Virus record (IMG/VR): IMGVR_UViG_3300026290_000001
Source: a virus
Strand: one strand, 5' to 3'
Length of the DNA: 64,000 bases
Of this stretch, positions 1-64,000 are shown in pieces; the first letter of the stretch is position 1, and each line of letters starts with the position of its first letter. The notes beneath the pieces were generated by a model. It ran no database searches, was not told the origin of the DNA, and saw only the letters and a list, made by a program, of their open reading frames with translations. Both the position numbers and the translations under genes were made by a program.

Positions 1-1
1 A

Positions 2-106
2 AACGAAATGTATAATATTTTTGGTAACAGCAGTAAGAACCAACCAGAATTATCCATAGACGAAATGAATTATCTTGAAGGTAGATGTATTAAAGACTTT
101 AATTAA
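2..106 (+). CDS. hypothetical protein, 3' end only (gene starts upstream of window)
   Basis: Open frame from window edge ending at TAA 104-106; no start inside window. Confidence 0.3.
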   Translation, partial: NEMYNIFGNSSKNQPELSIDEMNYLEGRCIKDFN

Positions 107-166
107 TACCTTGTTAAAGTGCATTAGTATAACAGACAGTTAATGCACTTTATAGAGGGTATTACC
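101..166 (+). promoter_or_regulatory. conserved upstream element copy A: AATTAATACCTTGTTA, 9-bp inverted repeat with GTATAACAGACAG loop, then TATAGAGGGTATTA
   Basis: Direct reading; same flanks and loop motif recur at 572-639 with a different stem sequence. Confidence 0.4.
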
Positions 167-200
167 TCAAAAAATATATAACAGGAAAGGAATTGATAAA

Positions 201-566
201 ATGAGTAATGACACCAAAAAAACCTTAAAAAACCTTTTCAAATTATCCCACAAAATTTCCCTATACGTCCCGACAAAGGACAAAAATAATCAAGAACTAT
301 CCCAAGAATTAATCTCTAAAATGGTTGATCTCACAGCTTCCAAATTTTCCGAAGTTAACGGCGGCGCAACTAGTACCAATGCACTAGGATATTGGAAATC
401 AGTTGCTGGAGAACTCATAAAGGAAAATGTTGTAGTAGTTTTTTCCTATTCAAATGAATTGGAAAAATCCATTGAAGCAGCTATAGAAACTGGAGAACAA
501 CTAAAAGAAATAGCTAATCAAGATGCAATAAGTTTAGAAGTGAATAACGAACTATATTTCATATAA
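201..566 (+). CDS. hypothetical protein
   Basis: Track ORF, ATG 8 nt after SD-like AGGAA/GGAATTGA region. Confidence 0.55.
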   Translation: MSNDTKKTLKNLFKLSHKISLYVPTKDKNNQELSQELISKMVDLTASKFSEVNGGATSTNALGYWKSVAGELIKENVVVVFSYSNELEKSIEAAIETGEQLKEIANQDAISLEVNNELYFI

Positions 567-571
567 CAAAA

Positions 572-639
572 AATTAATACCTTGTTAGGATATATAAGTA
601 TAACAGATTGCTTATATATCCTATAGAGGGTATTAATCC
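572..639 (+). promoter_or_regulatory. conserved upstream element copy B: AATTAATACCTTGTTA, 12-bp inverted repeat with TATAACAGATTG loop, then TATAGAGGGTATTA
   Basis: Direct reading; paired with copy A. Confidence 0.4.
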
Positions 640-674
640 AAAAAAATAAAAACTGAAAGGAAGGAATTGATAAA

Positions 675-1178
675 ATGAAAACAAAAATTAACTATTTTTC
701 CGACTGCCAAACCATAGAAGCAATAAAAAAACGTTACCGGGAACTTGCCCAAAAATATCACCCCGATCATGCAGGAGGAGACGGGGAAACCATGAAGGAA
801 ATTAATCTGCAATATGAATCTTACAAAGGTATGACATTCACCGCAACTAATCACGAAACAGGTAAAACTTATGAACAGAACTTCGATCCGTTTGATGGTT
901 ACCGGGAAATTATAACCGCACTAATAAACATACCTAACATAACAATAGAACTAATCGGATCATGGCTCTGGATCACAGGCGAAACAAAACCTATCAAAGA
1001 ATACCTCAAAGAATTAGGTTTTAAATTTTCCGGCAAAAAAATTGCATGGTACTATCACTCAGGCAAATACCGCAAAAAATCTAAAAAAAATCTAACCATA
1101 GACGAAATTAGGAACATGTATGGAAGTGAAAAGGTTAACCAGGACAAGGAAAAGGAAAATAAACAGGTTATTGCTTAG
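675..1178 (+). CDS. J-domain (DnaJ-like) protein
   Basis: IEAIKKRYRELAQKYHPDHAGGD contains the J-domain HPD signature with flanking helix pattern. Confidence 0.7.
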   Translation: MKTKINYFSDCQTIEAIKKRYRELAQKYHPDHAGGDGETMKEINLQYESYKGMTFTATNHETGKTYEQNFDPFDGYREIITALINIPNITIELIGSWLWITGETKPIKEYLKELGFKFSGKKIAWYYHSGKYRKKSKKNLTIDEIRNMYGSEKVNQDKEKENKQVIA

Positions 1179-1220
1179 CAGTATATCCTTATAAAAAAAT
1201 AATAACAGGGAGGTGGAAAA

Positions 1221-1412
1221 ATGAATTATATCAAACAATTGCAATTGGAGAATCAGGAATTAAAAAACCGTATAACAGAATCGCAAGAAGTTATAACAGA
1301 ACTTTATCGCTACTTAATGTTGCCTAAATTTGCAGAAAATAATATGGTAAACAAGCAGGATATTTTTAATAGACTTGATCCGGTAAGAATATTGCTTAAT
1401 ACTACTATATAA
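1221..1412 (+). CDS. hypothetical protein
   Basis: Track ORF with GGAGGTGG SD. Confidence 0.45.
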   Translation: MNYIKQLQLENQELKNRITESQEVITELYRYLMLPKFAENNMVNKQDIFNRLDPVRILLNTTI

Positions 1413-1535
1413 TCCTTTATCCAATAGCACTATAACCGTAAAATAAATAACAGCATATAGTGCTATTCAATAAGAGATTATAAACGATAAGAGATTATAA
1501 ACGATAAATAATCAAGGAAGGAGGTATATAGTATA

Positions 1536-1874
1536 ATGAACAACAATTATAACAGAAGGAGAAAAAACGGCAAAATGATATCAACTTTTACAATAGCAAA
1601 CAAAACATATTCTATCCGCTTGACCGCACACGCTAAGCAACGAATAACAGATCGCAATTTAGACCTATATCAAGTAACAGGTTCCATACTATCACTAGGA
1701 CAGCAAAACATAGAACAATATTCCGGCAGTAATAGAGACATATTTATCATGGACAAACAGAATAATTTTAGTATTGTATGTAATATAACATACCGCACTA
1801 TAACAATTGTAACTGTCATAGACACGACAGATTGTTGGGTAAAAAATGGAACTATTGCGGTAAGACTGAAATAA
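1536..1874 (+). CDS. hypothetical protein
   Basis: Track ORF with AAGGAGGT SD. Confidence 0.45.
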   Translation: MNNNYNRRRKNGKMISTFTIANKTYSIRLTAHAKQRITDRNLDLYQVTGSILSLGQQNIEQYSGSNRDIFIMDKQNNFSIVCNITYRTITIVTVIDTTDCWVKNGTIAVRLK

Positions 1875-1894
1875 TAAAGGGGAGGAGAAAATAT

Positions 1895-2329
1895 ATGTTA
1901 ACAAAAAATAATAAAAACCTATCTAAAAATCCTATCAATATAACATATATAGCAGAATATACGGATGAATTAGAAGTTAATTCAGACTATTCAAATATAG
2001 TAAAAATATCTAACATAACAGATTTAGATAGTTTAATTTTTACTATGCTAGAATTACGCAAGCAACAGAAAAATAATATTTCTATAGGTTATACCATAGC
2101 GGATAATAAAAATAACTGGCTTATTGAAGATTATGCCAATACCCTGGAATTTTTAACCGATTCTAAATTATCGGATAAATTGGAAACTAAAGTAAGTAAA
2201 CAATCTGAACTAATAACAGAACTGTCAAAAGAGATAGAACTATACCAGCAATTTTTAAAAAAATACAATGCTATGGATCAGTTTAACAAGTTTAAACGGG
2301 AACAGGGAGAACAGGAATTAAACCAGTAA
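1895..2329 (+). CDS. hypothetical protein
   Basis: Track ORF 1832 trimmed to in-frame ATG that follows GGGGAGGAG SD. Confidence 0.5.
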   Translation: MLTKNNKNLSKNPINITYIAEYTDELEVNSDYSNIVKISNITDLDSLIFTMLELRKQQKNNISIGYTIADNKNNWLIEDYANTLEFLTDSKLSDKLETKVSKQSELITELSKEIELYQQFLKKYNAMDQFNKFKREQGEQELNQ

Positions 2330-2344
2330 TATAAAAATTACCGC

Positions 2345-2374
2345 TTGCATATACTGTTGACAGCATGATATAAT
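2345..2374 (+). promoter_or_regulatory. sigma-A-type promoter (TTGCAT-18-TGaTATAAT)
   Basis: Direct reading of -35/-10 hexamers with extended -10 TG. Confidence 0.5.
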
Positions 2375-2406
2375 AACTAATAACAGGGTAGGAGGTGAAT
2401 AACAGC

Positions 2407-2583
2407 ATGATAACAATAAAAGTTAATCGATACGGCAATGAAGCAACTATAATAGTAGAAGGAAATTGGCGAGGAGTATCACAAGAAATTAAAAAACAAA
2501 TACGCAAAAAAGAAAATCAATTCTATTCAATTTCTCAAGCAAAACAAATCAAGCAAGAACTGGAAAAATTATTGGCAAGGTAA
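2407..2583 (+). CDS. hypothetical protein
   Basis: Track ORF 2395 trimmed to ATG after GGAGGTG SD. Confidence 0.45.
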   Translation: MITIKVNRYGNEATIIVEGNWRGVSQEIKKQIRKKENQFYSISQAKQIKQELEKLLAR

Positions 2584-2607
2584 ATAAAATAGGCAGGAGG
2601 TAATAAA

Positions 2608-2775
2608 ATGGATAGTAGAGAACAGGCGATTAAACATTATGAACAGAAGTATAACATTAGCATTATTTATGATAGCAATGAAAGAACATATACAATATAT
2701 AGTCAAAACAGACTTTATGGTTATGTGGCAAGTCTTAAAGATTTAGACGATTACATGCAATTTAAACAGGGTTAA
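2608..2775 (+). CDS. small hypothetical protein (55 aa), not in track
   Basis: ATG after GCAGGAGGT SD; fills an otherwise empty gap. Confidence 0.4.
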   Translation: MDSREQAIKHYEQKYNISIIYDSNERTYTIYSQNRLYGYVASLKDLDDYMQFKQG

Positions 2776-2868
2776 GCAAATTAAGCAAGGCCATAAAACC
2801 TTGCAGCAAGGGTAAAATACCTTTGCTAGAGGGTTTTAAGGAACAAAAAAGGAGGGAGTAATAAACAT

Positions 2869-3084
2869 ATGGAAAAACGTATGGCAAAAACCTGTATAAC
2901 CAAAAAAGTTAAAGCAGAATTAAAATATCTTATTGACACAAAAGGCTATTGGTCAAAAGAAGTGAGGGAATATATAGAACAATTTCACTATTATAAAACA
3001 AGGGAATTACACGATATGGCACATGCTTATATTAATCATAACGAAGGCGAATTAACAAAGATTAACTATAAAATAACAGTATAA
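2869..3084 (+). CDS. hypothetical protein
   Basis: Track ORF with AGGAGGGAG SD. Confidence 0.5.
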   Translation: MEKRMAKTCITKKVKAELKYLIDTKGYWSKEVREYIEQFHYYKTRELHDMAHAYINHNEGELTKINYKITV

Positions 3085-3096
3085 GGAGGTAACACT

Positions 3097-3387
3097 ATGG
3101 AAAAATCACTAAAAGAAAAAGTAGGTTATATGAATCACTTAGGAATTAAACTAGCAGATTTAATTGATGCAGGTAAAATTGACTATAACAAGTTAACCGA
3201 CAAAGAATCAGAACTGATTTATGCAGTTGCGGACGGATTATCTGAGGAATATATCATGCGAAATATTGAAGGCCGTTGCTCTATTAAATCAATGCTGGAT
3301 AATTCTTTAGAAAAACTAGAAATCTATGTGAATAACAAAATAGAAGGATTAACGGCAATATTTGAAAAATACGATATAACAGTATAA
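3097..3387 (+). CDS. hypothetical protein
   Basis: Track ORF with AAGGAGGT SD. Confidence 0.5.
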   Translation: MEKSLKEKVGYMNHLGIKLADLIDAGKIDYNKLTDKESELIYAVADGLSEEYIMRNIEGRCSIKSMLDNSLEKLEIYVNNKIEGLTAIFEKYDITV

Positions 3388-3444
3388 TAATTCACATTGC
3401 ACCAAATAACCGTTTCATGTCGTTTTAAAGGAGGTAATAACAGA

Positions 3445-3672
3445 ATGATTAAAAAGGAACAAATACTCGAAGGTTTAGAACTAACTAAGCAATACATACT
3501 TGATTCTTTAATAGTTAATGAACAGATGAAAAAAACAACAGGCCAGCAACAAGTAATAGAAGATTTAGAAAAAACTATTAAAGATATATTGGAAAACATT
3601 GAATCATTACAATCTGATGTTTATAGAAAATATTTGTTATCACAAGGATTTTTAAATAAGGAGGATAAATAA
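3445..3672 (+). CDS. hypothetical protein
   Basis: Track ORF 3397 trimmed to ATG after AAGGAGGT SD. Confidence 0.5.
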   Translation: MIKKEQILEGLELTKQYILDSLIVNEQMKKTTGQQQVIEDLEKTIKDILENIESLQSDVYRKYLLSQGFLNKEDK

Positions 3673-3676
3673 AATT

Positions 3677-4030
3677 ATGACAAATAAACAATATAACAAA
3701 ATGGTAGAACAGATAGTTAAATATGCAATATTAGCTGAACTACCAGGAATCACAAAAAAAGAAGTTAATAACAGATATAACAATGTCCTAGAATCACATG
3801 GAGTAGAAAAGGCAGATTCAGCATTGCAATATACGTTAAAACAATTTAAAGAAAGAGCAAAAGAAAGAGAAATGAAATTCTGGCAGCAAGTAAAAACTGA
3901 AACATTTGATAAATTGCATTCTTACCCATGTAGTGTTAGAGATTTAAAAAGCATGATCAAAACTGGTGAAATTGACATAACAGGATTTACAAAAGAACAG
4001 GATATAAGATTAAGACTAGAATTAATTTAA
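3677..4030 (+). CDS. hypothetical protein
   Basis: Track ORF. Confidence 0.5.
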   Translation: MTNKQYNKMVEQIVKYAILAELPGITKKEVNNRYNNVLESHGVEKADSALQYTLKQFKERAKEREMKFWQQVKTETFDKLHSYPCSVRDLKSMIKTGEIDITGFTKEQDIRLRLELI

Positions 4031-4136
4031 TACTTCTTCCGAGTGCTAAACTAAACATATAATATAAATAACAGTAACAAGTTTAGCACTTCAAAGAGGG
4101 ATTAAAAAATAATAAACAAGAGGAGGTATAACAAGC

Positions 4137-4337
4137 ATGAACAAAACATTAAAAATCCAAAATACCCTTAGAGTACAAGAAAAAATCAAAGAATTAAATC
4201 TACCTTTGCAGCGTAACAAAAAAGGCTATTTTGAATTTATGTTTGATATCAGGGATCGGAAAAACTATCAAAATAACCAGGTAAGGGAATTAGTAAAGTG
4301 GGCTGAAATTGAAGGGATTAACTGGAGCATTAGATAG
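4137..4337 (+). CDS. hypothetical protein
   Basis: Track ORF with GAGGAGGT SD. Confidence 0.5.
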   Translation: MNKTLKIQNTLRVQEKIKELNLPLQRNKKGYFEFMFDIRDRKNYQNNQVRELVKWAEIEGINWSIR

Positions 4338-4416
4338 ATAGTATAATTGGCAATTTCAACATTCGTTGAAAATCTATAACAGATTGAAAATATAATTATT
4401 AAGGAGGTAACAACAC

Positions 4417-4662
4417 ATGAAAAGATATAACGTGAACATGTATCAGAATAATATACTTGTTAGAATAATAACAATTTATTCCACCACAAATAATGGCGCA
4501 ATCATTAAGGCCAAAAGAATATTTTTTTCAGATTGGTCAAAAGAACACATAAAAAAATACAAACATACTATCTCAGTAATAGCAAAACATTCTGATCTTT
4601 ACGGTAATTCATTGCCGGAGAATATTAAAGGTTATAATTATTCAATTCCTTATATTAAATAA
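4417..4662 (+). CDS. hypothetical protein
   Basis: Track ORF with AAGGAGGT SD. Confidence 0.5.
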   Translation: MKRYNVNMYQNNILVRIITIYSTTNNGAIIKAKRIFFSDWSKEHIKKYKHTISVIAKHSDLYGNSLPENIKGYNYSIPYIK

Positions 4663-4672
4663 TCCCTCTTTT

Positions 4673-4703
4673 AACCTGCTATTCTCCAGCAGGTTATTTT
4701 CTT
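4673..4703 (+). terminator. Rho-independent terminator-like hairpin
   Basis: AACCTGCT / AGCAGGTT 8-bp stem, 7-nt loop, then ATTTTCTT, directly after stop of 4417-4662. Confidence 0.6.
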
Positions 4704-4721
4704 AATATAATAACTATCCTA

Positions 4722-4750
4722 TTGACAGTATGAATACAACCTGATAGTAT
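4722..4750 (+). promoter_or_regulatory. sigma-A-type promoter (TTGACA-17-TAGTAT)
   Basis: Direct reading. Confidence 0.55.
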
Positions 4751-4785
4751 TATATTAACAAAATAATTTTAAGGAGGTTAATTAA

Positions 4786-5331
4786 ATGGAAACTAGAACA
4801 GAATACATTAACCGCAATAGGGTAGAAATTGAAGCTGAAGGAATTGATTTTAGTGATTGTATGGCAGAAACCTTGGAAGATGAATACTATGATGAAATTG
4901 TAATCAAGCATATCAAAGCAGGTGGAATGATCTCGAATGAAGTCTATAAAGATTTAACAGACGGACAGCAATATCATTTTAATAAATTTCTTAATTGGGA
5001 TAATGATAAAATAATTAACAGTGACTATGAACAGGAAGTTAAAAGACTAAAGAAAATATCCGATGAAAAGCATAAAATATATTTGCAGGAACAGGAACAA
5101 AAACGGCAAGAACAGGAAATCAGAGAACAAATAAAAGAACAAAAAGCAAAAGATCAAATTAAACAAAAATTAACACAAGAAATAGAAATTTTAAAAAATT
5201 GCTTAGTTGATTATGATAACTTATCTATGTTTGGCAAGGGGCGTATTACCAGGTTTAATTATGAACAGATGCAGGTGGAGATTAAGAAAAAAATTGCAGT
5301 AATGGAGCAACAGATAAAAAACATAATATAA
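4786..5331 (+). CDS. hypothetical protein with Q/E/K-rich coiled-coil-like segment
   Basis: Track ORF; low-complexity QEQEQKRQEQEIREQIKEQ stretch. Confidence 0.5.
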   Translation: METRTEYINRNRVEIEAEGIDFSDCMAETLEDEYYDEIVIKHIKAGGMISNEVYKDLTDGQQYHFNKFLNWDNDKIINSDYEQEVKRLKKISDEKHKIYLQEQEQKRQEQEIREQIKEQKAKDQIKQKLTQEIEILKNCLVDYDNLSMFGKGRITRFNYEQMQVEIKKKIAVMEQQIKNII

Positions 5332-5348
5332 TAAGGAGGGATAACAAA

Positions 5349-5510
5349 ATGAAATTTAAAATAGGCTATTTAGCAGATAACAAAAAGGCGAGAAAAGTAA
5401 TGGAAATATACGGCAAAAACGAAAAAGATGCAATAAGTAAAGCGAATGCAATATTATATAGTCAAGATAAAGAGGAATTAAATAATAGGAAGGGGGAAAT
5501 CAAACCATGA
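5349..5510 (+). CDS. small hypothetical protein (53 aa), not in track
   Basis: ATG after AGGAGGG SD; stop overlaps next start (ATGA). Confidence 0.35.
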   Translation: MKFKIGYLADNKKARKVMEIYGKNEKDAISKANAILYSQDKEELNNRKGEIKP

Positions 5511-5725
5511 AAAAATCCATTTCAATTACTGTTACTTCAGGTGAACCATTCAAAATAATTAGGCCAGGAGAAGAAAAATATAGCAATATTCAGAATTTCC
5601 GATTCTCTTCAAAAATCCAAGCAATAAAACAATTAAAAAAACATTTCAACATTGATTTGACATATCAGCATTTAAAGCAAAAAGGCATAGTGAAAATTGA
5701 TGATTATCAAATCCATGTAAAATAA
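5507..5725 (+). CDS. hypothetical protein
   Basis: Track ORF. Confidence 0.45.
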   Translation: MKKSISITVTSGEPFKIIRPGEEKYSNIQNFRFSSKIQAIKQLKKHFNIDLTYQHLKQKGIVKIDDYQIHVK

Positions 5726-5843
5726 CCACTCATCACCAAAGATTGATTTTATCACGCTTTTCCGGCTCAGAAATCCCATTATATAGGGATTAAAAAATTC
5801 AAAAATATTGGAATAAAAAAATAAAATTATGCATAGAATACTA

Positions 5844-5872
5844 TTGACAATATGAATTAGATAGTTTAATAT
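5844..5872 (+). promoter_or_regulatory. sigma-A-type promoter (TTGACA-17-TAATAT)
   Basis: Direct reading. Confidence 0.5.
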
Positions 5873-6084
5873 AATAAAAAAGGAGGTGGCACAATGATAA
5901 AAGTAGAATTAAAATATAACAATATTTTATTTAAGGCACAATTTAATTCACATCAGGAATTATCAGACTTTTTAAACGAAAATCAAGGAATAGAAATAAT
6001 TAGTTTAGGTTAGCACTTTTAAGCCTGGGCATTCGCTCAGGGTTAAGGGTACTAGAAAAAAACAAAAGAGAAGGAGGAGATAGA

Positions 6085-6351
6085 ATGGAAAACCTATTAA
6101 ATAATTATTTAAAATACTTAGCAGGACAATATACCAGAGATGATATAAAAGCTGAAATAATAGAATTCAAAACTAATAACGGTAATGCTGAAGAGTTTGA
6201 AAAAATGATCATAACAGCAACCAAAGGAGTTTATAAGAAAAATTCAGCAGTAGAAGATTTTTGGAAGTATTATAATGATTATACTCCTATTCCAAAATCA
6301 AAAACTGCATACGGAACAGGGCATATGAAAGATTTTAGAAAGTATTTTTAA
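6085..6351 (+). CDS. hypothetical protein
   Basis: Track ORF with GAAGGAGGAG SD. Confidence 0.5.
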   Translation: MENLLNNYLKYLAGQYTRDDIKAEIIEFKTNNGNAEEFEKMIITATKGVYKKNSAVEDFWKYYNDYTPIPKSKTAYGTGHMKDFRKYF

Positions 6352-6392
6352 CACCAAAAGCAAATTTGGTGCAATGTGAAAGGGGTAACAGA

Positions 6393-6536
6393 ATGAAAGC
6401 TAAAACAATTAGAATGACAAGAGTATGCAGAATATGTCAATGTCCTTTTACTTATAGATCAGAGGAAAAATTGCAGGAAGGTGATAAAAACGGGCATATA
6501 TGTAACACTTGTAAAAAACAGAAGGTGAGCAAATAA
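6393..6536 (+). CDS. small Cys-rich zinc-ribbon-like protein (47 aa), not in track
   Basis: CxxC...CxxC spacing (CRICQC ... CNTC). Confidence 0.35.
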   Translation: MKAKTIRMTRVCRICQCPFTYRSEEKLQEGDKNGHICNTCKKQKVSK

Positions 6537-6584
6537 CAGAATCAAACTGGTATTCTATCATTAAATATTGAGGAGGAATCGAAA

Positions 6585-6860
6585 ATGATATTGTGGAGAG
6601 TAACAGATGGAAAATATAAAACAGATTACATTAGAGCAAACAATTTAGATGAAGCTGGAAGAATTTTTAAAGAAAAGCATAACAGGCCAGGAGTAGAATT
6701 TCAACCAACAGATGAGAAAATACAAGCGGTATATTTTACAGACAATCCGTTTGATCCTGCATATTTTAAGGGAACAATAACACAAGCTAAAAAGGGAGCA
6801 AGGTTATATATTAGACAATGGCAGTTAGATGCACAAATTGATAGAATAGTAACAATGTAA
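6585..6860 (+). CDS. hypothetical protein
   Basis: Track ORF with GAGGAGG SD. Confidence 0.5.
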   Translation: MILWRVTDGKYKTDYIRANNLDEAGRIFKEKHNRPGVEFQPTDEKIQAVYFTDNPFDPAYFKGTITQAKKGARLYIRQWQLDAQIDRIVTM

Positions 6861-6908
6861 CCAAATGACGAATTGATATACTGTAAAAATAAGGGAGGAA
6901 TAATTAAA

Positions 6909-7109
6909 ATGTTAGTTAAAACAATAACAGACGAAACAAATGGTAAAAGATGGGAAATATTCAAAAAGTCTGATAATGAATATTTTTATAAATACTATGA
7001 GTTTTTTAAACAAATAGGCTGGAAATTAACAGGAAGAGAAGGAGATCATATCAATGGATATTTAACAAAGGATTGTATTGAATGGGAATTTGACATAACA
7101 ATAATATAA
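6909..7109 (+). CDS. hypothetical protein
   Basis: Track ORF 6873 trimmed to ATG after AAGGGAGGA SD. Confidence 0.45.
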   Translation: MLVKTITDETNGKRWEIFKKSDNEYFYKYYEFFKQIGWKLTGREGDHINGYLTKDCIEWEFDITII

Positions 7110-7133
7110 ATCAGTAGCAGGTTAATTCCTGCT

Positions 7134-7165
7134 TAGTATATCAGGACTATTCCCCTGATATACTA
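7134..7165. repeat. perfect 12-bp inverted repeat TAGTATATCAGG / CCTGATATACTA with 8-nt loop
   Basis: Direct reading; preceded by a second shorter hairpin; no T-tract, so operator-like rather than clear terminator. Confidence 0.5.
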
Positions 7166-7204
7166 ACAAGGGATTAAACATACAAAATAAAAGGAGGTAA
7201 TAAA

Positions 7205-7411
7205 ATGTTAGAATATTATTGTCACGTTAAAACGGTCAATACCAGATATCCAGACGATCAAAGAATCAAATGTATTATGACTTTAACAGAATATAAAGAT
7301 GAGGATGGTAATATTTACAGAAAATCATTCTATACAAAAAACGGGAACAAACCAATAATACCGCAAAAAGCAACACATGATGAATTGATAGAACTTAAAA
7401 AACAGTTTTAG
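7205..7411 (+). CDS. hypothetical protein
   Basis: Track ORF with AAGGAGGT SD. Confidence 0.5.
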   Translation: MLEYYCHVKTVNTRYPDDQRIKCIMTLTEYKDEDGNIYRKSFYTKNGNKPIIPQKATHDELIELKKQF

Positions 7412-7438
7412 TTTTTTCTATTATTTTTACTTTTACTA

Positions 7439-7468
7439 TTGACAATATGAAACCTAACGTATATAATA
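7439..7468 (+). promoter_or_regulatory. sigma-A-type promoter (TTGACA-18-TATAAT)
   Basis: Direct reading, consensus hexamers. Confidence 0.55.
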
Positions 7469-7502
7469 ATAATATAAATACTATTAAAAAAGGAGGCCAC
7501 AA

Positions 7503-7652
7503 ATGAAAACTATTGATGAATTAAAGCAAGGCGAATGCCAGATAATCACAAAGCAAGGTAAAGTATTCAAAGGATTTTACAGCGAAGAATATGAAGCAGT
7601 ATTCTTTACAATTCCATCTAACTATGAAATTATTGGTTATATCCAAGATTAA
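7503..7652 (+). CDS. small hypothetical protein (49 aa), not in track
   Basis: ATG after AAGGAGG SD. Confidence 0.35.
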   Translation: MKTIDELKQGECQIITKQGKVFKGFYSEEYEAVFFTIPSNYEIIGYIQD

Positions 7653-7670
7653 AAAAGGAGTGTGTTACAA

Positions 7671-8759
7671 ATGGCAATTAAAAAAGCTAACATTCAATGG
7701 AGTGCTAAACAGTTAACCAAATCAATTGAAAAAGGTACTATTACCTTTGACAATGCGGTGCAAAGAGGTTATGTATGGGATCAAGATAGAAAATCCTTAC
7801 TCATTCATAGTATGCTGGAGGGTTTTCCTATACCTGCATTTTTCGCAGCAAAAGATGAAAATGGCTATAGTATGCTTGATGGAAAACAAAGATCAGAAGC
7901 AATTTCCGGCTACATAAACGGCAATTATTTCTTAACTAATTTACCAGAGGTTATGGCGGAAATCACAGTACAAAATACAGAAAATAAGAAGGAAACAATA
8001 GAAGAAGAACTTGACATTAACGGCTCTTACTTTTCAGATTTGCCCGAAGATTTACAAGACCGTATTAGAGACTATTCCCTTACCGTTTACTATTTTGATG
8101 GAATAACCGAAGAAGAGGTAAACGAAATGTTTTTCCGGCTTAACAATGGCAAACCACTTACCGCTATTGAACTGACCAGAGTGAAGGCAAAATCTTTAGA
8201 AAAATTTCAAGAAATCGGTCAGCATCAATTATTTACCTCTACACTAACCGAAAAAGCAATTTCTAAGTATACCCATGAGGATTTGGTAATAAAATCCTGG
8301 GTGATGCTTAACACAGAAAATCCAGACTTAGGAACTAAGAACATTCGTTCTATTGTAGAGGTAAAAGATATTACAAACGAACAAGCGGATAATCTAAAAA
8401 CAGTTTATGACAAGGTTTTAGAAGTCTATACCATTTTGACCGCAGGAGACAAACAGGATAAAAAAACCGCAAAGCGTATTATAACCAGAACTCATTTCCT
8501 AAGTTTACTGCCTATCATTTCCAAACAGATTGACAGTAATTCCTGGAATACAGAACAATTTACAAGCTGGGTAAGACGTTTCTTTGGTAGTGATGAAGGT
8601 ACAACGATTAATGAAGAATACAACGAACTATCTAAAAGTGGAAGCAATAAGCCAGATAACATTAGAAGAAGGTTAGAGATTATCAAGATAGATTTTAGAC
8701 AATACCTGCTCAGTAGTAAAGATATTGAAGATAGTAGTCAAGATCAAGGTGTAGCGTAA
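7671..8759 (+). CDS. DUF262 / ParB-like NTPase-domain protein
   Basis: QRGYVWDQDRKSLLIHSMLEGFPIP and LDGKQRSEAI resemble the DUF262 (GmrSD N-domain, DndB-like) signature; no HNH/DUF1524 motif seen; track ORF 7662 trimmed to ATG. Confidence 0.55.
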   Translation: MAIKKANIQWSAKQLTKSIEKGTITFDNAVQRGYVWDQDRKSLLIHSMLEGFPIPAFFAAKDENGYSMLDGKQRSEAISGYINGNYFLTNLPEVMAEITVQNTENKKETIEEELDINGSYFSDLPEDLQDRIRDYSLTVYYFDGITEEEVNEMFFRLNNGKPLTAIELTRVKAKSLEKFQEIGQHQLFTSTLTEKAISKYTHEDLVIKSWVMLNTENPDLGTKNIRSIVEVKDITNEQADNLKTVYDKVLEVYTILTAGDKQDKKTAKRIITRTHFLSLLPIISKQIDSNSWNTEQFTSWVRRFFGSDEGTTINEEYNELSKSGSNKPDNIRRRLEIIKIDFRQYLLSSKDIEDSSQDQGVA

Positions 8760-8768
8760 TTGAAAAAA

Positions 8769-8798
8769 AGGGGTGCTATATAGCATCCCTTAATAATC
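8769..8798 (+). terminator. terminator-like hairpin
   Basis: AGGGGTGCTAT / ATAGCATCCCT imperfect stem just after the DUF262 stop; weak T-tract. Confidence 0.45.
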
Positions 8799-8827
8799 TA
8801 AAAATAATTTTATTGTATCTTTTGCTA

Positions 8828-8856
8828 TTGACAGTATGAAATGTATCATGTATACT
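8828..8856 (+). promoter_or_regulatory. sigma-A-type promoter (TTGACA-17-TATACT)
   Basis: Direct reading. Confidence 0.55.
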
Positions 8857-8897
8857 ATAATCATAATATAAAATAATTAAAAAAAGGAGTGTTATAA

Positions 8898-9392
8898 ATG
8901 ACTAACGATCTATGTGTTGTTAATACTACAAATTTTTGGATTTACAATTTTGCTAGTAACCAGGAACATGCAGAAGAAGTATTGTCCAGAGCTATTGAGG
9001 CAAATAAAGAGGATATTAAAACATGGGGAAACCATTGTAAAAATTATCCTGATATTGGACAATTTAAGGTTTATCTGGAAGAAGCAAAAAATAAAAAATA
9101 TGAGATTATGCCTTATAGTGAATACATCAAACTAGAAAGGAATTACTATCTAAATAGGCCGTTAACTGAAATAACCGCAGAACGATATAACGAAATGCTA
9201 AATGTATTACCTCCTATAAAATGGTGTACTAAAAACAATGTTGAAATGTTTTGCATATCTGAAATGCTAACAGGAAATTATACATCTCAGTATATGCACA
9301 ACAAAACAACAGATAAATATTATCATAAAACAGTGGACATTACCGACCAGACAACATGGGGTTATAACTTTATAAAAAGAATGGAGGTTTAA
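8898..9392 (+). CDS. hypothetical protein
   Basis: Track ORF. Confidence 0.5.
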   Translation: MTNDLCVVNTTNFWIYNFASNQEHAEEVLSRAIEANKEDIKTWGNHCKNYPDIGQFKVYLEEAKNKKYEIMPYSEYIKLERNYYLNRPLTEITAERYNEMLNVLPPIKWCTKNNVEMFCISEMLTGNYTSQYMHNKTTDKYYHKTVDITDQTTWGYNFIKRMEV

Positions 9393-9396
9393 CAAT

Positions 9397-9777
9397 ATGA
9401 CACAAACACAAGAACAAATTAAAATAGGTGATTACAAAGACATAGCACAGCAAATTGGAGGCAATAAATTTCTAGCAATGACAGGCAGCAAATTCCAGTA
9501 TTATGGCTATGATGAGTTAGGTTATGTATACTTGATGATTAAGTTATCCAAAAACCAGTCTAAGGCTCAGTATTTAAAAATCCAGTTAAACGGATTAGAT
9601 TTATACGATCTAACCTTCAGCCAGATTAAAAAAACATTAACACCACTGGCAAAAGAATTAGGTATTAAAATCTATGATGAAGAAGTTATAACAGTTAAAG
9701 AATACAAAGACGTTTATGCCGATATGTTGCAAGACATTTTCACCTCAGTAACAGGAATGTACACAAGGTTATTCTAG
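9397..9777 (+). CDS. hypothetical protein
   Basis: Track ORF with GGAGGT SD. Confidence 0.5.
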   Translation: MTQTQEQIKIGDYKDIAQQIGGNKFLAMTGSKFQYYGYDELGYVYLMIKLSKNQSKAQYLKIQLNGLDLYDLTFSQIKKTLTPLAKELGIKIYDEEVITVKEYKDVYADMLQDIFTSVTGMYTRLF

Positions 9778-9857
9778 GTTAATATAGAGCAGTTTTAAGG
9801 TATCTGCTTTAACAAAAACCTTCATTTTTAAAATATAAATATTGGAGGTATAACAAT

Positions 9858-10163
9858 ATGAGTATAACAGTTATTAACTTATCACATCCAACAGAACAAT
9901 TAAAAACCATAACGGAAAACTGGAACGATTTACCGCAAGAATTACAGCAAATTATACTTGCAGCAGACTACTACACGCTTAAACCTCAATCCCTGCTAAT
10001 CTATAAAGATAGGCAATGTATTCTTGATTGTATGGTATCGATAGATATTTTTGAAAGTGGACAAGTGAATTGGAATAGAATAGTAATACAAAATTGCTAT
10101 AGTAAAGACGGGTTACTATATGATTATTCAGAGTGGTTTAAGACCTGGGAAGGTTTTATATAA
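9858..10163 (+). CDS. hypothetical protein
   Basis: Track ORF with GGAGGT SD. Confidence 0.5.
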   Translation: MSITVINLSHPTEQLKTITENWNDLPQELQQIILAADYYTLKPQSLLIYKDRQCILDCMVSIDIFESGQVNWNRIVIQNCYSKDGLLYDYSEWFKTWEGFI

Positions 10164-10177
10164 GGAGGCAATAACAA

Positions 10178-10372
10178 ATGAAATGGTATGTAACAATAGT
10201 ACCAATGCCAGATGACCAACTATATGTAGGTATAACCGAAGGTGACTATGGAACAGATATAACAATCAGTGAACACTACACGCAAGAACAAGCAGAATTA
10301 GCTTGTGAACAGTATTCCAGGGATCATAAAATTTCTATGTTTGGAGAATACAGGCAGGAGGTAAATAACTAA
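10178..10372 (+). CDS. hypothetical protein
   Basis: Track ORF with AAGGAGG SD. Confidence 0.45.
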   Translation: MKWYVTIVPMPDDQLYVGITEGDYGTDITISEHYTQEQAELACEQYSRDHKISMFGEYRQEVNN

Positions 10373-10539
10373 TGAATGAGGGATTGACAATATTCCTAGT
10401 GGTAGCAGGTTATTTTGTGGCAGGTTTTGCCTTGTTAGGTATATGTAGTTTAATCGTTGAATATACTTACTCACAATCAAAATATAATAATCAAAATAAA
10501 CAGGCTATAACCACTAACAAATTCAATAGAGTAGCATAA
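10372..10539 (+). CDS. small membrane protein (55 aa), not in track
   Basis: ATG overlapping upstream stop (TAATG); hydrophobic span LTIFLVVAGYFVAGFALLGICSLIV. Confidence 0.35.
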   Translation: MNEGLTIFLVVAGYFVAGFALLGICSLIVEYTYSQSKYNNQNKQAITTNKFNRVA

Positions 10540-10734
10540 GGAGGGACTAAACAAATGAAAATTATTTCAATTCAAGATCACCGCAACGATAAACGGCAAA
10601 AACAAGAATATGCTAGAAAACTATTGAAGAAGATTAACCAGGAACAGGACAGACGCAAGCAGCAAGGCCAACGATATTTGAATGAGCAGATACATAAAAT
10701 TGATATAACTATTTAAGAAAAATAAATTTAGTGC

Positions 10735-10763
10735 TTGCTTTCATATTGTGGGTATGATATACT
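10735..10763 (+). promoter_or_regulatory. sigma-A-type promoter (TTGCTT-17-TGaTATACT)
   Basis: Direct reading, extended -10. Confidence 0.45.
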
Positions 10764-10800
10764 AAGCACATAAAATAAAAACATTAAAGGAGTGCCGAGA

Positions 10801-11184
10801 ATGAGTTTTACAAAAGCAGAATTAAGAGATTACAGGGTGGAAATTGAACAGGCATTGCAAGGAATAGCGGAAAGACATAATATTAACATCAAGGCAGGGA
10901 ATATCAGTTATTCAGCGAATGACTTTAAACTAACACTAGAAGTTACACAAAAAGAAGTCAACGGCCTGTTATATGAACAAGCAGAATTTAACAAAGATTG
11001 TATACTTTACGGATTTAAACCAGAAGATTATAAAAAAGAATTCTCCATGAATGGCAAAACTTTTGCTATAACTGGTTTTAATCATAAGGCTCATAAAATG
11101 CCTATACTGGCAAAAGGGAACGATGGTAAGGGGTATAAATTCGCTTGTGATACAGTTAAAAGGTTAATAGGTGTAACAGCATAA
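10801..11184 (+). CDS. hypothetical protein
   Basis: Track ORF 10792 trimmed to ATG after AAGGAG SD. Confidence 0.5.
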   Translation: MSFTKAELRDYRVEIEQALQGIAERHNINIKAGNISYSANDFKLTLEVTQKEVNGLLYEQAEFNKDCILYGFKPEDYKKEFSMNGKTFAITGFNHKAHKMPILAKGNDGKGYKFACDTVKRLIGVTA

Positions 11185-11228
11185 CAACCAGACCAAATAA
11201 CTTTTTCATAAAGAAAGGAAGTGGAGAA

Positions 11229-11396
11229 ATGAAATGGTATATAATAAAGATTAGTAATAAAACCTATTATAAATATGGTGGAAACATAAGAGACAAACAA
11301 TTTGCCACAAAGTTTCCTGAAAGCGAATTACATATTGCTCAGAATGTAATAAAACAATTCAATTACAAAAATGCTAAGATAGAAGAAGTGGAATAA
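11229..11396 (+). CDS. small hypothetical protein (55 aa), not in track
   Basis: ATG after AAGGAAGTGGAG SD. Confidence 0.35.
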   Translation: MKWYIIKISNKTYYKYGGNIRDKQFATKFPESELHIAQNVIKQFNYKNAKIEEVE

Positions 11397-11437
11397 CAGA
11401 ACAGAATTCAGATTTTATCATAAGGAGGAATGACACA

Positions 11438-11662
11438 ATGCAGTATTTTGAAATATCGTATAGACGTACTTATCATTGGATAGATAAAAAATACGTAAAA
11501 ACTGAACTAGGTGTTACAGATGCAATTAGAAAAACGGGATTAAAAAAGACCATTACTGATGTGACAGAAATAACAGAAGAACAATACAAAGAATATAAAG
11601 CAAAACAAAAAGCATTAAAAGAAGCAAAAAAGGCAAGAGAAGCAGAAAACTTTATACAATAA
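11438..11662 (+). CDS. hypothetical protein
   Basis: Track ORF with AAGGAGG SD. Confidence 0.5.
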   Translation: MQYFEISYRRTYHWIDKKYVKTELGVTDAIRKTGLKKTITDVTEITEEQYKEYKAKQKALKEAKKAREAENFIQ

Positions 11663-11711
11663 TCAATTATCATAAAACTGACATTTTATTGAAAGTTGGG
11701 AGGTAAATAAA

Positions 11712-12098
11712 GTGAAATTAGAAAACTTAGAAAAAAGACTTCAAAAAGCAGAAGAAAATTTTGATAGATTATATAATGACGATAAAACTAGAAATATTAG
11801 TTTTGTTAGTGCTGGTTGCCTTAGTAATTCATCAAGAAAGAATTTAGATAATAACAGCAAACAGATGTTTAATGAAGCAAAAAAAATCGAATTATTAAAA
11901 TTGGCAATTAAAGTTATTAAAGAAGATCCTTTTACTCTTAGAGAAATAGATAAACTTCAAAGAGGTAGGGATAATATTATTAATGTGTATATAACTCCAG
12001 TGGGTATTATGGCAAAATTAATAAGGGATGAATTAAGTAAATTAGATAATAAATTTGCTATGAAAGCTAATATAAAAATTGACTTAGGAGAAGGGTAA
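11712..12098 (+). CDS. hypothetical protein
   Basis: Track ORF, GTG start after GGGAGGT SD. Confidence 0.5.
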   Translation: MKLENLEKRLQKAEENFDRLYNDDKTRNISFVSAGCLSNSSRKNLDNNSKQMFNEAKKIELLKLAIKVIKEDPFTLREIDKLQRGRDNIINVYITPVGIMAKLIRDELSKLDNKFAMKANIKIDLGEG

Positions 12099-12207
12099 AT
12101 TGTTGAATTAACAACCTAACACCAAATAGGTATTTGGTCGCTATTTTATGCCTTAAAAACGCCAATTTCTATGCATTTCATTTTTCTAAGTTTTTGTGAT
12201 TTTACTA

Positions 12208-12236
12208 TTGACAGCATGATTATTAACTGATAACAT
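12208..12236 (+). promoter_or_regulatory. sigma-A-type promoter (TTGACA-17-TAACAT)
   Basis: Direct reading. Confidence 0.45.
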
Positions 12237-12272
12237 TATTAATATAAAATTATTGAAAAGGAGTTGGATTAA

Positions 12273-12443
12273 ATGAATGAAACTTTAGAACAGTTCATAA
12301 GCCGGACAATGGCAGATCGGAAAACAAGAAGACAACAAGGAAGGGAACAAAAAGAAGAGCAATATAAAAAAGAAGATGAAGAACTGGAAGAGGTAATAAA
12401 GATGATAGATCAGGAAATAGAAAGGAAACAAAGAGGGGAATAA
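12273..12443 (+). CDS. small charged hypothetical protein (56 aa), not in track
   Basis: ATG after AAAGGAG SD; a perfect 8-bp hairpin AAGAGGGG/CCCCTCTT overlaps its stop. Confidence 0.35.
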   Translation: MNETLEQFISRTMADRKTRRQQGREQKEEQYKKEDEELEEVIKMIDQEIERKQRGE

Positions 12444-12469
12444 AAACCCCCTCTTAGGAGGTAAAAATT

Positions 12470-12682
12470 ATGACTTATAAAATTAGAGCAGAACTTAAAA
12501 AGCATTTCCCGAATCTAAAATTTAAGGTGAGAAATATTTGTCCTTCATGGTATGAAATTGATTTTGGTAGTCCAGTGGGAAGTATTGAACAGGCTGAAAA
12601 ATGGTTAGATACTAAAGAAGAAATTCATAATAGGATGTTTGACTTTTGTACAAAGAATCAAGTCTTTTTATCAATAGGATAA
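12470..12682 (+). CDS. hypothetical protein
   Basis: Track ORF with TAGGAGGT SD. Confidence 0.5.
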   Translation: MTYKIRAELKKHFPNLKFKVRNICPSWYEIDFGSPVGSIEQAEKWLDTKEEIHNRMFDFCTKNQVFLSIG

Positions 12683-12965
12683 TAGATTAACAAAATAAGG
12701 GAAAGGTGATAGTATGCAAGAAATGAAACGTAAAGATATTCTAATAGTAATTGATCAGTTAAATCCTTTGCCATTATATAACAATAGTTTTGAAGTAGTT
12801 TATAGACAAAATATAACATAAATAAAAGGAGGTATAACAGCATGAAACAATTAACACCAGAACAATTAATAATTCTATTCCTAGAAAAAAGAAGTGGTAA
12901 ACGGCAATTAAAAATTGTAGTAAAATAATAATAAAATAATAATAATAAAAGGAGTGAATAAACAG

Positions 12966-13286
12966 ATGGAAACCGTAACAATAAATTCAGAAAAAATTAA
13001 ACAAGCAATAAATAATTATATGCAGGATTACATACTGGAAGTGTTTGAATTTTTTATTGGAGAGCCTTTATATAACTATGCAAAAATGCTTTATAATACC
13101 AATATCATAGTGTTTGATTTAGATAAATTTGAAAAATTATTTGAATATGGGGATGATTATAAAGATTATATTGGATTGAGTTTAAAAGATTCTATTATTA
13201 AAAAATATAATCCAGTATTAGCATTATTTATTGAAGAAATAGTATGTCATAATCAGTTTATGATGATAGGAATTATAACGGAATAA
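12966..13286 (+). CDS. hypothetical protein
   Basis: Track ORF 12954 trimmed to ATG after AAGGAGTG SD. Confidence 0.5.
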   Translation: METVTINSEKIKQAINNYMQDYILEVFEFFIGEPLYNYAKMLYNTNIIVFDLDKFEKLFEYGDDYKDYIGLSLKDSIIKKYNPVLALFIEEIVCHNQFMMIGIITE

Positions 13287-13362
13287 AACTTGGGATTGGT
13301 AAAAAGTAAGTAGTGATTAGACAATAACAGTAGTTATAATATAATAAGGATGGTGAAAGAAA

Positions 13363-13632
13363 ATGATCAATAAAACATATAATCAAGCTGAAATATTAGA
13401 ATTAATAAACCAGTATAACAGCACAGACCGGAAGCTAATAAAGTTAAATTACAAGCGCATACTAAATGATTTTAACATTATGCCTAAACAAATAATGGAG
13501 TTAGGTTACGCAAAAAACAACACATACAGTTGGTCAACAAAAAGTAGTCCTAATATCCCGATGCTAGATCAGGCTCTTACAATTGCTTGTGCGTTTAATT
13601 TTGATGTGAGAGAATTTGTAAAAGAAATATGA
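13363..13632 (+). CDS. hypothetical protein, possible HTH DNA-binding
   Basis: Track ORF; helix-turn-helix-like segment is a weak by-eye impression. Confidence 0.35.
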   Translation: MINKTYNQAEILELINQYNSTDRKLIKLNYKRILNDFNIMPKQIMELGYAKNNTYSWSTKSSPNIPMLDQALTIACAFNFDVREFVKEI

Positions 13633-13640
13633 TTATCATG

Positions 13641-13669
13641 TTGACAACATAGTTAAGTTGGTCTATAAT
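13641..13669 (+). promoter_or_regulatory. sigma-A-type promoter (TTGACA-17-TATAAT)
   Basis: Direct reading, perfect consensus hexamers. Confidence 0.6.
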
Positions 13670-13702
13670 TATATTAATAAAATAATTATAGGAGGTTACA
13701 CC

Positions 13703-13909
13703 ATGATTGAAAAACTTAGAAACTTAGACAAAGAGGAATCAACTAAACTATTAAGCACTTTAACCGTTAAAGCACTTAAAGAGTTAGCAAAGGAAGCAGG
13801 GATTAGCGTGGCAGGTAGCAAAGATACAATTATTGGTCAGATAGTTAACCATTTTGGATTTAAACGCCTTAATGAAGCAATGAGAAGAAGACCAGCAATG
13901 CAAAGATAG
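13703..13909 (+). CDS. hypothetical protein with SAP/Rho-N-like motif
   Basis: LSTLTVKALKELAKEAGISVAGSKDTIIGQIV resembles the SAP / Rho_N helix-loop-helix pattern; track ORF 13658 trimmed. Confidence 0.4.
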   Translation: MIEKLRNLDKEESTKLLSTLTVKALKELAKEAGISVAGSKDTIIGQIVNHFGFKRLNEAMRRRPAMQR

Positions 13910-13923
13910 AGAGGTATTTTTTA

Positions 13924-14121
13924 ATGTTAAAAACTGAAACTATTAAATATGCAAATGGTAGAGAAACAATAGTAATAAGGGAAACATTAACAAAGGGTAG
14001 AAAATTATTGATAGCTAAAGGATACGCACAATGTCCAAATCCAATGTTTTACCAAAAAGATAATAGTATTATTCATTACAATAAAACTATGAAAGTTTGG
14101 ATAGTTGAAGAAAGTAAATAA
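13924..14121 (+). CDS. hypothetical protein
   Basis: Track ORF. Confidence 0.45.
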   Translation: MLKTETIKYANGRETIVIRETLTKGRKLLIAKGYAQCPNPMFYQKDNSIIHYNKTMKVWIVEESK

Positions 14122-14222
14122 CAATATGAAAGGTGATATTTCACCATAAAAGTATAATTTAGTTATATGAAAAAAACAGATTATATTGATTAAAAAAGGA
14201 ATATAAAAATATATAAAATAGT

Positions 14223-14252
14223 TTGCAATTCATGTAGCCAGTATGATATAAT
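14223..14252 (+). promoter_or_regulatory. sigma-A-type promoter (TTGCAA-18-TGaTATAAT)
   Basis: Direct reading, extended -10. Confidence 0.5.
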
Positions 14253-14330
14253 AAATTATAACCTAAGTTAAGTCAAAACAGGAAAACAAAGGTGAAAATT
14301 AAATGGTAAAAAGAAAGGAATGATTTAAAA

Positions 14331-15065
14331 ATGGCAGAGAAAAAGGTATTATGGTTAACAGGAGAAAAGAGTCCTTACACTAATCAATACGAAGGTGCAT
14401 TAATTAATGCTGGAGAAACATATGAAGCAGTAAATACCTATGATTATCCTATTAGAGTTTGGACGAATATTTCTGGAGATAAGGCGGAAAGTTTTAAAAT
14501 CCCTGATAAAATTAAATGGGATGATGAAGAATTTGATGCTTTTAAGGAATTAATGAATTATGATATCAATGAAACAGAAAAATTTCTTGATTTTTTAACT
14601 GGATCAGAAGGTGAAGAAATTGTAAATGAAATGTATGCTATATCTAATATATTAGTTTTTGATTATGAAAACCAAGAGTTTGACAACATTGACAATTGGA
14701 TAACAGTTAAATGTTATGATTATGTTTGCAACAGTAACTTAAAAACTATTACATTAGATACTGATAACAATTATGGTTATAATGAAGAATATGAACTTGA
14801 AATAATAGACACATACAATCTTGATTATTTAGAACGGAACAATACTAATTTTGAATATGGTGGTATGGGCAATCATGCATTACTACACAAAGTTATTATT
14901 GATGGAGATAAAGATGATAATAGGATATTATGGCATGAGTGGTCGCAATGGCAGGGATCAGAATTGGATTCTGGATGTTTAATGAGTGTTGAAGATGTTT
15001 TGGAAAGGTTAGAAAACCATCCTGAATTAGAAGAAATTAAAGAGTGGTTAGGGGTTATAGAATAA
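14331..15065 (+). CDS. highly acidic hypothetical protein
   Basis: Track ORF; strongly D/E-rich throughout. Confidence 0.55.
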   Translation: MAEKKVLWLTGEKSPYTNQYEGALINAGETYEAVNTYDYPIRVWTNISGDKAESFKIPDKIKWDDEEFDAFKELMNYDINETEKFLDFLTGSEGEEIVNEMYAISNILVFDYENQEFDNIDNWITVKCYDYVCNSNLKTITLDTDNNYGYNEEYELEIIDTYNLDYLERNNTNFEYGGMGNHALLHKVIIDGDKDDNRILWHEWSQWQGSELDSGCLMSVEDVLERLENHPELEEIKEWLGVIE

Positions 15066-15093
15066 TCAAAAGTATTAAAAAGGAGGAATTTAA

Positions 15094-15282
15094 ATGAAGG
15101 TTGTAAAGGTTAAATTAACTAGAACTATGATAAAGATCTATGAATTAAATCCAGAATATTATCCAGAAGGATTAACATATGAACAAATGATAGAGATGGA
15201 CATAAATCCAGATAACAGAGAAATGCTTTTTGAAAATGATTTAATATCAGACGAAGTTGCTTGGGAATTAATAGATGAATAA
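15094..15282 (+). CDS. small acidic hypothetical protein
   Basis: Track ORF with AAGGAGGA SD. Confidence 0.45.
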   Translation: MKVVKVKLTRTMIKIYELNPEYYPEGLTYEQMIEMDINPDNREMLFENDLISDEVAWELIDE

Positions 15283-15297
15283 AATTAATATTTATTA

Positions 15298-15326
15298 TTG
15301 ACAACACGAAACACATATATTATAAT
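15298..15326 (+). promoter_or_regulatory. sigma-A-type promoter (TTGACA-17-TATAAT)
   Basis: Direct reading, perfect consensus hexamers. Confidence 0.6.
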
Positions 15327-15363
15327 AGTAATATAAAAATAAAACATAAAGGAGTTGCATAAA

Positions 15364-15537
15364 ATGAACGAACAAAACATTTACCAAGAAAACGGTTACA
15401 AAGATCGTCAGGACTATTTAGAGTGTATAGCATTAGATTATGGAGTACCACTTGAAGTAGTTATAAGTCTCGCAGAAGTTTTAGGAGAAAATGAGGATTG
15501 GGATGGGTTAGTTTTTGCGGAAGGAATGTTTGAATAG
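15364..15537 (+). CDS. small acidic hypothetical protein
   Basis: Track ORF 15355 trimmed to ATG after AAGGAG SD. Confidence 0.4.
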   Translation: MNEQNIYQENGYKDRQDYLECIALDYGVPLEVVISLAEVLGENEDWDGLVFAEGMFE

Positions 15538-15602
15538 GTGAAAATAAGGGGAGGGGGATAGTCCCTTCCCTTAAAACAAAAATATAAAGGAGAGATATAT
15601 TA

Positions 15603-16754
15603 ATGAATATTAATGTTAATCAAAAAGATTTAAAAGAAGGTATTGAAAAAGTTGAAAGGTTGTTTCATAGAAATTCTACAAATATTCCCGTATTAGATAC
15701 TATTATGTTAACGGCTGAAACAAATGGAATAATCTTAACGGTAAATAATTTAATCTCATCATTAATTGTAGATGTTGATGGAGAAGTTATTGAACCAGGG
15801 AATATACTTATTGACAAAAGCAATTTTAAACTAATTAAAAAATTATCTGGTGTTTTGAATATAACAGATGAAGTTGAAAGTATTACAGAAGAATTAAAAG
15901 AGTATACTGTAACAATTAAAGCAAATAGAAATCTTAAATTTAATTCACTTAACCCAGATGGGTTTCCTGAAGTAGAAACGGGTATTAATGAAGAAGCATT
16001 TATTATGCCTGAGAATGTTTTTAAAGATAAACTCAAAATAAAAGCATTCGTTGCTAAAAATCATTTTAGACAAGTGTTTAATAATATACTAATATCTGCT
16101 AAAAATGATATGGTAGCATGTAATACTCATTATTTAGCAAAGTATAAAATGAATGTAGAAAATAAATGTGAAAAAGATATGATTATTCCAGTTCAATCTG
16201 TAGAAGAATTAAATAAAATTCTTGATAATAAAAGTACAAATGATTTGCAGTTTTTCTATAATATTACAAGCAATGATGAACCAGAATATTTAAAAATAGT
16301 AGGTAAAGGATTTATATATATAACAAGATTGATTGAAGGTATTTATCCCGATTATGAACAAGTTATACCACAATCTTTTTGCACTACTTTAAACATAGAA
16401 AATAAAAAATTACAAGACAGTTTGGAGTTTGTTTTAGAGATTGTAAAAGACAATAAAAGTAAACCTATAGTTTTTAGTATAACAGATCAATTTAAAGTTT
16501 ATACAATAGAAGATGATAAAAATATGAGTGAAATTATTTTTGGTGATGCAACAGGAGAAGAATTAATAGTAAGTTTTAACGCTGGATATGTAAACGATAT
16601 ATTAAAAACAATTCCTGAAGATAAAATTAGTGTAAAATTTTCAGGACAAAAATCTCCTGCTATGTTTCAAGGAGAAGATAATAATAATGATGAAATATAT
16701 GTGCTAGTACCTCTAAGATTGAAAGAATTTGAATATGAAGATATCGCGGTATAG
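15603..16754 (+). CDS. DNA polymerase III beta sliding-clamp-like protein
   Basis: N-terminus PVLDTIMLTAETNGIILTVNNLISSLIVDVDGEVIEPGNILIDKSNFKLIKKL follows the DnaN pattern; length about 380 aa fits a three-domain clamp. Confidence 0.5.
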   Translation: MNINVNQKDLKEGIEKVERLFHRNSTNIPVLDTIMLTAETNGIILTVNNLISSLIVDVDGEVIEPGNILIDKSNFKLIKKLSGVLNITDEVESITEELKEYTVTIKANRNLKFNSLNPDGFPEVETGINEEAFIMPENVFKDKLKIKAFVAKNHFRQVFNNILISAKNDMVACNTHYLAKYKMNVENKCEKDMIIPVQSVEELNKILDNKSTNDLQFFYNITSNDEPEYLKIVGKGFIYITRLIEGIYPDYEQVIPQSFCTTLNIENKKLQDSLEFVLEIVKDNKSKPIVFSITDQFKVYTIEDDKNMSEIIFGDATGEELIVSFNAGYVNDILKTIPEDKISVKFSGQKSPAMFQGEDNNNDEIYVLVPLRLKEFEYEDIAV

Positions 16755-16797
16755 GGAATAATCCCTATACCTATAACAGCAAGAGGGGGAAATTCTA

Positions 16798-17136
16798 ATG
16801 GACGAATGGATGAAAAATTGTAGGTATTGCAGATTCTTTAAAGAAGATTATTGCACCAGGGAAGTTTTTAAAATTGATCTTGATAATAACATTGAACAAA
16901 TTATTGATGATGGATTGATTGAAGAAGCAATTCGAGAAGGGTTCTCAGAGAAGATATTTGACAGTGTAAGTAAAAAGAAACAAGGAGAATTTGCAGAAGA
17001 ATTTGAACAAGCAAAAATGAATTGGGTAGAAGAAATAAGTGAACAGGTGGCTGTGATGTTAAGGAATAATTTCAGTTTTGAATATGGGGTAATACCGAAG
17101 AACAGTAGAGAATTTTATTGTAGTAAGTGGGATTAA
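16798..17136 (+). CDS. hypothetical protein
   Basis: Track ORF. Confidence 0.5.
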   Translation: MDEWMKNCRYCRFFKEDYCTREVFKIDLDNNIEQIIDDGLIEEAIREGFSEKIFDSVSKKKQGEFAEEFEQAKMNWVEEISEQVAVMLRNNFSFEYGVIPKNSREFYCSKWD

Positions 17137-17164
17137 ATATATAATAACAGGGAGGTAATAACAA

Positions 17165-17359
17165 ATGCGTAAATGTGAAATTTGTGGAGAACTCTTTGAT
17201 GAACAGTTTATAACTCAATATGAACGTGATGAAGATAAAGGGAATAATTATATAAAACACAACGTAATCCATGTGTGTATAGATTGTGATCATCCAGAAT
17301 GGGACGATGAAACAAATGATTATTATATGATTATTAATGGTGTTAAATGGATTAATTAA
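17165..17359 (+). CDS. small zinc-ribbon-like protein
   Basis: CEICG ... CIDCDH cysteine pairs. Confidence 0.45.
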   Translation: MRKCEICGELFDEQFITQYERDEDKGNNYIKHNVIHVCIDCDHPEWDDETNDYYMIINGVKWIN

Positions 17360-17560
17360 GGAGGTTAACAGATGACAAATGAACAACAAAGGTTAGCGGA
17401 AGGATTATACTATCAACTTAATGAAATATCTAAACAAGTAGAAGGAGAAGATTTACCATACTGGATTAAAAACTATATTGTTGGATATTTTTCACTTGAA
17501 GTATTTAAAGAATAATAAAACCAAAACGATATTTGGTAATAACAGGAAGGAGAATTTATT

Positions 17561-17926
17561 ATGAAAGAAGTTTTAGTGGGTGGATACAATTTTTCAGGGT
17601 ACATTATTAGAACAGATTTCAAATATAACGAAGAAGTAAGAGAAGGTATTGCCGATGCAATTTCTTATACAAAAGCGAAAGTATTAAATAATATTGATTT
17701 AAATTTATTATCTCTAAGATTATTCAATAAAATTATCGATGAATATTCAGATGAAAATCTTCTACAATATGCAAAGAGTTTATTTAAAAATGTTGACGAT
17801 ATTACTTTAGATATGTTAAACATTGAAATGATTGTACATGATTATGCAAGAGATATTTCTATTAGATATATCCGAAGTTTGCAAGAGAAGTTTGGCCAAC
17901 ATATGAAAGAATTAGAATCGTTATAA
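17561..17926 (+). CDS. hypothetical protein
   Basis: Track ORF with AAGGAGAA SD. Confidence 0.5.
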   Translation: MKEVLVGGYNFSGYIIRTDFKYNEEVREGIADAISYTKAKVLNNIDLNLLSLRLFNKIIDEYSDENLLQYAKSLFKNVDDITLDMLNIEMIVHDYARDISIRYIRSLQEKFGQHMKELESL

Positions 17927-17960
17927 AATGCAAGTTTGATTAAAAAGGAGGAAAATATCA

Positions 17961-18182
17961 ATGAAAGAAATACCAGATTGTAAACTATGTAAATTAAAAT
18001 GTCACGGATGTTCTGGTTATCATACTTGTTTAATGAGACAAGAAATTAATGGACATAGAATAACAGATTGTAAACTGATGGCAAGTAAATATTATTTATG
18101 GGATAAATACTTAGATACTTATAATATGAATTTATGTAAGTATCAAGATGAGTGTCGAAGTGCAGTTGAGGCATGGTTATAG
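17961..18182 (+). CDS. small Cys-rich protein
   Basis: CKLCKLKCHGCSGYHTC. Confidence 0.45.
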   Translation: MKEIPDCKLCKLKCHGCSGYHTCLMRQEINGHRITDCKLMASKYYLWDKYLDTYNMNLCKYQDECRSAVEAWL

Positions 18183-18207
18183 TTGCTATACCGAAAGGAA
18201 ACATAAT

Positions 18208-18351
18208 ATGAATATAAAAGAATTAAAATCACCTTATGAAATTTATCCTTTTGAAAATATGACTAAATGGGATAAATTTAAATTATGGTTAAGGGCAGAT
18301 GTGCCATATTTCTTTATGAATTTGTGGTGGAAGGTTACTAAGAAGTATTGA
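18208..18351 (+). CDS. hypothetical protein
   Basis: Track ORF 18148 trimmed to ATG after AAAGGAAA SD. Confidence 0.4.
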   Translation: MNIKELKSPYEIYPFENMTKWDKFKLWLRADVPYFFMNLWWKVTKKY

Positions 18352-18572
18352 GATGAATAATAATTATGAAATATAAATGTCCATATTGCAAAACCATACA
18401 TAATAAAGACCAATGGGAAAGTAATTCAAGATGGGAACAGGAATGGAACAAAGAAAAAGCTAATATGAGTGCTAGCAATAAGAATAAACCTGTTCGATGT
18501 CCTAAGTGTAATACAAGAGTATTGATTGGTGAGTTAATATAGAAGACATATATAATAAGGAGTTGATTTTTA

Positions 18573-19022
18573 ATGGGAGATTCAAATAGATTTATAATAT
18601 TTGCCGATTTTATTCAAAAACATTTTAATAATTGTGAAAAAATATTAGATGTGGCTGGCGGTCAAGGTGGATTAACATATGAATTAATCAAAAGAGGTTA
18701 TCAGGTAACAGTTATTGATCCAAAAATTAAAATTAAAAACAATAATGTAAGTAAAATAAAAAAGTATTATAATGATGAAATAGATATATCTGATTATGAT
18801 TTAATTGTTGGATTACATCCAGATGGAGCAACAGAATATATAGTTAAAAATGCTATTCAAAATAATAAGAGATTTGCCGTTATTCCTTGCTGTGTATTTC
18901 CGATAAATAAAAAATTAAAATTTAATTATCATCAATGGATTAATCATCTTCAACAATATAGTCCTAATATAAATAGATGGCAATTATATATGCAAGGGTG
19001 TAATATTGTATTATATAATTAA
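18573..19022 (+). CDS. class I SAM-dependent methyltransferase-like protein, substrate unknown
   Basis: ILDVAGGQGGLTYELIKRGYQVTVIDP matches the Rossmann motif I (hh(D/E)hGxGxG) with downstream acidic residue. Confidence 0.45.
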   Translation: MGDSNRFIIFADFIQKHFNNCEKILDVAGGQGGLTYELIKRGYQVTVIDPKIKIKNNNVSKIKKYYNDEIDISDYDLIVGLHPDGATEYIVKNAIQNNKRFAVIPCCVFPINKKLKFNYHQWINHLQQYSPNINRWQLYMQGCNIVLYN

Positions 19023-19060
19023 ATGATGATAAAAGAGAGATTTTATTATAAATAAAGGAA

Positions 19061-19312
19061 GTGATAAATGTGAAAAAGAAACAAAAAAATATCATAACAT
19101 TTGATTGCTATGATAGAAAAACCAATACCTGTAATGGTAGTTGTCAGGGATGTAGTGATTGTCCTATGGTAATGAAATATCAAATTCCTAGAAAGGAAAT
19201 GTGGAAGCATATGAAACAAGTGCATATTCAAAGTAAACAATGGCAAAGATTAGAGCAAAGTTTAAAAAGTGATTGGACATTTGTAAATAAATTAAAAAGT
19301 ATTTATAAATAA
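19061..19312 (+). CDS. small Cys-rich protein
   Basis: CNGSCQGCSDCP. Confidence 0.45.
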   Translation: MINVKKKQKNIITFDCYDRKTNTCNGSCQGCSDCPMVMKYQIPRKEMWKHMKQVHIQSKQWQRLEQSLKSDWTFVNKLKSIYK

Positions 19313-19327
19313 AAAACCAATTTAGTA

Positions 19328-19356
19328 TTGACATTATACTGTTATTTTAGTAATAT
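19328..19356 (+). promoter_or_regulatory. sigma-A-type promoter (TTGACA-17-TAATAT)
   Basis: Direct reading. Confidence 0.5.
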
Positions 19357-19513
19357 AAACATAGGCAAGACACTCATGACGTAGTGCAAGGTGGGGGGAG
19401 TGTAGCAGGAGTAGCGAGGGAAGTAGTAATTAAAGTTAATTCTTGAAAGGATAGTTTAATTACGAAAGGTGGGGCGAAACTGTATAATTTTATTAAAAGG
19501 AGATGTTTTAAAA

Positions 19514-19801
19514 ATGAAAATTATTATTAAAGAATCAGGAAAGCAACCATATGAAAAAGAAATTAAAAATGATTTAACAGTGTTGCAAGAAATTGTTGGT
19601 GGTTATATTGAAGTATTGCCTATAACTCAGGAAATATTAATGATATGTAATGAAGAAGGAAAATTAGAAGGATTGCCGTACAATTTTACTTTAGGTAATG
19701 ATTATATAGTTGGAACAGTATTTTTTATTGGCAATAATGAACCAGAATTCAGATCGTTAGATGATGCAGAAATTAAAGTGGTTATGAATTGGTTTAAATA
19801 A
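19514..19801 (+). CDS. hypothetical protein
   Basis: Track ORF 19469 trimmed to ATG after AAAGGAGA SD. Confidence 0.5.
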   Translation: MKIIIKESGKQPYEKEIKNDLTVLQEIVGGYIEVLPITQEILMICNEEGKLEGLPYNFTLGNDYIVGTVFFIGNNEPEFRSLDDAEIKVVMNWFK

Positions 19802-19838
19802 AACGATGTTTTGATTTGAACAAGGAGGGTTGAATAAA

Positions 19839-20039
19839 ATATTTAATAAAGAAGATATAATGAGAATTGATTATGTTGAAAAATTATCAATTTTAGAAAT
19901 AGAAAAAGTTGCTTTATATAATAAGAATAAAATAACCGAAGAAGAAGTTTTAGAAGTTATTAAGTTACATGGGATAGGTTATAATCCAAATGTTATTTTA
20001 ATTGACAAGGAACAATTTGAAAATGTTTTTGGAAGTTGA
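19839..20039 (+). CDS. hypothetical protein, probable ATA start
   Basis: Track TTG at 19830 abuts the SD (no spacer); in-frame ATA lies about 9 nt after AAGGAGGG. Confidence 0.35.
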   Translation: MFNKEDIMRIDYVEKLSILEIEKVALYNKNKITEEEVLEVIKLHGIGYNPNVILIDKEQFENVFGS

Positions 20040-20090
20040 TTTAAAATACTCATTTCATTAAAAATAAAAAACTGAAAGGAAGGAATAAAA

Positions 20091-20429
20091 ATGAATTCAA
20101 TGAGTGCTTTTATAATGGGAGAAATAAATAGAGGTAAAGAGGAAATGGTTTTTGATTGGGATAAAGCAGCTAAATTAATTAAAGATAGTGGTTTTAAAGA
20201 TGCTTCGGCAGGACTTAATGGTGATTGGGGATGTACTAGTGGTGAAATTTTCATTAATGGCAAACCTAAAATGAGTGACTATACTTATTTAGCAAGTACA
20301 TGGGCAACACCTCAAATTGAAATTGACGGTGAATATTATGATTGTTATAGAATGGAAAGTGAAACACCCAATTGGCATAGTAAAACAATGTGGCCTAATA
20401 GTGCATTAAAAATTATAAATAAAGATTAA
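20091..20429 (+). CDS. hypothetical protein
   Basis: Track ORF. Confidence 0.5.
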   Translation: MNSMSAFIMGEINRGKEEMVFDWDKAAKLIKDSGFKDASAGLNGDWGCTSGEIFINGKPKMSDYTYLASTWATPQIEIDGEYYDCYRMESETPNWHSKTMWPNSALKIINKD

Positions 20430-20657
20430 CACCAAATAATCTTTTTATAAAAAACAATTTAAGGAGGATTAATAATGTCTTGGTATAATGAACCTTGTAG
20501 TGTACATCAGTTAAATTATGCAAAAAGTTTGGCAGAGGAATTAGATATAGATTATAGGTACGAATGGATACAACAAAATTTTACTAAAGGAGAACTGTCT
20601 AATTTAATAAAAAAATTTAGAAAACAATTGGGATTAGATTAAAATCGGAGGTAGCAG

Positions 20658-21143
20658 ATGCGAAAATACATAATTACACTACTACTTATGATTTTGATAG
20701 TAGTAATAGGGATTAATCAGGCGAATTCAAATTATCAAAAGGACGTATTAAACACAGAAAATAAATATGTGGAAACAATAGACAAGCAAGAAGAAATTAC
20801 ATATAATGAAGTTAAAAATAAAACCAAACCTGAAACAAATTTTAATATTGAAGAAAATGATAATTATATAATCATGATAGCAACAGCCTATACAAAGTCT
20901 ATAGAAGAAGGAACGCATAAAGGAATTACTAGAAGTGGCACTCAGGTTTCTAGGGGTACTGTTGCGATTGATCCTAGAGTTATACCATTGGGTACTAAAA
21001 TCTATGTTGAAGGTTATGGTCATGCGGAATGTTTAGATACTGGTGGGGATATTAAGCATAATAGAATTGATTTGTATATGGATAGCAAAGAAGAGTGTTT
21101 TGAATTTGGTAGGAGAGAAGTTAAAGTTTGGATTATTGATTAA
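20658..21143 (+). CDS. secreted/membrane-anchored 3D-domain protein (MltA-like cell-wall-binding fold)
   Basis: N-terminal hydrophobic signal-like segment; TAYT ... GTVAIDPRVIPLGTKIYVEGYGHAECLDTGGDIKHNRIDLYMDS matches the 3D (Asp-Asp-Asp) domain pattern. Confidence 0.6.
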   Translation: MRKYIITLLLMILIVVIGINQANSNYQKDVLNTENKYVETIDKQEEITYNEVKNKTKPETNFNIEENDNYIIMIATAYTKSIEEGTHKGITRSGTQVSRGTVAIDPRVIPLGTKIYVEGYGHAECLDTGGDIKHNRIDLYMDSKEECFEFGRREVKVWIID

Positions 21144-21164
21144 TATCAAATGAGGTGATTAAAA

Positions 21165-21557
21165 ATAGCAAAGAAAAAAACTACATATTATTTTGCAAGT
21201 AAAGAAGATTTTAATGATAAAATTTTATATCCTAGAATCCCTTTAAGCAGAATGGAAACTGAAGATGATAAAATTGAAAGAATTTGTGTTTCTAAAAGTA
21301 TCAATGGATGTTTAAGTGCTACACAATGTTGGGATAAAGAAGACATAGTATATATTTATAAATGCGAAAGCAATAAAGTAATACAACCAACATTAAAACA
21401 AGTGCCTGATCAATGTTTTACTGGAGAAGAATGGATTTTAGAACCAGTAAGAATGCAATTATTTATGAAGGTAAAAATTGAAACAAGTGATGATTGTAAA
21501 TTATTATCAAGGAATATGAGAAATGTAGTGTATAAGTTTGATATGTTAAAAATATAA
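21165..21557 (+). CDS. hypothetical protein, probable ATA start
   Basis: Track ATG at 21252 has no SD; frame is open back to an ATA 7 nt after GAGGTG. Confidence 0.4.
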   Translation: MAKKKTTYYFASKEDFNDKILYPRIPLSRMETEDDKIERICVSKSINGCLSATQCWDKEDIVYIYKCESNKVIQPTLKQVPDQCFTGEEWILEPVRMQLFMKVKIETSDDCKLLSRNMRNVVYKFDMLKI

Positions 21558-21603
21558 TAATTAAATTGCACTTTTATTATGAGTTGAAAGGAGAAATATA
21601 AAA

Positions 21604-22002
21604 ATGAATTGGTGGAAAATAAGAAATTGGTTTAATAATTATTTAAGACCATATGCAATCATGGGCGGAATATCAAATTTAATTAAATGGTTTCCTTTAA
21701 TCTGGAAAGATCGTGATTTTGATCATGGATATCTATATGATATTTTATATTTTAAATTAGGTGAAATGCAAAAATTTTTTGAATCGGGTAATACATATTC
21801 TGAAGGAGCAGACAAATATGCAGAACAAATTAAAAAATGTAAAGAATTGCTTTATCGTATAATGAACGAATCAATTCAAGATGAAAATTGGGATGGCGAT
21901 AATTTTACCAGACCATTGAATGAAATTTATGAATTAGAAAAAGAAGAAAAGAAACTATTTTGGAATATGATGTGTGACAATATTGATGGTTGGTGGGATT
22001 AA
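21604..22002 (+). CDS. hypothetical protein
   Basis: Track ORF with AAGGAGAAA SD. Confidence 0.5.
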   Translation: MNWWKIRNWFNNYLRPYAIMGGISNLIKWFPLIWKDRDFDHGYLYDILYFKLGEMQKFFESGNTYSEGADKYAEQIKKCKELLYRIMNESIQDENWDGDNFTRPLNEIYELEKEEKKLFWNMMCDNIDGWWD

Positions 22003-22023
22003 GTTAAAGCAAGGAGAATTTAG

Positions 22024-23253
22024 ATGATTGAGTTAAAAGGTAAATACACAATAGCAAAAGTATTCACCGATAATATAGATCAAGAAACAATATCTCAAAT
22101 AATTAATCTATGTAATCAAGACTTTACTGAAAACAGTAAAATACGTATAATGAGCGATTGTCATGCTGGTAAGGGATGTGTAATTGGTTTTACTGCTGAT
22201 TTAGGTGATAAAGTAATTCCCAATCTTATAGGTGTGGATATTGGATGTGGTTGTCTTACCGCTGAATTAGGTAAAATCAATCCAGACTTACAAAAACTAA
22301 ATGATGTTATTCATAAATACATTCCTAGTGGTAGAGATATTCATGAAGGTAGGATTTTAAAATTCCCTGAATTACAGGAGTTATATTGTTATAGAGAACT
22401 AAAAGAAACTAAACGAATTGAGAAAAGTATTGGCACACTAGGTGGAGGAAATCACTTTATAGAGTTAAACCAGGATGATGAAGATAATATTTATCTAGTG
22501 ATTCATTCAGGAAGTAGAAATTTAGGCAAACAAGTAGCAGACTATTATCAAAACATTGCTATTGAATTAAGAAGTGGTAGAGAAGAATATTATCTTGAAA
22601 GAGATAAAATTATTAAAGAGTATAAAGAGCAGGGTAGAAAAAAAGAAATTCAATCAGCATTAAAGCAATTAGACAATAAGTATCAACATTCTCAACCAGA
22701 TTATCCTAAAGAATTATGTTTTTTAGAAGGAATATGGAGAGAAAGATATTTACATGATATGGAGATTTGTCAGGAATACGCTAATATAAATAGAATGGCA
22801 ATGGCTGATATAATCCTTAAAAAATGGTTGAATTTAAATATTATATCATTGATACCAAATTTCTTTCAAACTATCCATAATTACATTAACTTTAAAGATA
22901 ATATCATTCGTAAAGGCTCTATTTCTGCCTATAAAGGTGAAAAGGTATTAATCCCTATTAATATGCGTGATGGATCATTATTATGTGTTGGTAAAGGTAA
23001 TCCAGATTGGAATTATTCTGCACCACATGGGGCTGGTAGATTAATGAGTAGGGGTAAGGCGAAACAAAATATTTCAATGGAAGAATATCAAAAATCTATG
23101 GAAGGTATATTTACCACTTCAGTTAATTTATCAACTTTAGATGAAGCACCTATGGCGTATAAATCTATGGATGAGATAGTAAATAATATTGGTGATACGG
23201 TTGATATTTTAAAAGTAATTAAACCTATTTATAATTTTAAAGCAGGAGAATAA
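22024..23253 (+). CDS. rtcB: RtcB-family RNA ligase
   Basis: SDCHAGKG, GGGNHFIEL and NYSAPHGAGR motifs correspond to RtcB metal-binding / His-GMP regions. Confidence 0.7.
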   Translation: MIELKGKYTIAKVFTDNIDQETISQIINLCNQDFTENSKIRIMSDCHAGKGCVIGFTADLGDKVIPNLIGVDIGCGCLTAELGKINPDLQKLNDVIHKYIPSGRDIHEGRILKFPELQELYCYRELKETKRIEKSIGTLGGGNHFIELNQDDEDNIYLVIHSGSRNLGKQVADYYQNIAIELRSGREEYYLERDKIIKEYKEQGRKKEIQSALKQLDNKYQHSQPDYPKELCFLEGIWRERYLHDMEICQEYANINRMAMADIILKKWLNLNIISLIPNFFQTIHNYINFKDNIIRKGSISAYKGEKVLIPINMRDGSLLCVGKGNPDWNYSAPHGAGRLMSRGKAKQNISMEEYQKSMEGIFTTSVNLSTLDEAPMAYKSMDEIVNNIGDTVDILKVIKPIYNFKAGE

Positions 23254-23332
23254 AACCCAATATATAGGGGTTTATGTTGTGATAAAATCTAACTTTCATT
23301 TTAAATTTATAAAGAAAAGGAAGTGATTAAAA

Positions 23333-23629
23333 ATGATAGAAATTAATAAATTGGAATCACAAATACAAAGGTATGACACTATGTTTGGAACTAGATCAAG
23401 AATATTTCCTCCCGATATAATTTTAGTATCAACATCTTTAGATAGTTGGCAAATATTAATTACCAACAAACAAAATAAACCTATTTATTTATTACATAAA
23501 AATAAATTTGGTAGAACAAATAAATATCATATTCAGGGAAGAAAAACATGTTTATATCATGCATACGATACAATACATAAACATAAAAATCCACTAATAA
23601 ATATCTACAAAAATAAAAGTTATAAATAA
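23333..23629 (+). CDS. hypothetical protein
   Basis: Track ORF. Confidence 0.45.
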   Translation: MIEINKLESQIQRYDTMFGTRSRIFPPDIILVSTSLDSWQILITNKQNKPIYLLHKNKFGRTNKYHIQGRKTCLYHAYDTIHKHKNPLINIYKNKSYK

Positions 23630-23762
23630 TAAGAAAAATATTCTAAATTACCGTCTATAAAAATAGGACAACTCATTTGAAGAAATTATGATGATACCAT
23701 GTGTTATTACAGTTGAGAATTTATCAGTATAAATTCGGCTTTATTGAAATGGAGGAATTAAA

Positions 23763-23945
23763 ATGAAAGTAGAAGAAATTATTAACTACATTGATTCAGC
23801 AATTAATAACAGACCTCACAGTGATGCTTTTTGGATTGATGAACAAGGAAACGATCATCACGCAGATGTTGGGTATGGAGTTGAATGGTGGAAAGTCATA
23901 AAGGAAGAATTAATTAGAGTGTTTATAGATAACGAATTAAAATAG
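23763..23945 (+). CDS. hypothetical protein
   Basis: Track ORF with GGAGGAA SD. Confidence 0.45.
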   Translation: MKVEEIINYIDSAINNRPHSDAFWIDEQGNDHHADVGYGVEWWKVIKEELIRVFIDNELK

Positions 23946-23977
23946 ACATTTGATTATTTAAATATGGAGGTAAAAGT

Positions 23978-24247
23978 ATGATTACAAATACTGGATTAAA
24001 ATTATTTATTAAAAACTACTTTGAGTGTAAAGCCGGAGATAGTATTACCTTTGAAATTAATAATTCAGAAGGTAAAATCGATTGTCTTAAAAACGATCTT
24101 TTTAGAGGATCAGTATATAATACTATTAAATATTTTGATTCTTGGAAAACAGATATTGTTAGCAAAACAGGATTTACCTGCTCTGATGATGCTTTTGATT
24201 GGATTAAAGATCAATCTAAGAAATTTGGATTTGAAATAGAAATTTAA
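23978..24247 (+). CDS. hypothetical protein
   Basis: Track ORF with GGAGGT SD. Confidence 0.45.
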   Translation: MITNTGLKLFIKNYFECKAGDSITFEINNSEGKIDCLKNDLFRGSVYNTIKYFDSWKTDIVSKTGFTCSDDAFDWIKDQSKKFGFEIEI

Positions 24248-24609
24248 TATTTACGACATTTGATTATAAGGAGGCTTTTATTATAAATACACTTCATGAA
24301 ATATTTGATAGAGATAATTACTAATCTATTGAAAATTAAATAGATTTTAGATTTATTATATTAATATAAAATGGAGGTTTTGTTGTGAGTGATTATTTAA
24401 TTTATATATTAATAAGTATGTCTTTTATATCAGTAATTTGTTTAATGGTTTGTATAGGAGAAGAAAGGAAAAATAAAATTAATATTATAAATAATAAGAA
24501 GAAAGAAATTGAAAATATTTTTGAACGAATTGAAAAGGTGTTAGAAGAAAAATAAACATTATAAAAGAATCATTTTATTATTATTAAAATATAAAAGGAG
24601 GTAAATAAT

Positions 24610-24906
24610 ATGATATTAAAAGGTAAAGAAGAAGGTATTGTAAAAATTATTATTGAATGTGATTGCGGTTGCGAAGCATTGCAACTATCTAAATTTAATT
24701 GGAATGATGGAGATGTTGATTATTATCTTGAAATACTAGTCCCTGCATTTAGTGCGGAGCAAACTACATCTTGGGATAGATTTAAAGTAAGAACAAAATT
24801 TATATGGTTAATTCTGCGTGGAAAATATCACTGGCTAACATCTTTAATTTTAAAGAAAGAACAATTAGTGCAACTAAGAGATGCTTTGAATGAAATGGTT
24901 GAATAA
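24610..24906 (+). CDS. hypothetical protein
   Basis: Track ORF with AAGGAGGT SD. Confidence 0.45.
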   Translation: MILKGKEEGIVKIIIECDCGCEALQLSKFNWNDGDVDYYLEILVPAFSAEQTTSWDRFKVRTKFIWLILRGKYHWLTSLILKKEQLVQLRDALNEMVE

Positions 24907-25144
24907 AATATTGAATTGGTAACAATATTAAAGAAAGGAGAGTAATATATATGTGGGATAAACTATCCAGAGAAGAAAAACTAAGAATTGTTAATACCAG
25001 ATTAGAAGAAGTAGATATTCAAATTAAAGAACTCTGTGATATCAGAGAAATTTTAGAAGAAGAACAACTAAAATTAAGGTTGCAATAAATACAAAAAATA
25101 AATATAATATAAATGTCACCATAATGAAAAGGAGGTAAAAATAT

Positions 25145-25534
25145 TTGAGTGCAGACAATGGAATTTACATACTCAAAACCAAAGAAAATCAATATCGAGT
25201 TATTTATGCTTCAGCAATAGAAAATCTATACTGGAATCCTCTTGATCCTAATAGTTATGACAAACTAATTCCCACTAGAATAGTTGAATTATACGGCAAA
25301 TCAAAATATACATATGATAAAAACTTAGCTAGGGATATTGCTTTTAACATGGCAAGAAATACTTATCTGGAATATGGAATTAGTGAAATTGTAGTTGATA
25401 AAACATGGAGACAGATTATTAAAGAAGCAAAAGAACTTGCTCCACTTGAAATTGAAGCAATTGAATGTAGTAGTACTCATGATGGTAGATGGGATAGTAA
25501 TTTAATTAAACTAAAAGAAATTATGAATATGTAA
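25145..25534 (+). CDS. hypothetical protein
   Basis: Track ORF, TTG start after AAGGAGGT SD. Confidence 0.45.
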   Translation: MSADNGIYILKTKENQYRVIYASAIENLYWNPLDPNSYDKLIPTRIVELYGKSKYTYDKNLARDIAFNMARNTYLEYGISEIVVDKTWRQIIKEAKELAPLEIEAIECSSTHDGRWDSNLIKLKEIMNM

Positions 25535-25545
25535 GGGGAGAGATT

Positions 25546-25794
25546 ATGACAAAAATATTGGCACATTATAATTATGATGATATTATTATTGGCGCAAATA
25601 ACTTAGGTCAGATACTTGTATGGTTTAGAAACAGATATAGAAAATTAAATAAATCTCAAAAAGATAGTTTGAGATATTTATATCTTGATAATACATATAT
25701 GGGTAGTGTTATTGAACAAATTGAAAATGATATTAAGGAAGAAAAGAGAAGGAAGATAAAGGAGAAATATAATATGAACGAGGAGGATATATAA
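25546..25794 (+). CDS. hypothetical protein
   Basis: Track ORF. Confidence 0.45.
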   Translation: MTKILAHYNYDDIIIGANNLGQILVWFRNRYRKLNKSQKDSLRYLYLDNTYMGSVIEQIENDIKEEKRRKIKEKYNMNEEDI

Positions 25795-25979
25795 TGATTT
25801 GTCCATATGATAATTGTCTAGAATGTTCTGAATATGATAAATGTTTTATTAAAGATAAAGAAGAACATATTGAAGTCGAATTTACTCAAGAAGAATTAGA
25901 ATTGATATATGATTGTTTATCTAGCACAAAAAATCGTTATGATAATTTAATTTTCAAGATTGAAAGATTAATATATTAA
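25794..25979 (+). CDS. small Cys-containing hypothetical protein
   Basis: Track ORF, start overlaps upstream stop. Confidence 0.45.
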   Translation: MICPYDNCLECSEYDKCFIKDKEEHIEVEFTQEELELIYDCLSSTKNRYDNLIFKIERLIY

Positions 25980-25999
25980 AATAAAAGGAGGAAATACAT

Positions 26000-26158
26000 A
26001 TGAGTAAATCACTAAGATCAATGATTAAAGAAGGAAGAGCAAAAGCAATTGAACGTAGATTTAAAAGTCAGACTAAAAGAAATGGTTATTGGGCAGCCGT
26101 TGATGCAAAAAAGAAGATTGAAGAGAAGAGTCATGCCGTTTTACATAATCAGAATTGA
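26000..26158 (+). CDS. small basic hypothetical protein (52 aa), not in track
   Basis: ATG after AAAGGAGGAAA SD; preferred over overlapping track ORF 26049-26246, which lacks an SD. Confidence 0.35.
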   Translation: MSKSLRSMIKEGRAKAIERRFKSQTKRNGYWAAVDAKKKIEEKSHAVLHNQN

Positions 26159-26285
26159 GGATGATTTAATCCTCCCAGGGGAATTTAAAGATTATATGAG
26201 TGCAGTAGAAAATTGTGATATAAATGATGTAATGTATTTGGATTAAAAGATTAAACCAAAGAACGTTTTTGTAATGATTTTTTAT

Positions 26286-26314
26286 TTGACAAACTACTAT
26301 TAAAATAGTAATAT
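26286..26314 (+). promoter_or_regulatory. sigma-A-type promoter (TTGACA-17-TAATAT)
   Basis: Direct reading. Confidence 0.5.
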
Positions 26315-26354
26315 AAATAGGAGAAACAAAACATAAAACAAAGGAGGTATATAA

Positions 26355-27437
26355 ATGAGTAGTTTGATAGTGGAAGTGTGCAGAGTAGACGAAATAGAAA
26401 AACATCCTAATGCAGATAAACTTTCTATAGTCACAGTTAAAGGATGGAATTGCATTGTAGGGTTAGACCAGTATAAACAAGGAGATTTAGTAGTATTTGT
26501 TCCACCAGATAGCATTATTCCTGAAAATATCATTGAAAAATATAATCTTACATATTTAAAGAATGGTGGTCGAGTAGGAACTACAAAATTACGTGGATTT
26601 ATTTCTCAAGGTCTTATACTTGATTTGCCCGAAGGTAAATTTAAAGTTGGAGATGATGTATCTAAAGTTTTAGGTATAACCAAATGGGAACCACCCGTAT
26701 CGCAAAATCATCAGCAAGCCAATGTCATTTCTAAGAAAAAATTAAATCCATATTTTGATCGATATACAGAAATAGAGAATATTAAAAACTATAAGAATGT
26801 ATTTGAACCTGGGGATAAAATAGTTATTACTGAAAAAATTCATGGTTCAAATTGGAGAGCAGGGAATTTACCTATAGTAATTGATAAATCACAACCTTTA
26901 ATATATAGATTTAGAGCGTGGTTTAGTAAATTATTAGGAAATTCTCACCAATTTGTATACGGCAGTCATAATGTTCAACTACATGGCAAAAATAAAAACA
27001 ATAATTTTTACGGTGAAGACCTATGGGGTAAGATTTGCAATAAATATAATATGATAAATATAATTCCTAAAGATTATATTATATATGGTGAAGTATATGG
27101 TATTGGAGTACAAGATTTAACTTATGGGTTAAAAGATGTTGATCTAGTTGTATTTGATATTAAATATAATGGAAAATATTTGCCTTGGGACGAAGTAGTA
27201 AAGTTTTGTAGACAATATAGTTTGCCAACAGTTCCTTTATTGTATATCGGTGATTTTGAAGAAGGGATAATTGAAAAATATACAAGTGGTAAATCAACAA
27301 TTTGTCCCAATCAAATTCGTGAAGGTTGTGTAGTAAAAGACCTTTGGGAAGAGCAGGATAAGCGAATTGGAAGAAAGATTTTGAAGAGTATTAATCCAGA
27401 TTATTTACTGAGAAAGAATGGAACAGAATATAGGTAA
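26355..27437 (+). CDS. RNA ligase (Rnl2-like nucleotidyltransferase) with N-terminal tRNA-binding-like OB domain
   Basis: N-terminus VCRVDEIEKHPNADKLSIVTVKGWNCIVG resembles the Myf / tRNA_bind signature (HPNADKL); EKIHGSN matches the T4 Rnl2-type KxHGxN adenylylation motif. Confidence 0.55.
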   Translation: MSSLIVEVCRVDEIEKHPNADKLSIVTVKGWNCIVGLDQYKQGDLVVFVPPDSIIPENIIEKYNLTYLKNGGRVGTTKLRGFISQGLILDLPEGKFKVGDDVSKVLGITKWEPPVSQNHQQANVISKKKLNPYFDRYTEIENIKNYKNVFEPGDKIVITEKIHGSNWRAGNLPIVIDKSQPLIYRFRAWFSKLLGNSHQFVYGSHNVQLHGKNKNNNFYGEDLWGKICNKYNMINIIPKDYIIYGEVYGIGVQDLTYGLKDVDLVVFDIKYNGKYLPWDEVVKFCRQYSLPTVPLLYIGDFEEGIIEKYTSGKSTICPNQIREGCVVKDLWEEQDKRIGRKILKSINPDYLLRKNGTEYR

Positions 27438-27556
27438 ATCATTATAAAACTTACTTTTTATCATGATTTTAGGCTTTAGAAATGCCTAGAAAATGGGATT
27501 TGTTTTCTGGGATTTTTATTAAATATTAAATAAAAATAAAAAAGGAGGTAATTAAT

Positions 27557-27772
27557 ATTTACGAATGTAAACAATGTGGTAATAAAAAATATTTTAATGA
27601 AATAAATTACATAAAGACATTTGTAGTTTTAGATGAAGAAACAGGTGAACCACAATATACACAAGATAAATTTATAGAGTGCATAGAAGTGTTTTGTGGA
27701 GTTTGTAAAGCAAGTAGTGAAGATAAAAATATATTATCTCAAGGGGAAATATTAAATTTAAAGGAGTATTAA
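27557..27772 (+). CDS. small zinc-ribbon protein without canonical start, not in track
   Basis: Open frame with CKQCG ... CGVCK; only ATT codons lie after the AAGGAGGT SD. Confidence 0.3.
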   Translation: MYECKQCGNKKYFNEINYIKTFVVLDEETGEPQYTQDKFIECIEVFCGVCKASSEDKNILSQGEILNLKEY

Positions 27773-27776
27773 TAAA

Positions 27777-28349
27777 TTGAGTAGTACAAATAGAAGTGAT
27801 GCACGCAATTATCACATTTCAGATTATTATGTGACTCCAGTAAATAAAATTATTGATTTTATAGATGCTTTTGTAGAAATAGAAGAAGATTTTGAAGGTA
27901 AAATGCTTGATCCTTGTGCAGGAGGAGATTCTAATCATCCAATGAGTTATCCAGAGGCATTTAAGTTATGTGGGTATTTAAATATGGATACTATGGATAT
28001 AAGAGAAGATTCTTTGGCAGATATTAAAACAAATTATCTTACATATGACTGTAAAAATAAATATAATATAATAGTTACCAATCCACCTTTTGGTTTAGCA
28101 AGAGAAATAATAGAAAAAGCATTAGATGATGTTAAGGATAATGGTTTTGTAGTTATGTTATTAAGATTAAATTTTTTTGGTGGTAAGCTTAGAGAAGATT
28201 TATGGGAAAAACAAATGCCTAAATATGCTTTTGTACATAATAGAAGAATGAGTTTTACAGATGATGGAAAAACAGATTCAATTGAATATATGCATTGTGT
28301 ATGGCAGAAGGGATATTACCCTGAATTTACTATGTTAAAAGTGATATAA
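27777..28349 (+). CDS. small putative N6-adenine methyltransferase
   Basis: YYVTP, LDPCAGGDS (motif I-like) and IVTNPPFG (motif IV); TTG start. Confidence 0.5.
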   Translation: MSSTNRSDARNYHISDYYVTPVNKIIDFIDAFVEIEEDFEGKMLDPCAGGDSNHPMSYPEAFKLCGYLNMDTMDIREDSLADIKTNYLTYDCKNKYNIIVTNPPFGLAREIIEKALDDVKDNGFVVMLLRLNFFGGKLREDLWEKQMPKYAFVHNRRMSFTDDGKTDSIEYMHCVWQKGYYPEFTMLKVI

Positions 28350-28680
28350 TTTAAATATGAATATTATAATAAAGGAGCATAATATATGAATGAAATAAAT
28401 AAAATAATTAATTATTTAATTACTATTGGATACGTTATTAAAAATGGAAGTGCATATTTACCTAGCGATAAAGAATTTGAAATTCCTTATGATGTTAGAA
28501 TGACACATTTTTTACACACGAATAAAATTTGTAATTATGAAGTACATGAAATGTAAATAAAAAACATAACCAAAATTCCATTTTATCATGATTTTCAGGA
28601 TGAAGAATCCCAATATACAGGCATCTATTTTTTGATTAATTGACAAAAATATAAAATAAATATAGGAGGAATAATACATA

Positions 28681-28725
28681 TTGTTAGAATTAAATAATTT
28701 TTACATAGGTGAAAATGCGAAATAG
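28681..28725 (+). pseudogene. 15-codon remnant of a methyltransferase 5' end
   Basis: TTG LLELNNFYIGE then stop; matches the first ~30 nt of the genes at 35506 and 40520; lies at the junction with G+C-richer DNA. Confidence 0.45.
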
Positions 28726-28733
28726 ACAGACAC

Positions 28734-29534
28734 ATGGAGAGGAGGAATGACCTGGTGGCGTTACCTTTGTTGATTGCCAAAAAAGAACAGAAGTTAAAAC
28801 AAAACTTATCAATTAAACTTTCAAATGAGAGTTGTTTTGATTTTCTCAAGAGATTGGACAGTAATTCAATATCGCTCATTCTGATTGACCCTCCTTACGG
28901 AGTTTCGAGAGATACAAATTTCGCTTCTGGTGAGGAAACGGGTAAAGATACTGATAGATTTAGAGTGTCTATGGATTTCGGTGATTGGGATTATGATTTT
29001 AATGATTTAGCAGGTGTAATTAAAGAATGTTACAGAGTTCTTAAAAAAGGTGGAACGATGATTTGTTTCTATGACCTCTGGAAAATCACAACTCTTAAAC
29101 AGTATTTTGATGATGCTAAATTTAAGCAACTTAGATACATAGAATGGATTAAGACAAATCCTGTTCCACTTAATAGTAAAACTAATTATCTCACAAATTC
29201 AAGAGAGATTGCCCTTGTTGGTGTAAAAGGTGGGAAACCAACTTTCCATTCAGAATATGATAATGGTATTTATAGTTATCCAATTTGTCACGATAAAGGT
29301 AGATTCCATCCTACACAGAAGCCTTTAGCTCTTATCGAAGATTTAATTGTTAAACATTCTGATGAGGGAGACCTTATTTGTGATTGTTTCTCAGGTTCAG
29401 GCACTACTGCTGTTGCATCTTATAATACCAATCGTAATTTTGTAGGATGTGAATTATCTAAAGAATATTACGACAAATCACTTCTTCGTTTTGAAGAACG
29501 AGGTTTCGATGGAAGGAGTGGTACTGATGAGTAG
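28734..29534 (+). CDS. DNA methyltransferase, beta-class (N6A or N4C)
   Basis: LILIDPPYG (motif IV) N-terminal and FHPTQKP ... DCFSGSGTT (motif I) C-terminal; G+C visibly higher than flanks. Confidence 0.7.
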   Translation: MERRNDLVALPLLIAKKEQKLKQNLSIKLSNESCFDFLKRLDSNSISLILIDPPYGVSRDTNFASGEETGKDTDRFRVSMDFGDWDYDFNDLAGVIKECYRVLKKGGTMICFYDLWKITTLKQYFDDAKFKQLRYIEWIKTNPVPLNSKTNYLTNSREIALVGVKGGKPTFHSEYDNGIYSYPICHDKGRFHPTQKPLALIEDLIVKHSDEGDLICDCFSGSGTTAVASYNTNRNFVGCELSKEYYDKSLLRFEERGFDGRSGTDE

Positions 29535-29726
29535 TGTTGATAAAACTATTCAGGATATGATTAAACGCAGTCCAAAGAGACTGCGACGGGGAGGGGTGAT
29601 CTTATGTTAAAAAAGTGTAACAGGGGGTTGTTTAGATGAATACAGAAAATGCAATGGAGACTGCGGCAATTGTGATTATTCATCAGAGCCCACAAAAGGC
29701 TAATTATCGCAGTTCCATAAAAAGAG

Positions 29727-29755
29727 TTGACAAGCATCTTGACACAGTGTAGTAT
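29727..29755 (+). promoter_or_regulatory. sigma-A-type promoter (TTGACA-17-TAGTAT)
   Basis: Direct reading inside the G+C-richer insert. Confidence 0.45.
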
Positions 29756-29834
29756 AAATACATACCCGTATGTCTATATCCGTACAACCAAGACGGGGGC
29801 TTATTTGGTGGGAATAAAATATTGAGGTGACATA

Positions 29835-30650
29835 ATGGATAGATTTCTAAACCAAATAATTTGCGGCGACAACGTAGAAGTAATGCGACAGATGCCAGAC
29901 AACTGCATAGACCTAACGGTAACTTCACCACCATACGATAATTTGAGAACTTATAACGGATATTCATGGGAATTTGAAGCGGTCGCTAACGAATTGTACC
30001 GCATAACAAAACCGGGTGGCGTGGTTGTGTGGGTAGTCGCCGACGCGACAGTTAAAGGCAGTGAGACAGGTACATCATTTAGACAGGCTCTTTACTTTAT
30101 GGACTGCGGATTTAATTTGCATGACACTATGATTTATGCAAAAAACAGTTATATGCCATTAACGCACAACAGATATGAGCAACAATTTGAATATATGTTT
30201 GTTTTTTCAAAGGGCAAGCCCAAGACGTTTAATCCAATAAAGATTAAGTCACAGACGGCAGGAACAAAGCGAAACCGAGGTGGAAGCAAGGCAAAAGAGA
30301 TGTCATATGCCGAAAGATTAAGAAATGAAAAGACAACTGTAAACGAATACAAGCAAGCACCAAATATTTTTTGGTATGACGTTGGGAAAAACGACAAAAG
30401 CATACACAATGCACCGTTTCCAGAACAGCTCGCAAACGACCACATTATTTCATGGAGTAATGAAGGAGATATTATCTTAGACCCAATGTGTGGTTCTGGC
30501 ACTACTTGTAAAATGGCTTATTTAAACAAAAGAAATTTTATTGGTATTGATATAAGCGAAGAATACATAAATGATATTTGTATACCAAGATTAAATTCTT
30601 ATGGATGGCAACAAAAAGAAAATATAAATATAGGAGGTAAAATAAAATAG
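29835..30650 (+). CDS. DNA methyltransferase, beta-class, SPPY type (probably N4-cytosine); chimeric
   Basis: TSPPYD and DPMCGSGTT; G+C-rich 5' two-thirds, AT-rich 3' end near-identical to the 3' ends of 35506-36345 and 40520-41323. Confidence 0.7.
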   Translation: MDRFLNQIICGDNVEVMRQMPDNCIDLTVTSPPYDNLRTYNGYSWEFEAVANELYRITKPGGVVVWVVADATVKGSETGTSFRQALYFMDCGFNLHDTMIYAKNSYMPLTHNRYEQQFEYMFVFSKGKPKTFNPIKIKSQTAGTKRNRGGSKAKEMSYAERLRNEKTTVNEYKQAPNIFWYDVGKNDKSIHNAPFPEQLANDHIISWSNEGDIILDPMCGSGTTCKMAYLNKRNFIGIDISEEYINDICIPRLNSYGWQQKENINIGGKIK

Positions 30651-31471
30651 CAAAAATTGAATTAGACAAGTATTATACTCCACCTGATTTAGCACAATAC
30701 ATAGTTAATAAAACAAAAGAAATTATAGGTGAAGATAATATTACTGAATATATAGAACCATCAGCAGGAGCAGGGGTGTTTTTAGATTATTTAGATAGAG
30801 AAAATGTTCCTTATTTGGCTTATGATATTGAACCAGAGGACAATAGGATTATTAAACAAGATTTTTTAGAGTTAGAATTAGAGTATAAAAAGGGTAGGTG
30901 TGTGATTGGGAATCCACCATATGGTAAATATATGAAACTTGCTGAACAATTTTATAAAAAGTCTATAGGAATAGGAGATTATATATCATTTATTTTACCA
31001 ATTAGCCAATTTAATAATAATATTAAATTATTTGATTTTGATTTAATATTTAGTGAAAATTTAGGTATTAAAGATTATTCAAATAAAAAAATTCATTGTT
31101 GTTTTAATATTTATAAAAGACCTAGTGGTAATCTTAATAAAAAACCAAATTATAAACTTAAAGAAGTTGAAATTAAAACTTCTCATAGAAAAGCACATCC
31201 TCCAAAAACTAATTTTATAACTAGAGATATTTTTGATTATGATATTAGAATATGTGCATGGGGTTCCTCAATAGGTAAAGTTTGTGAGTATGAAGGGCAA
31301 TATTCAACAGAGATGTGTATTAAAATCAAAAATGAAAAGTATAAAAATATAATTATCGATTTAATAAAAAATGTAAAATGGATTGATGTTTATCCTATGT
31401 TTGGTGCTCCACATATAGATTTATGGCATATTTATAAATACATAAAAGAACAAATACCTGAAATAAATTAA
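30647..31471 (+). CDS. N6-adenine DNA methyltransferase, gamma-class, probable ATA start
   Basis: YYTPPDLAQYIV, EPSAGAGVF (motif I) and GNPPYGK (motif IV); conserved region begins at ATA overlapping upstream TAG (ATAG), 9 nt after AGGAGG; track starts at internal GTG 30776. Confidence 0.6.
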   Translation: MAKIELDKYYTPPDLAQYIVNKTKEIIGEDNITEYIEPSAGAGVFLDYLDRENVPYLAYDIEPEDNRIIKQDFLELELEYKKGRCVIGNPPYGKYMKLAEQFYKKSIGIGDYISFILPISQFNNNIKLFDFDLIFSENLGIKDYSNKKIHCCFNIYKRPSGNLNKKPNYKLKEVEIKTSHRKAHPPKTNFITRDIFDYDIRICAWGSSIGKVCEYEGQYSTEMCIKIKNEKYKNIIIDLIKNVKWIDVYPMFGAPHIDLWHIYKYIKEQIPEIN

Positions 31472-31548
31472 AATACAAATCCCATTCTATAGGGATTTAA
31501 ATCGTGATAAAACAATCGTTTCATGTTGATTTAGAAAGGAGAAAATAT

Positions 31549-32130
31549 TTGAATAAATATTGGGAGCATTTTAAAACAATCACAAAACATAAATGGTATG
31601 TAATGAAAGCATGTTTTAAATCTAAATTATATTGGCAGGGAATAGTACATGATTTAAGTAAGTATTCAATTACCGAGTTCTTCACAAGTGCAAAATATTT
31701 CACAGGAAACAGTTCACCCATTGATGCTGAAAAAAATAAAAATGGTTACTCTTTAGCATGGCAAAATCATAAGGCAAACAATAAACATCATTGGCAATAT
31801 TGGACTGATTTTGAAAATGGAGATTTAATAGTTTTAAAAATGCCAGCCAAGTATTTAGCGGAAATGTTGTGTGATTGGGTGGGAGCAGGTAAGGCTTATA
31901 ATAAATCTATTTGGACTATTGATACATTTAAAGCATGGTATAAAAGCAATATAGATAAAATGATATTACACACAAGTACAAAGGCGTATATTAATTTACT
32001 TATAGAACATGTAATTAACGAACAAGACTTATATGATAATTGGATTAAAATATCAAGAATTAATGAAAATTATATGCTTGATGATTTAGAAGGTTGTTCA
32101 TATCAACCATCAATAAAACTATTAAAATAA
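31549..32130 (+). CDS. hypothetical protein, possible HD-domain phosphohydrolase
   Basis: H ... GIVHDLSKY spacing resembles the HD motif; track ORF 31504 trimmed to TTG after AAGGAG SD. Confidence 0.35.
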   Translation: MNKYWEHFKTITKHKWYVMKACFKSKLYWQGIVHDLSKYSITEFFTSAKYFTGNSSPIDAEKNKNGYSLAWQNHKANNKHHWQYWTDFENGDLIVLKMPAKYLAEMLCDWVGAGKAYNKSIWTIDTFKAWYKSNIDKMILHTSTKAYINLLIEHVINEQDLYDNWIKISRINENYMLDDLEGCSYQPSIKLLK

Positions 32131-32173
32131 AATCACAGATTGGTAATGAAATTTAGAAAGGAGTAGAAATACA

Positions 32174-33475
32174 ATATTAGAAGTAATTTATAAAACAGAA
32201 AAAGGTAGACTTGTTCATGGTGATAATATTGAAGCAATGAGAAAAATTAAAGAAAATTCAGTTGATAGTTGTATATCAGATTTTCCTTATGATTTATCAT
32301 TTATGGGTAAGAAATGGGATACTACAGGAAATTTTTATGAGTGGTGTAAAGATCGAGCAGAACCATTATATAGAATAATTAAGCCGGGAGGTTATGTTTG
32401 TATCTTTGGGCATCCTAAAACTAATCACAGAATGAAGTCAGCTTTTGAAGATGTAGGGTTTAATATAGTTGAAGAAATTGATTGGGTTTATGGAACTGGT
32501 TTTCCTAAGAATCAAGATATAGGAAAATTGTTTGATAAGAAAGCAGGAGCAGAAAGAGAAATTGTTGGATATTTAGATAGAAATGATAGAAAATTACCTA
32601 GTGGCGAAGGTGGTACTCATGGTACGGCACATCAAGATTATTGTAATAATGGTAGAGAAACTATAAATTTATCAATTACTGCACCAGCTACAAATCAAGC
32701 AAAGAAATGGGATGGATGGAAAACATCAGGATTAAAACCAGCACATGAACCAATTACTGTATTTCAAAAACCATTGGAAGGTACTTATATAAATAATATA
32801 AATACATATGGTGTTGGTGGAATGAATATTAATGCTTGTAGGATAGAACATAATGAACCTATTAAAACAACAAATAGAAAACCAAGAAGTGCTACATGGA
32901 ATATGGACACTTGTGGATTTGATAGCACAAACAATACTGTTGCTAGTGCTGATCCAAATGGCAGATTCCCTGCTAATATGATATTTGATTCTTCTATGGG
33001 AGAAGTATTAGATAATCAGAGTGGAATTAGTAAGTCAACGGGTGGAAGTGGAGATAAGAGCAAAGGTGCTTTAGGGGATAGTGTTTATGGAAAATATAAA
33101 AATGAAGAATTATCAGCTAATGCAGGAGGATTAGGAGATTCAAGTGGTGCTAGTAGATATTTCTTAAAGATAGATGCAGAAGATTTTGTACCATTTTTAT
33201 ATTGTCCTAAAGCATCTAAAAAAGAAAAAGGCGAAGGGAATACTCATGTAACTGTTAAACCTAAAGAATTAATAAAATGGCTCATTAAATTAGTTACACC
33301 TATAAATGGAAAAACAATTGATATTACTGCTGGTTCTGGTACACATGGTTTGGCTTGTGAAGAACTTAATAAGAATGAAGGTTATAATCTAAGATGGATT
33401 GATATTGAATTATTAAATACAGAGAAAGAACCTTATTGTGAAATTGCAATGAATAGAATTAAAAATGTAATATAA
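32174..33475 (+). CDS. DNA methyltransferase, beta-class, variant motif IV (DFPY), probable ATA start
   Basis: N-terminal GRLVHGDNIEAM ... SVDSCISDFPYD and C-terminal DITAGSGTHG; Gly/Ser-rich central insert; frame open upstream of track ATG 32237 with no canonical start after AAAGGAG. Confidence 0.55.
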   Translation: MLEVIYKTEKGRLVHGDNIEAMRKIKENSVDSCISDFPYDLSFMGKKWDTTGNFYEWCKDRAEPLYRIIKPGGYVCIFGHPKTNHRMKSAFEDVGFNIVEEIDWVYGTGFPKNQDIGKLFDKKAGAEREIVGYLDRNDRKLPSGEGGTHGTAHQDYCNNGRETINLSITAPATNQAKKWDGWKTSGLKPAHEPITVFQKPLEGTYINNINTYGVGGMNINACRIEHNEPIKTTNRKPRSATWNMDTCGFDSTNNTVASADPNGRFPANMIFDSSMGEVLDNQSGISKSTGGSGDKSKGALGDSVYGKYKNEELSANAGGLGDSSGASRYFLKIDAEDFVPFLYCPKASKKEKGEGNTHVTVKPKELIKWLIKLVTPINGKTIDITAGSGTHGLACEELNKNEGYNLRWIDIELLNTEKEPYCEIAMNRIKNVI

Positions 33476-33606
33476 AAATATACAGAAAAATACAAATATA
33501 CATACTATATATAGTGGCATTAAGCAATTCATACCACAATATATAGAAAAATATTTGAATAAAATTCGGGTTTTGTCACAAAATTATTAAATAGAAAGGA
33601 GAATAT

Positions 33607-33867
33607 ATGAAAAAAATAAAATATTACTGTGACAAATGTAATAAAGAAATCCAAAAGGAAGATATTATTAAAAAAGAAATACCTACTATAGATAAAATTG
33701 AAGCAAGAGGTGGTAAGGGTAATCCTACCCCTGTATTATTAGTATTTGAAAACTTAGTTATGGATGAATATGAGTTATGCAAAAATTGTGCAGATTCATA
33801 TGAAATATTACATAATTATTTCTTAACTTTACTTGCAAAACAATGGTCTAAAGTAAATACCAAATAA
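33607..33867 (+). CDS. small zinc-ribbon-like protein
   Basis: CDKCNKE ... CKNC. Confidence 0.45.
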   Translation: MKKIKYYCDKCNKEIQKEDIIKKEIPTIDKIEARGGKGNPTPVLLVFENLVMDEYELCKNCADSYEILHNYFLTLLAKQWSKVNTK

Positions 33868-33905
33868 TGCTTTCATAAAAACTAAAAAATAAGGAGAATA
33901 AATAT

Positions 33906-34340
33906 ATGAAAACTTTACTATTAATCTTAGGAATTATAATTCTAATTTCAAAGAAAAAGGCTATTCCAAATATTTTTAAATCTAAAGAAGTTAAGAGAAA
34001 AATGGCAGAAAAAATGTTTGATGAATTACCAGATAAGGCAAAGGAGTTACATATTGATCTTACCACATTAAAAGGCTTGTTAATTATATTTTTAGGTCTA
34101 TTTTGCTTGTTGTATATAATTTTTTATTTATTATCAGCAATATTTATTAATACCTTCGTATTCACTGTAATATCAATTCTATTAATGTTTCTTACAGTTA
34201 AAACTTTAAGTAATTTTCTAAAAGGTTTTGATAATACCGGAAATATAAAAGTAGAAAGTGTTGCATTTAGTATATTTAATATTATTGTTGATTTAGGATA
34301 CATAGGATATGTGTTTTTCAATATATATAAGATGTGGTAA
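33906..34340 (+). CDS. integral membrane protein
   Basis: Three to four long hydrophobic segments. Confidence 0.5.
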   Translation: MKTLLLILGIIILISKKKAIPNIFKSKEVKRKMAEKMFDELPDKAKELHIDLTTLKGLLIIFLGLFCLLYIIFYLLSAIFINTFVFTVISILLMFLTVKTLSNFLKGFDNTGNIKVESVAFSIFNIIVDLGYIGYVFFNIYKMW

Positions 34341-34387
34341 AACATCATAGAATAACGGTTTGGTGCAAAGTGAGGTGAAATTATTAA

Positions 34388-34552
34388 ATGACTTTTGGAT
34401 TTACTTATTTTATCTCTAAAAGGGATAAAAGCGCAGAAAGAATAATTAATATTGAAGCAGAGTCGGAAGAACAGGCATTTGATAAATACATAAAGTTTTT
34501 AAGTGAGCATCATATGGTTATGGGTGAATCACTTGGAGAAAAGTTAAAATAA
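34388..34552 (+). CDS. small hypothetical protein (54 aa), not in track
   Basis: ATG after GAGGTGAAA SD. Confidence 0.3.
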   Translation: MTFGFTYFISKRDKSAERIINIEAESEEQAFDKYIKFLSEHHMVMGESLGEKLK

Positions 34553-34607
34553 AAACAACACAAAAAATCAATTTGGTTCAAACTTTTACAAAAAACACAA
34601 TATAAAA

Positions 34608-35378
34608 ATGAAAGGAGAATTAGTATATAAGTTGCAATTATACTATAAAGATGAATACATAAGATTATTTCAAGGTGATTGTTTAGAAGTAATGGATAGG
34701 TTAATTGAGAAAGGTGTTAAATTTGATGCAATAATTACTGATCCTCCTTACGGGACTACAGCTTGTAAATGGGATAGTATCATACCATTTGATAGTATGT
34801 GGGAAAGATTAAATAAGTTAATAAAGGATAATAGTGCAATAGTTTTATTTGGTAGTGAACCATTTAGTAGTCATTTAAGAGTAAGTAATATTAAAAATTT
34901 TAAATATGATTGGATATGGAATAAAAAGAAGGGAGGAAGTCCTTTACTTTCTAAAATACAACCAATAAAAATATTTGAAATTATATCTGTTTTTGGGAAA
35001 GGGAAAATAAATTATTATCCAGTAATGGTTGATAGAGATAAACCTAAATCAAGGGGTAAGAATAGAGGAACTATTAGTGATACAACAAATAATTGTTTTT
35101 CAGAAGATAAGATTTATACGCAATATTATCCTAAAGCAATTATAGAATTTTCAAATGCTAGTCAAAAAAATAAATTTCACCCAACTCAAAAACCAGTGGA
35201 GCTAATGGAATATCTTATTAACACATATACACAAGAGAATGAAATTATATTAGATTTTACTTGCGGTTCTGGTACAACATTATTAGCATCAAGAAATCTT
35301 AAAAGAAAATGTATCGGTATTGAATTGGAAGAAAAATATTGTGAAATAACTAAACAAAGATTAGAAAAAGCAAGTTAA
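34608..35378 (+). CDS. DNA methyltransferase, beta-class (DPPY)
   Basis: ITDPPYGT and FHPTQKP ... DFTCGSGTT; true start may be in-frame TTG near 34632 because AAAGGAG lies just after the track ATG. Confidence 0.7.
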   Translation: MKGELVYKLQLYYKDEYIRLFQGDCLEVMDRLIEKGVKFDAIITDPPYGTTACKWDSIIPFDSMWERLNKLIKDNSAIVLFGSEPFSSHLRVSNIKNFKYDWIWNKKKGGSPLLSKIQPIKIFEIISVFGKGKINYYPVMVDRDKPKSRGKNRGTISDTTNNCFSEDKIYTQYYPKAIIEFSNASQKNKFHPTQKPVELMEYLINTYTQENEIILDFTCGSGTTLLASRNLKRKCIGIELEEKYCEITKQRLEKAS

Positions 35379-35505
35379 ATATAAAAACAGCATAAAATTC
35401 TAGTTTGGTTCAAAAATAGACGCCTAAAGATTGGGATTCTTAGAGTATGGATTTTTCAAAATAATTATTAAAATAAAAATATAAATATTGGAGGTAAATA
35501 TATAA

Positions 35506-36345
35506 TTGATAGAATTAAATAATTTTTATATAGGGGAATCTGTTAATTTTATGCGTAAAAATATTCCTGATAATTTTGTAGATTTAACAGTTACAAGTCC
35601 ACCTTATGATGATTTAAGAAAATATAATGGATTTATTTTTGATTATGAAACAATTTTTAAAGAACTTTTTAGAATAACTAAAAATGGTGGAATTGTTGTA
35701 TGGATAATAGGAGATAAGACAGAAAAAGGAACGGAAAGTCTAACAAGTTTTAAACATGCTTTAAGTGCTAAAAATATAGGATTTAATGTTCATGATACAA
35801 TGATATGGTTAAAACCTAATCCAACACCAACTGATCCTAAATGTTTAAGATATTATAATGCTTTTGAATACATGTTCGTTTTTTCTAAAGGAAAACCAAA
35901 AACATGTAATTATATAAAAGAAAAATCTAAAAATACAGGTAAAGAATTTGGTTCAGCTCCAATGAAAAGAGTAGATGGAACTAACAGAGATGACAGAACT
36001 GAAAAGTTAAAGGGTATAAAAATAAAAGACTATAAAATTAAAAGTAATGTATGGGAATGTGCTATAGGTTCAGGGGTATCTAAAGATAAAATTGCTTTTA
36101 AACATCCAGCAATTTTCCCTGAAAAATTAGTTGAAGATCACATAATTTCTTGGACTAATAAAAATGATATTGTACTAGACCCTATGTGTGGTTCGGGTAC
36201 AACGTGCAAAATGGCATGGTTAAACAAGCGTAATTTTATTGGAATTGATATGAGTGAAGAATACATAAATAACATTTGTATACCAAGATTAAATACATAT
36301 GGTTGGGAACAGAATAAAGAAAACGTATTTCAAGATTGCCTATAA
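35506..36345 (+). CDS. DNA methyltransferase, beta-class, SPPY type (paralog group)
   Basis: TSPPYDD and DPMCGSGTT; TTG start; high nucleotide similarity to 40520-41323. Confidence 0.7.
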   Translation: MIELNNFYIGESVNFMRKNIPDNFVDLTVTSPPYDDLRKYNGFIFDYETIFKELFRITKNGGIVVWIIGDKTEKGTESLTSFKHALSAKNIGFNVHDTMIWLKPNPTPTDPKCLRYYNAFEYMFVFSKGKPKTCNYIKEKSKNTGKEFGSAPMKRVDGTNRDDRTEKLKGIKIKDYKIKSNVWECAIGSGVSKDKIAFKHPAIFPEKLVEDHIISWTNKNDIVLDPMCGSGTTCKMAWLNKRNFIGIDMSEEYINNICIPRLNTYGWEQNKENVFQDCL

Positions 36346-36419
36346 ATTGGGCTTTATAATCTATAAAATCATTACCAAATTTGAGTTTGGTTCAAAGTTA
36401 TAGAAAGGAGAAATTATAA

Positions 36420-37256
36420 ATTATCAATACATATTATAAAAATAAATATGCAAGGATATATCAATGTGACAATTTAGAATTATTAAAACAATTACCAAAT
36501 GAATACATAGATTTAATTTATTGTGATATTTTATACAACACTGGTAAGAAATTTAAGGATTATGATGATCAATTAGGCACAACACAAGAAGCAATTAAAT
36601 GGTATAAACCAAGATTAATAGAAATGAAAAGAGTATTAAAGGAAACAGGATCAATTTATTTACATATGGATTTTAGATTAATACATTATTTAAAAGTAAA
36701 AATGGATGAAATATTTCAATTAAATAATTTTAGAAATGAGATTATATGGGATAAAGGATTTAGGGGTACGGAGCAAAAAGAGTTTTATCAACATTCGCAT
36801 GATTCAATATTATTTTATACAAAAACTAATAACTACATATGGAATAAAGTTTTTTGTGAATATGCTGATAAAAATATGAGTAGGTATAATAAAACTGATG
36901 AAGATGGAAATAAATATGCTTTAATTAAAAGAAAAAGAACAGACGGAAGTGTTTATTATGGCAAAACATATCCACAATCAGAAGGAAAGAAAGCAGACGA
37001 TGTATTTAGAGATATAAAAACTTTTTCATCAACAGCTAAAGAAAGAATTGGTTATGATACTCAAAAACCAAAGGCATTATTAGAACGTATTATTAAAGCA
37101 TCTTCTAATGAAGGAGATATAGTAGCAGACTTCTTTATGGGATCAGGCACTACTGGCGAAGTGGCATTAGAATTAGGTCGTAAATTTATTGGTTGTGATA
37201 TTGGGGAAAGGGCATGTGAGATTACTAAAAATAGATTAGATAAAATTATAATATAA
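36420..37256 (+). CDS. methyltransferase-like protein with degenerate motif IV (DILY) and no canonical start; possible pseudogene
   Basis: [27 protein letters not shown] plus C-terminal YDTQKP ... DFFMGSGTT; only ATT/ATC codons follow AAAGGAG before track ATG 36624. Confidence 0.45.
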
Positions 37257-37308
37257 AAACATGACAAAAACTATGTTTTATTTAGATTTTAAAAGAAAGG
37301 AGAAACAT

Positions 37309-37614
37309 ATGAAATTTATTAAAGATATTTCTAATATTATAATATTGCAAAATGATCATTGTAAATTTGAAATCAGAAGTGTACAAGGATTTAATGAAGA
37401 TGAAAATAAAATAATCTTAAAATGTGCCGAAGATATATCAGAGTTTAAAAAAGGTTATGTTTGTGATATGGAATGTCATTTTCCATTAGTTGAAAATGAT
37501 GGAGTTGAAGTTGGTGAAAGAATTGATACGATTCGAGACTTGGTATTGGTTTATATCAATAAAGATATTCAAATGGAATATGCCCCTAGTTTTGAATATG
37601 TATTTTATAAATAA
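37309..37614 (+). CDS. hypothetical protein
   Basis: Track ORF 37261 trimmed to ATG after AAAGGAGAAA SD. Confidence 0.4.
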   Translation: MKFIKDISNIIILQNDHCKFEIRSVQGFNEDENKIILKCAEDISEFKKGYVCDMECHFPLVENDGVEVGERIDTIRDLVLVYINKDIQMEYAPSFEYVFYK

Positions 37615-37659
37615 TAAAACAAAATTTCGATTTTATAACGATTTTAAAAGGAGGATATT

Positions 37660-37890
37660 ATGTTTAAAAAAATTAAAGTTAGAGAATTTTTAGAAGAAGT
37701 TTGCGGAGCAAAAGTTGATTGGATTTCTGGTAATGTAATTAAAGTAAATGAACATTATATTTATTTAGATAAAAAGAAATTTATTTTAAATTATGATTGG
37801 CATTTTTATGGAACAAAAAGAGATATATTAAAAACACTAAAAGAATATGGGTTTGTGATTAAAAAGAAATTACAGTTAAATTATTATTAG
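37660..37890 (+). CDS. hypothetical protein
   Basis: Track ORF with AAGGAGGA SD. Confidence 0.45.
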   Translation: MFKKIKVREFLEEVCGAKVDWISGNVIKVNEHYIYLDKKKFILNYDWHFYGTKRDILKTLKEYGFVIKKKLQLNYY

Positions 37891-38165
37891 AAACGAAAGG
37901 AGAAATATGCATACTGAACTAACAGAGGATCAACTTAAACTAATAAAAAAGTATGGGGAAATTAATCCACCACATCATACTATTGAAGAAATTGAAGAAG
38001 CATTGAAAAAATCATCTGAAATTAAAATAAAATTACAAGAAAAATAAATATCGTGATAAAATCTCTATTTGGTGCAGAAATGGATGGCTATATATTGGGA
38101 TTTGTGGGGCTATAAATTTTGAAAATAAAAACAAAAAATAAAGATAGGAGGTAAATATATAAAAT

Positions 38166-39158
38166 TTGCTTGAATTGAATAAAATATATAATGAAGATTG
38201 TATAATCGGCATGAAAAAATTATTAAAAGATGGTTACAAAAATACTTTTGATTTTATAGAAATTGATCCACCTTATAATATAGGCAAAGATAAATGGGAT
38301 AAATTTAAAAACCATCAAACATATTTAAATTTTATTAATGAAGTTATAAGTTTATCTAATGAATTAATGAGCGATAATGGAACCTTATTTTTATGGCATA
38401 ATAATATCGAGGTGTTATCAGATTTTATTAAATTAATTAATACTACAGATTTAAAATTAATGCAATTATGTATATGGAATAAATATTATAAATATAATGA
38501 TGACGGTAATTTGAATAATCAATACGGATTTTTAAATGGATTTATTCAAAGTGATTTAAATAGGAATTATCAAAAAATGTGCGAATATATTTTATATTAC
38601 ACTAAACAAAACGAAGAATTAACTGAATATAATGAAAAAGACCCATTTAAATCACTAAAGGAATATTTTTTTAATGCCCAAAAATCTTCTGGTTTATCAA
38701 GAAATAAAATTAATCAAATATTGGGGCATAGACAATCTGAGCATACTTTTTATACTAAAACTCAATGGACTTTTCCAACAGAAGAAACATATTTAGAATT
38801 ACAAAATATAATGAATCTACCTATCCCTTATAATGATTTAAAAAATACATATGAAACAATGAGATATACATATAATTCAGAGAAAAACAATTATCGAAGT
38901 TGTATTTGGAATTACCCGATAAGTAAAGAATCAAAACACAAGACAGAGAAACCGTTACAATTGTATTATGATTTATATGAAATACATACAAAAAATAATA
39001 GTAAATGTTTATTCCCGTTTGTGGGTAGTGGTAATAATATTTTAAGTTTATTTAAAATAAATAATTTTGATGGAGGGAAACGAGAGTTTGTAGGTTTTGA
39101 AACTGACAAAACATGGTTTACTTATATAAATGAAAAAATAGATTTAAGAATCCCGTAA
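38166..39158 (+). CDS. DNA methyltransferase, beta-class (DPPY)
   Basis: IEIDPPYN and C-terminal FPFVGSGNN; TTG start; 3' end overlaps a GAATCCC/GGGATTC hairpin. Confidence 0.65.
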   Translation: MLELNKIYNEDCIIGMKKLLKDGYKNTFDFIEIDPPYNIGKDKWDKFKNHQTYLNFINEVISLSNELMSDNGTLFLWHNNIEVLSDFIKLINTTDLKLMQLCIWNKYYKYNDDGNLNNQYGFLNGFIQSDLNRNYQKMCEYILYYTKQNEELTEYNEKDPFKSLKEYFFNAQKSSGLSRNKINQILGHRQSEHTFYTKTQWTFPTEETYLELQNIMNLPIPYNDLKNTYETMRYTYNSEKNNYRSCIWNYPISKESKHKTEKPLQLYYDLYEIHTKNNSKCLFPFVGSGNNILSLFKINNFDGGKREFVGFETDKTWFTYINEKIDLRIP

Positions 39159-39232
39159 TATTGGGATTCTTAAACCCAAAAATCAACACCAAACTTCGGT
39201 TTGGTTCAAAGTTATAGGAAGGAGAAAATAAT

Positions 39233-39427
39233 ATGTTTGATTGTAGATTCGCTAAAAGTATTCTATTGGATAAAAATGAAGATGATACTTATCATATGAC
39301 AATAAAAGGAGATATTTATAATCTTGATCCTGAAGCGGAAATTGATTTTTCTAGAGTGAAAATTATTAATTTTGATATTGAGGCATTAGCAACAACTGGG
39401 ACAATATGTAAAATAAAAATAATATAA
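39233..39427 (+). CDS. hypothetical protein
   Basis: Track ORF with AAGGAGAAA SD. Confidence 0.4.
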   Translation: MFDCRFAKSILLDKNEDDTYHMTIKGDIYNLDPEAEIDFSRVKIINFDIEALATTGTICKIKII

Positions 39428-39521
39428 AATTTTTGTTTGGTTAAGAAATTTATAATTATTATAGGGATTGATTTTACCATAATTTTAATATATAATAAAA
39501 ATAAAAACGGAGGTTTTATAT

Positions 39522-39692
39522 ATGGCGATTAAATTAGAATGTGATAAAATCATTCCAAAGTGTAGTGATTGTAAATATAATAAGGATTATTCTTCTTGGC
39601 AACATAAAATTCCTTGTGGAAAACAATTCTGTGTATATGGTTGTAATGTATGTAAAAATCCATGTGATGCAAAGGAGAATATGTCTTGGTAA
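39522..39692 (+). CDS. small Cys-rich protein (56 aa), not in track
   Basis: Twelve Cys in 56 aa; ATG after ACGGAGGT SD. Confidence 0.35.
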   Translation: MAIKLECDKIIPKCSDCKYNKDYSSWQHKIPCGKQFCVYGCNVCKNPCDAKENMSW

Positions 39693-39720
39693 AAATTAAT
39701 ATTAATAAAGGAGTTATAGT

Positions 39721-40461
39721 TTGTATAAATCGCCTCTTAGATATCCAGGAGGTAAAAGCAGGGCGATAAAAATAATTATCGAGTATTTTCCGAAAAGTAT
39801 AAAAGTTATGAGTTCTCATTTTGTAGGAGGAGGATCAATTGAACTTTATTTATCTGAAAATAATAAAATAATTGCGTATGATAATTTCGATCTGCTTATT
39901 AACTTTTGGAATCAATTAAAATATAAAAATAAAAATTTACATAATACAATATTAAAATATTACCCGTTAACAAAAGAACAATTTTTAGATATACAAAAAA
40001 ATATTTATAATTCAGATGATGAAGTTGAAATGGCCGCTAAATTTTATGTTTTAAATAGATGTAGTTTTTCAGGTAGTACATTAAGCGGTGGAATGTCACT
40101 AAATCATCCAAGATTTAATATTAATTTAATACATAAACTTCAGGAAGTAAATTTAAAAAATATTGAGTTTATTTGTATGGATTTCAAAGAATCAATATTA
40201 TTACATCAAAATAATTTTAAGTATTTAGACCCACCCTATTATATTGAAAATAATTTATATGGAGTAAAAGGAGGGTTACATAAAAATTTCGATCATATTG
40301 GTTTGAATGGTATTTTAAAACAATCATCTAATTGGGTATTAAGTTACAATGATTGTGAATACATAAGAAAACTTTATGAAGGATGCAAAATAATACAAGT
40401 TGATTGGAAATACGGAATGAGTAAAGATAAAAAATCTAATGAAATTCTTATAATAAATTAG
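39721..40461 (+). CDS. Dam-like N6-adenine DNA methyltransferase (alpha-class, D12 family)
   Basis: PLRYPGGK near N-terminus and YLDPPYY later, the D12/Dam arrangement; TTG start. Confidence 0.75.
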   Translation: MYKSPLRYPGGKSRAIKIIIEYFPKSIKVMSSHFVGGGSIELYLSENNKIIAYDNFDLLINFWNQLKYKNKNLHNTILKYYPLTKEQFLDIQKNIYNSDDEVEMAAKFYVLNRCSFSGSTLSGGMSLNHPRFNINLIHKLQEVNLKNIEFICMDFKESILLHQNNFKYLDPPYYIENNLYGVKGGLHKNFDHIGLNGILKQSSNWVLSYNDCEYIRKLYEGCKIIQVDWKYGMSKDKKSNEILIIN

Positions 40462-40519
40462 TAATATAAAAACAATATAAATATTTGGTTTGGTCATGAA
40501 ATATGAAAGGAGATTATAT

Positions 40520-41323
40520 TTGATAGAATTAAATAATTTTTACATAGGCGAGTCTGTTAATTTTATGCGTTACAATATTCCAGACAACTACATTGATTTA
40601 ACTATTACTTCACCACCTTATGATGATTTAAGAAAATATAATGGATTTATATTTGATTATCAAAGTATGTTTAAGGAATTATATAGAGTTACTAAAGACG
40701 GTGGAATTGTAGTTTGGGTAGTAGGAGATAAAACTGAAAATGGTAGTGAAACATTAACAAGTTTTAAACATGCTTTATATGCTAAAGAAATCGGTTTTAA
40801 TGTTCACGATACACAAATTTATTATAAGAATAATCCTATACCAACAACAGGCAATAGATATCATCAACACTTTGAATATATGTTCGTATTTAGCAAGAAT
40901 AAACCAAGGGTATTTAATCCAATCAAGGAAGATTGTAAATATAGTGGTTTGGCTAATATGAAAAATAGAGGCAAGGATGGTTCATTAAATTATACTAAAA
41001 TTGAAAGAACTAAAGATAAAAAGGTAGGTAATGTTTTCTTTTATTCTATTGGAGGGGGTATTACTACTAAAGATAAAATTGCTTATAGTCATCCTGCGTT
41101 GTTTCCAGATAAATTAGCCGAAGATCAAATAATAACTTGGAGCAATAAAGAAGATATTATTTTTGACCCAATGTGCGGTAGTGGTACTACTTGTAAAATG
41201 GCATGGTTAAATAAAAGAAATTTTATTGGAATTGATATAAGTGAAGAATATATAAATGATATTTGTATACCTAGACTAAATATATATGGTTGGCAACAAA
41301 AGCAAAATATAAAAATATCATAA
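40520..41323 (+). CDS. DNA methyltransferase, beta-class, SPPY type (paralog group)
   Basis: TSPPYDD and DPMCGSGTT; track ORF 40490 trimmed to TTG after AAAGGAGA SD. Confidence 0.7.
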   Translation: MIELNNFYIGESVNFMRYNIPDNYIDLTITSPPYDDLRKYNGFIFDYQSMFKELYRVTKDGGIVVWVVGDKTENGSETLTSFKHALYAKEIGFNVHDTQIYYKNNPIPTTGNRYHQHFEYMFVFSKNKPRVFNPIKEDCKYSGLANMKNRGKDGSLNYTKIERTKDKKVGNVFFYSIGGGITTKDKIAYSHPALFPDKLAEDQIITWSNKEDIIFDPMCGSGTTCKMAWLNKRNFIGIDISEEYINDICIPRLNIYGWQQKQNIKIS

Positions 41324-41428
41324 AATAAAAATCCCAATTTCTAGGGATTTACAAAACTCAAAAACATGATCAAAACTTCGTTTTGTTACATCAATAAAAC
41401 AATAAAATAAATTAAGGAGGGAAATAAA

Positions 41429-41884
41429 ATAGCGGATTTTGATAACAATAGATTTGCTTCAAAAAATCAAGAGTACGCAACACCTTGGGAATTATTTAAT
41501 AAGATAAATGAAGAATTTAATTTTACCTTAGATGTGTGTGCAGATGAAAATAATCATAAAGTTGATACATATTTTACGGAAGAACAAAATGCTCTTATCC
41601 AAAATTGGAAAGGAGTATGTTGGATGAATCCACCTTATAAGGATATGAAAAAATGGGTTATAAAAGCATACGAAGAATCAGTTAAAAATGATAGTATTGT
41701 GGTTTGTTTAATTCCAGCAAGAACTAATACCAAATGGTGGCATGAGTATTGCATGAAAGGTGAAATAAGATTTATTAAAGGTAGACCAAAATTTGAAGGA
41801 TGTATTCATGGTTTACCACAACCATTAGCAATTGTTGTTTTTGGAAAAGAATATAAAAATACATATGGTTCATTAGCAATTTAG
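41429..41884 (+). CDS. phage-type Dam N6-adenine methyltransferase (PF05869-like), probable ATA start
   Basis: YATPWELF ... FTLDVCADENNHK ... WKGVCWMNPPYKD; conserved region begins at ATA 7 nt after AAGGAGGG; track starts at internal GTG 41534. Confidence 0.6.
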   Translation: MADFDNNRFASKNQEYATPWELFNKINEEFNFTLDVCADENNHKVDTYFTEEQNALIQNWKGVCWMNPPYKDMKKWVIKAYEESVKNDSIVVCLIPARTNTKWWHEYCMKGEIRFIKGRPKFEGCIHGLPQPLAIVVFGKEYKNTYGSLAI

Positions 41885-42014
41885 TAAAAATATCAAGCAA
41901 ACAATGATATATAGGCATTTTCAACTTATCACAAATGCCTATATATTGGGCTTTTACAAAAATCATTACCAAAATATCATTTTATATTAATTAGAAAGGA
42001 GAAACAAAATATAA

Positions 42015-42584
42015 TTGAGTAAAAAATATAACATTATATATGCTGACCCACCTTGGAAACCTACTGAGAGTGGTACAGGAGTTAGAGGTACGGCAGATTT
42101 AAAAAAACGATATCAAGGTGTAATGAGTATAGAAGAAATATGTGCTTTACCAGTAAAAGATATATGTGAAGATACATGCATACTGTTTTTATGGGTTACA
42201 TTTCCAAGATTACAAGAAGGAATGAAAACTATTGAAGCGTGGGGATTTCAATATTATGGGTTGGGATTTGATTGGATTAAAACTAATCTTAAAAGTGGAA
42301 CTCCATTTTGGGGAATGGGTTATTATACTAGACAAAATTCAGAAATATGCTTAATAGGAGTAAAAAAGGATAAAAATAAAAGAATTAAACCACAAGTTAA
42401 AAATATTTTATCTGTAGTTCATTCACCAAGAAGAGAACATAGTCAAAAACCTGATGAAATAAGAGATTACATAGTTAAAATTTGTGGTGATTTACCTAGA
42501 ATAGAATTATTTGCTAGACAAAAAGTTGAAGGTTGGGACGCATGGGGCAATGAAATTGAAAATGATATTATATTAAATACATAA
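42015..42584 (+). CDS. MT-A70-family N6-adenine methyltransferase
   Basis: IIYADPPW (DPPW motif) with downstream FLWV and QKP; TTG start. Confidence 0.7.
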   Translation: MSKKYNIIYADPPWKPTESGTGVRGTADLKKRYQGVMSIEEICALPVKDICEDTCILFLWVTFPRLQEGMKTIEAWGFQYYGLGFDWIKTNLKSGTPFWGMGYYTRQNSEICLIGVKKDKNKRIKPQVKNILSVVHSPRREHSQKPDEIRDYIVKICGDLPRIELFARQKVEGWDAWGNEIENDIILNT

Positions 42585-42667
42585 AATAAAAATTATCATA
42601 AAAGTCTGAATTGGTTTAGAGTTAATAAAAATGAAAAATAAAAATAGGGAGGTATCTAATACATAAA

Positions 42668-43438
42668 TTGATTGAATTGAATACTATTTATAATGAAGAT
42701 TGTATTAACTTTATGAAGAAACTACCTAATGAATCTATTGATTTAATAATTGCCGATCCACCTTATTTTGAAATATGCGGAGAGTTTGATTTTATATGGA
42801 AATCATTAGATGACTATTTAAATTGGTCTAAAGAATGGATTTTACAATGTTATAATATTTTAAAACCATCAGGCAGTATTTATATATGGGGTAAAATTGG
42901 ATTTGGTAAGGGGTATTCTTTATTTAAAATTGCAGATTGGATAGAGAATGAAAAACTGTTTATTATAAAAAATTGGATTACTCAACGTAATACAAGAGGG
43001 AGAGGAACAAAGAAAGGGTATATAGAGGCAAGAGAAGAACTTCTGTTTTGCGTAAAGTCTAATCAATGTACTTGGAATATTGCTTATACCGAAGAAAAAT
43101 CTAATAGAAAAGATTTAGGATTTGATGGCAAACCTAGAAAAAATGAGTTTAAAAGATGCTCTGATGTATGGATTGATATAGCTGAAGCAAGTCAATCAAG
43201 TAATGAAAGATTTAAAACATTTAATGGTAAAACTTTTCCAACAGTTAAAGCACAAAAATTATGTAATAGAATTATTTTGGCAAGTTCTAATGAAAATGAT
43301 TTAGTTTATATTCCCTTTGCTGGTTCTGGAAGTGAAATTGAATCTTGTATAAAAAATAAAAGAAATTGGATTGCGACAGAAATTAATAATCAATACATAA
43401 ATGAAATCATTGAACCTAGAATTAAACGTATAATATAA
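42668..43438 (+). CDS. DNA methyltransferase, beta-class (DPPY)
   Basis: IIADPPYFE and C-terminal IPFAGSGSE; TTG start with conserved 5' end. Confidence 0.7.
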   Translation: MIELNTIYNEDCINFMKKLPNESIDLIIADPPYFEICGEFDFIWKSLDDYLNWSKEWILQCYNILKPSGSIYIWGKIGFGKGYSLFKIADWIENEKLFIIKNWITQRNTRGRGTKKGYIEAREELLFCVKSNQCTWNIAYTEEKSNRKDLGFDGKPRKNEFKRCSDVWIDIAEASQSSNERFKTFNGKTFPTVKAQKLCNRIILASSNENDLVYIPFAGSGSEIESCIKNKRNWIATEINNQYINEIIEPRIKRII

Positions 43439-43665
43439 AAAATAAAAATCATGATAAAATAAGTGTTTTATCATAATATTGCAGAAATCAGTATTTTGGT
43501 AGGTTATCAACAAATACACACAACAAAGCCCTAAATGGTGGGAATGAAAAGGTATTTTAAGTGGATTAACTCTACCAAAGTAAAAAATATTTGAACCAAA
43601 TGCGTCTTTTATTCAAAGTTTATTAAAAACATAAAATAAATATAAAGAAAAGAGGATTATATATA

Positions 43666-44370
43666 TTGAAACATATTTTAAGTTTTAGTGGCGGCAAAGA
43701 TTCAACCGCAATGTTACTCATAATGTTAGAGAGAGAATATCCAATAGATGAAATTATATTTTGCGATACTGGTAAAGAATTTCCTGCTTTATATAGACAT
43801 ATTGATAAAGTTGAAGAATACATAAACCAACCTATAACTAGGCTTAAAGGAGAAAAAACTTTTGATTATTGGATGTTCGAACATGAAAAAACCAAAGGTA
43901 AACATTTAGGTAAAAAGGGTTATGGTTGGGCAGACACCAGAGCAAGATGGTGTACAGCATATTTTAAGCGTGAAATTATGAATAAATACATAAAAGAAAA
44001 ATATAATAATGAATATAAAGAGTATGTAGGTATTGCTTATGATGAGTTTAAAAGATATGAGAAAACACAAAATGGTCATAAAAAATATCCTTTAATTGAA
44101 TGGAAAATAACTGAAGGTATGGCTCTAAAATATTGCTATGATAAAGGATTTGATTGGGAAGGAGTATACACACATTTTGAACGGGTATCTTGCTGGTGCT
44201 GCCCTTTAAAAAATCAGAGAGAATTATATATGCTTTATTCTTTCTATCCTGAATTATGGGCAGAACTCAAAGATATGGATAGTAGAGCATGGAACCAGTT
44301 TAAAAGAGATTACAGTGTTCAGGATTTAGAAGATAAATTTAGGGGATGGCAAGACATAATAAAAATATAA
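43666..44370 (+). CDS. PAPS-reductase-family PP-loop ATPase-like protein
   Basis: ILSFSGGKDSTAML PP-loop near N-terminus and C-terminal CWCCP cysteine cluster. Confidence 0.6.
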   Translation: MKHILSFSGGKDSTAMLLIMLEREYPIDEIIFCDTGKEFPALYRHIDKVEEYINQPITRLKGEKTFDYWMFEHEKTKGKHLGKKGYGWADTRARWCTAYFKREIMNKYIKEKYNNEYKEYVGIAYDEFKRYEKTQNGHKKYPLIEWKITEGMALKYCYDKGFDWEGVYTHFERVSCWCCPLKNQRELYMLYSFYPELWAELKDMDSRAWNQFKRDYSVQDLEDKFRGWQDIIKI

Positions 44371-44434
44371 ATATTTACTTTCTTTATAGTATGGTGTATA
44401 ATAAATATATCATATCTATATAGGAGGTTAAATT

Positions 44435-44644
44435 ATGAAAACATATAAAACTGAATCAGGAGAAGAATGGTTATATTTTGATGAATGGTTAGTAGAAAAC
44501 AGTTATTATAAATGGAAAAAACAATATGATATTTTAGCAAGTACGGGGACAGATGAAGAAGAAATAGATAGGATTAAAGACGATTTATTAAAACAATTCT
44601 ATGATTTTTGTGAAGAATATGGGTATGTTGGTCAGGAAGTATAA
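44435..44644 (+). CDS. hypothetical protein
   Basis: Track ORF with TAGGAGGT SD. Confidence 0.45.
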   Translation: MKTYKTESGEEWLYFDEWLVENSYYKWKKQYDILASTGTDEEEIDRIKDDLLKQFYDFCEEYGYVGQEV

Positions 44645-44764
44645 TTTATAATTTTTGTGTTTTACGAACCCCTAAATAATGGGGTTTGTGAAACCAAAAA
44701 TCATGATAAAACTCATCTTTTGTGTTGATATTAAAATTTAAATATAAGGAGGTAATATTATTAA

Positions 44765-45517
44765 TTGTTTGAATTAAATAAAATATATTGTGTTGATTGT
44801 TTAGAAGGGATTAAAAATATAGAAAGTGGCAGTATTGATATGGTATTTTTTGATCCTCCTTTCAATTTAAACAAAGATTATGGAATTAAAATTAATGATA
44901 ATTTAATAAAAGAAAAATATTTAAACTGGCAGTATGAAATATTAAAAGAATCTATTAGAGTGCTATGTGATAATGGGGCAATAATTTATCATACTATCCC
45001 AAAATGGGCATTTAAAATAGCTAATTATCTTGATGAACAAGGAATGGTTTTTCAAAATTGGATTTGTTGGAATGAATCAGGATCAACACCTACCCCTTCA
45101 AGATTATATCCTAAACATTATCCTATTCTTTGGTTTTCTAAGAATAAACTCAAAACTTTTAATAAACAATATATTCCCATAGAAAGATGCAGAAAGTGCA
45201 ATACTACTATAAAAGATTATGGTGGCAAATTTAAAGATTTAAAAGAAATAGATGGTGAAAAAGTAACTGTTTTAAGTGATGTATGGGACGATATACATAG
45301 AATAAGACATAATAAAAATAAAAATAGAAAATCAAATGAACTTCCCGAAATTTTAATGGAAAGAATAATTAACTTATATTCTAAAGAAAATGATATAATT
45401 TTAGACCCATTTTCAGGTAGTGGGACAACATGTAAAATAGCAAAGAAACTAAATAGACAATATATTGGATTTGAAATTAATCCTGAATACATAAAAATCT
45501 CAAAAGAACGTATTTAA
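44765..45517 (+). CDS. DNA methyltransferase, beta-class (DPPF)
   Basis: VFFDPPFN and DPFSGSGTT; TTG start. Confidence 0.7.
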   Translation: MFELNKIYCVDCLEGIKNIESGSIDMVFFDPPFNLNKDYGIKINDNLIKEKYLNWQYEILKESIRVLCDNGAIIYHTIPKWAFKIANYLDEQGMVFQNWICWNESGSTPTPSRLYPKHYPILWFSKNKLKTFNKQYIPIERCRKCNTTIKDYGGKFKDLKEIDGEKVTVLSDVWDDIHRIRHNKNKNRKSNELPEILMERIINLYSKENDIILDPFSGSGTTCKIAKKLNRQYIGFEINPEYIKISKERI

Positions 45518-45544
45518 AACAACAAAATAATATTATTGACGTTG

Positions 45545-45573
45545 TTGACTTTGTTTGTGAAAATTGATATAAT
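45545..45573 (+). promoter_or_regulatory. sigma-A-type promoter (TTGACT-17-TGaTATAAT)
   Basis: Direct reading, extended -10. Confidence 0.5.
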
Positions 45574-45598
45574 TAATAAAAATGTAGGAGGTATATTT

Positions 45599-45859
45599 AT
45601 GGCAGTACGCAGACAAAGGGCAACAACTAGTGCAGAAATAATGGATAAAGATATTAAAATAGTAATTAAAAAATCAAAAGTTCGCTATAGAAGTGTAGAA
45701 TCAAAATCTCATGGTTTTGTTAATGAATTTTGGATTGAAAAAATTGATGATTTATTTTTTTCAGGAGGTAAAATAAGTGAAGAAAGAATTTATCAACATT
45801 GGAAATTCAACTTTGATAAAAATAAGTGGGAGTGTATAGAAGACAAATCTAAAAATTAA
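45599..45859 (+). CDS. hypothetical protein
   Basis: Track ORF 45536 trimmed to ATG after TAGGAGGT SD. Confidence 0.4.
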   Translation: MAVRRQRATTSAEIMDKDIKIVIKKSKVRYRSVESKSHGFVNEFWIEKIDDLFFSGGKISEERIYQHWKFNFDKNKWECIEDKSKN

Positions 45860-45972
45860 TTTAATAAGAAAAATACAAATCCCATTATATCGGACTTCAT
45901 TTTTATAAAAATCATGATAAAACTTGTCTTTTGTCATGATATTAAAACAAAAATAAATATGGAGGTTAAAAT

Positions 45973-47394
45973 ATAATTAAATTAAATAAGTTTGCATTAG
46001 TACAATTAACTCCAAAAGATATGCGAAGCCAAGATAGTATAAATTTAGGATTAGAAATTATATCTGAAATAGTTAAAAAACAAGGTTGGCAATTAGATAC
46101 ATATAAATTCGGAGATAAAATTCAAGATGTTAATTCATATGATATTATAGGGTTTAGTTTATTCTATTTTACACAAATGTTAAATTTAGTTCCATTCCTA
46201 AAGAGTAATAATATTAAACCATTAAGTAGTAAAAGAAACAATCAACCACTATTATTAGCTGGCGGTCAAGGTATTCAAAATCCTAAACCAATTAGTAAAT
46301 TTATTGATGTATTTTGTATGGGTGAGGGTGAGGGGGTTTTGGAATATATCTTAGAAAATTATAAAAATAAAAATATTTTATCAAACCATAAGTCTTTGTA
46401 TATACCAAATATAAATGATAATTTTATATTCAACTCAATAAAAGATGTTGATTCTAAACCTATAATTTATGGTAAAAATAGCATGATAGAATTAACGAGG
46501 GGATGTAAAAATAGATGTAAGTTTTGTCAGTATGGATGGACAAATGGTAAATATCGAGAAAAAAACATCGAACTAGTAAAACAACAAATATTAGAGGTTA
46601 AAGATAAAGGCATTAAAAATATTAACTTGTTAAGTTGTAATTTGGGTGGTTATTCTAAGATAAATGAAGTTCTTGATTTTTGTATAGAAGAAAATATTAG
46701 ATTAATGAATACCGATATGAGAATTGACGAATATAGTGAAGAAATAGCTATAAAATTAGACCTACTAAAAGTGAGAACTCTAAAAGTTGGAGTAGAAAGC
46801 TTTTCTGATCAAACACGAATTGGTATTAATAAGAATATTTCAAAAATACAATTAGATACTTTTATTGACAGAGCTTTGAAGCATAATATATCAAATTTAC
46901 ATTTTTATTTAATATACGGACTTCCAAACGAAGAAAACTATAATGAATGGTTTAATTATATGGAATACATAAAAAATAGAATAAAATCTGTTGATAGAAA
47001 TATAAGAATTGAATTTAGTATTACTAATTTTGAACCAGCAATATATACACCCTTTGAAAAAAGTCCTTTAATTAATTTCCAAGACAAGCATAAATTTATG
47101 AGAGAATATTTAATAAAACAAGAAGAATTGGGTTATATAAAACAACCCGCACAAACAAAAGATTATAAAAATAGTCATGGAAGATTAGGCAGAAAAGAAC
47201 GAAGTTATAATATTGGAATGTGGTTACTACATGGGGACGAAACTGTAGGGGATGTGTTATATGAATTAAACATTAAAGGAATAGGTAGGAGTATAAATGA
47301 AAAGATTTATAATCAAATTTATAAAATATGCCAATCAAAAACTGATGTTTATCAAATAAGAAACATTCAAGATTTAAATGAAAATATATGGTGA
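45973..47394 (+). CDS. radical SAM protein with N-terminal B12-binding-like domain, probable ATA start
   Basis: TRGCKNRCKFCQYGW (CxxxCxxC); N-terminal FALVQLTP ... LGLEIISEIVKKQGW fits the cobalamin-binding-domain pattern; track ATG 46021 has no SD, ATA lies 7 nt after GGAGGTT. Confidence 0.55.
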   Translation: MIKLNKFALVQLTPKDMRSQDSINLGLEIISEIVKKQGWQLDTYKFGDKIQDVNSYDIIGFSLFYFTQMLNLVPFLKSNNIKPLSSKRNNQPLLLAGGQGIQNPKPISKFIDVFCMGEGEGVLEYILENYKNKNILSNHKSLYIPNINDNFIFNSIKDVDSKPIIYGKNSMIELTRGCKNRCKFCQYGWTNGKYREKNIELVKQQILEVKDKGIKNINLLSCNLGGYSKINEVLDFCIEENIRLMNTDMRIDEYSEEIAIKLDLLKVRTLKVGVESFSDQTRIGINKNISKIQLDTFIDRALKHNISNLHFYLIYGLPNEENYNEWFNYMEYIKNRIKSVDRNIRIEFSITNFEPAIYTPFEKSPLINFQDKHKFMREYLIKQEELGYIKQPAQTKDYKNSHGRLGRKERSYNIGMWLLHGDETVGDVLYELNIKGIGRSINEKIYNQIYKICQSKTDVYQIRNIQDLNENIW

Positions 47395-47470
47395 TGTCCA
47401 TGCCTATAAATTGGGATTCTCAACACTCAAAAACATGATAAAACTAGTTTTTGGTCATGAAATTAAATGC

Positions 47471-47499
47471 TTGACAAATATTAATTAAAATAGTAATAT
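47471..47499 (+). promoter_or_regulatory. sigma-A-type promoter (TTGACA-17-TAATAT)
   Basis: Direct reading. Confidence 0.5.
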
Positions 47500-47525
47500 A
47501 AAGATACTGCGAAGGGAGGAAGGTT

Positions 47526-49397
47526 ATGAGTGAAATAGAAAATCTCAAACAACAATTAGATTACCATGATGATTTGTATTACAATCAAGACGATCCTGAA
47601 TTATCTGATGTGGAATATGATGCTTTAAAACAAGAATATCTTAATTCAGTTAATCAACAAGAATACAACTATATACCTGGGCAAGCACAATTTAAAAAAT
47701 TCACACACACATTCCCTATTAAATCATTGGGGAAAATAAATACTATTGAACAAGCAAGAAAAGAAATTGAAAGGTTATATCCAGTAGTTATTGAACCTAA
47801 ATATGATGGATTAACCTTAGTGTTATATGGTGAAGGGAAAGTAGTAACTAGAGGTAGTGGTCAAATCGGAGAAGATGTTACTGCAAATGCTTCTAGATTT
47901 ATGCGTACTTATAATCCATATGGTTTACCTATTCGTGGCGAAGCAATTATGCCTATATCAGTGTTCCATGAAATTAACAAACAAAGGGATGTAGAAGGTA
48001 AGGAATTATTTAAAAATCCAAGAAATGCAATAGCAGGTATTCTTAGAAATAAAGATAATAGTAATATCCCTAAAGGGTTAAGATTTATTGCTTATGAAAT
48101 CGTAGGATCAGCAGAATCCCATATTCAACAATTATTAGAACTTAAAAAATACTATGATATACCTGAAGCAGATACTATTTGGAATTATAGTGAAATTGAT
48201 GATGCAGTAAAATTCATAGAAAACTTTGATCGTTCTAAATTAGATTATGAAATTGATGGATTAGTTATTAAATCTAATAAGACAAATGCATTAGATATTT
48301 TTGGTGAAACTGAACATCATCCGAACCATAGTGTTGCCTACAAGTTTCCTTCTCAGGGAGAATGGACTGTATTAAAATCTATAACTTGGCAAACTGGTCG
48401 CACGGGCAGAATTACCCCTGTGGCAGAATTGGAACCAGTAGATATTATGGGAAGTACAATCGAACGTGCTACATTGCATAATATAGGGTATATTAGTGGT
48501 TTAGATTTACAGCTATATGATAAGGTGTTTTTAGTGAAAAGTAATGATATTATTCCCGCTGTGATTAAATGTGAGCATACTAAAAATAGTAAACCTATTG
48601 AAATTATAAACAAGTGTCCTTCATGTGGAAGTGAATTAAAAATTATCAATGATCAATTATTCTGTATTAATGATGATTGTTTGGCAAAATTATTATATAG
48701 AACTTCTCATATGGTTAGTCGAGATGCCCTTAATATAGATGGTCTTAGTGAGCAAACCATTTTAAAAATGATTGAAGCAGGATATATTAATAAACCTTGG
48801 GATATATTTGATGTTACTGAAACAGAAATATTAAAATTAGATGGTTTTGCAAAGAAATCTGCCAAAAAAATATATGAAAATATTCAAAATGCAAGAAATT
48901 GTGATTTTGATAGAGCAATTTACGCTTGTGGAATTGAACTGATAGGCAGAAAGGTTAGTAAAGATATTGCAAAAGAATTTGAGACTATTGATAATTTGTT
49001 ATATTGTTTAAGACGTGATGATGCTAGAAGTATATTAGGTATGATTGATGGTATTGGTAATACCACTATAGATAGTTTATTGAATAACGTTAATATTTTA
49101 GAAAATATGGTGGATTATTTAAGTATTAGTAGTGTTGAAAAGAAAGAAACAACTTTTAAATCTCTTGAAAATATTACATTTGTAGTTACCGGAAATGTAG
49201 AAACATTTAAAAACCGTAAAGAGTTAGAAGAATTGATCACTTCTCTTGGTGGTAAGTTAAGTGGATCAGTTTCAAGTAAAACTAATTATTTAATCAACAA
49301 CGATATTACCTCCAATTCTGGTAAGAATAAAAAGGCAAACGAATTAGGGGTAGAAATTATTAGTGAAATACGATTTAATGAAATGATAGGTAGGTAA
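47526..49397 (+). CDS. ligA: NAD-dependent DNA ligase
   Basis: N-terminal LDYHDDLYYNQDDPELSDVEYDALKQEY, adenylylation motif EPKYDGL, Cys4 zinc finger CPSCGSEL...CINDDC, C-terminal BRCT-like VVTGNVETF. Confidence 0.85.
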   Translation: MSEIENLKQQLDYHDDLYYNQDDPELSDVEYDALKQEYLNSVNQQEYNYIPGQAQFKKFTHTFPIKSLGKINTIEQARKEIERLYPVVIEPKYDGLTLVLYGEGKVVTRGSGQIGEDVTANASRFMRTYNPYGLPIRGEAIMPISVFHEINKQRDVEGKELFKNPRNAIAGILRNKDNSNIPKGLRFIAYEIVGSAESHIQQLLELKKYYDIPEADTIWNYSEIDDAVKFIENFDRSKLDYEIDGLVIKSNKTNALDIFGETEHHPNHSVAYKFPSQGEWTVLKSITWQTGRTGRITPVAELEPVDIMGSTIERATLHNIGYISGLDLQLYDKVFLVKSNDIIPAVIKCEHTKNSKPIEIINKCPSCGSELKIINDQLFCINDDCLAKLLYRTSHMVSRDALNIDGLSEQTILKMIEAGYINKPWDIFDVTETEILKLDGFAKKSAKKIYENIQNARNCDFDRAIYACGIELIGRKVSKDIAKEFETIDNLLYCLRRDDARSILGMIDGIGNTTIDSLLNNVNILENMVDYLSISSVEKKETTFKSLENITFVVTGNVETFKNRKELEELITSLGGKLSGSVSSKTNYLINNDITSNSGKNKKANELGVEIISEIRFNEMIGR

Positions 49398-49400
49398 AAT

Positions 49401-49640
49401 ATGAACGATAAAATCTATATTATACCTAGAGAAGATAAACCAATAAAATTCATTATTGAAGAATTACCATGTCCTATCTGTTCACAAATTGGATATGATT
49501 TTAGATGTGAACATGCCAAAAGTAGTTTTAAAGATTTAATATATACAATATCTTGTACTAATTTTAATCATTGTGAAAATGCAGAGAATATATCATTGAA
49601 ATTCAATGAGTTAATACAAGATGAGTTGTTAACCACTTGA
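49401..49640 (+). CDS. small zinc-finger-like protein
   Basis: CPICSQ ... CEH. Confidence 0.45.
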   Translation: MNDKIYIIPREDKPIKFIIEELPCPICSQIGYDFRCEHAKSSFKDLIYTISCTNFNHCENAENISLKFNELIQDELLTT

Positions 49641-49950
49641 CAGATTAGTAAAATAAATATATAATAAAATTACAACAAAATATCAAAAATATCAATTTTA
49701 CAAATCCCAATATATAGCCATTCTTGAAGGTGAAAATCAACACCAAATCTGCGTTTTGTCACAACTTTTATGAATGCTAATATACAGGGCTTGAGAATTG
49801 CTATTTTAAGCGAAAATACGGTAAAATCAATGGTTTTAAGTAATTACTAAAATTAGCTTTACATAAAGTCCAATATATAGGCGTTTATAATTCTAAAAAT
49901 CGTGACAAAAGTGTCATTTTGTTTAGAAATTATAGAAAGGGGAATTAAAT

Positions 49951-50136
49951 ATGGATAAAAATTTTTTATTGCTTTGTTCATATGAGAATATGGAAGGAAT
50001 GCTAGAAAGAGATTTTGAATGGTATCAAACAGAAGAAAACATGAGAGAAAGCATTGAAGATAAAAAAGAATTTATAAAAGATTTTACGGTCAATAAAGCA
50101 ATAGAAATATTACAAGTTAGAAATATAGAAATATAA
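49951..50136 (+). CDS. hypothetical protein
   Basis: Track ORF with AAAGGGGAA SD. Confidence 0.4.
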   Translation: MDKNFLLLCSYENMEGMLERDFEWYQTEENMRESIEDKKEFIKDFTVNKAIEILQVRNIEI

Positions 50137-50192
50137 TTTAAATAATAAACCTTAGTAATAAAAACATTAAAAGGAGATGAATTATACATAAT

Positions 50193-50951
50193 TTGATTGA
50201 ATTGAATAAAATTTATAATGAAGATTGTATAGGTGGAAGGGGTATGTGTTTAATCCCAAATGAATCAATCGATATGATTTTATGTGATCTTCCGTATGGA
50301 ACTACGATGGCGAAATGGGATAAGATTATCAACCAAGAAGAATTGTGGACGCAGTATAGAAGGATAATTAAACCCAGAGGGGCAATTGTACTAACTTCTA
50401 GTCAGCCATTTTCAAGTGCTTTAATATATAAAAACCTAGACATTTATAGGCATTCATGGGTTTGGGAAAAGAACAATTCTGCAGATTATGCCAATGCAAA
50501 TTGTAGACCAATGAAAATACATGAGGAAGTATTGGTATTTTCATTCGCACATGATGTTGCTCCTGCTAAAGTAAAGATGATTTATAATCCACAGGGGCTA
50601 ATACCAGTTAATAAGCCCAATCGGAGAGGTAGACATAGTGAAACAACAGGTCATTTTAGAGAGAATGAGTACATACAAAAATACACAAACTATCCTACTA
50701 CAATATTGAGGTTTGCTTCAGATAAAGATAAAATTCACTCTACACAAAAACCTGTGGCGTTGTTTGAATATCTTATAGAAACATATAGTAATGAAGGTGA
50801 TTTGGTTTTAGATAATTGTATAGGCTCAGGCACAACAGCGATTGCGTGTATAAACATCAAACGTAAATTTATAGGGTTTGAAAATGACAATACATATTTT
50901 GAGTTAGCAAACAAAAGAATAGAAGAACATAAATGTAAAATAAATATTTGA
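50193..50951 (+). CDS. DNA methyltransferase, beta-class, variant motif IV (DLPY)
   Basis: ILCDLPYGT and HSTQKP ... DNCIGSGTT; TTG start; 5' 40 nt near-identical to 38166 and 42668. Confidence 0.65.
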   Translation: MIELNKIYNEDCIGGRGMCLIPNESIDMILCDLPYGTTMAKWDKIINQEELWTQYRRIIKPRGAIVLTSSQPFSSALIYKNLDIYRHSWVWEKNNSADYANANCRPMKIHEEVLVFSFAHDVAPAKVKMIYNPQGLIPVNKPNRRGRHSETTGHFRENEYIQKYTNYPTTILRFASDKDKIHSTQKPVALFEYLIETYSNEGDLVLDNCIGSGTTAIACINIKRKFIGFENDNTYFELANKRIEEHKCKINI

Positions 50952-51212
50952 CATTTAACCACAAACAGTATATAATAAAATTACCAGCAATATGCATCAA
51001 AAATATTAAAAATTTGCTTTTTACAAATTCCATTATATAGGTATTTATCAATACCCACAAAGCCCGATATATTGGGATTTTTACAAAAACATTACCAAAA
51101 ACAAATTTGGTCATGATTTTAAATTTGTCTTATATAAATTCAATATATAAGAATTTATTTTAAAATAAATTGCTGAGTTGAAATACGAAAGAAAGGAGGA
51201 AATACATAAAGT

Positions 51213-51473
51213 ATGATTAATGTTTTAGAAACACCCTATAAGTCAATTCAAGTAGAAACTAAAGAGAATGGTATTCAGACTATTTCCGAAGGTAATAAAA
51301 TAAGTTTTACTACCGAAAATGGTGAATTAAAAGAAGGTACTATTACTGGATTTGTAGGATCAAAACCTGAAAAAGTTGAAATTGAAATAATTCCTAGTGG
51401 CGAAAATCATAAAGAAATTTGGAAAGTTATTGATATGATCGAAGGAAGTTTAAAGTTGGTCGAAGATGAATAA
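51213..51473 (+). CDS. hypothetical protein
   Basis: Track ORF with AAGGAGGAAA SD. Confidence 0.45.
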   Translation: MINVLETPYKSIQVETKENGIQTISEGNKISFTTENGELKEGTITGFVGSKPEKVEIEIIPSGENHKEIWKVIDMIEGSLKLVEDE

Positions 51474-51530
51474 ATTTTTATTTATTAATAAGTAAAATAG
51501 AAAAATAAAAATGGAGGTATAGTTATACAT

Positions 51531-52589
51531 ATGGCAAAAGAAACAAAGGGGAAAAACAAAGGACTAGAATTACCCCAAACTAGAGGAAATTTCCAGATTA
51601 AAGGTATTGTAACTGGCACACAAAAAGACAATTTTTATAAGGAAACTCAAACCAAGACGCAAAAACCTTGGAGAATTCTTAATTTTGGAGTAAAAAACAA
51701 TAAAGATTCTACTATTTATGTTACTCTTTCTGATGGTGAAAAAGATAAGGTATATTTTTATAAGAGCGAAACTGTTGATGGAAAAAGAAAAACTGATGTT
51801 CAAGATGTTTCTTGGAAGGATAGGTTTAAATTTAATAAAGAAGGTTATCGTCTTATAGGTGTTAATACTGGTGTTTCTAAAATTACAGACAGTAAGGGTA
51901 ATGAAGTTAATGATAAGAAAATGCTTACCGGATATGATGCTTGTAAGGAAATCAGCGATAATTTAGTTGATGATCAAAGTGTATTTATTCGTGGTGCTAT
52001 TGATTATAGTCATTATGAAGTTAATGGTGAAACAAGAAGAGTAGTTAAATTTGTTCCCAATCAAGTATCACTTTGTAAAGATGTGGATTTTGATGAAGAA
52101 GATTATGTACCTACTGCTGATTTTACACAGATTATAGTTTTTACTGGAATTGAACCTGAAGATGAAGAAAAGAAGCGTTTTGTAGTATCTGCAAAAATAG
52201 TTAATTACAATTCTATTGAAGATGCAGAATTTATTGTTGAGAAAAAGGATTTGGCAACTACCCTTAAAAAGAATCTTAAACCTTATACTGCTATTAAAGT
52301 GTGGGGAAATATTTCTGTTTTAAAAGATGTTGAAGAAGTAGAAGTTTCCGATGCATGGGGAGAAGAAAATAAAATGGATAAAATAAATTCTCCTACTAAA
52401 AGAGAATTGATTATTACTGGTGCAGACCCCAAAACGATTGATGAAGAAACTTATGCCGAAGAAGTTATAGAAAATGCTTTGGCAAAAATCAAGGCAAGCA
52501 AGGAAGCAGAAAATGAGTTTGGTGTATCTGACGAGTGGGGTAGTGTTAGTAGTGATAGTTCTTCTGATGAAGACGATGAAGCATGGTAG
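51531..52589 (+). CDS. hypothetical protein with acidic C-terminal tail, possible ssDNA-binding/annealing protein
   Basis: C-terminus SSDSSSDEDDEAW resembles an SSB-type acidic tail; first gene of replication block; no fold-level evidence. Confidence 0.35.
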   Translation: MAKETKGKNKGLELPQTRGNFQIKGIVTGTQKDNFYKETQTKTQKPWRILNFGVKNNKDSTIYVTLSDGEKDKVYFYKSETVDGKRKTDVQDVSWKDRFKFNKEGYRLIGVNTGVSKITDSKGNEVNDKKMLTGYDACKEISDNLVDDQSVFIRGAIDYSHYEVNGETRRVVKFVPNQVSLCKDVDFDEEDYVPTADFTQIIVFTGIEPEDEEKKRFVVSAKIVNYNSIEDAEFIVEKKDLATTLKKNLKPYTAIKVWGNISVLKDVEEVEVSDAWGEENKMDKINSPTKRELIITGADPKTIDEETYAEEVIENALAKIKASKEAENEFGVSDEWGSVSSDSSSDEDDEAW

Positions 52590-52597
52590 AATTTATA

Positions 52598-52619
52598 AGG
52601 GAGTATTAATTTACTCCCT
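52598..52619 (+). terminator. terminator-like hairpin
   Basis: AGGGAGTA / TACTCCCT perfect 8-bp stem after stop of 51531-52589; no clear T-tract. Confidence 0.4.
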
Positions 52620-52663
52620 GTAAATTACTATCAAAATAAAAATATAGGAGGAATAAAACACAT

Positions 52664-53827
52664 ATGGCTACTGGTCGTGGAGGTAGTAAAGTTAGAACAA
52701 ATTTAGCTTTTTTACTTTATGGAGAACAGGGAACTTGGAAATCTTCTTTGTGTTTAGAATTTATGAAATTTAAAAGAGAAGATGGAAAACCTTTTAGAGT
52801 TTTATATATTGATCCAGAGCAGGGAAGTATTGATAGTTATTTAGAAAACTATGAAAACGAAGGTTATGATTTAAGAAATATTTATATTATATACACTCAA
52901 TCTATTTCAGAAGTTAAAGAATATATTAAACGTGCAAAAGATAATGAAGATTTTTATGAATTTGATGAAGATGGCAATGAAACAGATCAAGTATATTTAG
53001 ATGCAGAAGGATTACCATTTAGACCTGATGCAATAGTAGTTGACGGTGTTACCTTGCTTTATGTAGCTAAACAACAGAGTATGTTGAATTTTAGTAAAAA
53101 GAGAGCAACCGTAAGGGCAAAGAAAAATGAATTAATTGGTATGGAAAAAGAAGTTGCAATTGATGGGGCTGGTATCGAAATAAAGGATTACCAGACACTA
53201 AGATTTGAAGGACAGGATTTAATTCTTGATTTACTTGCTTGTGGAAAGCATTTTGCTGTTACTTGTCGGGAAGAAGATGAAAAAGAATCATATAGAGACA
53301 AAGATGGTTCAATTAAGGCAATGGCAACAGGTAGAAAACAACCAAGTGGATTTAAAGACGTAAGATATAATGTTAAAACAGTCCTTCGTACTTTCAAAGA
53401 TGATGATGGAATAATTAAAGCAATGGTTGAAAATAAAGACAGAACTCGTGTGCATGAACAAGATGAAGTTCTTGTTGAACCTACTCTATTAGATTGGCAA
53501 GTAATTATTGATAAAAATAAAGGTAAGAAGGATTTTACTATTGCTAATAATTTAAACGAATCTGTTGATAAAGAAATGAAAACAATTGAAAAAGAAAATG
53601 CTAAGTTTGATGAAGAATGGGATAATTCCAAATCAAACAATTCTGAAACAGAATTAAAAACTGCCGAAGATTATCATGATGCAATTAAAACTACCATTAC
53701 TAAATTATCTGCCAAGGACAAATCTTTAAAACAAGCAAAAATTGCTGAAGCAGGACTTCCAAAGGCATATCAAAAACTCAAAGATATTGAACAACTTAAA
53801 ACATATCTTAATATTGTAAGTAACTAA
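52664..53827 (+). CDS. P-loop ATPase (RecA-like / AAA_24-like), putative recombination or replication ATPase
   Basis: Walker A-like FLLYGEQGTWKSS and Walker B-like IVVDGVTLLY. Confidence 0.4.
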   Translation: MATGRGGSKVRTNLAFLLYGEQGTWKSSLCLEFMKFKREDGKPFRVLYIDPEQGSIDSYLENYENEGYDLRNIYIIYTQSISEVKEYIKRAKDNEDFYEFDEDGNETDQVYLDAEGLPFRPDAIVVDGVTLLYVAKQQSMLNFSKKRATVRAKKNELIGMEKEVAIDGAGIEIKDYQTLRFEGQDLILDLLACGKHFAVTCREEDEKESYRDKDGSIKAMATGRKQPSGFKDVRYNVKTVLRTFKDDDGIIKAMVENKDRTRVHEQDEVLVEPTLLDWQVIIDKNKGKKDFTIANNLNESVDKEMKTIEKENAKFDEEWDNSKSNNSETELKTAEDYHDAIKTTITKLSAKDKSLKQAKIAEAGLPKAYQKLKDIEQLKTYLNIVSN

Positions 53828-53892
53828 ATAATTGAATAATAAGGGAGGTTTTATAACTTCCCTTATTGTATAAAAAGTAGGTGATAAATTTA

Positions 53893-54543
53893 ATGAACAA
53901 TATAAATATCACTCGCAAATGTAAACATTGCAAAGAATATCTTAATATAGAAAAAGATAATTTTATTTATTATAAAAAAAGATATTATCATTTTGATTGT
54001 GCAGTAAATGAGCAACTAATTAGAAAAAACAATAAGTTATCTATAGAACAATGTATTGATAAATTTACACAACTACAAAATGAAACTCAAGAAGAAATTA
54101 ATAATATTATTAGTAAAGAAAGATTATACAAATGGTTGCAAATTACATACAATACAGTTGTTTTACCTAGTTATTTTTATATAAAAATGGATGAAATATT
54201 TTCTGGCATATATAAAGGGTTATCTAAGGAGATATCACCTGAAGATTTGCTTGATATGTGGACACGAAAGAAAAATGAATTAGATAGAATAAATGATTCA
54301 AATAGTAGGAAGGGTAAAAATTTAATTGGAGTTGCTAGAATAAATTATGATCTGGCAATATTGTTAAATAAATATGATAGTTATTTGAAATGGAAGGAAA
54401 AACAGAGAATTATTGAACAAGAACGCCAACAAGTTAAAGATGATTTTAAAAATAAAATAGAGTTTAATAAAATAAATATCACGAATAAACCAAATACCAA
54501 TTCAAATAATTTTAATATATCAGATATAATTGATGAAATATAG
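53893..54543 (+). CDS. hypothetical protein with N-terminal Cys/His motif
   Basis: CKHCKEY ... HFDC; track ORF 53881 trimmed to ATG. Confidence 0.45.
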   Translation: MNNINITRKCKHCKEYLNIEKDNFIYYKKRYYHFDCAVNEQLIRKNNKLSIEQCIDKFTQLQNETQEEINNIISKERLYKWLQITYNTVVLPSYFYIKMDEIFSGIYKGLSKEISPEDLLDMWTRKKNELDRINDSNSRKGKNLIGVARINYDLAILLNKYDSYLKWKEKQRIIEQERQQVKDDFKNKIEFNKINITNKPNTNSNNFNISDIIDEI

Positions 54544-54552
54544 GAGTTGTTT

Positions 54553-56097
54553 ATGGCAGAAAAAATAGATAAGTCAGAAATTGTTAATATCCAAAATGAA
54601 ATTATGTTAACAGGATGTATCTATAAGAAACCAGATATATTTGTAGAATATGGTCAACATATTAAAAGTAAATATGACTTTGCAGATGATGTTACTAAAT
54701 TCTTTTATGATAATGCTGAAATTATATATCAAAAAAGAACACAAACCTTTAATCAAAATGCTATAAATGCTTATATGACTGAAGATAAAGAACGATTAGC
54801 AATATATAAAAAATATGGAGGTTGGAAAACATTACAATCATGGATAGACCTTGCGGTAGTAGATGATTTTAAAAATTATTTTGACATATTAAAAAAATAT
54901 TCGTTGTTAAGAGAATATGATCGTAATGGATTTAATGTTCAAAAAATAATAAAACATCCCAAATTTGAATTATTTAATGCTGTTGATATATATAGATTAA
55001 TTAGAAGTAAAGCGGATAGAATACATACGGTTATTTTAACTAACAATGAGAGTGAAATTTTAAATGAAAAAATGTGCATGTTGATTGATACATGTTTAGA
55101 GAAACCAGATGTTGGATTATCCCTGCCATTCCCCATTATGAATGATTTATTTAGGGGAATAAGGACTGGTACTATGATGGCAAATGGTGCTTTATCTAAC
55201 AGTGGTAAATCAAGATATTTGTTTAAAATAGTTGCTTATATAGCACTTATTTTAAAACAAAAAGTGTGTGTATTGCTAAATGAAATGTCAATTGATGATA
55301 TGAGACTAGCATTATTAACTACAGTTATAAATAATCCAGAGTTTGCTCAATTGCATGGGTTTAAAATTACAAAAAATGAACGAGAAATAGCATTGGGATT
55401 ATATAAAGATAAAGATGGTAATTTTATTTATAGAAAAATAGATGATTCAGGAAATTATCTTGAAACACTAGACGAGTATAGGAATAAATTAATTGAACAA
55501 TCAGATGAATATAAAATAATTTATCAAATAGGCAATTGGATCGAAAGGGAAATGGACGGATTAATATATGCAAAAGATGTTAGTGATGGATATGATGACA
55601 AAAGTTTGTCATATGAAATAAGAAAACATAATTTAATTTATGGAGTTAAATATTATTTTTATGACACTTTAAAAAATGAACAAAGCACTATTGGAGATTG
55701 GTCGGCACTTAAAAGAACTGTAACAAAGTTATCCGAATTAACTACTCAATTAGATGTTTTTGTTTTTGGAAGCATACAACTTACTGATGATGTAAATCAC
55801 ATTGAACCATTAATGATGAGTTCAAGTAATATTGCAGAATGTAAGGCTGTTAAACATGTTTTAGATTCATTAACTATGTTCAAACATCTAAGAAAAGATG
55901 AATATAATAAATATTATTATATTACTACATCTGATTGGGGAGAACCAGAAGAAAGAGATTTGGATTTTAATAAACGATATTGTATTTTTGTTGTGGATAA
56001 AAACAGGACGGGAAGAAAAACTACCATGTTATTTGAAATTGATCTTGATAAAAACATATGGATAGAATGTGGGGAAGTTTTTAGAAAAGAAAAATAA
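54553..56097 (+). CDS. putative replicative helicase-like P-loop NTPase
   Basis: Walker A-like GALSNSGKS and acidic Walker B-like stretch; position between ATPase and primase; track ORF 54547 trimmed to ATG. Confidence 0.4.
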   Translation: MAEKIDKSEIVNIQNEIMLTGCIYKKPDIFVEYGQHIKSKYDFADDVTKFFYDNAEIIYQKRTQTFNQNAINAYMTEDKERLAIYKKYGGWKTLQSWIDLAVVDDFKNYFDILKKYSLLREYDRNGFNVQKIIKHPKFELFNAVDIYRLIRSKADRIHTVILTNNESEILNEKMCMLIDTCLEKPDVGLSLPFPIMNDLFRGIRTGTMMANGALSNSGKSRYLFKIVAYIALILKQKVCVLLNEMSIDDMRLALLTTVINNPEFAQLHGFKITKNEREIALGLYKDKDGNFIYRKIDDSGNYLETLDEYRNKLIEQSDEYKIIYQIGNWIEREMDGLIYAKDVSDGYDDKSLSYEIRKHNLIYGVKYYFYDTLKNEQSTIGDWSALKRTVTKLSELTTQLDVFVFGSIQLTDDVNHIEPLMMSSSNIAECKAVKHVLDSLTMFKHLRKDEYNKYYYITTSDWGEPEERDLDFNKRYCIFVVDKNRTGRKTTMLFEIDLDKNIWIECGEVFRKEK

Positions 56098-56112
56098 AGT
56101 GAGTGAATATCT

Positions 56113-57126
56113 TTGGATATTAAATTATTAAAAGAATACATATATGAAAACAATAGAATAGAAGATATTCTCCAACAAATAGGATGCCATTCAATAAAAT
56201 ATCATTCTTCAGGTTATTATACTTGTGGTAATATTGATGGTGACAATAAACAATCTGTTACTGTTTATAAAAATGAAAATTTAAATTGTATTAACTATAC
56301 AAGAGATATTGGCAATCCTTCTGATTTAATATCTTTAGTATGTTATAATACAAAATTATCTTTTTTTGATGCGTTAAAATATTTATGTAATCTATTAGGA
56401 ATTTCATATTACCATGATTTTGAAGAAGAAATACCAGAAAGTCTTCGTATTACCAAACTAATTTATGAAATGCAACAGGGAGAATATCAAAAAGAAGAAA
56501 GACCATTAAAACCAATTTCCGAAAAAATACTTTCATATTATAAACCATATTTAAACGATATGTTTTTAAATGATGGTATTTCTTATGAAACACAGCAAGA
56601 ATTCGAGATAGGATATGACGAACTGACCAATAGAATTACCATTCCTATAAGGTCAGAGATACATGATTTAATAGGGATAAAAGGTAGGTTATTTAAAGAA
56701 CATATAGACGAATGGGAACAAAAATATATCTATTTAGAACCTTGTGCCAGATCAAAAATATTATATGGACTACATAAAACATATCCATATATAAAACAAG
56801 AAGGTAAAGTTTTTATTACAGAATCAGAAAAAGGCTGTTTGCAACTTTGGTCTATGGGATATTGTAATTCTGTTGGAATAGGTGGTAAGAAAATATCATC
56901 TCAACAAATAGAAAAACTTACTCGTTTAGGAGTAGATTTAATTTTTTGCTTTGATAAAGATGTTACAAAGAAAGAAATAGAAAATATAGCAGATAGATTT
57001 GTTGATGGTGTAAATATTTTTTACTTATTTGACGATAAAGATATTTTGGAAGAAAAAGAATCACCGTCTGATAATCAAGAAAAATTTAAATACTTACTAA
57101 ACAACTGTTTATATAAAATAAAATAA
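56113..57126 (+). CDS. DnaG-like DNA primase (Toprim)
   Basis: N-terminal CHSIKYHSSGYYTCGN zinc-binding-like; Toprim glutamate ITESEKGCLQLW and acidic DLIFCFDKD; TTG start. Confidence 0.55.
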   Translation: MDIKLLKEYIYENNRIEDILQQIGCHSIKYHSSGYYTCGNIDGDNKQSVTVYKNENLNCINYTRDIGNPSDLISLVCYNTKLSFFDALKYLCNLLGISYYHDFEEEIPESLRITKLIYEMQQGEYQKEERPLKPISEKILSYYKPYLNDMFLNDGISYETQQEFEIGYDELTNRITIPIRSEIHDLIGIKGRLFKEHIDEWEQKYIYLEPCARSKILYGLHKTYPYIKQEGKVFITESEKGCLQLWSMGYCNSVGIGGKKISSQQIEKLTRLGVDLIFCFDKDVTKKEIENIADRFVDGVNIFYLFDDKDILEEKESPSDNQEKFKYLLNNCLYKIK

Positions 57127-57146
57127 AGGAGAAACAATAAGATATA

Positions 57147-58880
57147 ATGCAGTATAAATTAATAAACAATAGTTTAAATGATATTTATAATCCTAAAGAA
57201 ACTGTTCTTAGAAATAGAGGGATTGAAGACGTAGACGCATATTTGAATTTAGATGATAGTGTGCTAATACATTATAGTGAGTTGGACAATATAGGTAAAG
57301 CAGTTCAATGTTTGTTAAAACATTTAGAGAATGATAGTGAAATACATATTTTAGTTGATCCAGATGCTGATGGTCAGACTTCATCTGCAATAATGTATAG
57401 ATATTTAAAATTAATAAAACCAGATGTAAAGTTAACATATTCTATACATACTGGCAAGCAACATGGATTATCTAGGGATGTTGAAATGCCTGAAAATATA
57501 GATTTGTTAATAATGCCCGATAGTGGAAGTAATGATATAGAAAAATGTCAAGAACTTAAAGAAAATGATATTGATATACTTATATTGGATCACCATGAAA
57601 TTAATAACCCTAATCCTTATGCAATAGTAGTTAATCCACAAAACTGCAATTATGCCAACAAAAGCATTTCAGGAGTAGCAGTAGTTTATAAATTCCTTCA
57701 AGCACTTGATGAAGAATTGTGGAATGATTATGCTGATAACTTTCTTGATTTAGTTGCGCTTGGGTTAATAGGTGATTCTATGGATATCAAACAATTAGAA
57801 ACTAAAAGACTTATAGATAAGGGTTTATCTAAAATAAGAAGTAAACTATTCAAGGCACTTATTGATAAACAATCATATTCTATGAATAATATTATAAATA
57901 TAAATAATGTCCAATTTTATATAGTACCATTAATCAATGGTTTAATACGTGCAGGTGACTATGACGAAAAAGATTTATTGTTTAGGGGATTTATTGAAAC
58001 GGATGAAGTGTTTAAATACAAACCTAGAAGAAAATCAAAAAATGATCCAGAACCAGAAGAAATTGACGAGGATATATATACTAGGGTAGCAAGGTTATGC
58101 AGTAATGCTAGACAAAGACAAAATAATTCTAAAGATAAAGATGTTGAAAAACTGCTTGAATATATAGATGAAAAAGAATATAATAATAATAAAATAATAT
58201 TTGTTAATGTTACAGATAAATTAAATGAAAATTTAACTGGACTTGTTGCAATGAATATTGCGACAAAATACAATAAACCCTGTTTGTTATTAAGGAAAGT
58301 TAAAAATAAACCAGATTATTATGCAGGAAGTGCTAGAAATATTAATAGATCACCACTTCCAAACTTAAAGGATTATTTGGAAGAAACAAATATGTTTGAA
58401 TACTGTCAAGGTCATCAAGGTGCATTTGGTGTGGAAATACATAAAGATAATATACCAAAAGCAATTGAATTAATTAATGAGCAATTGAAAAATGTTGATT
58501 TTGCTTCATACTATGAAGTTGATTTTATTATTGATATTGATGATTTAGACATTAGTTTTATTAAAACAATGGATGAATTAAAAGATTTTTATGGACAGGG
58601 TATTGGAGAAGCATTAGTTTATATTAGTAATATAAAAGTAAGTAGAAATGATATTAATTTTATGGGTAAAGATAATAGTACTATTAAATTTGTATATAAC
58701 GATGAAATAACTTTTATAAAGTTTAGAATTGGAGAGAATGATCCAATTTATAAATGGTTAAATGATTGGGAAAATGATGATGATTTTATTGTTATTAATG
58801 TGATAGGTAAAGTAGGACTGAATAATTACAAAGGCATTTTAACACCACAGGTGATAATTGAAGATTATCAGGTAATATAA
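57147..58880 (+). CDS. DHH-family phosphoesterase (RecJ-like exonuclease)
   Basis: HILVDPDADGQTSSA (motif I/II) and LILDHHE (DHH motif III). Confidence 0.6.
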   Translation: MQYKLINNSLNDIYNPKETVLRNRGIEDVDAYLNLDDSVLIHYSELDNIGKAVQCLLKHLENDSEIHILVDPDADGQTSSAIMYRYLKLIKPDVKLTYSIHTGKQHGLSRDVEMPENIDLLIMPDSGSNDIEKCQELKENDIDILILDHHEINNPNPYAIVVNPQNCNYANKSISGVAVVYKFLQALDEELWNDYADNFLDLVALGLIGDSMDIKQLETKRLIDKGLSKIRSKLFKALIDKQSYSMNNIININNVQFYIVPLINGLIRAGDYDEKDLLFRGFIETDEVFKYKPRRKSKNDPEPEEIDEDIYTRVARLCSNARQRQNNSKDKDVEKLLEYIDEKEYNNNKIIFVNVTDKLNENLTGLVAMNIATKYNKPCLLLRKVKNKPDYYAGSARNINRSPLPNLKDYLEETNMFEYCQGHQGAFGVEIHKDNIPKAIELINEQLKNVDFASYYEVDFIIDIDDLDISFIKTMDELKDFYGQGIGEALVYISNIKVSRNDINFMGKDNSTIKFVYNDEITFIKFRIGENDPIYKWLNDWENDDDFIVINVIGKVGLNNYKGILTPQVIIEDYQVI

Positions 58881-58892
58881 AGGGGAATAGAT

Positions 58893-59732
58893 ATGAGTTA
58901 TATAATAGATTTATACACCCAAGGCAATTCTGCGTTAAAAATTTCTAAACAAGAAAATATTCCTGTTCATCAAATATACAAAATATTGGAAAAAAACAAT
59001 ATTCCAAGAAGAAGCAATCGAATAAATAATAAAAAATATAGTTGCAATGAAGATTATTTTGAGAATATAAATACGTCAGAAAAAGCATATTGGTTAGGTT
59101 TTTTATACGCTGATGGCTTTGTTTCAAAAAATGAAAAATTTTATAATAGAGGATCGTTAGGAATATCTTTGGCAATAGAAGACAAAGAACATTTAGAAAC
59201 ATTAAATAAAGATTTAAATTCAAATTATCCTATAAACATATATAGTGTAGTTAATGGTTATAAAATTGGTATTCAATATGCAAGAATAATTATTAAAAGT
59301 GAAAAAATATTTAATGATTTGATTGATAAGGGTTTAAGTGAAAGAAAATCAGAGATTAAAAAACGTCCAAAAAAAATACCAGAAGAATTAATTAAATATT
59401 TTATACTTGGATATTTTGATGGGAATGGTTGTATTTCAATACATAGAAGAAAAAATAATGATAAGTTGGATTTTAAATTTAGAATTACAAGTACAGATGA
59501 TGTATTATATTTTATTACAGATTATTTATATAACAATAAATTAATATACAATAAAAGAAAATTAGACAAACGACACATATACGATATTGTCTCTAATTTA
59601 GAATACGGAGGAAATAGGCAAGTATATAAAATTATGCACCATCTGTATCAAAATACACCCAGATTTTTAAAAAGAAAACATGAAAGATATTTAATATTAA
59701 AAAATCAACTTATGAAAGAAGGGGAAATATGA
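58893..59732 (+). CDS. LAGLIDADG homing endonuclease
   Basis: Two LAGLIDADG-type motifs (YWLGFLYADGF and FILGYFDGNGC) about 100 aa apart; stop overlaps next start (ATGA). Confidence 0.6.
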   Translation: MSYIIDLYTQGNSALKISKQENIPVHQIYKILEKNNIPRRSNRINNKKYSCNEDYFENINTSEKAYWLGFLYADGFVSKNEKFYNRGSLGISLAIEDKEHLETLNKDLNSNYPINIYSVVNGYKIGIQYARIIIKSEKIFNDLIDKGLSERKSEIKKRPKKIPEELIKYFILGYFDGNGCISIHRRKNNDKLDFKFRITSTDDVLYFITDYLYNNKLIYNKRKLDKRHIYDIVSNLEYGGNRQVYKIMHHLYQNTPRFLKRKHERYLILKNQLMKEGEI

Positions 59733-62700
59733 TTAATTTACATGTTCATGATGCAAAAGGTTCATTGTTGGATTCTATTGCAACAGTTGATAAAATAGTT
59801 GAATTTGCAAAAAAAAATAATCAAACTGCGATAGCATTAACCAATCATGGACTTATGACTTCATTTGTTGATTTTGTGAAAGAATGTAATAAAAATGATA
59901 TTAAACCTATCATTGGATGTGAAATTTATGAAACTGATGACATGCATGAGAAGCAAGACACTAGAGATTATCAACAACCAAGATATCATTTAATATTATT
60001 GGCAAAAAATAAGATTGGTTTGCAAAACTTATTTAAAATAGTATCTATTTCCAATACAGAAGGTTTTTATAAAAAACCAAGAGTATCCTTAGATTGGATT
60101 GAAAAAAATAATTGTGGGAAAGGAATTATATGTTTAACTGCTTGTCAAGCAGGTAGATTAAGTAAGTATTTAATTAATGATAAAGAATTAGAAGCAATAC
60201 AATTTGTTAAACAATTGCAATCTATATTTGATTATGTGTCATGTGAGATACAATCCCATAAAACGATTGATCAGCACAATGCAAATAAAAAAATATATGA
60301 ATTTTCACAAAAATATAATTTGCCTTATGTTATTACCACTGATGCTCATATGATAAATAAAAATGAAATTGACACTCATACAATTTTTGTTGAAATCGGA
60401 GAAGGAAGAGAAGTAGGAGAGAGTTATGTTGATTGTTATTTACAAACAGATTCAGATGTTTACAATATTTTAGAAAAACAATTTTCAAAAGAAATTATAA
60501 AAGAGGGTATTAATGAAACTATTTTAATTTCAAATATGATTGAAAATATTGATATTGGTTTAAATAATGGTGTTATAATGCCTAAAATACCTGTGCAAGA
60601 AGGATTTAATTCAAATAAAGAATATTTGAGACATTTAGTTTTCAAAGATTTTGAAAAAAAGTTTTCTCATTTATTAGCAGAAGATCAACAAATAAGAAAA
60701 GATAGACTTGAAATGGAATTGCCTATTTTATATGAGTTAAATTATACAGATTATTTTATTATGTTATATATGTTGGTAGAAGAAGCAAAAAAGAGGGATA
60801 TCCCAAGAGGGTATTCTAGAGGTTCAGGAGCAAATTGTTTATGTCTTTATATGTTAGGTGTAACTCAAATAGACAGCATTAGATGGGACTTAGATTTTTC
60901 AAGATTTGCTAATTTGGGTAGAAAATCAATTGCTGATTTTGATTTTGATATTTCCAAAAATAGACGAAAAGAATTTATTGAAATATCGGAAGAACTTTTT
61001 GGGAAAGAGAATGTTGCACCAATTGCTACATTTAATACTTTAAGTACAAAAGTAGCAATAAGAGACGTTGGTAAAGTATTAGATGAAAAATCAGAAGAGT
61101 ATAAAGGTAAGATACCTTATAAATTACGTGATGAAGTGGCAAAGATGATACCTACTATTAATACTATAAATGATTTAGGTGAGGAAGAAGAAAAAGAAGT
61201 ATTATTAAGAGATGTGTTGTTTAAAAACGAAAGATTAAAAGAAATATATGAGCAATATCCCTTGTGGTTTAAGTATGTTATGGAATTAGAAGGTTTGCCT
61301 AAAAGCATGGGTAGACATGCAGCAGGAACTATAATAACTCCCAATCCAGTTGTTGAATATTGTCCTATTTGTTATGATTCTGAAGATAATATTATGATTC
61401 AATTAGAAATGCATTCAGCAATGGATGATTTAGGTTTAACTAAAATGGATTATCTTGGACTTGAAACAGTAGACATTGTAGATGACACATTAAGAATGGC
61501 AGGATTAACTTGGGATGATGTAAATATAGATCACTTAAACCTTGAGGATTCAGAAGTATATGAAAAAGTTTATAAAAGTGGCAATACCATTGGAATATTT
61601 CAAATGGAATCTGCTGAGGCAAGAAGAATGTGTATAGAGGCAGAAGTTGATAATGTAGAAGATATAATAGTCATTAATGCAGCAAACCGACCAGGAACAA
61701 AAGACAATTTCCCTGATTATTGTAAAAACAAAAAATATCCCAATGAAATTGAAGTGTTGCATGAGGATTTGAAGAAAATATTTAATAAAACTCAATATGT
61801 TTTACTTTATCAGGAGCAAGCATTACAGTTATTTAGATACGCTGGTTTTCCTGAAGAAGAGGTAGATTCTGCGAGAAGAGCAATTGGGAAAAAATTGAAA
61901 GATGAAATGGAAAAATTAGAGATTAAGTTTAAAGAGGGATTGTTAAACAAAAATTGGAATGAAGATCAGATTAATGAAATATGGGGACTAATGCTTAAGC
62001 AAGCCGATTATTCGTTTAATCGAGGGCATGCCGTAGCATATGGTTTACTTAGTTATCTTACAGCATATTTAAAAACGCATTATCCTTTAGAATTTATGAC
62101 AGCATGTTTAACCGCTAAGAGTGATAATATGTCAAAATTAAGTATCTTTATTAATGAATGTCACAGGTTAAATATTCAAGTTGCACCACCAAACATTAAT
62201 TTATCAGAACGAAATTTTACTGCAATAAAAAATAAAAATAAAATATTATTTGGATTATATGCAATTAAAGGCATAGGAGATGCAGTAGTAAATACAATCA
62301 TAGAAAATAGAAGATATGAAGGGTTTGATGACTTTTTATCTAAAACAAAGGAGTCTGGAAAGATAACCAAAGGAACAATTATCAAGTTGGCAAAAAGTGG
62401 TTGTTTTCCAACAAAAAATAAAAGAAATTTTTTGCTTAGATATGCAAATAAATTATTTGAAAATGATTATAAAAATGAAATTTTTGAAGAAAGAAAAACT
62501 TTTAAATCAGTTAAGGAATTAAAAGAAGTATGGGGAATTGATACTGATACAATCAAAAATAAGCAAGAGAGACTTAAATTATTCAATCAAAAAAGAAAAG
62601 AAAAATTTGACAATGAAGAAGTAGATAGAACATTCAAAAAAGAAGATGCCCGACAAAAATATATTAAAGAATTTTCGTCAAAATATTTACAAGAAGAATT

Positions 62701-63061
62701 TATGTGGGAGTTTGAAACTTTATCAATGTTTATTACATATAACCCATTAAAAGAAGCATATAAATATGTTACTCCTTGGGACGAAGTAGACGATGGAGAA
62801 AAAGCAGTTGCTATCTGTGTAGTTGTAGACATTAAAAGAAAAAAAGATAAAAACAACAATACTTTTGCCTATTTAGACTTATATACTCCTTATGGGATAA
62901 TTGAAGCTACTTGTTGGGCAAGGCAATATAAAAACTTTAATGATTTAATTAAAAAAGGGAATAGTCTTGCAATTTTAGGACGGAAAAGAGATGGACAGTT
63001 TTTTGTTGAGTCAATGAAAACCTATCAGCAATGGTTAAAAGATAGAAATATAAACAACTAG
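59729..63061 (+). CDS. dnaE: DNA polymerase III alpha subunit (DnaE-type, PHP domain)
   Basis: N-terminal INLHVHDAKGSLLDS PHP motif, RGYSRGSGANCLCLYMLG palm-region motif, 1110 aa. Confidence 0.8.
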   Translation: MINLHVHDAKGSLLDSIATVDKIVEFAKKNNQTAIALTNHGLMTSFVDFVKECNKNDIKPIIGCEIYETDDMHEKQDTRDYQQPRYHLILLAKNKIGLQNLFKIVSISNTEGFYKKPRVSLDWIEKNNCGKGIICLTACQAGRLSKYLINDKELEAIQFVKQLQSIFDYVSCEIQSHKTIDQHNANKKIYEFSQKYNLPYVITTDAHMINKNEIDTHTIFVEIGEGREVGESYVDCYLQTDSDVYNILEKQFSKEIIKEGINETILISNMIENIDIGLNNGVIMPKIPVQEGFNSNKEYLRHLVFKDFEKKFSHLLAEDQQIRKDRLEMELPILYELNYTDYFIMLYMLVEEAKKRDIPRGYSRGSGANCLCLYMLGVTQIDSIRWDLDFSRFANLGRKSIADFDFDISKNRRKEFIEISEELFGKENVAPIATFNTLSTKVAIRDVGKVLDEKSEEYKGKIPYKLRDEVAKMIPTINTINDLGEEEEKEVLLRDVLFKNERLKEIYEQYPLWFKYVMELEGLPKSMGRHAAGTIITPNPVVEYCPICYDSEDNIMIQLEMHSAMDDLGLTKMDYLGLETVDIVDDTLRMAGLTWDDVNIDHLNLEDSEVYEKVYKSGNTIGIFQMESAEARRMCIEAEVDNVEDIIVINAANRPGTKDNFPDYCKNKKYPNEIEVLHEDLKKIFNKTQYVLLYQEQALQLFRYAGFPEEEVDSARRAIGKKLKDEMEKLEIKFKEGLLNKNWNEDQINEIWGLMLKQADYSFNRGHAVAYGLLSYLTAYLKTHYPLEFMTACLTAKSDNMSKLSIFINECHRLNIQVAPPNINLSERNFTAIKNKNKILFGLYAIKGIGDAVVNTIIENRRYEGFDDFLSKTKESGKITKGTIIKLAKSGCFPTKNKRNFLLRYANKLFENDYKNEIFEERKTFKSVKELKEVWGIDTDTIKNKQERLKLFNQKRKEKFDNEEVDRTFKKEDARQKYIKEFSSKYLQEEFMWEFETLSMFITYNPLKEAYKYVTPWDEVDDGEKAVAICVVVDIKRKKDKNNNTFAYLDLYTPYGIIEATCWARQYKNFNDLIKKGNSLAILGRKRDGQFFVESMKTYQQWLKDRNINN

Positions 63062-63072
63062 GAGATAAACAA

Positions 63073-64000
63073 ATGAATCAAACCACTAACCAAATATATG
63101 AATTTAAAGCAACACCGATATTTGAAAGGTATTATAATGACGAAACAAATTGGGGAGTATATAACTTCACCACTACAGATGATATTCCCCATTGTAATGA
63201 TTATAATGATCCTTTTCAAGAAAACTATACTGATAATATTAAACAAAGTACTTTAGTGGGTAAGTGTCAACAACTTTTTCTTGGTTCTGAATACATAGTA
63301 AATGCTAAACTTGAATACAATTCAAAATATAAAAAACACCAGTATGTACCTATTAATGTTACTGCAATTGTTCCTAAATCCGAACAATCACAAAGAGCAT
63401 TTTTAGAAGCAATAATTACCAAAAAACAAGCAGATATATTACTTGAAGTATATCCTAATATTGTTGAAGATACTATCAATGGGAATACGGACAATATTGA
63501 TTTGTCAAAAACTAAAGGTATTAAAGATTATACTTGGAATTATATTAAGGAAAGAATTATTAATAATTATGTAATATCAGATATTATTACATTGCTTCAA
63601 CCTATTGGTGTTACTTATTCAATGATTAAAAAACTATTAATGCACTATGGCAATCCTACTTTACTTAAAAATGATTTGTTAGACAATCCATATATTTTAA
63701 CTAAGATTTATGGATTGGGTTTTAAAAGAGTAGATGGATTGGCATTAAAATTAAAACCAGAATTAAAAGTATCAAATAAAAGGACTTATGCTTTTTTAAA
63801 TTATTATCTAAGAGAAATAGGAGAATCAAACGGTCATACATGGGTTACTTTTGATTTTCTTGAGAATGCAGTTCGTGACAATATTATTGAATGTGAAGAA
63901 TTGTATTATAAAATTTTAGATGTTGAAAGAGATACACAAGCATTATTATATATTGATGATGAAAAAAATAGAATTGGGTTAAAATATTATAGAGATATTG
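63073..64000 (+). CDS. hypothetical protein, 5' part only; possible RecD-like helicase N-terminal region
   Basis: Open to window end; HhH-like segment ILTKIYGLGFKRVDGLALKL; no ATPase motif within window. Confidence 0.3.
   Translation, partial: MNQTTNQIYEFKATPIFERYYNDETNWGVYNFTTTDDIPHCNDYNDPFQENYTDNIKQSTLVGKCQQLFLGSEYIVNAKLEYNSKYKKHQYVPINVTAIVPKSEQSQRAFLEAIITKKQADILLEVYPNIVEDTINGNTDNIDLSKTKGIKDYTWNYIKERIINNYVISDIITLLQPIGVTYSMIKKLLMHYGNPTLLKNDLLDNPYILTKIYGLGFKRVDGLALKLKPELKVSNKRTYAFLNYYLREIGESNGHTWVTFDFLENAVRDNIIECEELYYKILDVERDTQALLYIDDEKNRIGLKYYRDI

What the first reader, a model, noticed from the sequence alone, without database searches (positions are those of the whole stretch)
43666..47394. 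PAPS-reductase-like PP-loop protein and B12-type radical SAM enzyme embedded among methyltransferases: candidate non-methyl DNA modification
The PP-loop protein (SFSGGKDS, CWCCP) belongs to the fold used by DndC-type DNA sulfur modification and related nucleotide chemistry. The radical SAM protein combines a cobalamin-binding-like N-domain with CxxxCxxC, the class that performs methylation or rearrangement at unactivated carbons. Their placement inside an anti-restriction methylation island, beside a methyltransferase and DNA ligase, suggests a DNA hypermodification function rather than metabolism. This is inference from context only.
Basis: inference. Interest (0 to 1): 0.6.

Follow-up and report, generated by a model that had tools for sequence, protein, structure and literature searches.

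The report
Linked phage PP-loop and radical-SAM genes
A phage carries, inside a very large block of DNA methylase genes, an ATP-using iron-sulfur "PP-loop" enzyme and a phage-only radical-SAM enzyme, and these two gene families sit close together in many unrelated phages, so they may form an undescribed two-enzyme nucleic-acid (probably DNA) modification module whose chemistry is untested.

Summary
The 234-aa protein has the PAPS-reductase fold with an intact SGGKDS PP-loop and four invariant cysteines. It fails the membership tests for CysH and DndC, and it lacks the partners that SspD and BrxP need. The radical-SAM protein belongs to a compact phage-only clade: a B12-domain-like Rossmann domain plus a CX3CX2C core, with no auxiliary-cluster cysteines. 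Its best structural match is the B12-dependent methylase MgmA, and its nearest sequence family is the uncharacterised TIGR03960. It probably starts at an ATT codon at 45976, not the ATG at 46021.

My first comparison suggested the pair is not conserved; wider sampling reversed that. A PAPS_reduct gene lies within 3 kb of this rSAM clade in 5 of 27 lineages, directly adjacent in 3, against 0 of 96 control loci (p = 4e-4). A related short rSAM family shows the same link in 7 of 29 lineages. Neither gene needs the other, and no third gene is shared.

A DNA target is suggested by methylase and Mom neighbours and by one fusion to a ParB-like N-terminal region of a phage DNA-methylase family, but it is not shown. 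I found no published report of the pairing. The verdict is a plausible new phage modification module whose chemistry and substrate remain unknown.

The parts
43666..44370 (+). PAPS-reductase-fold PP-loop ATP pyrophosphatase-like protein (234 aa) with an intact SGGKDS loop and invariant C96, C176, C178 and C179, a likely Fe-S or sulfur-relay site.
44435..44644 (+). Small ORF (69 aa) of unknown function between the PP-loop gene and the methylase.
   Evidence: No hit in Pfam, PHROGs, NCBIfam or PADLOC. Found only in contigs identical to the window.
44765..45517 (+). N6/N4 DNA methyltransferase (250 aa) lying between the two enzymes.
   Evidence: PF01555 2.5e-53; PADLOC type II MTase 8.8e-71.
45536..45859 (+). 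ORF of unknown function (107 aa as listed). A near-consensus promoter-like site at 45545-45573 lies inside its 5' end, so the real start may be the internal ATG at about 45599.
   Evidence: No significant family hit. Promoter-like site scores 11/12 with an extended TG, but promoter-like sites in this region are not above the shuffled expectation.
45976..47394 (+). Phage-clade radical SAM enzyme: a Rossmann (B12-binding-like, PF19864) N-domain, a CX3CX2C core and a helical C-terminal domain. The likely start is ATT at 45976; the listed ORF starts at ATG 46021.
47526..49397 (+). NAD-dependent DNA ligase. Context only; no evidence that it belongs to the module.
   Evidence: Pfam ligase adenylation, OB, HhH and BRCT domains. 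It is not a recurrent neighbour of the rSAM elsewhere.
27777..50951 (+). DNA methyltransferase island (about 15 methylase ORFs of N6_N4, Dam, D12, MT-A70 and phrog_799 types) in which the two genes are embedded.
   Evidence: ORFs 38166, 39721 and 40490 are assigned by DPPY/SPPY motifs only.

Best explanation
The two genes are accessory enzymes that tend to travel together in phage genomes. They most likely cooperate in a covalent, post-replicative modification of nucleic acid, most probably the phage's own DNA, adding a non-methyl layer to the heavy methylation this phage already encodes.

**Shown**
- The 234-aa protein has the PP-loop ATP-pyrophosphatase fold with an intact SGGKDS loop and four invariant cysteines. 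This is the arrangement of Fe-S-dependent sulfur transferases (TtuA, NcsA, DndC, SspD, BrxP) rather than of CysH.
- The rSAM has a single SAM-cleaving cluster site, a B12-domain-like Rossmann domain and no auxiliary-cluster cysteines.
- The two families are genomically linked in several independent phage lineages.

**Inferred**
- The PP-loop enzyme adenylates an oxygen on the substrate (a base carbonyl or a backbone phosphate) and replaces it with sulfur, or another nucleophile, held at its cysteine/Fe-S site.
- The rSAM generates a 5'-deoxyadenosyl radical and carries out a second step at an unactivated carbon. This could be a cobalamin-dependent methyl transfer. Alternatively it could be an MiaB-like C-H sulfuration in which the PP-loop protein supplies in trans the sulfur-donating cluster that the rSAM lacks.
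- Each enzyme can evidently also work alone, because most relatives lack the partner nearby.
For: **Linkage**
- A PAPS_reduct gene (above Pfam's cutoff) lies within 3 kb of the close-clade rSAM in 5 of 27 lineages: the window; L104 (25-nt overlap); L128/130/131 (4-bp gap); L021/L127 (adjacent); L146 (2.7 kb). The control is 0 of 96 loci of a more distant phage rSAM group. Fisher p = 3.7e-4.
- These rSAMs sit at three or more separate places in the clade tree, and their partners are of different PAPS_reduct subtypes.
- A related short (~290 aa) rSAM family (hhalign probability 93% to the core) has a same-strand PAPS_reduct-like gene within 2.7 kb in 15 of 80 loci, or 7 of 29 lineages. Ten of the 15 lie within 1.4 kb (binomial p = 0.002).
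- In the reverse direction, 6 of 78 other window-type PAPS-like loci have an rSAM-type gene within 1.4 kb: five of the short family and one other CX3CX2C ORF assigned by motif only.

**DNA context**
- The window island. In L003 the rSAM sits between a C5 methylase, N6_N4 methylases and Mom. In L008, Mom lies one gene away.
- P0247 fuses this rSAM to an N-terminal region matching phrog_21315 (E 6.5e-14). That PHROG family has a ParB-like N-terminal part and an MT-A70 methylase C-terminal part.
- A DNA methylase lies within 5-6 kb in 35 of 80 window-type PAPS-like loci and in 33 of 80 short-rSAM loci, against 12 of 96 control loci.

**Homology and precedent**
- The PP-loop protein is similar to the DNA phosphorothioation enzymes SspD, BrxP and DndC. 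BrxP has been shown to be needed for DNA phosphorothioation (PMC12914056).
- PP-loop plus rSAM pairs are a known logic in base modification: QueC/QueE, and Ncs6/Elp3 (established knowledge).
Against: - No nucleoside or biochemical data exist for either protein.
- The linkage is facultative, at about 19% of lineages.
- L003, whose rSAM is 73% identical to the window's, has no PAPS-like gene in the 14.8 kb held (10 kb upstream and 3.4 kb downstream of the rSAM).
- In the window, three genes separate the pair.
- No third shared component such as a DNA-recognition subunit, a DndD/SspC-type ATPase or a cysteine desulfurase was found. The window's 516-aa ORF is DnaB-like.
- For the window's own rSAM clade, methylases are no more frequent nearby than in the control (3 of 27 against 12 of 96).
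- The ParB-like fusion rests on a single 6-kb contig.
- The closest solved structures act on proteins or tRNA (MgmA, RimO, MiaB; TtuA, TilS), not on DNA.
- Part of the co-location could simply reflect both families living in the same accessory-gene regions.
Confidence: 0.4

Rival explanations
1. The two genes have independent functions. Each is a stand-alone accessory or anti-defence gene, and they lie near each other only because phages collect such genes in the same variable early or replication-proximal regions.
For: - Most relatives of each family lack the other. No other window-type PAPS-like locus carries the window's rSAM clade, and 22 of 27 rSAM lineages have no PAPS_reduct nearby.
- The PAPS-like family has at least 3,620 clusters, while the rSAM clade has about 52 representatives.
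- In the window, three genes separate the pair.
- Both the PAPS-like and the short-rSAM families are methylase-island residents, with a methylase nearby in 41-44% of loci.
Against: - The enrichment is specific: 5 of 27 against 0 of 96.
- Distances are shorter than uniform placement within the same 5-kb neighbourhood would give (p = 0.002).
- The genes abut or overlap in several independent lineages and with two rSAM families.
- The window's rSAM clade is not itself methylase-enriched, so a generic 'methylase island' effect does not explain its PAPS_reduct neighbours.
Confidence: 0.3
2. The enzymes modify RNA (tRNA or rRNA) rather than DNA. They could, for example, thiolate or methylate an anticodon-loop base to tune translation or to protect tRNAs from host anticodon nucleases.
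For: - The nearest solved structures are RNA- or protein-modifying enzymes: TtuA, TilS and NcsA for the PP-loop protein, and MiaB and RimO for the rSAM.
- The same phage encodes RtcB (22024-23253) and an RNA ligase with a tRNA-binding domain (26355-27437), which together form a tRNA-repair set.
Against: - There are no tRNA genes in the window.
- tRNA genes lie near the rSAM in only 3 of 27 related loci.
- The rSAM lacks the MiaB/RimO auxiliary-cluster cysteines, and Pfam reported no TRAM domain.
- Recurrent neighbours and the one fusion are DNA-directed: methylases, Mom, and the ParB-like N-terminal part of a DNA-methylase family.
Confidence: 0.15
3. One or both enzymes act as anti-defence factors on a host protein or small molecule, for example by consuming SAM or altering a signalling nucleotide, and do not modify nucleic acid.
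For: - The best structural match of the rSAM, MgmA, modifies a protein.
- The rSAM has a weak hit to a PADLOC candidate-defence component, PDC-M51A, at 4e-9.
Against: No conserved substrate gene or peptide lies next to the rSAM, and nothing in the context points to a particular defence pathway.
Confidence: 0.1
4. The PP-loop gene is a sulfur-assimilation auxiliary metabolic gene (a true PAPS/APS reductase, as databases label it), and the rSAM is unrelated metabolism.
For: The Pfam and PHROG names say 'phosphoadenosine phosphosulfate reductase' and 'auxiliary metabolic gene'. Virome papers list such genes as AMGs (PMC11318856).
Against: - The NCBIfam CysH model scores 18.4 bits against a cutoff of 154.
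- The protein keeps a full SGGKDS ATP-pyrophosphatase loop.
- It ends without the C-terminal catalytic-cysteine motif of CysH (sequence; the motif itself is from established knowledge).
- It sits among DNA methylases, not sulfur-metabolism genes.
Confidence: 0.03

Closest known systems
DNA phosphorothioation PP-loop enzymes: DndC (Dnd), SspD (Ssp), BrxP (BREX type 4)
   Same: Same PAPS-reductase/PP-loop fold with an SGGKDS loop and a conserved cysteine cluster. The PADLOC SspD model matches at 8.4e-28 over 205 of 277 positions. Both sit in a DNA-modification context.
   Different: The protein is much shorter (234 aa). It scores far below the DndC equivalog cutoff (19.7 against 290.4 bits). It lacks BrxP's extra domain. 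The window has no DndD/SspC/BrxC ATPase, no DndE/SspB partner and no cysteine desulfurase. It is encoded by a phage rather than by a host defence island, and in a fraction of phages it is partnered with a radical-SAM enzyme, which those systems do not encode.
Fe-S-dependent tRNA thiolases TtuA / NcsA (Ncs6) and APS reductase
   Different: Only about 146-155 residues align, at 17-20% identity. The cysteine spacing differs (C...CxCC). The protein has no tRNA-binding or zinc-finger domains, and it lacks the C-terminal catalytic motif of the reductases.
Cobalamin-dependent (class B) radical SAM methylases, e.g. MgmA (PDB 9ccb), CysS, TsrM, TokK
   Different: Identity is 12-17%, and all family cutoffs are failed. 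The Pfam B12-binding model PF02310 does not hit the window protein. Cobalamin binding is untested, and the B12-independent enzymes AprD4, RimO and MiaB score almost as well. No class B enzyme that I know of acts on DNA.
TIGR03960 / DUF2344-associated bacterial radical SAM proteins (function unknown)
   Same: This is the nearest sequence family, with a shared PF19864 N-domain. It forms the next tier after the phage clade in the search of 1.84 billion proteins.
   Different: The score is 130.8 bits against a cutoff of 462.3. The phage proteins are shorter (410-470 aa against 480-880 aa), have no DUF2344 domain or neighbour, and are essentially absent from 185,579 species genomes.
Phage 7-deazaguanine pathway (QueC PP-loop + QueE radical SAM) and the thymidine hypermodification rSAM M6 gp53
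   Same: Both are precedents for a PP-loop enzyme plus a radical-SAM enzyme, or a radical-SAM enzyme alone, building a phage DNA hypermodification (PMC8989533 for gp53; the QueC/QueE logic is established knowledge).

Membership tests
Assimilatory PAPS/APS reductase (CysH) | Scores above the curated equivalog cutoff (NCBIfam PRK02090). | tested here: not met
   18.4 bits against a cutoff of 154, and only residues 3-64 match.
Assimilatory PAPS/APS reductase (CysH) | C-terminal catalytic cysteine motif (ECGLH-type); the PP-loop is degenerate in true reductases (established knowledge). | tested here: not met
   The sequence ends ...DKFRGWQDIIKI with no cysteine after C179, and the PP-loop is an intact SGGKDS.
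DndC (Dnd DNA phosphorothioation) | TIGR03183 equivalog score, and DndD/DndE partners in the neighbourhood. | tested here: not met
   19.7 bits against a cutoff of 290.4. None of the 53 window ORFs scanned against Pfam or PHROGs matched a DndD-like ATPase or DndE, and the 516-aa ORF is DnaB-like.
SspD (Ssp single-strand phosphorothioation) | Similarity to the SspD profile. | tested here: inconclusive
   The PADLOC SspD model matches at 8.4e-28 over positions 1-205 of 277. PADLOC gives no curated cutoff, and phrog_424 matches much better (1.2e-49).
SspD (Ssp single-strand phosphorothioation) | Adjacent SspB (nickase) and SspC (ATPase); minimal set sspBCD (PMC12914056). | tested here: not met
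   Neighbours are methylases, small unknown ORFs and a ligase.
BrxP (BREX type 4) | PAPS-reductase domain fused to a DUF4007/SspB-like domain, with BrxC, BrxZ and BrxL (PMC12914056). | tested here: not met
   The protein is 234 aa with a single domain. The BrxP model matches only positions 136-332 of 779. No BrxC/Z/L-type ORFs were found.
Radical SAM superfamily | A CX3CX2C cluster motif in a partial TIM barrel. | tested here: met
Class B (cobalamin-dependent) radical SAM methyltransferases | N-terminal Rossmann-type cobalamin-binding domain. | tested here: inconclusive
Class B (cobalamin-dependent) radical SAM methyltransferases | Binds cobalamin and transfers methyl groups. | not testable with these tools
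   Needs purified protein (UV-vis or cofactor analysis) and an activity assay.
Methylthiotransferases (MiaB/RimO/MtaB) | Three N-terminal cysteines for an auxiliary [4Fe-4S] cluster, and a C-terminal TRAM domain. | tested here: not met
   There are no conserved cysteines outside CX3CX2C. TIGR00089 scores 37.3 bits against a cutoff of 251. Pfam reported no TRAM domain. The C-terminal region is helical in the model.
TIGR03960 B12-binding radical SAM family | Curated score cutoff, and a fused or adjacent DUF2344. | tested here: not met
   130.8 bits against a cutoff of 462.3. No DUF2344 is present in the protein, and none is on record in the related loci with precomputed Pfam annotation. Bacterial relatives do carry it.
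QueC/QueE 7-deazaguanine DNA modification | QueC-type PP-loop and QueE-type small rSAM, with DpdA, FolE and QueD. | tested here: not met

The most novel reading that the evidence does not exclude
A PAPS-reductase-fold Fe-S PP-loop enzyme and a B12-domain-like radical-SAM enzyme form a previously unrecognised, widespread two-enzyme phage module that installs a new non-methyl DNA modification. Candidates are a thiolated or methylthiolated base, or a backbone modification made without Dnd/Ssp/Brx partners. That would be the first B12-type radical-SAM enzyme shown to act on DNA, and it would give a function to the very large 'phage PAPS reductase' family.
Probability: 0.22. Interest if true: 0.85.

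Novelty: new variant of a known kind. Interest (0 to 1): 0.62.

Why it matters
'Phage PAPS reductase' is one of the commonest unexplained phage gene families and is routinely labelled a sulfur-metabolism auxiliary gene. Phage radical-SAM genes are likewise mostly unassigned: the short family found here has at least 8,000 clusters, and most have no Pfam hit on record.

A statistically supported link between these families points to a shared nucleic-acid modification role and argues against the metabolic label. That link includes directly adjacent gene pairs in unrelated phages and the window's position inside a block of about 15 methylase genes.

If a new DNA modification results, it would add a chemistry to the phage anti-restriction repertoire. 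It would also extend radical-SAM and cobalamin enzymology to DNA, and it could yield new tools for DNA labelling. Cultured phages carrying both gene types exist, for example Bacteroides phage BKO1-TP3, so the question can be tested directly.

Tried and rejected
- **'Pair not conserved' (reversed).** A tblastn of the window PAPS-like protein against the first 14 rSAM loci, plus BLAST clustering of neighbours, found no partner. This was a sensitivity and sampling artefact. Pfam-annotated contexts, a metagenome scan and a broader HMM later revealed divergent PAPS_reduct partners.
- **QueC/QueE.** Rejected on family and fold scores.
- **Methylthiotransferase.** Rejected: no auxiliary-cluster cysteines and no TRAM domain.
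- **tRNA-gene linkage.** Only 3 of 27 loci.
- **Third conserved component in pair-containing loci.** None found.
- **Rosetta-stone PAPS-rSAM fusion.** None among the best 120 hits for each of the three queries.
- **Operon structure.** No + strand terminator lies between the genes, and promoter-like hits are below the shuffled expectation, so this is uninformative.
- **Nucleotide similarity to known phages.** None.
- **Literature.** Nothing on TIGR03960, DUF2344 or PF19864, and no report of the pairing.
- The AFDB Foldseek library was not available. BFVD gave only weak matches to proteins with generic or no functional names (TM-score 0.52 or less).


Full report
**Observation.** The window is a low-GC (about 28%) phage-like segment with essentially all genes on the + strand. 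It carries its own replication genes:
- Pol III alpha, the beta clamp, RecJ, a DnaB-like helicase and an NAD-dependent ligase;
- a tRNA-repair pair, RtcB plus an RNA ligase;
- about 15 DNA methyltransferase ORFs between 27.8 and 51 kb.

It has no nucleotide-level relative among 50,697 deposited phage records. The same sequence occurs in IMG/VR contigs of 65 and 100 kb and in metagenome contigs of up to 138 kb.

**The PP-loop protein (43666-44370).**
- It passes Pfam's PAPS_reduct threshold and belongs to the large PHROG 424 family (1.2e-49). At least 3,620 homologous clusters were found, mostly about 230-aa stand-alone proteins of Clostridia-type phages.
- An alignment of 44 members shows an invariant SGGKDS(T) loop, a DE..R motif and four invariant cysteines: C96 and C176-x-C178-C179.
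- The confident model (pLDDT 89.4) is most similar to the Fe-S tRNA thiolase TtuA and to APS/PAPS reductases. TilS, LarE and NcsA follow.
- Among defence-system profiles it is closest to SspD (8.4e-28), then BrxP and DndC.
- It fails the curated cutoffs for CysH and DndC by a wide margin and lacks the C-terminal catalytic motif of true reductases.
- None of the partner proteins that define the Dnd, Ssp or BREX-4 systems is in the window.
- It is therefore an ATP-pyrophosphatase-type enzyme with a probable Fe-S or sulfur-relay site. It works like the sulfur-inserting PP-loop enzymes but is not a member of any characterised system.
- In deposited phages its relatives sit next to DNA methylases (phiCD119, PhiF1, NatCom_991) or between terminase and portal.
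- 35 of 80 related IMG/VR loci have a methylase within 6 kb, against 12 of 96 control loci.

**The radical-SAM protein.**
- Pfam finds Radical_SAM_N2 (PF19864) plus Radical_SAM. The best NCBIfam match is the uncharacterised TIGR03960 family, at 130.8 bits against a cutoff of 462.
- A profile search of 1.84 billion representative proteins returns only 52 representatives at 180 bits or more. The score then drops to the 480-880-aa TIGR03960/DUF2344-type proteins.
- A pattern scan of 185,579 species genomes found only five relatives, all on MAG contigs. The clade is therefore compact, rare and apparently phage-specific. Many members lie on contigs of 80-600 kb.
- Only the three CX3CX2C cysteines are conserved, so there is no auxiliary cluster.
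- No deposited phage has a close homologue, and BFVD holds no close structure.
- The gene probably begins at ATT 45976. The upstream in-frame codons encode the conserved first strand (KFALVQLTPKD), a GGAGG precedes them, L003 has the same ATT arrangement, and L012 has an ATG there.

**Are the two genes linked?** My first tests said no. The window-type PAPS-like protein was absent around the rSAM in the first nine non-identical loci, including the 73%-identical L003, and BLAST clustering found no conserved neighbour. Wider sampling changed this.
- In L104 a 293-aa PAPS_reduct gene overlaps the start of the rSAM.
- After adding 80 metagenome loci and using a broader HMM and Pfam, PAPS_reduct genes were found within 3 kb in five of 27 assessable rSAM lineages. 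They abut the rSAM in three of these (L104, L128/130/131, L021/L127).
- None occurs in 96 non-redundant loci of a more distant phage rSAM group that served as the control (603 kb of flank). Fisher p = 3.7e-4.
- The linked rSAMs sit at three or more separate positions in the clade tree. Their partners are of different PAPS_reduct subtypes: CC...CxxC, against C...CxCC in the window.
- In the reverse direction, none of the 78 other window-type PAPS-like loci contains this rSAM clade. However, five contain a short (~290 aa) rSAM with the same RGCxRxCxFC core within 1.4 kb, three of them adjacent. One more has an overlapping CX3CX2C ORF of another type. The short family is related to the window's rSAM core at hhalign probability 93%.
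- Sampling 80 loci of that short family, which is very abundant, gives a same-strand PAPS_reduct-like gene within 2.7 kb in 15 loci, or 7 of 29 lineages. Ten of the 15 lie within 1.4 kb, closer than uniform placement predicts (p = 0.002).
- No third gene is shared by pair-containing loci, and no fusion of the two was seen.
- The association is therefore real, recurrent and facultative.

**What is the substrate?**
- *Evidence pointing to DNA.* The window's methylase island is one pointer. In L003 the rSAM is flanked by a C5 methylase, two N6_N4 methylases and Mom. In L008, Mom lies one gene away, and L019 and L114 have methylases nearby. P0247 joins the rSAM to an N-terminal region matching phrog_21315 (E 6.5e-14); that family's N-terminal part resembles ParB and its C-terminal part matched the window's own MT-A70 methylase. 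The more distant phage rSAM group sits behind a ParB-like gene in 49 of 96 loci and just upstream of the terminase. In phages, ParB-fold domains are typically fused to DNA methylases (PMC12704722).
- *Evidence against, or neutral.* For the window's own rSAM clade, methylases are no more common nearby than in the control (3 of 27 against 12 of 96). The fusion rests on one contig. The closest solved structures act on tRNA or proteins. This phage also invests in tRNA repair. tRNA genes are not linked to the rSAM.

**Mechanism proposed.** The steps here are inferences unless marked otherwise.
- The PP-loop enzyme uses ATP to adenylate an oxygen on the target, and its cysteine/Fe-S site delivers sulfur or another nucleophile. 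This is inferred from the chemistry of TtuA, NcsA, DndC, SspD and BrxP.
- The rSAM reductively cleaves SAM. That much follows from membership of the superfamily. It then acts at an unactivated carbon of the same substrate.
- The second step could be a cobalamin-dependent methylation. Alternatively, because the rSAM is MiaB/RimO-like yet lacks their sulfur-donating auxiliary cluster, it could be a C-H sulfuration with the PP-loop protein supplying sulfur in trans.
- A published claim that DndC itself uses SAM-radical chemistry, which others have questioned (PMC10853773), makes a PP-loop/radical-SAM partnership in DNA sulfur chemistry worth testing.
- I put about 0.4 on 'cooperating nucleic-acid, probably DNA, modification enzymes' and about 0.3 on independent functions. 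The remainder goes to RNA modification, other anti-defence roles and, least likely, genuine sulfur assimilation.

**Comparison with known systems and novelty.** The protein pair resembles Dnd/Ssp/BREX-4 (PP-loop component), QueC/QueE and Ncs6/Elp3 (PP-loop plus rSAM logic) and class B rSAM methylases (fold). It fails every membership test that could be run (see the table). Searches of the held literature found no description of the TIGR03960-like phage clade and no report of a PAPS_reduct-rSAM pairing. Virome papers simply list both as auxiliary metabolic genes. I therefore rate it a new variant of a known kind: a phage nucleic-acid modification module built from an uncharacterised combination of enzyme families. 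There is a minority chance of categorically new DNA chemistry.

**Caveats.**
- Loci were gathered by pattern-seeded searches and are not a random sample.
- Lineages were defined by 70% rSAM identity without a formal phylogenetic correction.
- The control is another rSAM group rather than matched random genes.
- No experiment bears on either protein.

Noticed in passing
window 27777-50951: An unusually dense island of about 15 DNA methyltransferase ORFs. It includes many N6_N4 paralogues plus Dam, D12, MT-A70 and phrog_799 types, with a DUF5662 gene at 31504-32130 among them. One phage appears to mimic many host methylation patterns.
   Followed up: partly
window 45962-46023; L003 9950-10003: The rSAM gene appears to start at a non-canonical ATT codon, in both the window and the 73%-identical relative. 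Other homologues use ATG for the same conserved N-terminus (MKKFALVQLTPKDMR). Gene callers truncated the protein to the internal ATG. This may reflect deliberately low translation.
   Followed up: yes
L224 5114-5995, L243 6690-7544, L232 6761-7921; Clostridium phage phiCT453B gp19; Bacteroides phage BKO1-TP3 gp14: A very abundant short (~290 aa) phage and prophage radical-SAM family (at least 8,000 clusters, most with no Pfam hit on record) with an RGCxRxCxFC motif. It is related to the window's rSAM core, is often next to PAPS_reduct-like genes, and has a DNA methylase within 5 kb in 33 of 80 loci.
   Followed up: partly
L025-L096 (IMG/VR loci): A third phage rSAM group, 21-29% identical to the window protein, sits in a stereotyped position: a ParB-like gene upstream (49 of 96 loci), then the terminase large subunit and portal immediately downstream.
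   Followed up: partly
L102 3362-5965 (P0247): An 867-aa protein joins the rSAM to an N-terminal region matching phrog_21315, a PHROG family whose N-terminal part resembles ParB and whose C-terminal part is an MT-A70 methylase. It was seen on a single 6-kb contig.
   Followed up: partly
window 22024-23253 and 26355-27437: RtcB and an RNA ligase with an N-terminal tRNA-binding/OB domain. Together they form a phage tRNA-repair set, presumably against host anticodon nucleases.
   Followed up: no
window 7662-8759: A phage-encoded protein with a GmrSD_N (DUF262) domain, the N-terminal domain of type IV restriction enzymes that target modified DNA (Pfam 8.7e-21; phrog_2598).
   Followed up: no
window 58893-59732: A LAGLIDADG homing-endonuclease-like ORF lies between the RecJ-like gene and the Pol III alpha gene.
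   Followed up: no
window 45545-45573: A near-consensus extended -10 promoter-like site (TTGACT, 17 nt, TG-n-TATAAT; 11 of 12 matches) lies inside the annotated 5' end of the 107-aa ORF. It suggests a shorter ORF starting at about 45599 and possibly a transcript that also covers the rSAM gene.
   Followed up: no
L128 1948-2631; L010 10233-11099; L008 2150-3166 and L024 9228-9905: Other enzymes occasionally lie near the rSAM clade: a phosphoribosyltransferase (L128), a PLP-dependent PALP enzyme (L010) and ThyX-like genes (L008, L024). None recurs often enough to interpret.
   Followed up: partly
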